Below the pieces are notes generated by a model. It was not told the origin of the DNA. It did no database searches and worked only from the letters and a program-made list of their open reading frames with translations. Position numbers and translations under genes: made by a program. A stretch of 64,000 nt of DNA from Antedon mediterranea (lineage: Eukaryota; Animalia; Echinodermata), in contig NC_092679.1 in assembly GCF_964355755.1 (NCBI RefSeq), positions 14,367,432 through 14,431,431 of the forward strand. Reading direction: 5' to 3'. This document shows positions 1 to 64,000 of this stretch, piece after piece (position 1 is the first letter of the stretch; each line of letters begins with the position of its first letter).

Positions 1-417
1 TAATGTGCTTAGGTATTCGACATGTTTACCTATAATGTGCTTATGTATTCAACATGTTTACCAGTAATGTGCTTAGGTATTCGACATGTTTACCAATAAT
101 GTGCTTAGGTATTCGACATGTTTACCAATAATGTGCTTAGGTTTTTAACATGTTTACCAATAATGTGCTTAGGTATTCAACATGTTTACCAATAATGTGC
201 TTAGGTTTTCAACATGTTTACCAATAATGTGCTTAGGTATTCAACATGTTTACCAATAATGTGCTTAGGTTTTTAACATGTTTACCAATAATGTGCTTAG
301 GATTTTAACATGTTTACCAATAATGTGCTTAGGTTTTTAACATGTTTACCAATAATGTCCTTAGGTATTAAACATGTGTACCAACAATTTGCTTAGGTGT
401 TCAACATGTTTACCAAT
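1..417. repeat. 32-bp minisatellite (CCAATAATGTGCTTAGGTATTCAACATGTTTA)n, ~13 copies, runs off the window start
   Basis: Unit recurs every 32 bp (TAATGTGCTT at 1, 33, 65...). Confidence 0.95.
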
Positions 418-657
418 TTATGGTTAAGCAGACTTGTTTCTTAATTTTATTATTTTCTTCGGCTCATCATAAATTTTTTCTATCAATCAATTCAGTAAAA
501 CCAGGAATCACCTCTGAGAGGTTATGCTGCAAAGATAACTTATAAACATTATTTAATACTTATGTATAATTGTTTATTTAATAATTTTTTTTAGCTATAT
601 TCCGTACATAATTATTCCATCCTTAAGCGTTGTACATTTTTAATGTTTAACTAATAA

Positions 658-790
658 CTCAATAGTTCACTATGTCTGTCGGTCTGTCTGTCGGTCCGGT
701 ATCACTATGCGTTTTATCGCTTTTCTGTACTTTTTGAACTGTTTTGATGTACTTTTTGAAAGTTCATTTTTTTCTGAGAGCACGCGACTT
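658..790 (+). mobile_element. Helentron-associated (HINE/DINE-1-like) non-autonomous element fragment
   Basis: ATAGTTCACTATGTC-(GTCG/GTCT)n-CCGGTATCACTATGCGTTTTATCGCTTT, shared with the copy at 41134-41530. Confidence 0.55.
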
Positions 791-1008
791 ATGGCTGTTG
801 GCCTTGTTTCTACTAATTCTACAAATTTCATACTGTACTGTTTTGGTTTGTATGACAATAAAAGATCTGTATCTGTACAATGGAAATAAGTTTGACAATT
901 GGTTACTTTTTGTGCTACCCTGAATCCATTGAAATCGAATAAAGAAATGAAATGAAAAATAAGCCTTAACGTTCCTTTTAAAAACCATATTAATTTTGTC
1001 TTTTTCAG

Positions 1009-4000
1009 GCATTGTCTTATCTAAACGAGGCGCAAGAATTGATCAAGACACTTGACACGGGAGTGAAACCCCTGAGTGATGACGTCAACGAGAACATCAC
1101 GGTAGATAGGTATGCACGTGCGCACGTGGAAAGCACAACGGGACAGGTAAATTTAATGTAAACTAAACTATTATCACCTTATAAAAATAACGAACGTTTT
1201 TTAGTAGGCCTACAATGGTATAAATATTTTCATTAGGTGAAAGATGAAAATGTTATATTTGAGGTGAAGCCGATAGGAAATACAACAAATTCTTGTACTG
1301 AATGAAATTATTTGTGCTATTGTACAATTATGAAACATTCAATATTTTATAATTTAAAACTCCAATCAAATGAAAGTATACATTATACTTGGATACTATG
1401 ATTAACGACCCGAATCTTTACGATTTCTAATAGGTATTATAAGTATTTTAATTTATAGGGCTTTTATCTAATTTTTATTTCATTTCGGTTTAAATGTTAT
1501 TGACTGTAGCAGTTTTATATGTTTTATTTTGTTTGGTTTGTTGTTTCACTTTATTATACCGAAAAAAGGTCATCATGACGTACTAGCTAACTTTTAATTC
1601 AGGCTATTTCATTTTTTAACCCTTAAGCTTTGTTCCCACTAGAACGTAACGCAAGGACGTAAACGCAACACAAGCGTTTTAACCAATGACAAGCGAAGTT
1701 ATAGACAGTTAGCAATCACAAGCGAATAAGCCATCGCTTGTGATTGGTAAAATTCACTTGCGTTGCGTTACGTCCTTGTGTTGCGTCGCTAGTGGGAACC
1801 ACTCTTTAAGCTTTGTTCCCACTAGGACGTAACGCAAAGACGTAAAGGCATCCTGTAATTGGCGATTTTTTGCTGTTGGATTTGGTTGAAATAAAACAAA
1901 TAAATAAATAAAAGATAAATAAACGCAACGTAAGCGAGTATCGCCATATCGCTTGTGATTGGTCAACTCACTTTTACGTCCTTGCGTTACGTCTCTAGTG
2001 GGAACCAAAGCATTAACAAATTAAATGGACAGTGGTAATTATACGCAAAGATATTCCTTTTCTGTAGGCAATATTTCAGATGAGGCGTTACAATGATTCT
2101 AAGCCACATTTTCTGACGGCACTTCGCATTCTTGGCAATCACCAACATCATGCCAAAATTCTGACATGGTTTAAGGTTGTGCGGGAAGGGATCAAGCAGT
2201 TTGCACACAAGAAATGCCCAAATTGTTTCATTGGCAAAGCTTCGTAAGTTATATTTCGTATGTAGTTTATTGCCTGTGGTCATAATCAGGCCAATACGGT
2301 TAGCGGAAAACATTAAACGGAAATCAAAATATAGAATCTATTAAATTTCTTATGACCATTCACACATAAACGCGGAGCGGGCGGGCGGTTAGGCGGATAC
2401 CCGCAACAACCCGCTCAAGATAGATACAGATTCTGGGACAAGCACGCGGTTCTCCGCTTATCTGTACCGCTTGTCTGGGGCCAATTTACACAGACGAGCA
2501 GTAACGGTAAAAAATATAAAATCTAGGCTACTTCTTACACAAACGTGAAGGACCGGACAGGCGGTTTCCGCTTAGGATAGATAGGCTACAAATTCTATGT
2601 GAAACAAGATACGCGCTTTTCCAATTACCGTTGGTCTGTCTAAATGGGCCTTAAGATATAATAATTTTCCTTATGATTTAAAATCCATCTGTTAATGGTG
2701 TTTGATTGCGTTGCTATTGACATTTTCAGAAGTGAAATGAGCAACATCTATGTAGAACAAGCCAGATGTTTGTCCTACCTGTGGCAGATTTACTCAAAGG
2801 GGAACGACAAATTGCGAGCTTTGTCGTCTGCCTTGCAGCAACTTAACCGCGCAGAATCATCAGATGACGACTTACACGAGGTACCGTAAACTATTTTGTT
2901 GTTTAGTTGCAGCTCTCTCTGCGTTATCAAACAAAAACAATGTGATGTGGCCAAATATGCTAGTGATATGACGTCATCGTGTCCATATATGGGCACATCA
3001 CAATTTTATGTTCCAAGTTTGACAGTGTACAGTTTTAGCTCAGTCAATTATCAAGTATTATTCCCTTACCCGCCACCCAGCAAAAAAAAAAACATAAAAT
3101 AAATATTAAATATAGATGAAATAAGACATTTTGAATTAAAGCAAAAAAGTTTTTTACTTACATCACTTATTATTTACAAATTTATCTATAATTATTTAGC
3201 AATTTGGAATTATTACAGTAGGCCTGTTCGCGATCATAATAATGAAAAGTTTTTAGATACATACTGTGAATCGATTGGTGGCGCTGTTGTAATGCATTCA
3301 TTGTACTTCCCTGATGCAATACCGATGCAATTTTAAGATTTTCATATTATTAATATAATTAAAAATTAAAGAAAGGTATAACATGACAGGACGAGGTGGC
3401 CGAGTGGTTGTGGCGATGGATTGCTATTCCATTGTGCTTTGCACGCGTGGGTTCGAATCCCATCCTCGTCGATATTTTTAAATAATTAACCGGCCTACAC
3501 ATTTTAGGCCTTACAAGATTTTAGGTATAACCTTTGCTATAGGGATATATGTCTTTTTTCAAATCTTCAAATATATTATATTTTGTAACAGGGGGTTTCT
3601 AAATTTATAAACTGCTGCTTCTTTCCATCCCCTTTTCTCTTTGTATTAGGTATGGTATTATGCTTATTTATATATGTTCTTTGAGAATGGAAATAATAGA
3701 ATAAATTGAACTGAATACAAAAGACAAAATAGATGTAGGAACGTAGACGTGTTTACCTTATGTAATCAAATTAATGCTTATTGTTCAGGAGTCGTTTATT
3801 CAAGGTGGGGTGGTTGATAGTAACATTATGCAGAACAAGGCCATATACATGGCTGCAGTTGCATGCGCAAATTTGAGTTAGTGTTTACCGACCGACCAAC
3901 CGACATAGTGAGCTGTAGAGTCGCGTTTCGACGCGACTAACAATACAGTAGGTACTATGTATATAATGTATGTAAATATAGTATGTGTAGGTCTATGTGG

Positions 4001-7000
4001 CGAAGCAATTTATTCCAAACGATTTTCCGTGGGAGTGTGATTTAAAGTGGGGAATTTATTCGAATGATTACGATACGTTAACTCGTAACTTCTAAATGAA
4101 TTTAATTGGACGCGATAGTAGTGTGACGTCACATGGTCTCATGACGTAAAGTAGCTTTTTCCTGACTGTGATGCAATGGCAGTGCAATTCTGTATTATTT
4201 TTAAATTTTAGTCAAAAGAAAAATGAAATATGACAGGACGAGGTGGCCGAGTGGTTATGGCGATGGATTGCTATTCCATTGTGCTCTGCACGCGTGGGTT
4301 CGAATCCCATCCTCGTCGAACTTCTTTTTTTTAAATTCAACTCATTGTATGCATTTAAAACCTGTTTATGTAAGTAATGTATGTATATGGAATCTATCCA
4401 CTTAAAATAAAAAAGAGGAAAAGATTATTTTAATTCGTTATGTCCGGTATCAATTTTATTCGATTCTGATCAATTCAATCCCTTAGCTTTTGAAATATTG
4501 TTCGACGCATGAAACTTTAAACGTTGGATAGGACGGCTTAATTTCTTTAAAAACGAAAAGTATTACTTTGTTTGGTTTTGGCCTGTACACTGGCGATCCC
4601 CAATGTGGTTCAGGGGCCTCAATAACGAATTTGTTTGTTTTTTTCTGAAAATACAAATGAGAAGGCAAATATTATCGTTCTAGTAAAATGTGAGCTAAGC
4701 AAATGAATTAGAAAGACATTAATTATGCAAATATAAAAAGTAAATAAGCAAATCTGTTTAAAAAACCCATTATGAAGGTTTAATGGAAAAAATTCCATTT
4801 GGGTTACAATCCAATCCTCGTCCCTATAACCCATTTCACCTAAATGTCGATAATAATTGCTTTGATTGTTTAATTGACTTATTATTATTTTGTTTCATAG
4901 TTGATTACTGCATATCGGAGCATAATGGAGTGTTGCCAATCATATCAATGGCCTAGACTCGGTGCTACGTACGAAAGAATGGCTATAAAAAGGTAATTAA
5001 CTAAGTATGATGATACGTTGCTATGCCTATTCACATTATTTGCAGTGTTCGCGAAATAATCAGCCGAATCGGTCGAGTGGGCTAAAAAAACAAACCATGT
5101 CTAGCATTTGAAGTTGAGGTGGTGGGAGGTGGGGGGGGGGGGGGGGGGCGAGAAGTAGTTTAAGACGGAAAGTGCGGTTTATCAGGCATCAGAAAATAAA
5201 ATTAACATATTTTACGAACATCTATTTTTTCTAATATAAATTGCTACCGCTATTTATATGGCGGAAACCAAACACAAATGAACCGTTATGGGAGACGGAA
5301 GTTGTTATATGGGGTAACATCTACCAAGGCAATCTAACAACAGGGTGGTGAGCTCCGAAGATCAAAGGGTTTTAATGCGACACGATCAGTTCAGGCACCG
5401 CGCGCCGCGAAGAATATGGACATTATAGTATTTGTCGGGAGTCCGAGAGTTCCTTCTTGAGAAGGCGAGCTCAGTGTCCTGTTGTTAGATTGCCTTGCAT
5501 CTACTCAACTGCGCTTCTGTACTACTACATCAATGAGCCTGTTTAGAAAGCGCATATAGCGCAAAAGGACGTACCGTAATTTTTGTCAGCTGCATTATCA
5601 TTACTCGCTCGGGAAGAATATTCCTGAACTTGGTTGACAGTGGAAAAAGACTTTAGAGACACATTTACAAAACACTAAATCTCTCCATTGCCGTTTGATA
5701 TTTAGGTGCGTTGAAAGTCCGAGCAATTTTGGTCCAGATGACGTCGTCACAGTTGGCTACCTTTACTGCACAAGCTCAGTGGTGCGGCTTGGAAACGCTA
5801 GAATACAAGGTTCTATAGATGCAGGTATATATTCAGTCTTTATAGTGTTCAACTGTACAACAAAATGTATTACGGTTGGTGAGTACCCTGCCAAAATACG
5901 CAAATTGAGGGCGCTAGGCTTTGCCAAAATACACAAATCATGCCAAAATACGCAAATTAGCCTTGCCAAAATACGCAAATTATGCCAAAATACGCAAATC
6001 AGCCTTGCCAAAATACGCAAATTATGCCAAAATACACAAATTGAGGGCGCGATGCTTTGCCAAAATACGTAAATCATTCCAAAATACGCAAATTTGTATA
6101 TTTTGGCATTATTTGCGTATTTTGGCAAAGCAGATTTGCGTATTTGGCATGATTTGTGTATTTTGGCAAAGCAGATTTGCCTATTTTAGCAAAGCATAGC
6201 GCCCTCAATTTGTGTATTTTGGCAAATTTTTTGCGTATTTTGGCATGATGCTCACCAACCCCACTCATAAAATGTGATTCAATAAGAAAAAAAAAACAAA
6301 GAGTGGTCATTATTGTAATGCACCCGTGTAAGCGCAGATGTTCAAAACAGAACGATATGTTTTGTACGAAATGCAGTAAATGTAGAGACGAAGTGGCTGA
6401 GTTGATGGACTACTCTGTACAAGTGGTTTCGAATACCATCCTCGTCGCCATTTTTTTTTATGAACTGCTCTGAATATGAACACGAATACACCCAGGTACA
6501 TTTCGTATAATTGTTGGAATGGTACTGTGCTGATGTGATAAATGTATAGACGAGGTGGCCGAGTGGTTAAGGCGATGGACTGCTAATCCATTGTGCTCTG
6601 CACGCGTGGGTTCGAATCCCATCCTCGTCGCCATTGTTTATTTTTATGAACTACTCGTTAGTGAATATGTGACCTATTCGAATAAAAATACATATTGTTC
6701 TTATAATAATCCCAGGTACATTTCGTATAAATGTTGGAATGGTACTGTGCGAATGCAATAAATGTATAGACGAGGTGTCCGAGTGGTTAAGGCGATGGAC
6801 TGTTAATCCATTTTGCTCTGCACGCGTGGGTTTGAATCCCATTCTCGTCGCCATTGTTTCTTTTTATGAACTACTCGTTAGTGAATATGTGACCTATTCG
6901 AATAAAAATACATATTGTTCTTATAATAATCCCAGGTACATTTCATATAAATGTTGGAATGGTGCTGTGCGAATGCACTAAGTGTATTGTCGAAATGGCC

Positions 7001-10000
7001 GAGTGGTTAAGGCGATGGACTGCTAATACATTGTGCTCTGCACGCGTGGGTTCGAATCCCATTCTCGTCGCCATTGTTTCTTTTTATGAACTACTCGTTA
7101 ATGAATATTTGACTTATTTGAATAAGAATACACATTCTTCTTTTAATACTCCCAGGTACATTTCGTATAAATGTTGGAATGGTGCTGTGCGAACGCAATA
7201 AATGTATAGACGAGGTGGCCGAGTGGTTAAGGCGAAGGACTGCTAATCCATTGTGCTCTGCACGCGTGGGTTCGAATCCCATCCTCGTCGCCACTGTTTC
7301 TTTTTATGAACTACTCGTTAGTGAATGTGACCTATTCGAATAAAAATACATATTGTTCTTATAATAATCCCAGGTACATTTCGTATAAATGTTGGAATGG
7401 CACTGTGCGAATGCAATAAATTTATAGACGAGGTGTCCGAGTGGTTAAGGCGATGGACTGCTAATCCATTTTGCTCTGCACGCGTGGGTTCGAATCCCAT
7501 TCTCGTCGCCATTGTTTCTTTTTATGAACTACTCGTTAATGAATATTTGACTTATTCGAATAAGAATACACATTCTTCTTTTAATAATCCCAGGTACATT
7601 TCGTATAAATGTTGGAATGGTACTGTGCGAATGCAATTAATGTATAGACGAGGTGGCCGAGTGGTTAAGGCGATGGACTGCTAATCCATTGTGCTCTGCA
7701 CGCGTGGGTTCGAATCCCATCCTCGTCGCCACTGTTTCTTTTTATGAACTACTCGTTAGTGAATGTGACCTATTCGAATAAAAATACATATTGTTCTTAT
7801 AATAAGCCCAGGTACATTTCATATAAAATGTTGGAATGGCACTGTGCGAATGCAATAAATGTATAGACGAGGTGTCCGAGTGGTTAAGGCGATGGACTGC
7901 TAATCCATTGTGCTCTGCACGCGTGGGTTCGAATCCCATTCTCGTCGCCATTGTTTCTTTTTATGAACTACTCGTTAATAAATATTTGACTTATTCGAAT
8001 AAGAATACACATTCTTCTTTTAATAATCCCAGGTACATTTCGTATAAATGTTGGAATGGTACTGTGCGAATGCAATTAATGTATAGACGAGGTGGCCGAG
8101 TGGTTAAGGCGATGGACTGCTAATCCATTGTGCTCTGCACGCGTGGGTTCGAATCCCATCCTCGTCGCCACTGTTTCTTTTTATGAACTACTCGTTAGTG
8201 AATGTGACCTATTCGAATAAAAATACATATTGTTCTTATAATAAGCCCAGGTACATTTCATATAAAATGTTGGAATGGCACTGTGCGAATGCAATAAATG
8301 TATAGACGAGGTGTCCGAGTGGTTAAGGCGATGGACTGCTAATCCATTGTGCTCTGCACGCGTGGGTTCGAATCCCATTCTCGTCGCCATTGTTTCTTTT
8401 TATGAACTACTCGTTAATAAATATTTGACTTATTCGAATAAGAATACACATTCTTCTTTTAATAATCCCAGGTACATTTCGTATAAATGTTGGAATGGTA
8501 CTGTGCGAATGCAATTAATGTATAGACGAGGTGGCCGAGTGGTTAAGGCGATGGACTGCTAATCCATTGTGCTCTGCACGCGTGGGTTCGAATCCCATCC
8601 TCGTCGCCATTGTTTATTTTTATGAACTACTCGTTAGTGAATATGTGACCTATTCGAATAAAAATACATATTGTTCTTATAATAATCCCAGGTACATTTC
8701 ATATAAATGTTGGAATGGTGCTGTGCGAATCCAATAAGTGTATAGACGTGGTGGCCGAGTGGTTAAGGCGATGAACTGCTAATCCATTGTGCTCTGCACG
8801 CGTGGGTTCGAATCCTATTCTCCTCGCCATTCTTTATTTTTATGAACTACTCGTTAGTGAATATGTGACCTATTCGAATAAAAATACATATTGTTCTTAT
8901 AATAATCCCAGGTACATTTCATATAAATGTTGGAATGGTGCTGTGCGAATGCAATAAGTGTATAGACGAGGTGGCCGAGTGGTTAAGGCGATGGACTGCT
9001 AATCCATTGTGCTCTGCACGCGTGGGTTCGAATCCCATCCTCGTCGCCATTGTTTATTTTTATGAACTACTCGTTAGTGAATATGTGACCTATTCGAATA
9101 AAAATACATATTGTTCTTATAATAATCCCAGGTACATTTCATATAAATGCTGGAATGGTGCTGTGCGAATGCAATAAGTGTATAGACGAGGTGGTCGAGT
9201 GGTTAAGGCGATGTACTGCTAATCCATTGTGCTCTGCACGCGTGGGTTCGAATCCCATTCTCGTCGCCATTGTTTCTTTTTATGAACTACTCGTTAATGA
9301 ATATTTGAATTATTCGAATAAGAATACACATTCTTCTTTTAATAATCCCAGGTACATTTCGTATAAATGTTGGAATGGTACTGTGCGAATGCTATTAATG
9401 TATAGACGAGGTGGTCGAGTGGTTAAGGCGATGGACTGCTAATCCATTGTGCTCTGCACGCGTGGGTTCGAATCCCATTCTCGTCGCCATTGTTTATTTT
9501 TATGAACTACTCGTTAGTGAATATGTGACTTATTCGAATAAAAATACACATTCTTCTTATAATAATAATCCCAGGTACATTTCGTATAAATGTTGGAATG
9601 GCACTGTGCGAATGCAATAAATGTATAGACGAGGTGTCCGAGTGGTTAAGGCGATGGACTGCTAATCCATTGTGCTCTGCACGCGTGGGTTCGAATCCCA
9701 TTCTCGTCGCCATTGATTCTTTTTATGAACTACTCGTTAATGAATATGTGACTTATTCGAATAAGAATACACATTCTTCTTATAATAAAAATCCCAGGTA
9801 CATTTCGTATAAATGTTGGAATGGCACTGTGCCGAATGCAATAAATGTATAGACGAGGTGGCCGAGTGGTTAAGGCGATGGACTGCTAATCCATTGTGCT
9901 CTGCACGCGTGGGTTCGAATCCCATCCTCGTCGCCACTGTTTCTTTTTATGAACTACTCGTTAGTGAATGTGACCTATTCGAATAAAAATTCATATTGTT

Positions 10001-13000
10001 CTTATAATAATCCCAGGTACATTTCATATAAATGTTGGAATGGTGCTGTGCGAATGCAATAAGTGTATAGACGAGTGGTTAAGGCGATGGACTGCTAATC
10101 CATTGTGCTCTGCACGCGTGGGTTCGAATCCCATTCGCGTCGCCATTGTTTCTTTTTATGAACTACTCGTTAATGAATATTTGACTTATTCGAATAAGAA
10201 TACACATTCTTCTTTTAATAATCCCAGGTACATTTCGTATAAATGTTGGAATGGTACTGTGCGAATGCAATAAATGTATAGACGAGGTGGCCGAGTGGTT
10301 AAGGCGATGGACTGCTAATCCATTGTGCTCTGCACGCGTGGGTTCGAATCCCATCCTCGTCGCCATTGTTTATTTTTATGAACTACTCGTTAGTGTATGT
10401 GACCTATTCGAATAAAAATACATATTGTTCTTATAATAATCCCAGGTACATTTCATATAAATGCTGGAATGGTACTGTGCGAATACAATTAATGTATAGA
10501 CGAGGTGGCCGAGTGGTTAAGGCGATGGACTGCTAATCCATTGTGCTCTGCACGCGTGGGTTCGAATCCCATCCTCGTCGCCATTGTTTATTTTTATGAA
10601 CTACTCGTTAGTGAATATGTGACCTATTCGAATAAAAATACATATTGTTCTTATAATAATCCCAGGTACATTTTATATAAATGTTGGAATGGTGCTGTGC
10701 GAATGCAATAAGTGTATAGACGAGGTGGCCGAGTGGTTAAGGCGATGGACTGCTAATCCATTGTGCTCTGCACGTGTGGGTTCGAATCCTATTCTCCTCG
10801 CCATTGTTTATTTTTATGAACTACTCGTTAGTGAATATGTGACCTATTCGAATAAAAATACATATTGTTCTTATAATAATCCCAGGTACATTTCATATAA
10901 ATGTTGGAATGGTGCTGTGCGAATGCAATAAGTGTATAGACGAGGTGGCCGAGTGGTTAAGGCGATGGACTGCTAATCCATTGTGCTCTGCACGCGTGGG
11001 TTCGAATCCCATCCTCGTCGCCATTGTTTCTTTTTATGAACTACTCGTTAATGAATATGTGACTTATTCGAATAAGAATACACATTCTTCTTATAATAAA
11101 AATCCCAGGTACATTTCGTATAAATGTTGGAATGGCACTGTGCGAATGCAATAAATGTATAGACGAGGTGGCCGAGTGGTTAAGGCGATGGACTGCTAAT
11201 CCATTGTGCTCTGCACGCGTGGGTTCGAATCCCATCCTCGTCGCCACTGTTTCTTTTTATGAACTACTCGTTAGTGAATGTGACCTATTCGAATAAAAAT
11301 TCATATTGTTCTTATAATAATCCCAGGTACATTTCATATAAATGTTGGAATGGTGCTGTGCGAATGCAATAAGTGTATAGACGAGTGGTTAAGGCGATGG
11401 ACTGCTAATCCATTGTGCTCTGCACGCGTGGGTTCGAATCCCATTCGCGTCGCCATTGTTTCTTTTTATGAACTACTCGTTAATGAATATTTGACTTATT
11501 CGAATAAGAATACACATTCTTCTTTTAATAATCCCAGGTACATTTCGTATAAATGTTGGAATGGTACTGTGCGAATGCAATAAATGTATAGACGAGGTGG
11601 CCGAGTGGTTAAGGCGATGGACTGCTAATCCATTGTGCTCTGCACGCGTGGGTTCGAATCCCATCCTCGTCGCCATTGTTTATTTTTATGAACTACTCGT
11701 TAGTGTATGTGACCTATTCGAATAAAAATACATATTGTTCTTATAATAATCCCAGGTACATTTCATATAAATGCTGGAATGGTACTGTGCGAATACAATT
11801 AATGTATAGACGAGGTGGCCGAGTGGTTAAGGCGATGGACTGCTAATCCATTGTGCTCTGCACGCGTGGGTTCGAATCCCATCCTCGTCGCCATTGTTTA
11901 TTTTTATGAACTACTCGTTAGTGAATATGTGACCTATTCGAATAAAAATACATATTGTTCTTATAATAATCCCAGGTACATTTTATATAAATGTTGGAAT
12001 GGTGCTGTGCGAATGCAATAAGTGTATAGACGAGGTGGCCGAGTGGTTAAGGCGATGGACTGCTAATCCATTGTGCTCTGCACGTGTGGGTTCGAATCCT
12101 ATTCTCCTCGCCATTGTTTATTTTTATGAACTACTCGTTAGTGAATATGTGACCTATTCGAATAAAAATACATATTGTTCTTATAATAATCCCAGGTACA
12201 TTTCATATAAATGTTGGAATGGTGCTGTGCGAATGCAATAAGTGTATAGACGAGGTGGCCGAGTGGTTAAGGCGATGGACTGCTAATCCATTGTGCTCTG
12301 CACGCGTGGGTTCGAATCCCATCCTCGTCGCCATTGTTTCTTTTTATGAACTACTCGTTAATGAATATGTGACTTATTCGAATAAGAATACACATTCTTC
12401 TTATAATAAAAATCCCAGGTACATTTCGTATAAATGTTGGAATGGCACTGTGCGAATGCAATAAATGTATAGACGAGGTGGCCGAGTGGTTAAGGCGATG
12501 GACTGCTAATCCATTGTGCTCTGCACGCGTGGGTTCGAATCCCATCCTCGTCGCCACTGTTTCTTTTTATGAACTACTCGTTAGTGAATGTGACCTATTC
12601 GAATAAAAATTCATATTGTTCTTATAATAATCCCAGGTACATTTCATATAAATGTTGGAATGGTGCTTTGCGAATGCAATAAGTGTATAGACGAGGTGGT
12701 TAAGGCAATGGACTGCTAATCCATTGTGCTCTGCACGCGTGGGTTCGAATCCCATTCGCGTCGCCATTGTTTCTTTTTATGAACTACTCGTTAATGAATA
12801 TTTGACTTATTCGAATAAGAATACACATTCTTCTTTTAATAATCCCAGGTACATTTCGTATAAATGTTGGATCGAATGGTACTGTGCGAATGCAATAAAT
12901 GTATAGACGAGGTGGCCGAGTGGTTAAGGCGATGGACTGCTAATCCATTGTGCTCTGCACGCGTGGGTTCGAATCCCATCCTCTTCGCCATTGTTTATTT

Positions 13001-16000
13001 TTATGAACTACTCGTTAGTGTATGTGACCTATTCGAATAAAAATACATATTGTTCTTATAATAATCCCAGGTACATTTCATATAAATGCTGGAATGGTGC
13101 TGTGCGAATGCAATAAGTGTATAGACGAGGTGGTCGAGTGGTTAAGGCGATGGACTGCTAATCCATTGTGCTCTGCACGCGTGGGTTCGAATCCCATTCT
13201 CGTCGCCATTGTTTCTTTTTATGAACTACTCGTTAATAAATATTTGACTTATTCGAATAAGAATACACATTCTTCTTATAATAAAAATCCCAGGTACATT
13301 TCGTATAAATGTTGGAATGGCACTGTGCGAATGCAATAAATGTATAGACGAGGTGGCCGAGTGGTTAAGGCGATGGACTGCTAATCCATTGTGCTCTGCA
13401 CGCGTGGGTTCAAATCCCATCCTCGTCGCCATTGTTTATTTTTATGAACTACTCGTTAGTGAATATGTGACCTATTCGAATAAAAATACATATTGTTCTT
13501 ATAATAATCCCAGGTACATTTCATATAAATGCTGGAATGGTGCTGTGCGAATGCAATAAGTGTATAGACGAGGTGGTCGAGTGGTTAAGGCGATGGACTG
13601 CTAATCCATTGTGCTCTGCACGCGTGGGTTCGAATCCCATCCTCGTCGCCATTGTTTATTTTTATGAACTACTCGTTAGTGAATATGTGACCTATTCGAA
13701 TAAAAATACATATTGTTCTTATAATAATCCCAGGTACATTTCGTATAAATGTTGGAATGGTACTGTGCGAATGCTATTAATGTATAGACGAGGTGGTCGA
13801 GTGGTTAAGGCGATGGACTGCTAATCCATTGTGCTCTGCATGCGTGGGTTCGAATCCCATTCTCGTCGCCATTGTTTATTTTTATGAACTACTCGTTAGT
13901 GAATATGTGACTTATTCGAATAAAAATACACATTCTTCTTATAATAATAATCCCAGGTACATTTCGTATAAATGTTGGAATGGCACTGTGCGAATGCAAT
14001 AAATGTATAGACGAGGTGTCTGAGTGGTTAAGGCGATGGACTGCTAATCCATTGTGCTCTGCACGCGTGGGTTTGAATCCCATCCTCGTCGCCACTGTTT
14101 CTTTTTATGAACTACTCGTTAGTGAATGTGACCTATTCGAATAAAAATACATATTGTTCTTATAATAAGCCCAGGTACATTTCATATAAAATGTTGGAAT
14201 GGCACTGTGCGAATGCAATAAATGTATAGACGAGGTGGCCGAGTGGTTAAGGCGATGGACTGCTAATCCATTGTGCTCTGCACGCGTGGGTTCGAATCCC
14301 ATTCTCGTCGCCATTGTTTCTTTTTATGAACTACTCGTTAATGAATATTTGACTTATTCGAATAAAAATACATATTGTTCTTATAATAATCCCAGGTACA
14401 TTTCATATAAATGCTGGAATGGTGCTGTGCGAATGCAATAAGTGTATAGACGAGGTGGTCGAGTGGTTAAGGCGATGGACTGCTAATCCATTGTGGTCTG
14501 CACGCGTGGGTTCGAATCCCATTCTCGTCGCCATTGTTTCTTTTTATGAACTACTCCTTAATGAATATTTGAATTATTCGAATAAGAATACACATTCTTC
14601 TTTTAATAATCCCAGGTACATTTCGTATAAATGTTGGAATGGTACTGTGCGAATGCTATTAATGTATAGACGAGGTGGTCGAGTGGTTAAGGCGATGGAC
14701 TGCTAATCCATTTTGCTCTGCACGCGTGGGTTCGAATCCCATTCTCGTCGCCATTGATTCTTTTTATGAACTACTCGTTAATGAATATGTGACTTATTCG
14801 AATAAGAATACACATTCTTCTTATAATAAAAATCCCAGGTACATTTCGTATAAATGTTGGAATGGCACTGTGCCGAATGCAATAAATGTATAGACGAGGT
14901 GGCCGAGTGGTTAAGGCGATGGACTGCTAATACATTGTGCTCTGCACGCGTGGGTTCGAATCCCATCCTCGTCGCCACTGTTTCTTTTTATGAACTACTC
15001 GTTAGTGAATGTGACCTATTCGAATAAAAATACATATTGTTCTTATAATAAGCCCAGGTACATTTCATATAAAATGTTGGAATGGCACTGTGCGAATGCA
15101 ATAAATGTATAGACGAGGTGTCCGAGTGGTTAAGGCGATGGACTGCTAATCCATTGTGCTCTGCACGCGTGGGTTCGAATCCCATTCTCGTCGCCATTGT
15201 TTCTTTATATGAACTACTCGTTAATGAATATTTGACTTATTCGAATAAGAATACACATTCTTCTTTTAATAATCCCAGGTACATTTCGTATAAATGTTGG
15301 AATGGTACTGTGCGAATGCAATTAATGTATAGACGAGGTGGCCGAGTGGTTAAGGCGATGGACTGCTAATCCATTGTGCTCTGCACGCGTGGGTTCGAAT
15401 CCCATCCTCGTCGCCATTGTTTATTTTTATGAACTACTCGTTAGTGAATATGTGACCTATTCGAATAAAAATACATATTGTTCTTATAATAATCCCAGGT
15501 ACATTTCATATAAATGTTGGAATGGTGCTTTGCGAATGCAATAAGTGTATAGACGAGGTGGTTAAGGCGATGGACTGCTAATCCATTGTGCTCTGCACGC
15601 GTGGGTTCGAATCCCATCCTCGTCGCCACTGTTTCTTTATATGAACTACTCGTTAATGAATATTTGACTTATTCGAATAAGAATACACATTCTTCTTTTA
15701 ATAATCCCAGGTACATTTCGTATAAATGTTGGAATGGTACTGTGCGAATGCAATTAATGTATAGACGAGGTGGCCGAGTGGTTAAGGCGATGGACTGCTA
15801 ATCCATTGTGCTCTGCACGCGTGGGTTCGAATCCCATCCTCGTCGCCATTGTTTATTTTTATGAACTACTCGTTAGTGAATATGTGACCTATTCGAATAA
15901 AAATACATATTGTTCTTATAATAATCCCAGGTACATTTCATATAAATACGAATGCAATAAGTGTATAGACGAGGTGGTTAAGGCAATGGACTGCTAATCC

Positions 16001-19000
16001 ATTGTGCTCTGCACGCGTGGGTTCGAATCCCATTCGCGTCGCCATTGTTTCTTTTTATGAACTACTCGTTAATGAATATTTGACTTATTCGAATAAGAAT
16101 ACACATTCTTCTTTTAATAATCCCAGGTACATTTCGTATAAATGTTGGAATGGTACTGTGCGAATGCAATTAATGTATAGACGAGGTGGCCGAGTGGTTA
16201 AGGCGATGGACTGCTAATCCATTGTGCTCTGCACGCGTGGGTTCGAATCCCATCCTCGTCGCCATTGTTTATTTTTATGAACTACTCGTTAGTGTATGTG
16301 ACCTATTCGAATAAAAATACATATTGTTCTTATAATAATCCCAGGTACATTTCATATAAATGCTGGAATGGTGCTGTGCGAATGCAATAAGTGTATAGAC
16401 GAGGTGGTCGAGTGGTTAAGGCGATGGACTGCTAATCCATTGTGCTCTGCACGCGTGGGTTCGAATCCCATTCTCGTCGCCATTGTTTCCTTTTATGAAC
16501 TACTCGTTAATAAATATTTGACTTATTCGAATAAGAATACACATTCTTCTTTTAATAATCCCAGGTACATTTCGTATAAATGTTGGAATGGTACTGTGCG
16601 AATACAATTAATGTATAGACGAGGTGGCCGAGTGGTTAAGGCGATGGACTGCTAATCCATTGTGCTCTGCACGCGTGGGTTCGAATCCCATCCTCGTCGC
16701 CATTGTTTATTTTTATGAACTACTCGTTAGTGGATATGTGACCTATTCGAATAAAAATACATATTGTTCTTATAATAATCCCAGGTACATTTCATATAAA
16801 TGTTGGAATGGTGCTGTGCGAATGCAATAAGTGTATAGACGAGGTGGCCGAGTGGTTAAGGCGATGGACTGCTAATCCATTGTGCTCTGCACGCGTGGGT
16901 TCGAATCCTATTCTCCTCGCCATTGTTTATTTTTATGAACTACTCGTTAGTGAATATGTGACCTATTCGAATAAAAATACATATTGTTCTTATAATAATC
17001 CCAGGTACATTTCATATAAATGTTGGAATGGTGCTGTGCGAATGCAATAAGTGTATAGACGAGGTGGCCGAGTGGTTGCGCCGATGGACTGCTAATCCAT
17101 TGTGCTCTGCACGCGTGGGTTCGAATCCCATCCTCGTCGCCATTGGTTATTTTTATGAACTACTCGTTAGTGAATATGTGACCTATTCGAATAAAAATAC
17201 ATATTGTTCTTATAATAATCCCAGGTACATTTCATATAAATGCTGGAATAGTGCTGTGCGAATGCAATAAGTGTATAGACGAGGTGGTCGAGTGGTTAAG
17301 GCGATGGACTGCTAATCCATTGTGCTCTGCACGCGTGGGTTCGAATCCCATTCTTGTCGCCATTGTTTCTTTTTATGAACTACTCGTTAATGAATATTTG
17401 ACTTATTCGAATAAGAATACACATTCTTCTTTTAATAATCCCAGGTACATTTCATATAAATGTTGGAATTGTACTGTGCGAATGCAATTAATGTATAGAC
17501 GAGGTGCCCGAGTGGTTAAGGCGATGGACTGCTAATCCATTGTGCTCTGCACGCGTGGGTTCGAATCCCATCCTCGTCGCCACTGTTTCTTTTTATGAAC
17601 TACTCGTTAGTGAATGTGACCTATTCGAATAAAAATACATATTGTTCTTATAATAAGCCCAGGTACATTTCGTATAAATGTTGGAATGGTACTGTGCGAA
17701 TGCTATTAATGTATAGACGAGGTGGTCGAGTGGTTAAGGCGATGGACTGCTAATCCATTGTGCTCTGCACGCGTGGGTTCGAATCCCATTCTCGTCGCCA
17801 TTGATTCTTTTTATGAACTACTCGTTAATGAATATGTGACTTATTCGAATAAGAATACACATTCTTCTTATAATAAAAATCCCAGGTACATTTCGTATAA
17901 ATGTTGGAATGGCACTGTGCCGAATGCAATAAATGTATAGACGAGGTGTCCGAGTGGTTAAGGCGATGGACTGCTAATCCATTTTGCTCTGCACGCGTGG
18001 GTTCGAATCCCATCCTCGTCGCCACTGTTTCTTTTTATGAACTACTCGTTAGTGAATGTGACCTATTCGAATAAAAATTCATATTGTTCTTATAATAATC
18101 CCAGGTACATTTCATATAAATGTTGGAATGGTGCTGTGCGAAAGCAATAAGTGTATAGACGAGGTGGTTAAGGCAATGGACTGCTAATCCATTGTGCTCT
18201 GCACGCGTGGGTTCGAATCCCATTCTTTTTATGAACTACTCGTTAATGAATATTTGACTTATTCGAATAAGAATACACATTCTTCTTTTAATAATCCCAG
18301 GTACATTTCGTATAAATGTAGGAATGGTACTGTGCGAATGCAATAAATGTATAGACGAGGTGGCCGAGTGGTTAAAGCGATGGACTGCTAATACATTGTG
18401 CTCTGCACGCGTGGGTTCGAATCCCATTCTCGTCGCCATTGTTTCTTTTTATGAACTACTCGTTAATGAATATTTGACTTATTTGAATAAGAATACACAT
18501 TCTTCTTTTAATACTCCCAGGTACATTTCGTATAAATGTTGGAATGGTGCTGTGCGAACGCAATTAATGTATAGACGAGGTGGCCGAGTGGTTAAGGCGA
18601 TGGACTGCTAATCCATTGTGCTCTGCACGCGTGGGTTCGAATCCCATCCTCGTCGCCATTGTTTATTTTTATGAACTACTCGTTAGTGTATGTGACCTAT
18701 TCGAATAAAAATACATATTGTTCTTATAATAATCCCAGGTACATTTCATATAAATGCTGGAATGGTGCTGTGCGAATGCAATAAGTGTATAGACGAGGTG
18801 GTCGAGTGGTTAAGGCGATGGACTGCTAATCCATTGTGCTCTGCACGCGTGGGTTCGAATCCCATCCTCGTCGCCATTGTTTCTTTTTATGAACTACTCG
18901 TTAGTGAATATGTGACCTATTCGAATAAAAATACATATTGTTCTTATAATACTCCCAGGTACATTTCGTATAAATGTTGGAATGGCACTGTGCGAATGCA

Positions 19001-22000
19001 ATAAATGTATAGACGAGGTGGCCGAGTGGTTAAGGCGATGGACTGCTAATCCATTGTGCTCTGCACGCGTGGGTTCGAATCCCATCCTCGTCGCCATTGT
19101 TTATTTTTATGAACTACTCGTTAGTGAATATGTGACCTAACTACTCGTTAATGAATATTTGACTTATTCGAATAAGAATACACATTCTTCTTTTAATAAT
19201 CCCAGGTAGACTAGGCTATGAATGAGGTAGGTGCCACCCGGAGAGGTAGAAATTCTCATATAACTTTTCTAGACCAGTTTTTTCTGGGGAATCCAAATAT
19301 ATTGGGTAAACGGGCTGTAACCTGAGAACTTTCGCGTGAGGGCGCTTTTTTCAAAATGGCTGCCAGTTACAGTAGACTATGATATCTTGGCAACCACTGG
19401 TCACAGAAAGTTGATTTTGGTGTCAAATTATTCGGAATGTACATGTTCCTATTTGATGTAATAGAACATTTTGTCAGAAAATGGCCGGAAATACCTCTAT
19501 TGACCTTTGACCCAATATCTAACAGATATCATATCTCCGTAACTACTGGACACAGAAAGTTGTAATTGGTGTCAAACTCTCCAGAATATAGATGTTTATA
19601 TTCAAACTAATAGAACATTATCTGTAAAAATGACCGGAAATAACGTTACTGACCTTTGACCCAAAATGCAAGACATTTCTCCTATCTGATCACGTTAATC
19701 CTGTCAATTAATTCATTTTGTGCCAATTGGAGGTTGACATTCTCATATTATTTTCTTGACCAGTTTTTCATGTGCAATCCGAGTAATATGAGATAAATAA
19801 GCCATAACAAGGCCAAGAATTTAATTCTTTTACTACATACATGCTTCCCTTTAGTGTTTCAGTCTGTATGTCGTGTATTAATCTTCAAGATCGCTCAGAT
19901 CACTGCAATCTGAAAAGTCTTCATATTCATTATGTGTAAACAGTTTCTGGACATCAGTGGGCATCACTGTCTCAATCCATTTAGGCTCCTTTTGTTCGTT
20001 CCATCCATTGTGTGTACTGTTGTTGACAAAATCATTGACGTCTGCTGATTGCCATTCTTTAGTAATGAAGTGTGCTCTAAGTATATGAAACTCAAGGGTC
20101 TGCTGACATAGTGGCAGTAATTATATATCTGTAATCTTGTTGTGTCTGGAAAACTTTCTGTTGAAGATATCATATCTGGCTTGATTTACACTTTTCCCCT
20201 TCACTCCATACAATGGTGAAACATACTCTTCAAGTTCCTCATACAACTCTTTTGATGGAACATCTGACACTCCAAGGTTGCAGAATGTGTCAACACATTT
20301 TGCTTTTGATTCCAGAAGCTTCCAGCAGGTACATTTTCCTTTCCGAAAGAAAGCGGAGTTATACTTGTTACCTGTGAAAGCATGGAATCCAATAAGGGAT
20401 GATTTCTGCGCTTTTGTTAAATCAATGTCACTCAATTTCAGTACATTTCGGTATTTCCCAGTGTTTGTATCAATAATTACCCTCTGCCCATCATATATGA
20501 AATGAGATAGTGAAATGACTGGAATATCAAAGTCTCCAGAATGGGAACGAATTATTGCTACGCCTTGATTGTTATTTGTTAAAGCATGCTTTGCATGCAG
20601 GATGACTTTCGTGTCGGCTTCTTCTTGGCTACTATTAAGCTCCGGAACCAATACAACATATCTCAGTTAGTAACGTAGATGCATTCTTTGTACGATGAAA
20701 AGTAGATAACATCACTCCTCATATCTGTTAGAATGCTTTCTTTCTTTGACACTAGTACACAGCGAGTAAGTGTTGGAATGGTACTGTGCGAATGCAATTA
20801 ATGTATAGACGAGGTGGCCGAGTGGTTAAGGCGATGGACTGCTAATCCATTGTGCTCTGCACGCGTGGGTTCGAATCCCATCCTCGTCGCCATTGTTTAT
20901 TTTTATGAACTACTCGTTAGTGAATATGTGACCTATTCGAATAAAAATACATATTGTTCTTATAATAATCCCAGGTACATTTCATATAAATGTTGGAATG
21001 GTGCTGTGCGAATCCAATAAGTGTATAGACGTATTGGCCGAGTGGTTAAGGCGATGAACTGCTAATCCATTGTGCTCTGCACGCGTGGGTTCGAATCCTA
21101 TTCTCCTCGCCATTGTTTATTTTTATGAACTACTCGTTAGTGAATATGTGACCTATTCGAATAAAAATACATATTGTTCTTATAATAATCCCAGGTACAT
21201 TTCATACAAATGTTGGAATGGTGCTGTGCGAATGCAATAAGTGTATAGACGAGGTGGCCGAGTGGTTAAGGCGGTGGACTGCTAATCCATTGTGCTCTGC
21301 ACGCGTGGGTTCGTATCCCATCCTCGTCGCCATTGTTTATTTTTATGAACTACTCGTTAGTGAATATGTGACCTATTCGAATAAAAATACATATTGTTCT
21401 TATAATAATCCCAGGTACATTTCATATAAATGCTGGAATGGTGCTGTGCGAATGCAATAAGTGTATAGACGAGGTGGTCGAGTGGTTAAGGCGATGGACT
21501 GCTAATCCATTGTGGTCTGCACGCGTGGGTTCGAATCCCATTCTCGTCGCCATTGTTTCTTTTTATGAACTACTCCTTAATGAATATTTGAATTATTCGA
21601 ATAAGAATACACATTCTTCTTTTAATAATCCCAGGTACATTTCGTATAAATGTTGGAATGGTACTGTGCGAATGCTATTAATGTATAGACGAGGTGGTCG
21701 AGTGGTTAAGGCGATGGACTGCTAATCCATTTTGCTCTGCACGCGTGGGTTCGAATCCCATTCTCGTCGCCATTGATTCTTTTTATGAACTACTCGTTAA
21801 TGAATATGTGACTTATTCGAATAAGAATACACATTCTTCTTATAATAAAAATCCCAGGTACATTTCGTATAAATGTTGGAATGGCACTGTGCCGAATGCA
21901 ATAAATGTATAGACGAGGTGGCCGAGTGGTTAAGGCGATGGACTGCTAATACATTGTGCTCTGCACGCGTGGGTTCGAATCCCATCCTCGTCGCCACTGT

Positions 22001-25000
22001 TTCTTTTTATGAACTACTCGTTAGTGAATGTGACCTATTCGAATAAAAATACATATTGTTCTTATAATAATCCCAGGTACATTTCATATAAATGCTGGAA
22101 TGGTGCTGTGCGAATGCAATAAGTGTATAGACGAGGTGGTCGAGTGGTTAAGGCGATGGACTGCTAATCCATTGTGCTCTGCACGCGTGGGTTCGAATCC
22201 CATTCTCGTCGCCATTGTTTCTTTTTATGAACTACTCGTTAATGAATATTTGAATTATTCGAATAAGAATACACATTCTTCTTTTAATAATCCCAGTTAC
22301 ATTTCGTATAAATGTTGGAATGGCACTGTGCGAATGCTATTAATGTATAGGCGAGGTGGTCGAGTGGTTAAGGCGATGGACTGCTAATCCATTGTGCTCT
22401 GCACGCGTGGGTTCGAATCCCATCCTCGTCGCCATTGTTTATTTTTATGAACTACTCGTTAGTGAATATGTGACCTATTCGAATAAAAATACATATTGTT
22501 CTTATAATAATCCCAGGTACATTTCATATAAATGTTGGAATGGTGCTTTGCGAATGCAATAAGTGTATAGACGAGGTGGTTAAGGCAATGGACTGCTAAT
22601 CCATTGTGCTCTGCACGCGTGGGTTCGAATCCCATTCGCGTCGCCATTGTTTCTTTTTATGAACTACTCGTTAATGAATATTTGACTTATTCGAATAAGA
22701 ATACACATTCTTCTTTTAATAATCCCAGGTACATTTCGTATAAATGTTGGATCGAATGGTACTGTGCTAATGCAATAAATGTATAGACGAGGTGGCCGAG
22801 TGGTTAAGGCGATGGACTGCTAATCCATTGTGCTCTGCACGCGTGGGTTCGAATCCCATCCTCGTCGCCATTGTTTATTTTTATGAACTACTCGTTAGTG
22901 TATGTGACCTATTCGAATAAAAATACATATTGTTCTTATAATAATCCCAGGTACATTTCATATAAATGCTGGAATGGTGCTGTGCGAATGCAATAAGTGT
23001 ATAGACGAGGTGGTCGAGTGGTTAAGGCGATGGACTGCTAATCCATTGTGCTCTGCAAGCGTGGGTTCGAATCCCATTCTCGTCGCCATTGTTTCCTTTT
23101 ATGAACTACTCGTTAATAAATATTTGACTTATTCGAATAAGAATACACATTCTTCTTTTAATAATCCCAGGTACATTTCGTATAAATGTTGGAATGGTAC
23201 TGTGCGAATACAATTAATGTATAGACGAGGTGGCCGAGTGGTTAAGGCGATGGACTGCTAATCCATTGTGCTCTGCACGCGTGGGTTCGAATCCCATCCT
23301 CGTCGCCATTGTTTATTTTTATGAACTACTCGTTAGTGGATATGTGACCTATTCGAATAAAAATACATATTGTTCTTATAATAATCCCAGGTACATTTCA
23401 TATAAATGTTGGAATGGTGCTGTGCGAATGCAATAAGTGTATAGACGAGGTGGCCGAGTGGTTAAGGCGATGGACTGCTAATCCATTGTGCTCTGCACGC
23501 GTGGGTTCGAATCCTATTCTCCTCGCCATTGTTTATTTTTATGAACTACTCGTTAGTGAATATGTGACCTATTCGAATAAAAATACATATTGTTCTTATA
23601 ATAATCCCAGGTACATTTCATATAAATGTTGGAATGGTGCTGTGCGAATGCAATAAGTGTATAGACGAGGTGGCCGAGTGGTTGCGCCGATGGACTGCTA
23701 ATCCATTGTGCTCTGCACGCGTGGGTTCGAATCCCATCCTCGTCGCCATTGGTTATTTTTATGAACTACTCGTTAGTGAATATGTGACCTATTCGAATAA
23801 AAATACATATTGTTCTTATAATAATCCCAGGTACATTTCATATAAATGCTGGAATAGTGCTGTGCGAATGCAATAAGTGTATAGACGAGGTGGTCGAGTG
23901 GTTAAGGCGATGGACTGCTAATCCATTGTGCTCTGCACGCGTGGGTTCGAATCCCATTCTTGTCGCCATTGTTTCTTTTTATGAACTACTCGTTAATGAA
24001 TATTTGACTTATTCGAATAAGAATACACATTCTTCTTTTAATAATCCCAGGTACATTTCATATAAATGTTGGAATTGTACTGTGCGAATACAATTAATGT
24101 ATAGACGAGGTGGCCGAGTGGTTAAGGCGATGGACTGCATGCTAATCCATTGTGCTCTGCACGCGTGGGTTCGAATCCCATCCTCGTCGCCATTGTTTAT
24201 TTTCATGAACTACTCGTTAGTGAATATGTGACCTATTCGAATAAAAATACATATTGTTCTTATAATAATCCCAGGTACATTTCATATAAATGTTGGAATG
24301 GTGCTGTGCGAATGCAATAAGTGTATAGACGAGGTGGCCGAGTGGTTGCGCCGATGGACTGCTAATCCATTGTGCTCTGCACGCGTGGGTTCGAATCCCA
24401 TCCTCGTCGCCATTGGTTATTTTTATGAACTACTCGTTAGTGAATATGTGACCTATTCGAATAAAAATACATATTGTTCTTATAATAATCCCAGGTACAT
24501 TTCATATAAATGCTGGAATAGTGCTGTGCGAATGCAATAAGTGTATAGACGAGGTGGTCGAGTGGTTAAGGCGATGGACTGCTAATCCATTGTGCTCTGC
24601 ACGCGTGGGTTCGAATCCCATTCTCGTCGCCATTGTTTCTTTTTATGAACTACTCGTTAATGAATATTTGACTTATTCGAATAAGAATACACATTCTTCT
24701 TTTAATAATCCCAGGTACATTTCATATAAATGTTGGAATTGTACTGTGCGAATACAATTAATGTATAGACGAGGTGGCCGAGTGGTTAAGGCGATGGACT
24801 GCATGCTAATCCATTGTGCTCTGCACGCGTGGGTTCGAATCCCATCCTCGTCGCCATTGTTTATTTTCATGAACTACTCGTTAGTGAATATGTGACCTAT
24901 TCGAATAAAAATACATATTGTTCTTATAATAATCCCAGGTACATTTCATATAAATGTTGGAATGGTGCTGTGCGAATGCAATAAGTGTATAGATGAGGTG

Positions 25001-28000
25001 GCCGAGTGGTTAAGGCGATGGACTGCTAATCCATTGTGCTCTGCACGTGTGGGTTCGAATCCTATTCTCCTCGCCATTGTTTATTTTTATGAACTACTCG
25101 TTAGTGAATATGTGACCTATTCGAATAAAAATACATATTGTTCTTATAATAATCCCAGGTACATTTCATATAAATGTTGGAATGGTGCTGTGCGAATGCA
25201 ATAAGTGTATAGACGAGGTGGCCGAGTGGTTAAGGCGATGGACTGCTAATCCATTGTGGTCTGCACGCTTGGGTTCGAATCCCATCCTCGTCGCCATTGT
25301 TTATTTTTATGAACTACTCGTTAGTGAATATGTGACCTATTCGAATAAAAATACATATTGTTCTTATAATAATCCCAGGTACATTTCATATAAATGCTGG
25401 AATGGTGCTGTGCGAATGCAATAAATGTATAGACGAGGTGGTCGAGTGGTTAAGGCGATGGACTGCTAATCCATTGTGCACTGCACGCGTGGGTTCGAAT
25501 CCCATTCTCGTCGCCATTGTTTCTTTTTATGAACTACTCGATAGTGAATATGTGACCTATTCGAATAAAAATACATATTGTTCTTATAATACTCCCAGGT
25601 ACATTTCGTATAAATGTTGGAATGGCACTGTGCGAATGCAATAAATGTATAGACGAGGTGGCCGAGTGGTTAAGGCGATGGACTGCTAATCCATTGTGCA
25701 CTGCACGCGTGGGTTCGAATCCCATCCTCGTCGCCATTGTTTCTTTTTATGAACTACTCGTTAGTGAATATGTGACCTATTCGAATAAAATTACATATTG
25801 TTTTTATAATAATCCCAGGTACATTTCATATAAATGTTGGAATGGTGCTGTGCGAATGCAATAAATGTATAGACGAGGTGGCCGAGTGGTTAAGGCGATG
25901 GACTGCTAATCCTTTGTGCTCCGCACGCGTGGTTTCGAATCCCATCCTCGTCGCCATTGTTTCTTTTTATGAACTACTCGTTAGTGAATATGTGACCTAT
26001 TCGAATAAAAATACATATTGTTCTTTTAATAATCCCAAGTACATTTCATATAAATGTTGGAATGGTGCTGTGCGAATGCAATAAGTGTATAGACGAGGTG
26101 GCCGAGTGGTTAAGGCGATGGACTGCTAATCCATTGTGCTCGCGTGGGTTCGAATCCCATTCTCGTCGCCATTGTTTCTTTTTATGAACTACTCGTTAGT
26201 GAATATGTGACCTATTCGAATAAAAATACATATTGTTCTTATAATATTCCCAGATACATTTCGTATAAATGTTGGAATGGTACTGTGCGAATGCAATAAA
26301 TGTATAAACAAGGTGGCCGAGTGGCTAAGGCGATGGACTGCTAATCCATCCTCGTCGCCATTGTTTCTTTTAATGAACTACTCGTTAGTAAATATGTGAC
26401 CTATTCGAATAAAAATACATATTGTTCTTATAATAATCCCAGGTACATTTCATATAATTGTTGGAATTTTATTGTGCGAATGCAATAAATGTATAGACGA
26501 GGTGGCCGAGTGGTTAAGGCGATGGACTGCTAATCCATTGTGCTCTGCACGCGTGGGTTCGAATCCCATCCTCGTCGCCATTGTTTATTTTTATGAACTA
26601 CTCGTTAGTGAATATGTGACCTATTCGAATAAAAATACATATTGTTCTTATAATAATCCCAGGTACATTTCATATAAATGTTGGAATGGTGCTGTGCGAA
26701 TGCAATAAATGTATAGATGAGGTGGCCGAGTGGTTAAGGCGATGGACTGCTAATCCTTTGTGCGTGGGTTCGAATCCCATCCTCGTCGCCATTGTTTATT
26801 TTTATGAACTACTCGTTAGTGAATATGTGACCTATTCGAATAAAAATACATATTGTTCTTTTAATAATCCCAAGTACATTTCATATAAATGTTGGAATGG
26901 TGCTGTGCGAATGCAATAAGTGTATAGACGAGGTTGCCGAGTGGTTAAGACTATGGACTGCTAATCCATTGTGCTCTGCTCGCGTGGGTTCGAATCCCAT
27001 CCTCGTCGCCATTGTTTATTTTTATGAACTACTCGTTAGTGAATATGTGACCTATTCGAATAAAAATACATTTTGTTCTTATAATAATCCCAGGTACATT
27101 TCATATAAATGTTGGAATGGTGCTAGCTGTGCGAATGCAATAAGTGTATAGACGAGGTGGCCGAGTGGTTAAGGCGATGGGCTGCTAATCCATTGTGCTC
27201 TGCTCGCGTGGGTTCGAATCCCATCCTCGTCGCCATTGTTTCTTTTTATGAACTACTCGTTAATGAATATGTGACCTATTCGAATAAGAATACACATTGT
27301 TCTTATAATAATCCCAGGTACATTTCGTATAAATGTTGGAATGGTGCTGTGCGAACGCAATAAATGTATAGACGAGGTGGATGAGGACCGCTAATCCATT
27401 GTGCTCTGCACACGTGGGTTCGAATCCCATCCTCGTCGCCATTTTGTTTTTTTATGAACTACTCGTTTGTGAGTTAGTTTATAAAATGTATGACGTTGGC
27501 TACAAAAGCATAATCGGTTTGTTCTTGTTTTAGGGACCGGGTTAGGGACACTTCGGGGCTGGCATTTAGGGGACGACCAACATTACCCATGATACGCATA
27601 GCAGCAGCCTGTATTTATACATGGTCATTATTATAAAATATTAATTGAGATAAAATCCAACGATTTATATTTCCCTTGCTTGTTATCGTATATATAGTCT
27701 GGTAAACCTATTTTAGGAATATGTTATTACTGTGCAGTGAAGCGTGAAAGATAATAATCACAAAATACTTATTATTCGCCCGTATGTAAACACAGTAGTA
27801 TGTTTAAATTGCCAGAAGCTGTTGTTTATTATGAACGTTTTATTTTCTATTGTTATCTTACCCAGTATTGTGGATTTACTATTTGCGACTGGCTGTCGTG
27901 AAAGACGAGGTGGCCGAGTGGTTAAGGCGATGGACTGCTAATCCATTGTGCTCTGCACGCGTGGGTTCGAATCCCATCCTCGTCGCCATTTTTTTTTTTT

Positions 28001-31000
28001 TAGTTTTTCCTGAAATTTATTTATGTTTTTTGCACCCATATTTTTCGTTACCTGTCTTTGCTTATTTTTCCATTTTTTCACTGAACAAAATTACTATATT
28101 TTGCTTTTTCCAGCCTTGGTACGGTACATAATTATGTCACATTTTGATTTAGTTCTTAAAAAAAATAAAAATTATATATTATTATATTTACTTGTCGATT
28201 TGAGGTTAATCGCAACATATTGTGATATAATGATTCAATATTATTATATTATATATTATTATAACATTATTATAAATGTGTGCCACAATTTTAAAAGATA
28301 ATATATACTATATATAATACTATAAACCGTAGGTCCAGTGTACACAACTAGCTCGTGTGCACTTTAAAGAACCTAGTACATCTTTCGAGACGAGTAGGGG
28401 GTTACCCCAGTGTATTGGTACATCACAGCCACTGATCACCAACTGGGCCCTCTGGGAGACCAGTCTTTGACTGAAGAGGTTACCCAGTATAATTATATAT
28501 TTCAATCAATCAATCAATCATGTAGGATTAAAGAATACGACCCGATTCTGCATCTAGATAGAGTCTAACTGACTATCGCAAGTCATATAGAAACGAGTCT
28601 AGCTCTAATACACGATATATTTGCCAATAGATTCATGAGACAAGGTATAACGTTATATGTGTATTTAATTGTTTAGAGATACCTTATGCACCGGAAACCA
28701 TAATATCAATGTTCTTATAATCGTATTTTTATTATTGGTATTTGATTCATTGAATAACATTTTATAGGTTACAGTGCTTTGCGTATTGCCAAACGACTTC
28801 ATGAAATTGATCTGGAATTAGCCGTGCTGCCAACGTTAGCTCAAGCATTGTTACAAGCAAACAGGTAGGTACAATAATAAAGTAAACTTTTGGATATAAG
28901 ACTGTTATGGTATGGTGTTGATTTTACAGCAACACTAGAGACTCAAGTCAACTAGCGTTTTAGGCCACAACATGTCTCTTGATGTTGTTGATGCCTAGTT
29001 CTTATAAAAGCTGGTACAATTATTAGCGTTTCAACTAGCGCGTCAAAAGTCTCTTTGTGCAGATGTCATTGCTTAATTCTTATATTACAAAAGATGCACC
29101 ATTACTTAGCGTTTCAATGAATGCGTCAAGTGGGCCTAGTCCTACCTCTTAATAGTGTCGACGCTTAATTATTACAAAAGATATACCATTAATAAGCGTT
29201 GAAACGAGCACGCCACGCGTCCCTTCCTGGTGTTGACGCTTAATTCTTACAAAATATATACCATTAATTGGCGTTTCAACGAACGCGTCAAGTAGGCCTA
29301 TCTATTGGTGGTGTCGATGCTTAGTTCTTACAAAAGATGTACCATTAATTAGCGTTTCAACAAGGGTTTCATAGTGTCGACGCTTAATCCATACAAAAGA
29401 ATTTCACCTGGAGTTATAATGTTTTGTTTTTGTAGATTAACCTCCTGCGTTGAGAACCTAGAAGCGTTACAATATGCAGCTGAAGAGGAGGAAAACTGCG
29501 TTTCAGTCGGCTGGTACTTTTGTGGATGTATGGATCTTCTTCTTGAAGCCGGTAAACGTATATCATTATCACTTGGATACATTATCATTGCGTTATTGGT
29601 TCATATTAACAATAGCTAGGAAGTATTATTGATTCCCCCGATAAAGTCTTTCGGAATGTCATTTCACTCCAAGTTGCTACCTTTGTTTGGATACTGTACA
29701 GGTCTACGAAAGCAGAGTTACCTATTGTATTTGGTGTTTTTTATGAGCCCTTAAACATAAGGCAGACGGCGATAGTCTGTCTTGTCAATGCTTAGTTTGA
29801 TACCAATAATTTAGATTTAGCGCGCACGTACCTCTCCATTAAAGGCACTTTTTTTTGGCTAGTGCCTCAATTGCGAATTTAAAATGAGAAACGTTATAGA
29901 TCTCTGCACGCTTTGGCGAAGAGACATGATTTATGTTTGAGAGCTTTTTATCCATATAGGGTTCACCCTTGAAGACCATAACACATGTATTGATTATTGC
30001 ATACGTGTTATGAATGAACAAGCTTTCTCGGTGGACACCACCCCGAGGTTGTACCTCCAGTCATGTCTAGCGTTATGGTAAGTAGGCCTCCTACATAGTT
30101 TTGGTACCTATTTCGAATCGGGAACGTGGTAGACAGGTAATTCAAATTTGTTTAAATACGAAATGTTGATTTAATATTTAATATCGGATATGTATGTATT
30201 TTGGTCTTACTATACGTTTAGTCTGACAATAAATAACACTTTTGGTAGGTCTAATAATATTAGGTATAAGTCTTAGGCAAAAATCATGAATAACTCATGA
30301 GATTAAGGCATAAATTAGGACATTATAGGGTCTGTAATAAGCTAATGGATATAGGTTATCTGCAATTGGCGCAATTTATATAGACTTCAGATTGTGGACT
30401 TAAAGCTCGGGATTCGAACGGCATCGACATCTTCGATGTAGGCTAATTTGTTTATTAGTTGAGAGAGATTATTTAGAGCGGTAGGTTAAGCAGGGAAGAG
30501 TGAAATGTAATTTCACTCTTCCCTGGTTTAAGATATATTTAAGAAGTAGGTCGGCTATCTGTAACATATACAATAATTAATCTTATGAATTATTCATGAT
30601 TTCTGCCTAAGACGTCGAGTACCGGTAAAAAATTGCAGCCCAGAGAAGGGAAAATATCAATTGGCCAGGAAAGAATGAATCCTGGTATATTTTTCCTCTG
30701 TAAATTGTTGTTTTTAGGTATTCCAGAAAGGGCGAGTGGATCAAGTCCATCAGATGGATGGAGCTGTCTGATGAACTAGCGGCACGCCATGAACGAACGA
30801 CGTTGGTTACTGTACAATCAGCGTTCAAGATGTTAGAATGCAGGCTTCTGCATGTGTACAGAGCGCTGAAGGATGGCGATTCAGGTCGGGACGAGAAGGT
30901 ACAGGTTGACAAGGTAATTCCAGTTGTAGGTTTGTTATTTACCTGGGTAAGTTGGTATCATGGGCATTGTTGGGCTAACTTTGGTAGGTTGGAGCCAACT

Positions 31001-31938
31001 TACACGGGTAAGTTGGTTTCATGGCCATAGTTTGTCTAACTTTGGTAGGTTGGAGCCAACTTACACGGTTAAGTTGGTTTCATGGGCATAGTTTGTCTAA
31101 CTTTGGTAGGTTGGAGCCAACTTACACGGTTAAGTTGGTTTCATGGGCATAGTTGGGCTAACTTTGGTAGGTTGGAGCCAACTTACCCGGGTGAACAACA
31201 AAGCCATGGTGACATATCTAGTGGAGCAATGTTAAATTCATCAATTTTACACTTCATACTCTTACAAAGAATAGTAAATATTTAGGGTTAGAATGTTGGT
31301 GACGTCGACAATGATGGTTATGAAGATATTATTAACGTTACGAAATTGTGAAATGTATTTCCTATTAACATAGGAAGTTGGCCCCCTCAATGGCTTATGA
31401 TTCTATACCAAAGATCTTTGTTCTGTACCAAATACATCGTAGACGATGTTCGCCATTTCCCTTTATTATTTTTTTTTTGACGTGTATATATTTTTTCAAT
31501 GGCAGCTCAAAAAGTTAGCACGTAAATGCGAATATCAATATAATTTTTTGTATACATTTGTTTATATATAAAACACAGCTTAAATGTATTTATTTGTCTG
31601 TATTATTTTCAAAGATGTTTTCCACACTGCAGTCACGAGTCAATTTCTTTCCCGTTTTGAAACCACGACTGATGCACCTACGAGCTTACCGCCTTATGTT
31701 AGACAAAAAACAAAGTAATGCTCGTAAAGTGTTAAATAAATGTATAGAAGGAAGTCGACAGAAAGGGCTATCAGTTGAGGAACACTGGGCAGAGCACACC
31801 TCTACGTACTGGTTTGATCCTAAGTGCTCAAAGGATCTTAGCACACATTGGTTACAGTCCGTAGAAAAGGATCTGGATTGGCATGCGGCTAGAAACCTTG
31901 ATGCCACTATGGTTAAGTATTCTTTACCTTTACCATAA
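1009..31938 (+). CDS. ADCY10: Adenylate cyclase type 10-like (soluble adenylyl cyclase), C-terminal TPR-like region; 5' part lies upstream of the window
   Basis: Ten GT-AG exons join in frame with consistent phases: 1009-1146, 2068-2243, 2730-2880, 4901-4992, 5706-5824, 28768-28864, 29436-29551, 29960-30077, 30718-30913, 31615-31938 (TAA). Peptides ALSYLNEAQELIK, QARCLSYLWQIY, GWYFCGCMDLLLEAG, LALWYSRKGEW and FPVLKPRLMHLRAY align by eye and in order with the recalled vertebrate ADCY10 C-terminus. The catalytic domains are not in the window. Confidence 0.85.
1626..1805. mobile_element. PIF/Harbinger-like MITE
   Basis: TIRs AGCTTTGTTCCCACTAG...CTAGTGGGAACC, TTA on both sides; near-identical copy at 33584-33764. 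Confidence 0.8.
1809..2012. mobile_element. PIF/Harbinger-like MITE, related second copy abutting the first
   Basis: Same TIRs; shares TTA (1806-1808) with the preceding element and ends before TTA at 2013-2015. Confidence 0.75.
2353..2650. mobile_element. Degenerate Harbinger-like MITE
   Basis: TTA-TGACCATTCACAC...GTCTAAATGGGCC-TTA imperfect TIRs with a GC-rich interior. Confidence 0.45.
2911..3040. mobile_element. Short MITE, related copy at ~59210-59355
   Basis: AGCTCT..TATCAAAC...GTTTGACAGTGT inverted ends; core GTCCATATATGGGCACATCACAATTT also found at ~59288. Confidence 0.55.
3390..3471 (+). tRNA. tRNA-Ser(GCT), divergent isodecoder (U32, U38, altered D-loop)
   Basis: 82 nt with long variable arm; A-box TGGCCGAGTGG, B-box GGTTCGAATCC, loop TTGCTAT, followed by a T5 run. 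Confidence 0.8.
3888..3940 (-). mobile_element. HINE/DINE-1-like element end
   Basis: Reverse complement of TTAGTCGCGTnnACGCGACTCTAYAG..CACTATGTCGG seen at 41137-41176. Confidence 0.55.
4237..4318 (+). tRNA. tRNA-Ser(GCT), divergent isodecoder (U32, U38)
   Basis: Same structure as the 3390 copy, intact stems and A/B boxes, T8 terminator just downstream. Confidence 0.8.
5325..5497. mobile_element. P-element-superfamily-like MITE (copy 1 of 4)
   Basis: TIR CAAGGCAATCTAACAACAG / CTGTTGTTAGATTGCCTTG with 7-bp TSD CATCTAC. Confidence 0.75.
5874..6260. mobile_element. Foldback-type palindromic element built of GCCAAAATACGCAAAT repeats
   Basis: Ends GGTTGGTGAG / CTCACCAACC; left arm has tandem GCCAAAATACGCAAATT, right arm has the inverted ATTTGCGTATTTTGGC. 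No clear TSD. Confidence 0.75.
6387..6447 (+). pseudogene. Degenerate tRNA-Ser copy at the left edge of the array
   Basis: GACGAAGTGGCTGAGTTGATGGACTACTCTG...GTTTCGAATACCATCCTCGTCG-CCA with internal deletions. Confidence 0.8.
6549..19093 (+). tRNA. Left block of tandem tRNA-Ser(GCT) genes and pseudogenes, ~58 copies (first 6549-6630, last 19012-19093)
   Basis: Consensus GACGAGGTGGCCGAGTGGTTAAGGCGATGGACTGCTAATCCATTGTGCTCTGCACGCGTGGGTTCGAATCCCATCCTCGTCG is the canonical metazoan Ser(GCT) sequence; followed by CCA and a T5 run ~10 nt downstream. Confidence 0.97.
19209..20770 (-). mobile_element. 5'-truncated DNA-transposon fragment, probably AcademX-like (XPG/PIN-like nuclease region)
   Basis: Non-array sequence replaces ~12 bp of one spacer. 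ORF 20121-20651 has QEEADTKVILHAKHA, SGDFD and GFHAFTG..NSAFFRKGK motifs. A frameshifted continuation reads LLPLCQQTLEFHILRAHF..W. A ~150-bp internal duplication lies at ~19390-19665. Confidence 0.65.
20121..20651 (-). pseudogene. Transposon-derived XPG-like (EEADT / HAFTG..GKGK) protein fragment
   Basis: Motifs in the ORF-track translation; the typical GCD is altered to GNK, the 5' end is truncated and the 3' end frameshifted. Confidence 0.65.
20808..27438 (+). tRNA. Right block of tandem tRNA-Ser(GCT) genes and pseudogenes, ~31 copies, decaying towards the right end
   Basis: Same unit; deletions accumulate in the copies at 26092, 26307, 26716 and 27371. Confidence 0.95.
27904..27985 (+). 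tRNA. tRNA-Ser(GCT), solitary consensus copy with unique flanks
   Basis: Exact consensus sequence, followed by CCA and a ~14-T terminator. Confidence 0.95.
28319..28520 (+). mobile_element. 5'-truncated Deu/Nin-domain-like SINE
   Basis: Nearly identical to 58935-59105; (CAAT)n tail. Confidence 0.75.
28945..29400. repeat. Degenerate intronic minisatellite (~70-80 bp; TAGCGTTTCAAC...GACGCTTAATTCTTACAAAAGAT)
   Basis: Motifs recur 6-7 times between two ADCY10 exons. Confidence 0.8.
30940..31190. repeat. 61-bp minisatellite, ~4 copies
   Basis: TAAGTTGGTTTCATGGGCATAGTTTGTCTAACTTTGGTAGGTTGGAGCCAACTTACACGG repeated. Confidence 0.9.
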
Positions 31939-33248
31939 GAAAAGTTTTGCACCGTAACGCAAAGACGTGCACGTGACGATGTATCATCCAACCTGTTGCC
32001 TGTGTTGGTCTATTTAGAGGTTATTGCGTCGAAGTAGGAACCAAGAATGACGTCATTACGTTGCGTCGTAGTTGTAACCAAGCACGGTCTAATCTCAGTT
32101 GTATTGATCGTATCAATATGTCGATCATACAAATATTTGGATTCTAATGGCAAATGTAAATATGCGTACAAATTGCTGTGTTGTTTGTTAGTGCAATAAT
32201 TATTATAATGTATAATAAATAATTTAAGTATGGTTGTAATTGAAAAAAAAAATGTATTACGGGTATTTTTATTCAAACGGTAAGATAGTTTATATTTAAT
32301 TATTGCCAGCTGCGCCCCATCGCGAATCTCAATATTTTGTCGCCAGTTTCTGTCTTGTTATAATAATTAATGTAAACTTGTTGGTGGTTTTTTAGGAAGC
32401 GAAACTTGCAGAACATGATTAAATCGAATTAGATAAATACCACACAGTTTTAATTAGTACATGTTCTCGACGGCGATTCGTAAAAATAAAGCCATTTTGG
32501 CACATACGGCGTGTCATACCTATACTTAACGCCCATAGTTACGTAAAACAAAAACAATAAGTAGAAACTTAATTTAAGTTTTAATGATTATTTATCATTC
32601 ATCTCCAATGCGTCACAGAAGTTCGAATTGTTTTATTTTCCTGTATTTGAGTTTGATTTCGAAATAAATGTTTTAAACATGAAAGTGTTTATCTTACTGT
32701 ATTTTATTTATTCATCCTCAAACAAAAATTAGTATAAAATTAGTTAGAATGGTTTCAGGTGTTTTTTTTCTAATTTGCATTTCAATCTTGCACAGTTGTC
32801 ACTAGTCTTTTGTTTTCTCCGTTCGACACTAGTCAGTTGTCGCTGGTAGTAGTATTTGAACACCATGATAGCATTCCATAATTGATTTTAGCTAATAGTG
32901 CGTCATTTTCTACCAGCTCCATGTTTTCTTTTATTTTAATTGATTTGATTTTACCGTTATTGGATTTATAAAGATCAGCTACAGTACTACCGAATATCAA
33001 GGTAACATTAACGTTTATATAAGGATATAGCTGTTATAGTAACACATCATTTAATATGATTAATTATGTATTATGCCATCTTACATAACCTGTTCTTCTT
33101 CACAAACAAAACCATTCGAATATCACGGCAAAACGGCACAATCCAAACAGAAAACGACTGATGATTCTTTTAAGGAAAAATACAGGATTTAATAGGCTGC
33201 GTTCATAACTACGGCTTGCAATCCCTTATACATGGATGACATACCTAA

Positions 33249-33580
33249 TGCCCCTTTCCCACATTCATTATTTTGGCTACGAATGAAAACGAATTGGAAC
33301 ATTTTTAAATTCGTAATAACATCGTACACATGATGTTCGTGGTCCATTGTAATGCGTCGTATAGTGGATCGTATCATTATTATATCATTTTTTGGTACTT
33401 GTTCGTAACAGTGAAATCATTCGTAGTCCGTCGCAGCGGAATCGTATCACACTAAACACTATTTTACATTAATACTCATTCGTCAACGTAGTTTTCTGTA
33501 CGAATGACTACGATTATTGTACATTTCAAATTCGTGTTCATTCGTAACAAAAATTCGTAAGTAAATGTGAGAAAGAGGCA
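33249..33580. mobile_element. PIF/Harbinger-like MITE
   Basis: TAA-TGCCCCTTTCCCACATT...AATGTGAGAAAGAGGCA-TAA. Confidence 0.65.
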
Positions 33581-33583
33581 TAA

Positions 33584-33764
33584 AGCTTGGTTCCCACTTG
33601 AACGTAACGCAAGGACGTAAACGCAACGCAAGCGTTTTAACCAATGACAAGCGAAGTTTTATAGACAGTTAGCAATCACAAGCGAATAAGCCATCGCTTG
33701 TGATTGGTCAATTCACTTGCGTTGCGTTACGTCCTTGCGTTGCGTCGCTAGTGGGAACCAGGCT
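33584..33764. mobile_element. PIF/Harbinger-like MITE (same family as 1626-1805)
   Basis: TAA-AGCTTGGTTCCCAC...GTGGGAACCAGGCT-TAA. Confidence 0.85.
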
Positions 33765-34034
33765 TAAGTGTTGACATAATTAATATTAATGTCTGGCAGT
33801 AAATATAGAAGTGCGATAATATGTATTAATTTTTCTTTTACGTAAAAGCAGCCCATGTCTCTTATTTATTATGCGTTTGCATTAGCGAAGTGTAGTCAGG
33901 TCAATTATTACGTCATACTTCATTTATATTCAATACGGTAGTTGAATATGAATAATTCATATTTTCTGCATTCCTACGAAAATTATATTTAGCCTCTAGG
34001 ACGTTTCTTAAAAGAAAATATAGGCCTACTGCCC

Positions 34035-34436
34035 TACTTTGAGAAAAGGGCTTAACTCACTTTTTTTCGAAATTGAGATTTTTGTCTTATTTGACTCTTG
34101 GGGGTATTATATACCCTATCAATCTCAAAATATGTCTATAAATATGAAATTTACAATTTTATTATTGTGGCTTATCTACAAACAGCTATAGAAATAATTT
34201 GACAAAAGGCCTCAACTACAGTAATTGACCAATCAGATAACAGTATGATGAATATATAATGAAGCAGATTAATGCTCTTAGGAGAAAAACCTTTTTCATA
34301 TATTTTGTAATTTTTTTATAAAATTACCTAATCTAAATTAGGTCTACAGTTTTAATTTATTGTAACTAAAGTTACAAAATGTTTTTTCATCAAAAATCAA
34401 ACAAAAAAACTGCAAAAGTGCCCTGTTTTCGAAGTA
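34035..34436. mobile_element. Possible MITE with imperfect TIRs
   Basis: TACTTTGAGAAAAGGGC ... GCCCTGTTTTCGAAGTA. Confidence 0.35.
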
Positions 34437-34894
34437 TTTCCCGACATTCCCCGCTTTGTCTGCTGTGTGTTAACAACAACAGTGTGAAAACTCATAAGGT
34501 AGATTTTGCTAAGCACACTTGACGTCACATCGATTTACGGCGACGGCTGTATACGGCGAGCGCGCGCGGCGTAGTCGTAAATCTTGTAATTGTTCTGAAA
34601 TCATAATGTACATCCCTAATTCGTTGGCAAAATGTAGTAAAGTTGTTCTTTAAAGCTGCCACTAAAGTTAATTCAAAGAGGTTATAATTAATTGTTTACA
34701 TACTCGAGCGGAATTTCGATTCAAAGATAAGAAATAATAATGGTTCACTATGATGATATTATAAATTTAAGTGATATTTACTTGTAATTTTCCGACTATC
34801 TCAAAAACCTTCGACCGTTACTATCAACTCATTCCCTTCCTCTTTACCTCTAAGCATGGAGTTAGGCTATTTATATAGGCTATTTCTCCATGCT

Positions 34895-37800
34895 CTAAAT
34901 TACAACATCTGTTTCATTTTCAAGTGTCTGATTCCCTCCTCCGTGCAATTTTAATTGTATCACACTTGTGATAAACAACACAAGCCAACAGATACAAGAA
35001 ATCCATGACGTAATCTGAAAAAAAAAGACAGAAATCGTGAGACTTGGAGCATCTTTTTCGTTGGAACTTAAATAGACTTGCCGCAAGTCTGAATTCATTT
35101 TTTTTTTTCGCGCCGCGCCGCCTTCAGTCAGTTGTATTTTAAGAGAACCGGAAGCATTGTAAACGACGTCACGCGGAAATGCTGAAAAAGTTGCCATTCG
35201 CACACCCAAAAGCAAGCCTGGAAAGAGATGCAGACAGTATGGTATTCAAGGCCTATGATCAATAAACAATGACTGATCCTATATAATATAGTGAGATAGA
35301 TCGGTAGATTGGATCACTGTCTCGAAAAGCGGACCTCTGGAAATAATAATTTCTCAAAATTTGGACCGCCGGTGATGTGGAACGAACTCCCGTCTGTGAT
35401 CCGGGAACAAACCATGGTTTTAAAATTTTAAAAAGCCCTCAAAACACATCTATTTCCTAAGAAGTAACTCATTGTTGGGTCTGCTGATGTAAAGCGCTTT
35501 GATCATTTTACACTAATTTGGAAAAGCGCTATATAAATAAAATAATAATAATAATAATAATATATTTGTATATAATAATATCATTCATTCATTATCATTC
35601 AAAACTATCCTTCCTCTATGGTCAATATTTTGGGCGATTGGTGTGTGTATAGAGAGAAAGAATATTGATTAGTATACGTTTTGGCTGATGTACGACAAAG
35701 ATTCGTTCGAAATATTGTTTACTGGAATGTTGGGGTATGTGGGTCACTACACAACATTAGGGAGTAACACGCCTACCCCGGATTATGCATCTATTTTTAA
35801 AGTTTAAGATTGTATTTTTGTTCTGTACAGTTTAGGCCACGGACTTTGATTGCTTGTTTGATTGATTGGTCGATCTAAATCAACTACAGAAGGCCTGGAA
35901 AACTGATTTAAAAACATTTATGTATTTAAATACTCGATAGGCCTTACTTTCAAATTAATTTTCAGACCATATGTGCCAAAATATTATATTTTTACCAATA
36001 TTAATTCGAAACACAGAACCTTCAAAAGAAGTTAAAAGGTATAGGAAAAAATGCTCCCGGTAGTTTGCGTCGGAGGTCGATGGAGGCGCAGCGATCAAAA
36101 AGACACACGCATGCAAAATTAATACCGTGGCACTCATCATACTACTGTGGTTTATGAAAAAAAATATAATGCCAATTGGTGAGAGTAAAATTACAAAAAT
36201 ATTACCTGGCCACTGTGGAAATATTTGATGAAGTAAAAATGATCATTCTTTCCATATTTCCAGATCACGTTCGTTTGAAACAATCCACAGGGTTGGCTGT
36301 AAATTAATTATAATCTATATTTTTAATCGTTGAATAGGGTCGGTGAAATCTGTCCATTATAAGGGTATAACTCCATTATAGGGGTTTCCATTATAGTGTC
36401 TTATCAACCGATAATGATTGATGCAAGGGACACGCAAACTGATACTTACTCCAGAATTGGTCCACTTTGCAGGCCTTTACACAGCTTGTGGAGTCCGACA
36501 AGAAGGATACAGGCCGATATAAACCCAAGTACGGCGTAGATAATCGATGAAATCGCCATCAGCTTCAGGCGACAGCGCCTAAAATGGTAAAGATAGCCTA
36601 GATTCAAAGTGCATCAACCAGATCAAAATGTGAACAAAATCAGCAGTACGATCAGTGAGATTTTTAAGTGATGTACCGTACACCGTACTATTATACAGTA
36701 CATAGGACATGGATGTATGCTTTTTTTTTCCTTTTTAAACTTACCGAGCGTACTCTTTCTTTGTAACCAGCTTAACAATGAAAAATATAAACCACATACA
36801 ACTAAAAGCACAGGCGGCTGCCTGACTGTTGATGATGTATGAACAGCACCCAGGTCTGGTAGGGAGATTGAAGCAATGTTCTATGCCTTCATCACACGAC
36901 GAACTCCCATCGTACCACTTCATATCAGACAAGATAATACAATGTCCGCCACGTTCCCCCTTATATAAAAGAAAAAAAATCATAGTTGCGCTCCCAAATA
37001 CCTCTCATTATTTGACAATCAAGGAGAGAAAGCGAGAACTAAGATCTAGTCATCAGGTGCTACTACACATTCCGAGGAGCAAACATAGTTGGGGCCGGGA
37101 GATCGGACTTTCAGTCAGTATTGCTGGACCTAGGCTCTGGAACCACACCTACTTGAACATTAAACAAACATCATTATTGAGCACCTTTAAGTTACTACTC
37201 AAAACTTTTTCTGATATTTTTGGCAGCGCCATGAGCAATGACTGTTGGAATGGCGCTATATAAATCGAACGATTGATTGATTGATGATATATTGATTGAT
37301 TTCAATGGCTTTTAATGAATAATAAGTATGGCCTACATTATTGACTAGTATATAATTGTTTGAGCACTCCTCCTGTACCGCTTTACTTTGTTATTACCCC
37401 TGACCTCTAGAGAATATGACTCTCTAGAGTATGTATGTAACATGTTTAATACATTTCTGCAAGTGGGTCGATAATAACATTAACAGTAGGTCATATACTA
37501 TGTAGGCCTATGTTAATTTCATTATGTTGTACTGGCCTTTCAAAACTTTTTGCTATGCTTGTATCATGTATGTTAATTAAACATTAATTGGCATAATCAT
37601 AAAAAATTAACATTTCTCGCAGCTGATTTTTATATTACATAGGCCTATTTGTAGTAGGGCCTACAGTCGACTCTCCCAATACCGGACTCTCTGAAAACAA
37701 GAAACTCTCCCTAAAACCAGACTTTTCTTGAGGAACAAAAACACATTTCGACTGTACCAGACTTACCATGCAGAAAACCAGACATTAAAGTTCTGTAAAA

Positions 37801-38107
37801 ACTAGCTCTGACACTATAACCATTCTGTTGCTATACAACAAACAACAAAGGAGAAATTTAGGATACCTCCACTTTATGGTTTTAGGAATGCGCTGATAAA
37901 ATTAATAGAAAAGAATTAGTATGTAGGCCTATTGGCTTATGTCATAGAAGATTATGATTTCAGACACAATCAGAAAATATTGTAATAAACACGAAATATT
38001 ACCTTAAAAGTTAATATAATCAAAATTACAGTAATTCCTGAAGCAAATGTAACGAAAAGGAGTGCAAGTCGGCCAATGTCCCACATTATCTCTTTACGAT
38101 CAGCCAT
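34895..38107 (-). CDS. TMEM179: TMEM179-like four-transmembrane protein, paralogue A (~219 aa)
   Basis: In-frame GT-AG exons 38107-38003, 36959-36745, 36578-36450, 36296-36206, 35014-34895. Translation MADRKEIMWDIGRLALLF...GGHCII...CSYIINSQ...SACILLVGLHKLC...PCGLFQ...SGQITSWISCICW. Four hydrophobic segments and the Cys spacing resemble the TMEM179 family. Confidence 0.75.
35360..35560 (+). mobile_element. L2-like LINE 3' end fragment
   Basis: Encodes WNELP...LKTHLF-like residues; GTAAAGCGCTTTGA...AAGCGCTATATAAAT followed by a (TAA)n tail. Confidence 0.6.
36990..37300 (+). mobile_element. L2-like LINE 3' end fragment in intron 1 of paralogue A
   Basis: RELRSS..LHIPRSK..SIAGPRLWN..TFKLLLKT; AGCGCCATGAG...GGCGCTATATAAAT followed by a (GATT)n tail. 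Confidence 0.65.
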
Positions 38108-39731
38108 AATGAAAATCACAGGATATCCACAGAACATCGACCGGCGGGATGCATTAAATAATATTGTAACATTCGGGAGTGTGTCCGTTCGTGTATGACG
38201 CCATGTGCAGGTGCAATGAAGCGTTACATTTTCTTTCTCTCTAATATATCTCTACTGTACAAGCTCAAATTTTATACAAATTGTGTATTTTCCTTTTGTC
38301 AGACTTTCATTTCCATTCTTTACATTTTGCGTCTAAATGTAGGTTTAGCTGTTCTTTTTTAGTTTTATACTTTTTCAATTTCTTTTTCACATATATCTCG
38401 TATTTAAGACATAAATACATTCACATAGGCCTACATGGACAAAATATATGAATAAATAATATAAAGATATCATATTATTAAAACATTAGAAAAATAAAAC
38501 CTGAACAATTCGTTAACGCTTACTACATTTGTATGCTTCTTCGTTCCCAATAGAATATCTAACTAAGGTCTAAGACATAAGTCTGGTTTGGCTGATTTTC
38601 AAACTTAATTAATTAAAAACCTGAATAACTATTATTTTACACATTATACGACTTTTTTTAACTTTTCTGTATTAGGTTTAACTTTTCTTTTATTGATATT
38701 TTTTCGAAAACCAGAAAAAATTAACTGTTAAAATCTTATCAAATAAAACACCAAAGAAACAATATTTATACAAAAAAAAACTTTGACGTTTGAGGGCGAT
38801 ATCTATATATAAATTTACGTAAGGGCAAAATTCGGTAAATCGCGCCTTACTTCTAGAATTTTTACTCGATGGTATATAAAGTTGGTTCGTACTTTCGGTA
38901 CTGATTTTAACCACCTGATGTAACCCTGTTTACTAATTAAATTAAGTTAGATAATTAGTTATTGACGATTAAAACGAATTTAGGTTCAACGATTTGCCCC
39001 AAATAGGGGTGTTTTTCGATGGTGGTATACACTGTCTAATGGATGTCCGTCTTGAAAAATACCCGCAGACAATAATACGAGGATGCTTCGCATTTTCCTA
39101 TCTCCTCCTACGATAATTGTTTTTAATGGCTGAAAACCGGTTGAACAGTTCGAGTACAGCATCATAATGTTGAAGACAGGCCGATTTTCTTTAAAAAATA
39201 CTATTTTGATACATTTAATATACGTTTTTACAAATGTATTGATTTGTGATGAATGGAACATTCCAAATTATTTGGTTTAACCATACAGGTATAGATTTAG
39301 ATTTATGGGCCCCCTTGGAGAATAAACATAAATAGTATTGCAATGCTGTACAATACTGTTAAGGTATTAACCACTTTTGATCGCAATTTGAATCGCAAAT
39401 TTCTTACTGTGAGTGTTGGTACTGTTAGATGTAATATAAAAATATATACAAATAAACTTTATTACTGTGAGTGTCGGTAGGCCCTACTGTTAGATTATAA
39501 ACATATAATATACAAATAAATAAACGTTATTACTGACAGTTGCTTCTCAACGTTTGTATTAATTAATAATTTAAAAATATATAAACGTCGTAGTGGTGTA
39601 TCGTTACATGTACTTTACTATTTCAATCGACTATGACAGTGAGAGTTTTAACAAAGTACCGTATTAAATCGTAAATGTTTTACTGTATTTAGTGGTATAT
39701 TATTTATAGGCCTATAAAACATTAAAAACAA

Positions 39732-40099
39732 TATTTCGTTACTGAGTGGATAAGAATATATTTTAAAATGTTTCCTCTTTGTACCTATCTTCTTCCCCCA
39801 TCCCTCAACCCTTAATGTTACATACAAAACACAAATTGGGTTTGTTTAAATGAGTCCAAATAAAAAAAATTTGACTCATTTTGTTTCTCTCTCGGAAGTA
39901 ATTCTCAGGGTGCTAATTTTGGTTGACTACATAAGTCATTGTGTATATTTATTCGTTTCTGTAAACGACAATGTATTATAGTCCTGCAGTACGTACATTT
40001 GAAATCTCCATTTTTTCTCGCTGGAAATACTGTGTATTCGAGAACCATCTGTGGGCACGACCTAGATGGTACGCGAGCGAAGCGAGCGTGCCATCTAGT
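39732..40099 (+). mobile_element. Interspersed repeat ending in a hairpin plus CTAG-T (Helitron-like non-autonomous element)
   Basis: ~370 bp closely similar to 47574-47952; ends CTAGATGGTACGCGAGCGAAGCGAGCGTGCCATCTAGT. Confidence 0.55.
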
Positions 40100-40471
40100 T
40101 TAAGTAAATTAACTTATCACGTCACACTTATAACATCAAATGTGCTTCAAATATTGATATAACTTTTAAATAATACTATTTGATGATCAATAATGGAAAT
40201 ATTTCAAAAGATCTTACTTTCAACCAGGAAGCTGCACAATGCATGTAAAATTGTGAGCGAATATTGAATTTCAGAAAAGCTATAAGTTTTCAGTTTCAGT
40301 TTCAGTTTATTTAGGCCTATCGAACACAAAAAATAAAACAGGTAATAAAATAAGAAGCATTGTGAATGAAAGGAAGACCAAGAAGAGCATAGTTCGTAAC
40401 AGATGGTCACCTAAGAAAAAAATATATATATATATAAAGTAACAAATAAATAAGACAAAACTATAATAAGT

Positions 40472-40505
<34 letters not shown>

Positions 40506-40734
40506 ATAAATATGAATACACATATGTACGTACATTAAAGGTTCTATAAAAGTATACATGCATATAACAAACAAAAAACGTATCACATATGTACACATAT
40601 TTATAAATAATAAAGTGAGAAAAAACAAACAAACATAGGCAAAAATCAACTAATAATATCAAATGGTATTTCTCTTATAGGTAAAAAATAATCATGTGCT
40701 TAAACTAAATATGTAGATAAAAGATACTCTTTAC

Positions 40735-40910
40735 CAAGGCAATCTAACCAGAGCAAGCTGAAGTCCGGAGATCAAGGGTTTATCTGTGGCTGCGACACGA
40801 TCAGTTCCACGCGCGTTAACAGATACCGCGCGCCGCGGAGTATTGTAATAGTATACTGTTGGTATTTGTCACGGGTTCCTTGTAAAGGCCTGTGTTGTTA
40901 GATTGCCTTG
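40735..40910. mobile_element. P-like MITE (copy 2)
   Basis: CAAGGCAATCTAAC...GTTAGATTGCCTTG; TSD eroded. Confidence 0.7.
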
Positions 40911-41133
40911 GTCTTGCATTGACCCTTTTTATTTAAAACTCGATTAACCTTCGAGATTGTCAAGTTTTTCAACGTTTGCTTGTGTAGATAGACCAGTTGA
41001 CAAACTTCGGCAAACTGCAGCAGAAAACAAGTATGCAGAAATCTACAATAGCGCGCAAACTCAGATTAAAAATAAATGGACTGACGCTATGAAATATACT
41101 ATCAATCCATTCTTGTGTGTACGCAAACATATG

Positions 41134-41530
41134 TTTTTAGTCGCGTGGACGCGACTCTATAGTTCACTATGTCGGTCGGTCGGTCTGTCTGTCGGTCTGT
41201 CGGTCTGTCTGTCGGTCCGGTATCACTATGCGTTTTATCGCTTTCTGACCTTATTTTGATATCAGTTTAATCTAAGTCAATTTTTCACAGTATATTCCTT
41301 ATGGCCAGGAATCGATTTGGTTATGTTTTCACGGTGCGCAATAAAAAATTACGCGGTCTACGCACGATTTAACGAAATCACGTTTGTAATCATATCTTCA
41401 CAACCATGAATCACAATTAAATAAAATTTGGTACTCGACTCATAAATTTCAGGGCATAAATCATCATATGGCAATACAATTACGTGCGTAGCGCATGTAA
41501 CGCGTGCGTACGCGCGATTAAAATTTTCAA
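41134..41530 (+). mobile_element. HINE/DINE-1-like (Helentron-associated) element
   Basis: Begins with a T run, then the short palindrome AGTCGCGTGGACGCGACT and a (GTCG/GTCT)n microsatellite. Confidence 0.6.
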
Positions 41531-42085
41531 AATTATGTATACATGCTAAAAAGTAACTTTATTCATGTTTTTTAGTTTTGTTATTAAACATATCATTTAT
41601 GTAATACAGTATACTGTACATTAAGTATAAAGTTGAGAAGAAAACCAAATGATGTACATGGTCCTTCATCATAATGTCCTGTGTAAACATAGCCTATAAA
41701 TATGTGAAACACGAGTTACAATATAATACACCAACATTAAGAAGAAAAGCGACGTGGGAATCAAAACGTGAGGAACAAAAACCGTGAGTTAATCTGAACC
41801 TCCGCTGGGGTTAAATAAAGTTGTATCAAATGACAATATTAATTGAAAACCTCAACCTTAATTAACGCTGCTATAGCGTATACTGTACAGTACTCGAGCG
41901 AAATTGTTCGATATAGATAGAACATTATTTAATAGTTCATTATAATGATGTTATAATTTAAAGTAATATTTATTGTTATGTAATATTTACAAGTAGTCTT
42001 TAATTTTCTGTTTAACTTTTGACCATTAATATCAACTTCCATCACCTAATGTTCACCGGGAAAAATAGAATGAATTCTCTATGAT

Positions 42086-45000
42086 CTAAGTAACAACATT
42101 TGTTTCATTTTCGAATCTCTGTGGTTTTATTCCTCCGTGACACTTTAGTTGTATCACACTTGTGATAAACAAGGCAAGCCAGCAGAGACATGAAATCCAT
42201 GACGTAATCTGGAAAAAAAAGCAATCGTCATGATAGGTCGTTAAAAATGTAAACATCTTTTCATTACCGATTGCTCCGCCGATCGTTTTGCGGATTGATG
42301 GCGGAGAAACCCCCATTCCCAAGCTATTCATTGATAAACAACCTTGTTCATTCCACTTGGTTCATTGATAAATAATTGATTTGAACGCGCATCAAACTAT
42401 TGGAACAAGTCAAAATTCGGAAATAAACAAGCACACAAAACTCGTCAACATGACAAGTTAGGTGATATGCGCATGCCCAACATTAAAAAAAAGATAATAA
42501 GAAAGATAACAAAATTATTACCTGAGCACTGTGGAAATATTTGATGAAATACAGATCATTATTATTTCCAAAGTTTTGCCATTGTGCGTGCGTTTGAAAC
42601 TCTGCACAGGTCCTGAAATAGTGAATCAACATGTTTGTATTTATAAACATATACGTTCAAATAAGGCAATCTAACAACAGCTCTGGAGATCGAAGGGTTT
42701 ATTTGTGGCTGCTGCTGCAGCTCCATGCCCCTTTAATAGACACCGCTCGCCGCGGAGAATATGAGCCTACATAACAATGACAGTACTGTTGGTATTTGCC
42801 GCAGCCAGACATAAGATCAAAGGACTGTTACGAGTTCATATCTTGGCAAGGCGAGCTCAGTCTACTATTGCTAGATTGCCTTGGTTCAAATCCTTCAAAT
42901 ACCTTAATGGTACTCTATAATATAACAGTATTAAAGTGGTGAATTTAGGCATATCTGTAAAAGCTATTGTCATTTTTGTAAATGTGAAATATAAGCTCCA
43001 GGTTGTATACACATACTTACTCTTCTGAAATATGCGGTCCACTTAGCAGGCCTTTACACAGCTTGTGGAGTCCGCCATGAAGGATGCAGGCCGATATGAA
43101 CCCAAGTACGGCGTAGAAAATCGATGAAATCGCCAACAGTATTACAGGCCTAAACCTGGAAGAATTGGACAAAGTAGCTTAGATTCAAAGTAAGTATCGC
43201 TAACGTGAACCTTTATCAAATTGGATTGTGAACAAAAGCAATGGCCTACAAATGTATTTAAATAATTTCCTTTGGATTCAATATTAAAATTCGTGAAGCA
43301 TACTATTTTGTACAATAGGCCTATTATATTTTAGTATAGTATAGTACTGTTGTACATTGTGCATATTTACATAATAGTACCGTACAGTAGTATAATGTCT
43401 ATATTTGGTCATTGTTATACGGTATCTGACAGTTAGCACTAGTAAGTCTATTTGTACTCGGTGTTTAATTTCTGGTATTGGTTTTAAAATGTATTATGGG
43501 CATAAAGGATTTTATTCTGTATTAATCTTAACCATGTGCTTAAACTTCTGTTATTGAACTCAACGTCTAAATTCTTTATTTGTAACCAGTTTAAACTTAA
43601 AACTTGCCGGTTAAACGTTTTATTTGGAACCAGTTTAACCTGTTTTAAAACTCGTTTGAGTAAATTCTTATTTGTAACCAGTTTAAACTTAAAACTTGCC
43701 GATTAAACGTTTGATTTGGAACCAGTTTAACCTGTTTTAAAACTCATTTGAGTAAACTCTTTATATTTGTAACCAGTTTAAATAGATCAAACTTGTTTGA
43801 GTAAATTATTTATTTGTAACTAGTTTAAACTTATTAAACTTACCGGTTAAACCCTTTTATATGGAGCCAGTTTAAATATTTATTAAACTCATTTGAGTAA
43901 ACTCTTTATTTGTAACCAGTTTAATTAGTTATTAAACTTTTTTGAGTCTTTGTAACCAGTTACCAACAATATTAAACTTACTTAGTATACTCTTGACGTG
44001 TAACCAGTTTAACGATGAAAAATATAAACCACATACAACTAAAGGCACAGGCAGCTGCTTGGGTTTTGATGATGTACGAACACGATCCAGGTTTGTTGGG
44101 GATAAGGAAACAGTGTGCTATCCCGTCACTGCATTCACTGTCATCTTCCCACTTCACATCAGTCAATATAATACAATTTCCGTCACATTGTCCCTTTTTA
44201 AAATGAAAATGCAAGGTATTATGGAACACAAAGTGAATTTACAAGATTTAAAATGGTACACATGAAAATGTGATGACATGAAAGATGATATTAATGTGAA
44301 GAAAAGTGGTGTTTACGCCACAAAAGAGATAAAAAAAAGCACGTTTGTGTTAATACATTCGTTTAATTGTCTGTAAAACTAACCATATATTGATAATATA
44401 ACAATTAGTTGCTCTAGGTTTTTTACACACTATTGAAAACATTAATCACTACAAATTCAGAGATTTTAATATAAAGCTTTTTCCCTTCTGCAATCAATTT
44501 TTTGGGAGATCTTTCGTATTTTTTTAGTTGAGTGTGTTTAGCTGTGCCTATATTATTTGTTTTAAAGGCTAGGTGCGGGCAAAAAATTTCTATTGATTAG
44601 GCCTATACATTCTAATAATTATCGATCTTTAGTTTTCCCTATGTTTCATAATTTTTTGGATTTTATTTGTGTTACACGAGCTTGTTGAAAATAAGCACTT
44701 TCTTATCAGTCGGGGGATAGTTCAAATTACACAGTAAAATCTCTATTCTTTTGTACACAAATTTTGTAAATAGAGAGGCAATTTAAAAAGCTATGAAAAA
44801 TAAACGGTGTGGTAAAAAATGTTATCAGATGACTAAATATAGGTAATATAACTTGAATATTACATTTCTGATATTTTTATTCAACTTCAGATTTTTATTT
44901 TCATGCTATAGCAAAAATTATCCACTGTATATCCACCATCTTTTTTCACCGTCTAGGGAGTCATCAGACATGTTATTACATTAGGTTAACTACCTAACAA

Positions 45001-48000
45001 CTGAAAAAAAGTCTTCCTGGTTTTTATTGAAGAATTTTGCCAAATTTTGTATTTGACCATATTAAGGGAAATTCTTGTTTTTTTGTCTCGATTTCTGTTA
45101 CAAATGTTTGATTTATGTACAATTAACCAAATATTATATTTAAAATTCATGCCTGTACCTGAGCTTTATACTGAGTTTGAACTTGATATAATATCTCTAC
45201 GCACATTTATTTTTATAACCTATTTCTGTTTCGTCATGTTTGACTCACGTAAATTGTACTACTGATAGGCCTACTAGTTTTACTAAATGTTTATCCAGGG
45301 TTCGATATGTACATGTACATTTTAGGTACAGTAATTAATATCTTCAATAAGATAAGTTTTTTTTTTATTTTTTTTTTTTTTATTTTATTTCATACTCATC
45401 CAACAGCGAGAAACCCGCCAATTACAGGATGGATAAACTATTTAATAATTTCACAAGACAAACAAGATGCTCTACATAAACAAAGACTTATTATTAAGTC
45501 TTTGGGAGTGGAGTTGTAAATTGTCATGAGAAAAAAACCCTGACATATGACAGGACTTGAATTGAACCCAGGACCCTTAGATTGGTAGCCAAGCATCATA
45601 ACCACCAAGCCACAGCTCCAGTCCAGATTTGAAATTTAGACGATGCGCCTTATAAACATATCAAGACATTAAAACTACGGTAACTATTGATGTAAGTGCG
45701 GCCTCACTGGCCACTTCTTCGAGTTGAAATAAGAACGTAAGAAACACGGAAGGCTTGTAATCATGCAACAATCGAGATATTTTATTGTGTAAATTCTCCA
45801 TATAGTAGTGTAACTTCTTAATACTAACTAAGACCTCCGGTCTATTATACGCTGACATCGTCTCAACTAGCCACACCAGCCAGAGATTTCTAATATACGT
45901 CGACGTCGCCTGGCATTTATGCAAATCAACCCATATAAGGTATCTCGTTTTGATATATTAAAAAGTAGACTTTTAAAATAATGCTTTAGCTTTAGCTTTA
46001 TGTTATTGTTCAAATATTGTATAGGCCTAATACAGTAGATTCAAATTCGAAACAACTTTATTATCCCCAACCCAATGTGAAATTCTTTTAGTCGTGCCAG
46101 ACAAAACAAAATCGATTTAGGAGAAAGAAGGAAGGAAACAGATTTGGTGGAGGCATTCACATGACCCATCAATGCAATGTCACCAGCATCATTAAAAAAA
46201 AAATCAAAAACATCAAAAAGACTTCCCGACTGCGAATGAGCGCTGGTTAAAAAGATCGTCCATATTGTATCTATATATAAATTATGGTTAATTCTGACAT
46301 AGGCGAGCACAATGCAAAAACTTCGGTACAAATCTCCGCCTTGGATACCTACCTTATCTATCTCAGATGTACAGCGAAACGTAGATTTGATAACATTAAT
46401 TTTCACATCAACGCTATTTTTCCATATTTCTATCTTAGGAAGATATTATAATGAGTTTTTTAACACAATTTATGATTTCAACGGTAGATTTTCAACTCAA
46501 TTTCAATTCTTCCCGGGTCAAAGTAATTTCCGGGTTCATCTTGCAACAACCTGGTTTCAACTATTTTCTCTCTTTTATACACAAGGGAGCAGTTAAAATA
46601 ATAGATTTGACCCTAAAGGTAACTGGAAACCGGCACTTTCCATCAATCAATACAGTGTCCCTTTGGAAGAAGGAAGACAAAAACCGATAGTAGGACTGGA
46701 ACTTAAATTGCATAGCCATTTCAGTTTTTTGTTTATTTTAGGAACGGACAGCGCGTGTGTGAAGGTACAGTAGTTTAAAATAAAAATTATACTGCAAATT
46801 AATAAAGATCAAATTAAATATACGCCATAAAGGATCGGAATATATTGTGGGAAATAGTATTATAAAATTACATAGGGAGATTTGATGATAAGACATTTTG
46901 TTTAAAATCGAGTGAAATCCCCATAGTTGATTGAGTATTAGCTGACAGGAATAACTGTAGGCTTTCTGTGTCCCGTTAGGATCTAGATGTCTGCCCATGT
47001 TGCAAGCCATAATGTCTTCTTTCTGGGGTCACTCTGTCACGGCAGTTAGTTTCAAAAGATGTTTAAATTAAATAATGTATTAATAATTATTAGGATAGTA
47101 TTTATTTGAATAAACGCCTCTCCAATAAAACATCACTTTGAATAATAATCATTTTACTATTTGTAGTAGAATTCATCGCACTGTTATCTACAATTTACCA
47201 AGTATTTGTTATTCTTTTTTACTACTTTTCATATCTATTAGAGGATTTCATTTGATTATAAATGTTACCATTATTATTAAAACTAAAAAAATTAACATAT
47301 ATCCCTCGAATAAGCACCTCCCAAAATGAATCCCGCCTCCCCAAAGGGCCCTACAAAACAATAAACACTATACTTTAAAATGTTATTAATCATCTAAAAC
47401 ACTGTGAAACAGAGTAGTTTAGTTTTACGAATGTCAAGCATTTTTAATAATGGTAACCGACAGAAAACGTACAAGGAGAACATTTTTATAATTCCGAGAA
47501 CCATCGTCTACACTTCCTAGAGGGGGAGCGAGCGAAGCGAGCTCACCCTCTAGTATTATTTAAACATGAACAAAATATTTCGTTACTGAGTGGATAAAGA
47601 ATATATTTAAAAAATTTTCCTCTTTGTACCTATCCGCTTTCCCATCCCTCAACCCTAATGTTACATACAAAACACAAATTGGGTTTCTTTAAATGAGTCC
47701 AAATCAAAAATTTGGACTCATTTTGTGATAAGTTTCTCCTTCGGAAGTAATTCCAAGGGTGCTAATTTTAGTTGACTACATAAATCATCGTGTCTATTTA
47801 TTCGTTTCTGTAAACGACAATGTATTATAGCCCTGCGGTACGTACATTAATTGAAATCGCCAGTTTTGTTACGCTGAAATTACTGTGTATTCGAGAACCA
47901 TCTGTGGGCACGACCTAGATGGTACGCGAGCGAAGCGAGCGTACCATCTAGTTAAGTCAACTACACTAAAAGTACAATCTCTCTGACAATGTAGAGGTAT

Positions 48001-48148
48001 ACCTTCATGCTGAAACAATAATATAGCAAACAAAACTCATTACCTTAAAAGTTAATATAACCGAAATGATTGTAATTCCTGAAGCAAATGCTACGAAAAG
48101 GAGTGCAAGTCGGCTAACATCCCAAATTATCTCTTTACGATCAGCCAT
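42086..48148 (-). CDS. TMEM179: TMEM179-like four-transmembrane protein, paralogue B (~221 aa)
   Basis: In-frame GT-AG exons 48148-48044, 44193-43982, 43155-43021, 42612-42522, 42208-42086; same intron positions and phases as paralogue A. Confidence 0.75.
42662..42883. mobile_element. P-like MITE (copy 3)
   Basis: TAAGGCAATCTAAC...CTAGATTGCCTTG with 7-bp TSD GTTCAAA. Confidence 0.75.
43565..43980. repeat. Minisatellite (~45-50 bp) resembling the exon 2 / intron 2 junction of TMEM179-like B
   Basis: TTTGTAACCAGTTTAA...AAACT(C/T)A..GAGTAAACTCTT repeated about 9 times next to the exon end. Confidence 0.85.
45355..45620 (-). mobile_element. tRNA-derived SINE with A-rich tail
   Basis: Minus-strand head GGAGCTGTGGCTTGGTGGTTATGATGCTTGGCTACCAATCTAAGGGTCCTGGGTTCAATTC (A/B boxes), ~170-nt body, poly(A)-like tail at 45355-45390. 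Confidence 0.65.
47574..47952 (+). mobile_element. Helitron-like non-autonomous repeat, second copy; another hairpin-CTAGT end lies at 47517-47554
   Basis: Homologous to 39732-40099. Confidence 0.55.
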
Positions 48149-48844
48149 GATGTCGTGATGGGATTTCCGCATAGAGATATTATACGGTAGTATGTAGGCC
48201 TACTATAAATATCTGTTTGCTTTTCGCAACGATCGAAAAATGATGTACAGTATGCAAATGTACGGTACAATGGTGACGGTACAATAAATGGTGCGAATAA
48301 TTTTGTATTATGATACTGTAGTACATTATACATGTGAAACGAAACGTTTAGAATCGTTTGGATTGTATGGACAGCCACTGGAGCCATAAACTCAAATTAC
48401 TCAATAAAAAGCAGAACTGTTGTGAGGGAGGACATTACCGGTTATAAGTACTTCATCTATCAAGAGTTAAATGCGAGGTGAGAATGTCACATTGAAGATC
48501 TCCTCTTACTTTGCAATTTATACTACCAAAGTCTGCATGACTCTTGAGTTAATAAAAAGACATTTTAATATTTAGACAGTAACATTTTTAGCATGACACC
48601 CAAAATGTAAAATAAAGGCAATTCTTGGACCCTACTTTACGTACTTAAAAATAACGCAGGATCGCTTAGACAGGTGCAAAAAAAGATCAGCAAGACTCCG
48701 TATAACAAGGTTGAAAGCTTTGAAGAAGTTATATTCACACACTTAAATTCAGAAGAAAGGGGAGTGATTTAACAGTTTACAGAACTCGGTACTTCATGTC
48801 TACAGACATCTGGTAGCCATTGGCATAAAGTTGACATTTGGATT

Positions 48845-50330
48845 ATTCTTTCTTTATTCTTTATTCTTTATTTCAAACCAACAGTGTAAAACACCAATAA
48901 CAGGTTGAAAATAAAATAACTAAACTATAAAATAAGCCAATATAAATATATACAAAATGAAAAAAAGATTGTTTAAATAATTTCATTAATAATACATTTA
49001 AATTGATAAAAATTACAGTTAAAAATATCTAAAGAATAATTTTTTTAAAGACATGAATTGTACAATGACGAGAGTCTACAGAAAATACCATTTTTACAAA
49101 CATTGACACGAGAATATTTAACATGAAGAAAGGGTTTACTACGAAGATTACGAACAGGAACATTAAAATAAAACAACGAAACAAGATCACAATCAAACTT
49201 AGAAGTAAGACATTTATACAGGAAGTGCAAGTCCTGTCTTGCTCTCCTAGATGTCGGGGAAACAATAGGAGGCAGGTTGGCTGCTGGGCCGACAAAGCGC
49301 AAGAACTTGTTATGGGTTCGATCAATTCTGGAGGCTTGAGAAGCAGAGAGTGAGTTGTAAATAATTGAACAGAAATCGAAAGATGGTTGGACGAGGGAAA
49401 GATAAAGCGCACGTTTGGTGTGTGGAGAAAAACGTTTGCAATTGCGCCACATCAGCCCCAGCAGCCTATTGGCCTATTAACTTATTCATTCATTCATTTA
49501 TTCCTTCCCCGAAACCTTGACTCAGAAATACCGGGATGGTGTCCGGCGGGGGATAGTTTAACCCTAGAGCTTAAGTTGTGCATGCTTCATTTTACTCTCT
49601 ATTCTTAATTCTGGCCCCGAAACCTTGACTCAGAAATACCGGGATGGTGTCCGGCGGGGGATAGTTTTACCTTAGTTAAGCATAGTTAAGCTTAGTTACA
49701 TTTTTTTTTTTCACATTATTGATTGTCTCCATCCCCGAAACCTCGACTAAGAAATACTGGAATGGTGTCCGGCGGGGGATAGTTTATTACCATTTAGTTA
49801 AGGTCCTATGTAAAGCACCTAGAGGGGTCAGTGATCCATTAGGCGCTATATAAATACTGTTTATTATTATTATTATTATTTTCTGACAACATGATCAACG
49901 TGTGAAATAAATGTCAGTTTACGGTCGATGAAAATGCCGAGGTCCCGGTAAGAGTTTACACTTTCAAGGACTTCTTCTCAAACTGAGTAAGCGAAAATAA
50001 TAGGTTTTTTCTTAAGAGAGCAAGACAGGACTTTGCATTTCTCGGACTTCAGGGACATTTTCCAGTCGGAAACCCACGTACCGAGTCTTTCCAGATCTGC
50101 CTGAAGTGCAACGGAGTCCTCAGTGGTGGTAATAATGTTGTAAATCTTGAGGTCGTCAGCGAACATAAGACAGTTGGAATTTTGAAAGAGATTTGGTATT
50201 TCATTAACAAATATATTGAACAGCAGGGAGGCAAGAATGGAACCTTGAGGCACGCCTGAGATGACTGGGAGAGAATTGAAATGAAGCCATGAATTGATCT
50301 TGGGAAATAATGGGCGAAACATGACATAAA
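48845..50330 (-). mobile_element. 5'-truncated CR1/Jockey-group LINE (reverse transcriptase C-terminal half), interrupted
   Basis: ORF 49978-50421 has SGVPQGSIL..LLFNIFVN and MFADDLKIY RT motifs; continuation ALYLSLVQP in 49045-49452; (AATAAAG)n tail at ~48845-48875. Confidence 0.85.
49483..49880 (+). mobile_element. Nested insertion with three internal direct repeats and an L2-type 3' tail
   Basis: CCCCGAAACCTTGACTCAGAAATACCGGGATGGTGTCCGGCGGGGGATAGTTT occurs three times; ends GGCGCTATATAAATAC..(TTA)n. Confidence 0.65.
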
Positions 50331-50913
50331 AGTTGAGTGTTGATAAGCCTCTCAAGAATTTTGGAGATAGTGGGGAGGAGCGAGATGGGTTAATGCTAAT
50401 GCTACTTTTAAGTGTACACAAACTAGTATCCTAAACTAGAAGTTAAAATAGACTTGAAGCAGGCCCTGATGATTTCTTCTAACATGTTGACTTGTTTGCA
50501 CAAGTCTATCAAGTACGGTACCTCGTTGTTAATTGTTGTGTCGTGTAGAAATTAACGTATTTTTGTAGGATCGTTCACTTTTCTAGTGCGGCGTGTACAA
50601 TCTTCAGTTGTTGCTGGTGAACATAATAGTACAAGTGGTTGACAGCTAGTGGTTTTGTTAAGATTGTCAGTAGAAGCTGTAAAATGCATATTCCATATAA
50701 AATAGTGAGGGTATAGTGGGTTTCATAAAACCGAGTTACGGCGGTCAAGAAGAGTTTTGTTTTGATGTTTTTAATGTACTTGCAGTTAGACCAGTTGACC
50801 GTAATTCAAATTTGCAGAAGTCTACACTAGCAAACAGTGGTTTGCATCTCTGGTTTGTATTTATGAAATGAATAAGATTTTATCCAAGATTCGTTACCGT
50901 AGACTAGTAAGAG

Positions 50914-51100
50914 CAAGGCAATCTAACATCGGGATGGTGAGTTCCGGAAATCAAAGGGCGACACGATCAGACACCGCGCGCAGCGGAAAATATGTACGTG
51001 ATGTTGGTATTTTGTCGCAGCGCAGCCAGACATAAGATCAAATGACTGTTACGAGTTCCTATCTTCGAAGGCGAGCTCAGTGTCTTGTCAGATTGCCTTG
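50914..51100. mobile_element. P-like MITE (copy 4)
   Basis: CAAGGCAATCTAAC...CAGATTGCCTTG with 7-bp TSD GTAAGAG. Confidence 0.75.
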
Positions 51101-51409
51101 GTAAGAGCCGATCTGGCGAACTGGCTTCCGTTTTAAATTTTACGGTCCATCTGACGATTTGACTTCCAAGTGCTCGGATTTGGTAGTGGTGTATCTATTT
51201 TCATCTACTAACATATATTGTATTAGGCCCTATATTATTAAAACCAATCAAACAAGTGGTTTTTTAAAATTAAATTAAACTTACATTAAATATAATGATG
51301 ATCCGTACGTCATTACGAAAAGCACAATTTTGTTTAACCATGTAAATTTATCAGGAAAAACATTACAGTGGCGTTTGTAAAAAGTGTGCACATTTAGGCT
51401 ATAGGGTAT

Positions 51410-51530
51410 TGTGATGTATCATACATATGACTCGTGCTCGGTATCCATTTTGTAGAGAGAGATTTCTTTAATGAACAACAGAGGGCGGCAACACTATTTA
51501 CAGTATGATGTATGTGGTCAATACACTACA
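51410..51530 (-). repeat. 3' LTR (121 bp)
   Basis: Matches 56038-56160 except a 2-bp indel; preceded on the - strand by the polypurine tract AAAGGGGAAGAA. Confidence 0.95.
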
Positions 51531-51734
51531 ATTCTTCCCCTTTAGATTCAATGGTAATAACATTTTAAATAGCATTAAGCTTTAAGGTATATTGCTCGTT
51601 ATAAGATTTATTTATTTTTTTTTTAAACTGTTCTGATAATAAAGTGTTTCAATCTCAAGTGTCCGTAGTCTCATTATTTATATTGTTATCATTATGATTA
51701 TTGTTAACTGTATTGAGTTATGTCTAAAGGTCCA

Positions 51735-53275
51735 TTATAAATCAAGTCTGTTAGGTGGTTTCTTGTTCCTCTGTGGGTATCTCCTTGGTGGTGGTTGTTG
51801 TGGAATCTCAACTGGTTGTTGTATTTCCGGTGGTGGTGTTGGTGTTGCTGAGATAGCTGGTTCTAAATCAACAGGATCTATATCTGGAGGTGTCTCTAGA
51901 TCTAGTGTTAAGCCACTGCTTAGGATTTGATCAATGTGTCTTTTCCAAATCATGTCTGGTCCAACTTTGACTTCATATGACAACTTTCCAGTTTTCCTAT
52001 GAATAATTCCAACTATCCACTTCTGACTCTTTGATCTATAGTCACGAACACACACTTTGTCTCCTTCTTTGAATTCTCTAAGCTTCTTTTCGCTAGTTGG
52101 TTTTCTCTGGCTTTCCTGGTTATTTTCAACTTTTTGACGTAAGTCAGGTATAATGCAATCTAGTCTGGTGCGTAGTTGTCTTCTAATAAACATCATTGCT
52201 GGAGATATTCCAGTTGTGTTGTGTTGGGCATTTCTATATGCTAATAGAAAGTTTGCAAGTTTTTGTTTTGTGTCGTTTCCTTCTTTTGCCGATTTGAGTG
52301 CTCCTTTAAATGATTGCACAAAACGTTCTGCTAACCCATTGGTTGCTGGGTGGTATGGTGCTGATTTGATGTGTCTAATACCATTATTCTTGAGAAACAT
52401 TTCAAATTCTTCTGACACAAATTGCGGACCATTGTCCGATACCAACTGCTTTGGTAGTCCATACCTCGCAAATAAATCACGCAACAGAGTTATTGATTTG
52501 CTTGATGTCGCTGTGGTCGTAGGCAATACCTCAGGCCACTTGGATTGTGCATCCACAACTACCAGATACATTATGTTGTTTATTGGTCCCGCATAGTCGA
52601 TGTGGATACGTTCCCACGGACTGCTCGGCCACTGCCATGGATGTAGGAGGGTGCTTTCTGAGGTTCATGCAGTGTCTTTTGGCATCCACTACAGGTTTTT
52701 GCTAATTTCTCTATGTCAGCATCCACTCTCGGCCACCAAACATAGCTCCTTGCCAAGGACTTCATTTTTACAATGCCCAAATGCCCTTCATGTAACTCGT
52801 CAAGTACTCTTGCTCTGAATTTTGGTGGAACAATGATTCGCGTACCCCATAGCAAACATCCATCAAAAATTGACAGTTCATCACGTCGTCTATGGAATGG
52901 TTCAAATTCCGGATCACAGCTCTTAGGCCAACCCTTCATTGTGTAATCATACACCTTTGACATTGTTGGGTTGTGTAATGTCTCAATCTTGACCTGGGCA
53001 CTTGTTACAGGAAGTGGTTGAAACTGCATAGTGTGAAACACCTCAACCGGATCCTCAGCATTAGCTTCAGTATTTGCTAATGGTAGTCGTGAAAGTCCAT
53101 CTACATTTTTGTGGTTTTCACCTTTCTTGTATTCAATCTCGTAATTGAATCCTGACAAGTAAATTGCCTGGCGAGTTAATCTTGCAGCTGCTGTGGCAGG
53201 AATAGCCCTCGATGTATTGAAGATGTACGTAAGTGGTTTATTGTCTGTAACTAAGGTGAACTTTCGACCAATCAA
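51735..53275 (-). pseudogene. Gypsy RNase H end and integrase (frameshifted near 52640)
   Basis: LHEGHLG...C..C zinc finger; YLVVVDAQSKWPE, VSDNGPQF and YHPATNGLAERFVQ DDE motifs. Confidence 0.92.
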
Positions 53276-53505
53276 GTAACTGGTAAATTTCTTTACTCCT
53301 CATACTATGCCAAGAGCTTCCTTATCAATGTGAGAGTAATTCTTCTCCGCTGCGCTCAAGGTCCTCGATGCATAGGTGATTGGTCGTTCGACTCCATCAA
53401 TGTTGTGTGACAATATGGCTCCTAAGCCATATGGAGAAGCATCTGTAGCTAGCTTAACAGGCAATGTTGGGTCATAATGTGTTAACACATTATCTGCAGT
53501 CACAA

Positions 53506-53847
53506 TACGGCCATACTGCGTTGAAACACCGGTTCTCGTCAGATCACCGAAGTTAAGCAACGTTGGGCCCGGTTGCGTTCTGGATGGGAGACCGTCTAGA
53601 AATCGTGGCGGGTGCTGTATATACTGGAGAGTGATGGTGTAATGGTAATATCGGACTAGCATGTGATAGGCATGGGTTCGAGGTTATCTGTACCATACTA
53701 ATTGCATCCTTAGGCAAGATGCTTTACTCTCATTGCCTAATATGGTAGGCGCTGCACTGCTGGCTGCCGTGGGTCCGTTGAGGGCCTAATCCGAATTTCC
53801 TCAATGAGGACAAATATTAATACAAAATACAAATACAATAAATACAA
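53506..53847 (+). mobile_element. Chimeric SINE (5S rRNA-derived head + tRNA-like segment + CORE-like segment + (TACAAA)n tail) inserted in pol
   Basis: TACGGCCATAC...CTCGTCAGATCACCGAAGTTAAGC...GGATGGGAGACCG...GGGTGCTGTA is 5S-like. It is followed by TGGTGTAATGGTAA...GGGTTCGAG and then GCATCCTTAGGCAAGATGCTTTACTCTC. Removing the insert restores AKQLVTADNVL; ACAA is duplicated at both ends. Confidence 0.85.
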
Positions 53848-55291
53848 GTTGTTTGGCTTTATTAAACGCCATCTCGCAATCCTTTGTCCATGTCCATTTT
53901 TCCTTTTTCTCTAACAGTTTATTCAACGGATGAATTTCTGTAGCTAAGTCTTTCAGGAATCGATGGTAATAGTTGATCAATCCCAAGAATGATCTGAGTT
54001 CACTTACGGTTGTAGGTTTGGGAGCATTTCTAACAGCTTCAATCTTGTCCTCAGTTTTATGTAATCCATTTTTATCTATCACATGACCACAAAAAACGAA
54101 CTTTTCTTTGAAGAATTCACACTTCTTGTCATTGAGGCACAGTCCTCTATCACTGAGAACCTTTAATACTTTTTCTAGATTCCTTAAATGTTCTTCATGA
54201 GTAGTGCCAGTAATAATCATGTCGTCAAGTAGACACTGGACTCCCGGAATACCATTCAGGATTTGTTCCATGGTCCGCTGCCATATGGCAGGAGCAGATG
54301 CAATGCCATACGCTAGTCGATTAAACTGGAATAGCCCTTTGTGTGTATTTATGGTCAGCATGTTTCTGGATTCTTCTTCCATCTCTAAATGTAAATATGC
54401 TTGTTTCAAATCTAGTTTGGTGAACTTCTGTCCACCCGCTAAGGTTGCGAAAACATCCTCGATTCTTGGAAGAGGGTAGCAGTCCACTTTTAACTTTGGA
54501 TTTACTGTAACTTTGTAGTCTCCACACAACCTGACATCTCCATTACTTTTTGGTACAGGCACTATTGGGGTTGCCCAATCACTAGTTTGAATCGGGGTGA
54601 TGATTCCCTGACTCTCGAGGTTCCTTAATTCGGCTTCAACTGGAGGTCGAAGTGCATATGGTACATTCCTTGCCTTAATAAAAACTGGTTGTGCTCCATC
54701 CTGTAAGGTAAGTTTACCTTTTACCCCATTCACCTTTCCAATTTTGTTAAAGAGTTTTGGAAATTTATTCAGTATTGCTGGTACATCAGCTTTGTTGTGG
54801 TCAGCCTTCACTGTGAAGATGCTGGCCCAGTCTAACTTGATATGTGTCAACCACTGACGACCAAACAACGGGGGTCCACCTCTTTCTACTACATATAGTT
54901 TTCCATAGTGTTTCTGTCCGTTGTATTCTACTTTGGCCTTCAAATACCCTTTTGTCTTTACTTCTTCTCCAGTATAAGTTCTAAGTTGAACTTTGGTCGG
55001 CAACAAGTCTGTATTCCTAAAATATTTCTCAAAATCTTCTGTCGAAATCAACGAGAGTGCACTGCCAGTATCCACTATCATGTCCAATGGGATATTATCT
55101 ATCGTTGGTTTTATCTTCACTGATTTCCCAACGTCTACATTATTAACATACACCATGGCTAGAAGGTTGTCTTCTTCTTTATCAACAACATTCACTCGCT
55201 TACCCTTCTTAGTTTGGTGTGGTGTTTGTTTTGATTTACTCCGGCATGCAGCCTTGATATGTCCCTTCTTTTTACAGTTACAGTATGGCAC
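53848..55291 (-). pseudogene. Gypsy protease and reverse transcriptase
   Basis: IVDTGSALSLI protease; WATPIVPVPK, RLCGDYK, KLDLKQAY and CLLDDMII RT motifs. Confidence 0.95.
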
Positions 55292-55944
55292 TCAACTTCT
55301 TTGTACCGGCAGTCGTTTGCCTTATGACCACCCTTGTTGTAGCGATAACATAATTGCTGCTTATTATTGTGTTTCACGTTTATCTTGTTCACAGTACTCT
55401 GTGGTTCTTCTTTAAACTGTTGTTGTAGTAGCGAAGCATCCTTCGTTGCAGTTTCCATAGCAACTGCCATTTGTAGCGCTTTCGCTAATGTAAGCTTTGC
55501 CTCAGCCAACAGTCTTTTTTGTATACTGCCTGACCTAATTCCGCAAACAAGACGATCCCGCAGGGCGTCATTTAGCTGTGCTCCAAATTCACAGTGTTTG
55601 GTGAGGCGTCGTAAATCCGCTAAATAGGCCTGGATTGTTTCACCTTCATGCTGCTCACGTTTGTGAAACCTGAATCTTTCAGCTATAACTAGAGGTTTAG
55701 GACTCAGATGCCTTTCCAACGAATCCACAAGTTCCGGAAATGTTTTGGTTGATGGTAAATCAGGTACTACTAAGTTCTTCAGAAGACCGTAAGTCTTAGG
55801 CCCTATCAAGCTGAGTAACGTAGGTACACGCTTGTCGTCATCCACGCCGTTTGCCATGAAATATGCCTCTAACCTTTCCACATAGGAGGCCCAGTCCTCT
55901 GCCTCGCCGTCATACGGATCGAGTCTACCAATTATAGTACTCAT
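55192..55944 (-). pseudogene. Gypsy gag with CCHC zinc knuckles (frameshifted from pol)
   Basis: WASYVERLEAYF, AERFRFHKREQ, LRDRLVCGI, CYRYNKGGHKANDC. Confidence 0.9.
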
Positions 55945-56022
55945 CTTAGCAGATTGTAGAATATTAACTATTGAATATTCTTACTCACAGATTAATCTTC
56001 TTATTGACGCGCTTTCCGTTAT

Positions 56023-56035
56023 ATTCTCGTCGCCA
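56023..56035 (-). promoter_or_regulatory. Primer-binding site complementary to the tRNA-Ser(GCT) 3' end
   Basis: The - strand reads TGGCGACGAGAAT, 2 nt inside the 5' LTR. The + strand ATTCTCGTCGCCA equals the 3' end of the array's T66 variant plus CCA. Confidence 0.92.
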
Positions 56036-56037
56036 AT

Positions 56038-56160
56038 TGTGATGTATCATACATATGACTCGTGCTCGGTATCCATTTTGTAGAGAGCTAGATTTCTTTA
56101 ATGAACAACAGAGGGCGGCAACACTATTTACAGTATGATGTATGTGGTCAATACACTACA
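56038..56160 (-). repeat. 5' LTR (123 bp)
   Basis: Direct repeat of 51410-51530. Confidence 0.95.
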
Positions 56161-58811
56161 GGTATATATTAATAAGATGATCTAGTAGTAATAAAAACAT
56201 TTCTATTGATGCAATTTTGACATTTTTCACGCTGCTGCTCTAGCCCGCTACGGCACACGAGATGACTCATTCATTAGATGAAATCAAGCAGCAGTATAGT
56301 ACTACACTTTGACATTTTTGTTAAAATGGAAACTCGACTATAATTTATAGGTACCAAAAAACGGCTAGGAAAAGAATCTAATGACAAATCCCAAAGCATT
56401 TCTGGTATTTATGAGTCCCATGATATTACTATAATTCACTGTCAGATAATCATTGAATTATTATCAAAACAGTCCATTGAAGTTTTTGTTTGTAATAGGA
56501 TACTTGAAGTATCTAGGCGTGATGAAGTGACCCCCAGACTTGACCTTAGCAATAACAATAAGCAAGCAGCGTTTTTTGTAAGAAATATTCTTGTTTATAT
56601 TAATTGTGTTGTATTTGTATTTGGGGGGTATTTATTTTATTATACATGTTACCAAATTAAACCCAACATAATAAACGCCTGCCCCGAATAAACTCCTCCC
56701 TCGAATAAACTCCAACCCCCTCCGAATAATAAACGCCTCCCCCGCAGTCTAGAAACACTCTTGAATAATAAACATTTATTCGAATAAATACCTCAAATAC
56801 GGTATGCCTATCTATATTTACAAGATAGTGCGCCCTCCTCCATCAACGTTTCTAATTTTGGAATATAAAAGATTGTTATGCCGCTCTGCTTTATTTTTTT
56901 AGTGTGAACGTAGCCTTAATACCTACTATAGAGGGCGATGTTTATAATTTTATAGAGCGAAAAAACAAACTTTTCATTTATCGGCGGCGGAGTAGGCGAA
57001 TGAGTAGTCGGTTTTCTTGGGAAGTTGATGTGCGCATTTTTAGGCTAGGAAACAATGGAATTGCATATTTTAACAATAGTCCTAATTTTGGAGATTTTAC
57101 TGTTGTATACAACGTCATTTGCTGGATTATCAATTGCAATTTTAGTTGGGAAAACAAAGGTAGGTTAGCTATTTCTAGGTAGATTATCTGACGCTTGCAC
57201 TTTTTCGTACACACACACCCGGCACCTAATTCGAGTTCACCCCCAACTTTAAAATAGTCTGGTTGGTACGAAAGTGAAGTAGAAATAAAGATAGGGCCTA
57301 GCCGTATATTATAAGAACCTGTCCGTGAGATGAATGTGTGTGAGGATTATAAACGATGAGTCACCCACAAACTAGGCCTAGGCTGACGAAATTCTTAAGT
57401 AGGGAACTTTAATATTATAAAAAAGGACATTTTTGGAATAAAAAAAAAATATAGAATTGTTTAAAAAAGAAGGAGCTCTCTGAAGAAACCTGTCTTTGCT
57501 AGCTAGGTGAATCTTACCTATCTGTGTGCGAACCAAATGAATGAAATATTTCCACAAAGAAAAAATATGCGACCTTTTAATTATTCGATATTAGACCTAT
57601 AATAATTATTAATCAGAAGTTTGATCTTGTACGAGTAGTGCTGAAACTAAAAAACTCAATTAAGGACCTAGGCCTAGAATTCATCACAGAAATATAATTG
57701 GAATCTGAATACATGCATATCAGTGGTGGTGTTTTGGAGAGGGTTGTCATGCGTGCAAAGTTTAGCATTCAATGCCTGAGACTGTCAAGTGGGTTGGGGC
57801 GGAGCCCTCGGAAGCTCCGATGATTGTAGACATTTAAAGGTACAGTAGTTTCAAATATGAAAACCCTTGATTGGACTAATAATGTTAATTATTTTTATTT
57901 GTGCACAAATAAATTCACCAGTGGAAAACTATTCTACAGTATGATAGGAAGGAACCCTTGCCACCAAAATTACCAAGGAGTTGTTCCATCATTTAAAAAT
58001 GGTCAGAACTTTTGCTGGTTAATCCCATAGATCAGGTTCGTACAGGATGATCAGATATCCTCAAATGTTTGACCTTTCAACTTTTAGGCCTATATCTTTT
58101 CAATCATTGAGTCAAATACTGGAACTTAAGCAATAAACTGAGCAATACCTGCAAAAGGTAACAACTTGTAATAAGTTGTAACCAGTTTGCATAATTTGGA
58201 AAATCCCTTGCAATTTCACAATTGACCCTTTGGAATTTCGGGAGAAAAATACACATGAAAGGCCTAGCTTTTTTGTTAAAGATGTCCCGAGTTGTTACTG
58301 TGCATGCGTGTATTGCCCTGGTACTGATCAATCATAGTAATCAAAATAGCGTGCAACTATGCTTTCTCCCAATGTTTTATCATGGTTCATGTACTGTATG
58401 AAATGTGTAATAAATTGGGAGATCAAACCTGTTTACTTATGCAGGTGTGAAAAAGGTACTGTTCATTATAATGAAAATTGAAAAGCAAGTGCAAAAAAAA
58501 ATGATACATGGGAGATCACATCCCAAAAAAGTATCTCCATAGAGATGTTCCTTGAATAGGGTTTGGTCATCGTATTCACAGGAAAGACAAACATCACAAA
58601 AGGGGCTCTACTTTATTTATGAAATATTATAATAATGCAATAATAATTATTAAATAATAAACTAAAATTATATTGAAAATAAATATAAATATTAAAAGTA
58701 TGTATGTAAACCCTAGATTGAATGATTTTTACTTCAATTCAACCTTTTGAATTAGTTTGAACATTGAGTGTTTTTAAACATTGTAATTTCGAGGCAATAC
58801 AATGTATACTG

Positions 58812-59132
58812 GTGAGTGAGTGGCCGAGCGGTTAAGACAGTGGAACCGTAATCACGTAGCCATAACATCGGCAGGGGTTCGAGGCTCACTCACTCCATGG
58901 TTCTGGTGGTAGAACGAGTCTTCTCGGATAAGGACTATAAACCGTAGGTCCAGTGTACACAACTTGCTCGTGTGCACTTTAAAGAACCTAGTACATCTTT
59001 CGAGACGAGTAGGGGGTTACCCCGGTGTATTAGTACATCACAGCCACTGATCACCAACTGGGCCCTCTGGGAGATCAGTCTTTGACTGAAGAGGTCACCC
59101 AGTATAAAAATAAAACAAACAAACAAACAAAC
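58812..59132 (+). mobile_element. tRNA-headed SINE with Deu/Nin-like central domain and (CAAA)n tail
   Basis: A-box TGGCCGAGCGG and B-box GGTTCGAG; TCGGATAAGGACTATAAACCGTAGGTCC...TTAAAGAACC...GAGTAGGGGGTTACCCCGGTGT resembles the recalled Deu-domain; second copy at 28319. Confidence 0.75.
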
Positions 59133-60054
59133 TGAATGTTACAAAAATAATTTAATTGAAATGTATAAAATGTCATAATTTTTTATCCAAAAACTTCTTA
59201 AGTTATGTAAGTCTGTGTCAACACTATTATTAAATAAGTTTGACAAAAAAAGTGCTCGCACAAATATGGTAGTGATGACATCATCATGTCCATATATGGG
59301 CACATCACAATTTCTTGTCGCATAAAGTTTGATAGTGTAAGTAGTAGACAGAGCTGAAGAAGTAGTAAATGAAACAAATCAAAATAATGTTCCATAAAAT
59401 TTGGAATTTTACGTCAATTAAATATTAAATTTAAAATAGTGTAATACAGTGTGTATGTGAATAGATCCTACTAACTTTTTCTCATACTACATATTAATTA
59501 CATGTTCAACAATATTAATTAACCAAATGTTGTTTTTTTTTATTGGTATTTTTATCATTTAAATAATCATTTAAAATAAATCAAAGTTAAACATATAGAA
59601 TATTAGATACTGATTTTGTGACTATGAATGTATAATACATGTGTTCAACTCAAGGCCTACTCTACAGTACTGTGATAGGAAATGACTCAGATTTTTAAAT
59701 ACACACAAATTATTCTGCGTTTCCTTAAATGTTTGTCAAATATGTCAAAGTACACTTTAAAGAATCTTAAATAAAGATTATTGATATTTGAAGATTATAA
59801 TAACTTATCCTTATTATCAAATATAGAAATTAAACTCTTAAAAAAGCATCAATAAACCTACAATAGGATCCCTATTTTGCAAACAGCTTCACGACCCAAC
59901 AAAATGTCACCTTTAATAATACCTGAATAGTTTGGTGTTGAAACATATTGCTCCGGGAAAGTTTCGTCCCAAGAGTGTCTCAAATGAGATGTTTTACAGT
60001 ACTGTTTTAAAAATTACCGTAGTTAATTTTAAGGTTTGTATTGTTAGTTTAAAA

Positions 60055-61275
60055 GTTATTTAACTGAGGCACTTATTCGAAGTGAGGTAGTTATTCAAAG
60101 TGAGGTACTAATTCTAAGTGAAGTACTTTCAGATGAGGAACTGTACATTACAGTATTTATAGTGAGGGCAAACATTTACAGTTATGCAACTGGGAAACTT
60201 TATTCAACTGAGTTTTACAGTACTTATTCAACTGAGCCGCTATCATATCAATAATAAGGCACTTAAAAGCCCCCTTCCCTACGTTTTTTAGATCTAATGT
60301 AAAAATAATATTATATGGTCCTATTGCGATAACTTTTTTCGTCTTTAAACGGTTAAAAATGTGAAAAATAAGTTGATTCTAATAATTATAGCGGCCCGCT
60401 ATAAATCCCAAAATGCATTGCGCGCGGATTGATATTTTTGTTTTTCACCTGTAATTCGCCCACTTTTCGATCGATCGTGAGGCCAAAACAAATGGAAGAC
60501 TCCTAACCTTTCAGCGAAAATACCGGGTTTTTCCCAATTTGGAACTTATTCAAGCTGAAAAAACTTCAACTGAGGAAATTAGACATTTCTTAATTTACTT
60601 ATTTAACTAAGGCACATATTCAACTGGGGCACTTATTCAACTGAGAAACTTATTCAACTGAGGCACTTATTTAACTGAGGAACTATTCAACTGAGGAACT
60701 TATTCAACTGAGGAACTATTCAACCAAGGAACTTCAACTGAGAAAATTATACATTTCTTAATCTACTTATTCAACTGAACTAAGGCACATATTCAACTAA
60801 GACACATATTCAACTGGGGCACATATTCAACTGGGGAACTTATTCAACTGAAAGCACTTATTCTTGAACTGAAGTCTTTACAGCATTTATACAGTATACA
60901 AACTGAGTGGCTGATTAAAATCAAATCTTAAATAAACTGAGTTACCAATATTCAAATGAAGCACTTATTTTGAAATGATAGGCGCCTTTTCAACTGATGC
61001 ATTTATTTATGTACTGTACTTATTCAACTACTATAGCCACTTAATATTCAACTTAGGTACTTAGAGAACTTTAGTTCAATTGAAGTAGATTCAATTGAGG
61101 CATTTGCACAGTATTCAACTGAGATACTTGGTGAACGGAGGAACTTATTCAACTAAGACACTTATTCAACTGAGGCACTTATTTAACTGAGGAATTTATT
61201 CAACTGAGGCACTTATTCAAACTGAGGAACTTACTAGTATTCAAATTTGGTGAACTGAAGTGCTTATTCAATTGG
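60055..61275. repeat. Degenerate ~17-18-bp tandem repeat (ACTTATTCAACTGAGGC)n, interrupted at ~60260-60540
   Basis: Motif recurs dozens of times. Confidence 0.85.
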
Positions 61276-61798
61276 CCACCAGCATTTGTAATTGTGTTAT
61301 GTACTATCAATAGTCCAACCATCCACTTTCTCTTACTTGTCTCATTACAGTAACATTCAAACTTTTTTTAAATCTCTTTTTTGATAAATTTGCTGATTTA
61401 CTGTATATAGAAATATGTATTTATTTCTTTTTGAACATTAATAAAACGGATAAATTAAAATTTTGTAATTGTATTTCTAATATTTGTTATATTTTCATCT
61501 GACACTGACAGGTTTCCATCATTTGACCACCATGCCAGTGACAGATTGATAGCCCTTCATATCATCATTAGATTTATTACACATCATCACATTTCAAGTG
61601 TTGATTTTTATCACTGATAATAAAACACAAAGTCACAATTTCACCATACAAAACTAGTAATAAAATGTTGTTATTATGGTTTTTTCAGGACTGAATAACA
61701 TGCATATAATAATATAATTAGTTATTGGAAATTCACTTTAAAATGGAAATATCCCCTGTCCCTCCCTTTCCTTGACCCCACCCTGTACATTAAATTTA

Positions 61799-62147
61799 TG
61801 CACTTGTCAATTGTATGACCCACTATACGACCCCCGGGAGAGGTGCGTCATTTGTCCGATGTGCGTCATACTTTTGAATACCATGACGCACCCGTGCGTC
61901 AAAAAGGTGACTTACCTTTAGGTGACCATGACGCACCCATTTTGACGCACTGTGACCATGTTGTTTATGATATGGTGGGTAGTAAAGTGACGGACATTGA
62001 CGCACCTTGTTCATTGATGTGACGTACCATCTAGGTTTTTTGACGCACCCCTGCGTCAGTAATTATTTGTAAATGACACACCCATGACGCACCCATGACG
62101 CACCTCTCCCGGGGGTCGTATAGTGGGTCATACAATTGATAAGTGCA
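61799..62147. mobile_element. MITE with ~50-bp TIRs and TTA TSD (PIF/Harbinger-like)
   Basis: TTA-TGCACTTGTCAATTGTATGACCCACTATACGACCCCCGGGAGAGGTGCGTCA ... inverted counterpart-TTA; internal TGACGCAC repeats. Confidence 0.85.
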
Positions 62148-62391
62148 TTACTACACATCACATTTCAAGTGCAGATTTTTATTACTGATAATAAACACTT
62201 AAACCAAAAATGTCACCATACAACATACACAAGTAATACATTTTTTTTTATAAATTAATATTAAATTATTTATTTCTTTTAGTTTACAGAACAAATCAAA
62301 AAAGCATAATTAAAAAAGTTTATGTTTGAACTAATTAGATCAAGGTCTAATTTTCTTATTCCATTCCAACATCATTATTGCATACTCCTTA

Positions 62392-62572
62392 AGGGTCTTT
62401 CACACCTGTTCCGGCACGGTTCCGGTCCGGCGAATCGAACATCAATGTTTCGTTTTCACGCGGCTATGCGCCAATCGATATGCGCGTAGCCGCGTGAAAA
62501 CGAAACATTGACGTTCGATTGGATTTTCCGGCGCCGGACTGGAACCGTGCTGGAACAGGTGTGAAAGACCCT
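62392..62572. mobile_element. Fully palindromic PIF/Harbinger-like MITE
   Basis: TTA-AGGGTCTTTCACACCTGTTCC...GGAACAGGTGTGAAAGACCCT-TTA; arms pair almost to the centre. Confidence 0.85.
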
Positions 62573-64000
62573 TTAATCATGAACCACTCATGAGACAAGC
62601 TCAAGATAAAACCATTGAAACTAGATTGTGGTTAAGCGTATTTTGTTGACCGTTTGTGTGCGAAATTTGGCCGAGCATGAAAAAAGTCTGTTTAAATTTG
62701 AGAAATAAATATTTTTTTAGATTTACTGTAAAATATATTAAAACACTCTAACCTCATTGACAATTCACGTCCGTGCCCTCCTTGACTGATACCCTTCCTA
62801 TTAATAATCTTTTACACATTTGTTTATACAGAATGATTTTAAAGGCCAGTGTATACTTGGGGCCGACGTGAGGTGGAACACGAGTAGTAACTTTGTAATA
62901 TACACAGACGCCAGCAATGCATCCAAGTGCGCATTCTGTATGGGTCTTCACATTGTACTGTTAATTTTCAGTCTAGTCTATGCTACGTATTGGCTTGTAA
63001 CGCTTATCCTGCGAAAAGAAGGAGTGTAAGTTTTAATTCATTTGCATAATTAATATTCGTTAAATTAGTTTAATTCTTGACTCCATTATGTGTTTATGTC
63101 TGAACACTTTCATACATGTACTGTAACATTTTTTCCCATAAAAACTTTCTGCTTCCATTTACTTAATTTATTTTTTCTATACTCAAAGTACATGGTCAGG
63201 ACAGGGTATTCTGCCTCTATTAATGGCGTTTCCAATTGCGCAGGTCATTTTTAGTTTTATAATATTTTTATAGTTTCTTAGATTGTACTTAAATTGTTTA
63301 TTTGTTTAATTGTTAATTGTTTTGTTTAGATTCTTAAAATCATGATGAGGAAAAATTTAAAGCATTTTGATATATCCCCAATCCGGTAAAGAAATAAAAG
63401 ATAGGATTTATTCATTAATTTGTTTTCATTATCTCATTTATTTATCATACACATTATATTTATATACAAAACACATAATTATGTACAAATATCAGTGAGT
63501 ACTGTCAATCAGTGAACGAAATGTGGATATACAGTAAAGGCATAGAAACTTGCTAAATCACATCTCCAGTATATACAATATTTAGAAAAGAAATCAAATC
63601 TGTAGACCTCTGACAAGTTGATCACCTAAATAATAAATCTTAAAAAATAAAATATAAATACAATTTCCTTATCTTTAGCTGTAAAAAGAAATACATTCAT
63701 ATCACTGGATGGTGTTGAGTTTCTATGCCTATCATAGTATTAAATAAATAAGTAATTATAGTGAATGAATAAATACACACACAGTATATAAATTCCATCT
63801 CCAGTTTAAAATATCAATATTTTTAAAAAGAAATCCAATCCAGATTGCTATTTTTATTCTCGTTACCTGCTAGCTATCACCTGCAGATAAAAAATAATGT
63901 ATTTTGAATTATAATTGATAATATTCATGATGATACTCTGAGTGCTATTTTGGTTCATTGACTTAAGCATATATCACTGACAATAACTTATACATAATTA

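Follow-up and report, generated by a model that had tools for sequence, protein, structure and literature searches.

Eighty-nine tandem tRNA-Ser(GCT) genes within one intron of an ADCY10-like gene in Antedon mediterranea, read as probable passengers in birth-and-death turnover

The tRNA gene arrays of Entamoeba are its main, probably subtelomeric, store of tRNA genes and carry short tandem repeats in their spacers. They are named among long tandem tRNA gene arrays in the available part of a report (PMC2888827) that also describes homogeneous clusters in Nematostella and teleosts, with fifty or more parallel tDNAs lying within 1000 nt of one another. The accessible portions of two plant reports give 27 copies of tRNA-Pro and 27 of Tyr-Tyr-Ser (SYY) in Arabidopsis and 28 of tRNA-Ile in maize (PMC12652284; PMC12308677), the SYY array being heterochromatic and methylated (PMC12308677). 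Among deuterostomes, the human 1q23.3 tRNA VNTR is a tandem repeat of unstable copy number, proposed as a boundary element, whose unit is described in the excerpted text as 7.3 kb, GC-rich and with a conserved CTCF site (PMC4041453). Nesting in protein-gene introns, with possible cross-talk with the host, is described in the available sections on C. elegans intronic tRNAs (PMC4999229) and nimtRNA clusters (PMC7722341), as single genes or as clusters of up to seven mitochondrial-type copies. Genomes may also be rich in tRNA genes overall, with 11,013 predicted in the feather star Glyptometra (PMC13079724).

Here we describe a tandem array of 89 units of ~220 bp, counted in the assembly sequence of a 64,000-nucleotide window of the feather star Antedon mediterranea (contig NC_092679.1). 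The units run head to tail on the + strand at 6460-27453, each comprising an 82-nt tRNA-Ser(GCT) gene and a 138-bp spacer/trailer, and 49 of the 89 are exactly 220 bp long. Spacing stays below 1000 nt except for one 1.8-kb gap at an insertion. The first intact gene (6549-6630, +) is identical to the array consensus, is bounded at 82 nt with a score of 66.3 bits by Rfam RF00005, and is followed by a templated CCA and a T5 run. BLAST found 93 copies in the window: the 89 array units, one decayed lead unit and three solo genes. Over the same window ARAGORN called 90 tRNA genes, 87 in the array and the three solo copies. Its array calls comprised 84 Ser-GCT, one Asn and two Cys, and we rejected the last three as other tRNAs, regarding them as miscalls of mutated Ser copies. 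A single isoacceptor is present, with the GCT anticodon in 88 of 89 units, two of which have a 4-nt insertion in the loop. The first-pass annotation had estimated about 89 units over ~21 kb; BLAST and unit splitting arrived at the same number, and the span holds, but ~1.6 kb of it is the insertion, so that array DNA amounts to ~19.3 kb. TRF reported periods of 220, 440 and 189 bp and one local 27-bp duplication over the units, and no short tandem repeats of the Entamoeba type in the spacers. Reading frames of ~100 codons across the array were rejected as genes, being by-products of the repeat.

SINEs and processed tRNA pseudogenes typically have an A-rich tail, a target-site duplication after the tRNA part and dispersed copies. 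In the array the CCA leads into a T-run terminator with no A tail and the units are tandem; we rejected a retroposed origin because T, not A, comes after the CCA.

Twenty-four of the 89 genes equal the consensus, close to an earlier estimate by eye of ~25, a further 15 keep the cloverleaf and 50 (56%) are damaged. Exact copies account for 14 of 30 genes in the first third of the array and 3 of 30 in the last. The signals for Pol III that the first-pass annotation had listed are widespread: A- and B-box motifs, counted by pattern, are both present in 68 units, including 29 with a damaged tRNA, TATAAA lies at -43 in 85 units and a T5 terminator is found in 82. Exact gene, TATAAA and T5 are combined in 21 units. 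In addition, a templated CCA directly follows the discriminator in 88 of the 89 array genes, a feature absent from that annotation. Templated CCA is a known inhibitor of tRNase Z, and the 3' ends are therefore predicted to be poor tRNase Z substrates.

The array lies in sense orientation in a GT-AG intron of 22,943 bp (5825-28767, +) and its genes fill ~84% of it, compared with lengths of 408-2020 bp for seven other introns checked. The flanking exons (5706-5824 and 28768-28864, both +), proposed earlier as phase-compatible and ADCY10-like, are GT-AG bounded and in frame. Translation of nine exons in the window gives residues 1280-1741 of the NCBI protein XP_071962575.1, titled 'adenylate cyclase type 10-like [Antedon mediterranea]'. 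The downstream exon is joined to later ones in two apparently RNA-derived contigs. Contig 10 of run X5 (presumed RNA) joins three downstream exons and extends 308 nt further 5' with no intron sequence, while a contig of organism B starts inside the array intron, 3' of the array, and is then spliced to 28768. The host gene appears still to be spliced, with the 5824/28768 junction predicted from the genomic sequence.

We compared the array to the described systems. Relative to Entamoeba it is interstitial and its spacers lack short repeats by TRF. It shares the parallel, closely spaced arrangement of the Nematostella and teleost clusters but lies within one intron and, at this size, is made of a single isoacceptor, a combination not described for those clusters in the available part of PMC2888827. 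As in the plant arrays, some of them single-type, a tRNA gene or a small set of them has been duplicated in tandem at a short period, but this array is animal, intron-nested and built of 89 monomers, and it shows no CpG decay, whereas the SYY array is methylated. Its 220-bp, one-gene unit is unlike the human VNTR unit, and its 89 nuclear-type genes contrast with the small intronic sets of C. elegans and the nimtRNA clusters. A 33-nt spacer pattern had no matches in metagenome contigs, which are uninformative for a marine animal. The first-pass annotation had called such an array unusual: our literature searches turned up no large tRNA array inside one intron, but rarity was overstated, given the clusters of fifty or more and the Glyptometra total. 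The array is of a familiar kind but its location is unusual, large single-type clusters and intronic tRNA genes both being known already.

Three solo Ser(GCT) genes, not reported earlier, lie on the + strand in introns of the ADCY10-like host. Those at 3390-3471 and 4237-4318 share the 2881-4900 intron, lack a templated CCA and differ from the array consensus at five and three positions, respectively, the three being common to both. The third (27904-27985) lies in the array intron with flanks of its own and a CCA followed by a 13-T run. Its gene matches the array consensus at 82 of 82 positions, though local alignments of the array flanks with those of the three solo genes gave nothing significant (500 shuffles). 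Such identity beside flanks that fail to align significantly points to constraint on the gene. The decayed lead unit (6387-6447, +), which has internal deletions, has a 5' flank homologous to both the array spacer and the 27904 flank, and the 5' flank of the 4237 copy is homologous to that of 3390 (p=0.002 each, the floor of 500 shuffles, with 20 comparisons made). The non-array insertion (about 19210-20769, -) contains an internal 141-bp repeat and, at 20121-20666, the decayed remains of a 181-codon reading frame, and is probably a transposon fragment. No clear target-site duplication was seen by eye, the frame had nothing above cut-off in Pfam, and its Atlas neighbours are unnamed eukaryotic proteins, the TCR and XPG-I families being no more than leads (below 0.9).

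The repeat structure indicates that the array grew by repeated block duplication. Two unit types alternate (54 runs versus 42 in shuffles, p=0.004), and this dimer alternation together with duplicated blocks forms a higher-order repeat. Matching blocks recur at lags of 2, 3, 6, 23, 25 and 49 units, and exact repeats reach 1525 bp at a lag of 1310 bp and 1031 bp at a lag of 6606 bp. Mean pairwise distance between units is 5.3%, and 35 of the 89 are matched by another unit that differs from them by no substitution. As the homologies of the lead-unit flank suggest, these introns may at first have carried a small, older group of Ser(GCT) genes, from which one copy would have duplicated and diverged into the two alternating types, followed by amplification in blocks matching the unit lags above through unequal exchange or template switching.

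Rare mutations, scored in 87 of the 89 units with sites near indels masked, are concentrated in the Pol III transcription unit: the interval from -20 to the terminator holds 58 of 82 events versus 46.5 expected after base matching (p=0.005), and for the spacer alone the count is 16 of 40 versus 10.0 expected (p=0.026). This concentration suggests germline transcription; in the available text of PMC13010820, transcription-associated mutagenesis is marked by elevated mutation in tRNA genes and the sequence flanking them. Constraint or conversion in the far spacer could alternatively cause the low rate there. C>T and G>A do not dominate the spectrum (22 of 77 single events), which also counts against the transcription reading. 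The array has no CpG excess (11/22 versus 23/66 sites, p=0.22), so no methylation mark is evident. On the sense strand G>T exceeded C>A (13/48 versus 3/40, p=0.025), in one of six strand pairs tested, and we do not rely on it.

Recent damage is not purged. The gene body holds 42 rare events versus 42.2 expected from the inner flanks, with no purifying selection, damaging changes make up 25 of 39 versus 23.8 expected, and damaging and tolerated alleles do not differ in copy number (p=0.28). Functional tRNA genes have bodies depleted of mutations relative to their flanks, according to the same source in part (PMC13010820), and the recent record therefore also fits an array that stopped mattering. 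Gene and spacer have equal freedom for rare events, but not for common alleles. Only 2 of 52 alleles in the gene are found in at least 10 copies, both leading to G-U pairs, versus 15 of 64 in the spacer (p=0.003), and none of 32 damaging alleles reaches 10 copies (p=0.002 versus spacer), p-values that are optimistic because the common spacer alleles are partly linked. Rare damage that goes unpurged but stays below 10 copies for every allele suggests that selection acts weakly, on the whole array.

The best reading is that these are passenger tRNA genes in birth-and-death turnover. We consider it probable, with considerable room for doubt, that repeated duplication in place built the array from a single intronic tRNA gene, that Pol III transcribes it copy by copy, and that it is carried as a passenger under weak whole-array selection. 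Each unit with intact boxes would yield a short pre-tRNA of its own, terminated at the T run, and mutation over the gene and near flanks would be raised by this transcription. Damaged copies would persist without having spread widely, lingering, we propose, because each copy matters little. Pre-tRNA 3' ends may be trimmed instead of cut by tRNase Z, and host transcription would run through the array, with splicing then removing it. Two observations, each from a partly available source, count against transcription: in C. elegans, Pol III occupancy is lower at intronic tRNAs on the host's strand (PMC4999229), and in Arabidopsis most tissues keep the Ser/Tyr array silent (PMC12308677). The first-pass annotation had offered a dosage locus, a boundary domain or a decaying satellite. 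What stands is a mix of the first and third, an array probably transcribed, weakly constrained and with 50 of 89 genes damaged, and the boundary is not part of the fit. As far as the sequence can speak, these data lend no support to selection for serine dosage or to a boundary role.

We regard as unlikely that the array is an inert tRNA-born satellite, silenced once amplified and now in neutral decay. The number of damaged copies, the loss of exact copies from the first to the last third, the chance frequency of rare changes at stems and invariant sites, the higher-order repeats and the foreign insertion all speak for one. Against it stand the concentration of rare mutations on the transcription unit after base matching, the absence of common damaging alleles and of CpG excess, and the 21 units combining exact gene, TATAAA and T5.

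It is rather improbable that the locus was selected for dosage, serving one tissue as an additional source of tRNA-Ser(GCT) for AGY-rich proteins and possibly switched on with the host. In a repertoire of the sea cucumber's kind, with 74 Ser genes (PMC8580430), its 24 to 39 structurally sound genes would make up a large part. In the available parts of two reports, root cap cells of Arabidopsis reactivate the Ser/Tyr array and deleting it alters a Ser/Tyr/Pro-rich protein (PMC12308677), and C. elegans intronic tRNAs are affected by host promoters (PMC4999229). Against this, more than half of the copies carry damage that has not been purged of late, the predicted effect of a templated CCA is slower 3' processing by the normal route, and 89 copies may be a small share if totals resemble that of Glyptometra.

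We are very doubtful that the genes form a templated-CCA tRNA battery that matures by bacterial-style trimming, or is cut from the ADCY10-like pre-mRNA as a natural polycistronic precursor. If so, host transcription would release a tissue-specific tRNA-Ser(GCT) pool and tRNA processing would limit host mRNA.

Slimmer still is the chance of a cis-acting host element, in which ADCY10-like expression is reduced or redirected by bound TFIIIC/Pol III, or by tRNA structures or processing signals within the pre-mRNA. Both boxes outlast the tRNA in many damaged units, the sense strand carries 98 AATAAA (4.7 per kb versus 1.7 in eight other introns) and 86 CAG-GTA sites, the organism B contig begins within the intron, and in transient transfection mRNA was lowered by five nuclear tRNAs inserted into the intron of a reporter (PMC7722341, available in part). 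But box positions show no special conservation (5 events at invariant sites versus 8.5 expected, p=0.12), the repeated motifs are a single founder's sequence copied 89 times, and a normally spliced host contig exists. That the copy number is partly an assembly artefact of duplicated or collapsed blocks is the least credible alternative: the long exact repeats would permit it, but 72 of the 89 unit sequences are distinct, with shared and nested variants recurring over many lags, no N occurs in the window, and an error could shift the count by some units, not create the array.

What is new here is the concentration of rare mutations in the Pol III unit, the damage that is unpurged yet never common, and the templated CCA in 88 of 89 genes. 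As a mere passenger, the array would simply add to a class of tRNA arrays that may be plentiful in the genomes of this group. It is nonetheless a compact natural experiment, because every copy has its own flanking variants. With 89 dated siblings, mutation caused by transcription can be separated within one locus from selection on redundant tRNA genes. The array also lets one ask whether animals can mature nuclear pre-tRNAs with a templated CCA, and how a Pol II gene handles an intron with 19 kb of Pol III units on its own strand.

The window carries a head-to-tail array of 89 units of ~220 bp at 6460–27453 on the forward strand, each with an 82-nt tRNA-Ser(GCT) gene. ARAGORN called 90 tRNA genes, 87 within the array and three solo, and a BLAST census counted 93 copies: besides the 89 units of the array, it lists one decayed lead unit (~6387–6447) and three solo genes, which start at 3390, 4237 and 27904. 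TRF returned periods of 220 and 440 over 6491–27472. The tandem Ser(GCT) array described in the first-pass annotation is borne out. The first array gene, at 6549–6630, scored 66.3 bits in an Rfam scan covering positions 1–8000. The feature is real and shows the testable properties of both a homogeneous tandem tDNA array and intronic tRNA genes. It is broken by ~1.6 kb of unrelated DNA at ~19210–20769. On its minus strand, this insertion has a degenerate frame of 181 codons, which lies close to Atlas clusters of unnamed eukaryotic proteins (0.97) and weakly to TCR- and XPG-I-bearing clusters; at its junction ~13 bp of array unit are absent and a 27-bp duplication lies before it. Just upstream of the array, at 5889–6250, a short tandem repeat (periods 19–42) is apparently followed, by eye, by an inverted copy, and resembles a miniature inverted-repeat element. 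Elsewhere, fragmented minus-strand frames at 51735–55980 resemble gag, reverse transcriptase and integrase of what we take to be an LTR retrotransposon, minus-strand fragments at 49045–50430 are presumably like a LINE reverse transcriptase, and TRF found minisatellites of 32 bp (1–417), 61 bp (30945–31192) and 17 bp (60597–61271).

As for the host gene, one window exon matched at 100% identity a single protein among 14 candidates, XP_071962575.1, a 1741-aa adenylate cyclase type 10-like protein of Antedon mediterranea that contains cyclase and AAA domains. Nine window exons, all AG-bounded and in frame, translate exactly to its residues 1280–1741; GT follows eight of them and the ninth closes at the stop. 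The array intron (5825–28767) spans 22,943 bp, compared to 408–2020 bp for the other seven introns, and the match of its in-frame flanking exons (5706–5824 and 28768–28864) to XP_071962575.1 upholds the ADCY10-like host intron proposed earlier. Contig 10 of run X5, from the same organism and of guessed RNA origin, links exons 28768, 29436 and 29960 and has 308 more 5′ bases that are off the intron sequence. Its match starts at 28766, as expected with an upstream exon ending in CAG, such as 5706–5824. This match start supports the 5824/28768 junction indirectly. An organism B contig (run X9) splices the intronic stretch 28531–28644, just 3′ of the array, to exon 28768. This stretch overlaps a high-copy repeat, has GT next at 28645 and contains a stop in the frame running into exon 28768; it could serve as an alternative first exon that is non-coding, or else be cryptic.

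Gene state was scored by our own rule of 24 stem pairs and 18 invariant positions, not by tRNAscan-SE. Twenty-four of the 89 genes equal the consensus, in agreement with the ~25 first estimated by eye, 15 retain every pair and invariant, one of these is broken in 37, and 13 carry indels. TATAAA lies at −43 in 85/89 units, a T5 run is found in 82/89, and 21 units combine both with an exact gene. Motif patterns for both promoter boxes match in 68/89. Exact copies number 14/30, 7/29 and 3/30 in successive thirds of the array. Units at 24104–24192 and 24768–24856 carry a 4-nt duplication within the anticodon loop, and that at 6769–6853 has a GTT anticodon on a Ser body, plus other damage.

The units comprise 72 distinct sequences among the 89 (mean distance 5.3%), and 35 have a twin without substitutions. 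Two spacer types alternate beyond chance (54 runs versus 42, p = 0.004), and matching blocks recur at lags of 2, 3, 6, 23, 25 and 49 units, some spanning the insertion. We infer that these are the expected trace of repeated unequal exchange or template switching. Among 20 flank comparisons, alignments link the 5′ flank of the lead unit to the array spacer and to the 27904 flank (p = 0.002 each), and the 3390 and 4237 genes have a common flank (p = 0.002). Based on these alignments, a small Ser(GCT) cluster was probably present in these introns before the array expanded. The solo genes at 3390–3471 and 4237–4318 have common changes at positions 32 and 38 (anticodon loop) and 22; by sequence, they are a distinct Ser(GCT) variant with a common 5′ flank.

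Rare changes were analyzed in 87/89 units, leaving off the edge units; positions close to indels were masked, and changes that clustered were merged. Events per base rose from 0.21 in far spacer through 0.32 (−45 to −21) and 0.45 (−20 to −1) to 0.51 within the gene, and stood at 0.47 for the trailer. The transcription unit held 58/82 events versus 46.5 expected after base matching (p = 0.005), and the spacer alone gave 16/40 versus 10.0 (p = 0.026). Elevated mutation at tRNA genes and near flanks is a mark of transcription-associated mutagenesis (PMC13010820, citing Thornlow 2018). The spectrum is atypical, with C>T plus G>A in 22/77 single events, and no CpG excess was found in the array (p = 0.22). 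The rare-mutation excess suggests, as indirect evidence and not proof, Pol III activity on the array in the germ line. We favor a transcribed, weakly selected passenger array, a reading that is somewhat probable; that the array is an inert satellite is unlikely.

The consensus is identical to the 27904 gene while the array and 27904 flanks show no significant alignment, which indicates that the array founder was under constraint. Of the alleles in the gene, 2/52 are present in at least 10 units, versus 15/64 of those in the spacer (first unit's 64 non-homologous columns masked; p = 0.003, to be read with the partial linkage of common spacer alleles). Both common gene alleles give G-U pairs, and none of 32 damaging alleles reaches 10 units. 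Rare changes showed no filtering, with 25/39 single events damaging versus 23.8 expected, and gene-body events numbered 42 versus 42.2 expected from inner flanks. Weak array-wide selection explains both the scarce common gene alleles and the unfiltered rare changes; early constraint followed by none now also explains them. A selected dosage locus is a slightly less likely reading than the satellite.

On the sense strand, AATAAA (n = 98) and a CAG-GTA site (n = 86) are repeated per unit. mRNA levels dropped when five nuclear tRNAs were placed in a reporter intron; mitochondrial-type tRNAs in introns increased splicing and were not excised (PMC7722341). In C. elegans, intronic tRNAs on the host strand show reduced Pol III occupancy, and the host promoter influences them (PMC4999229). 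We regard a host-regulating element as improbable, and assembly inflation of the copy number as the least probable explanation.

Clusters of fifty or more tDNAs are described in Nematostella and teleosts (PMC2888827), and single-type arrays of 27–28 genes in plants (PMC12652284), where a silenced Ser/Tyr array becomes active again in cells of the root cap (PMC12308677). A tRNA VNTR is present in humans (PMC4041453). For the feather star Glyptometra, 11,013 tRNAs are predicted, possibly including repeats (Table 7 of PMC13079724), and a sea cucumber has 1032 tRNA genes, 74 of them Ser, with tRNAs avoiding introns (PMC8580430). Full-text searches, mostly outside subscription journals, gave no report of this locus or a similar single-intron array; the cluster tables of PMC2888827 and PMC12652284 may contain such cases. 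The array is set apart from known tDNA arrays and intronic tRNA genes by its size within one intron and its templated CCA. CCA immediately follows the discriminator in 88/89 array genes, as well as in the lead unit and the solo gene at 27904, and is absent there from the 3390 and 4237 genes. In most organisms CCA is added post-transcriptionally (PMC4538823). CCA, C74 above all, generally inhibits tRNase Z, and prokaryotic CCA-containing precursors are trimmed by exonucleases (PMC3161902). Since the array is one founder copied, its templated CCA may be chance. We predict that it would slow or alter 3′ maturation of the array pre-tRNAs.
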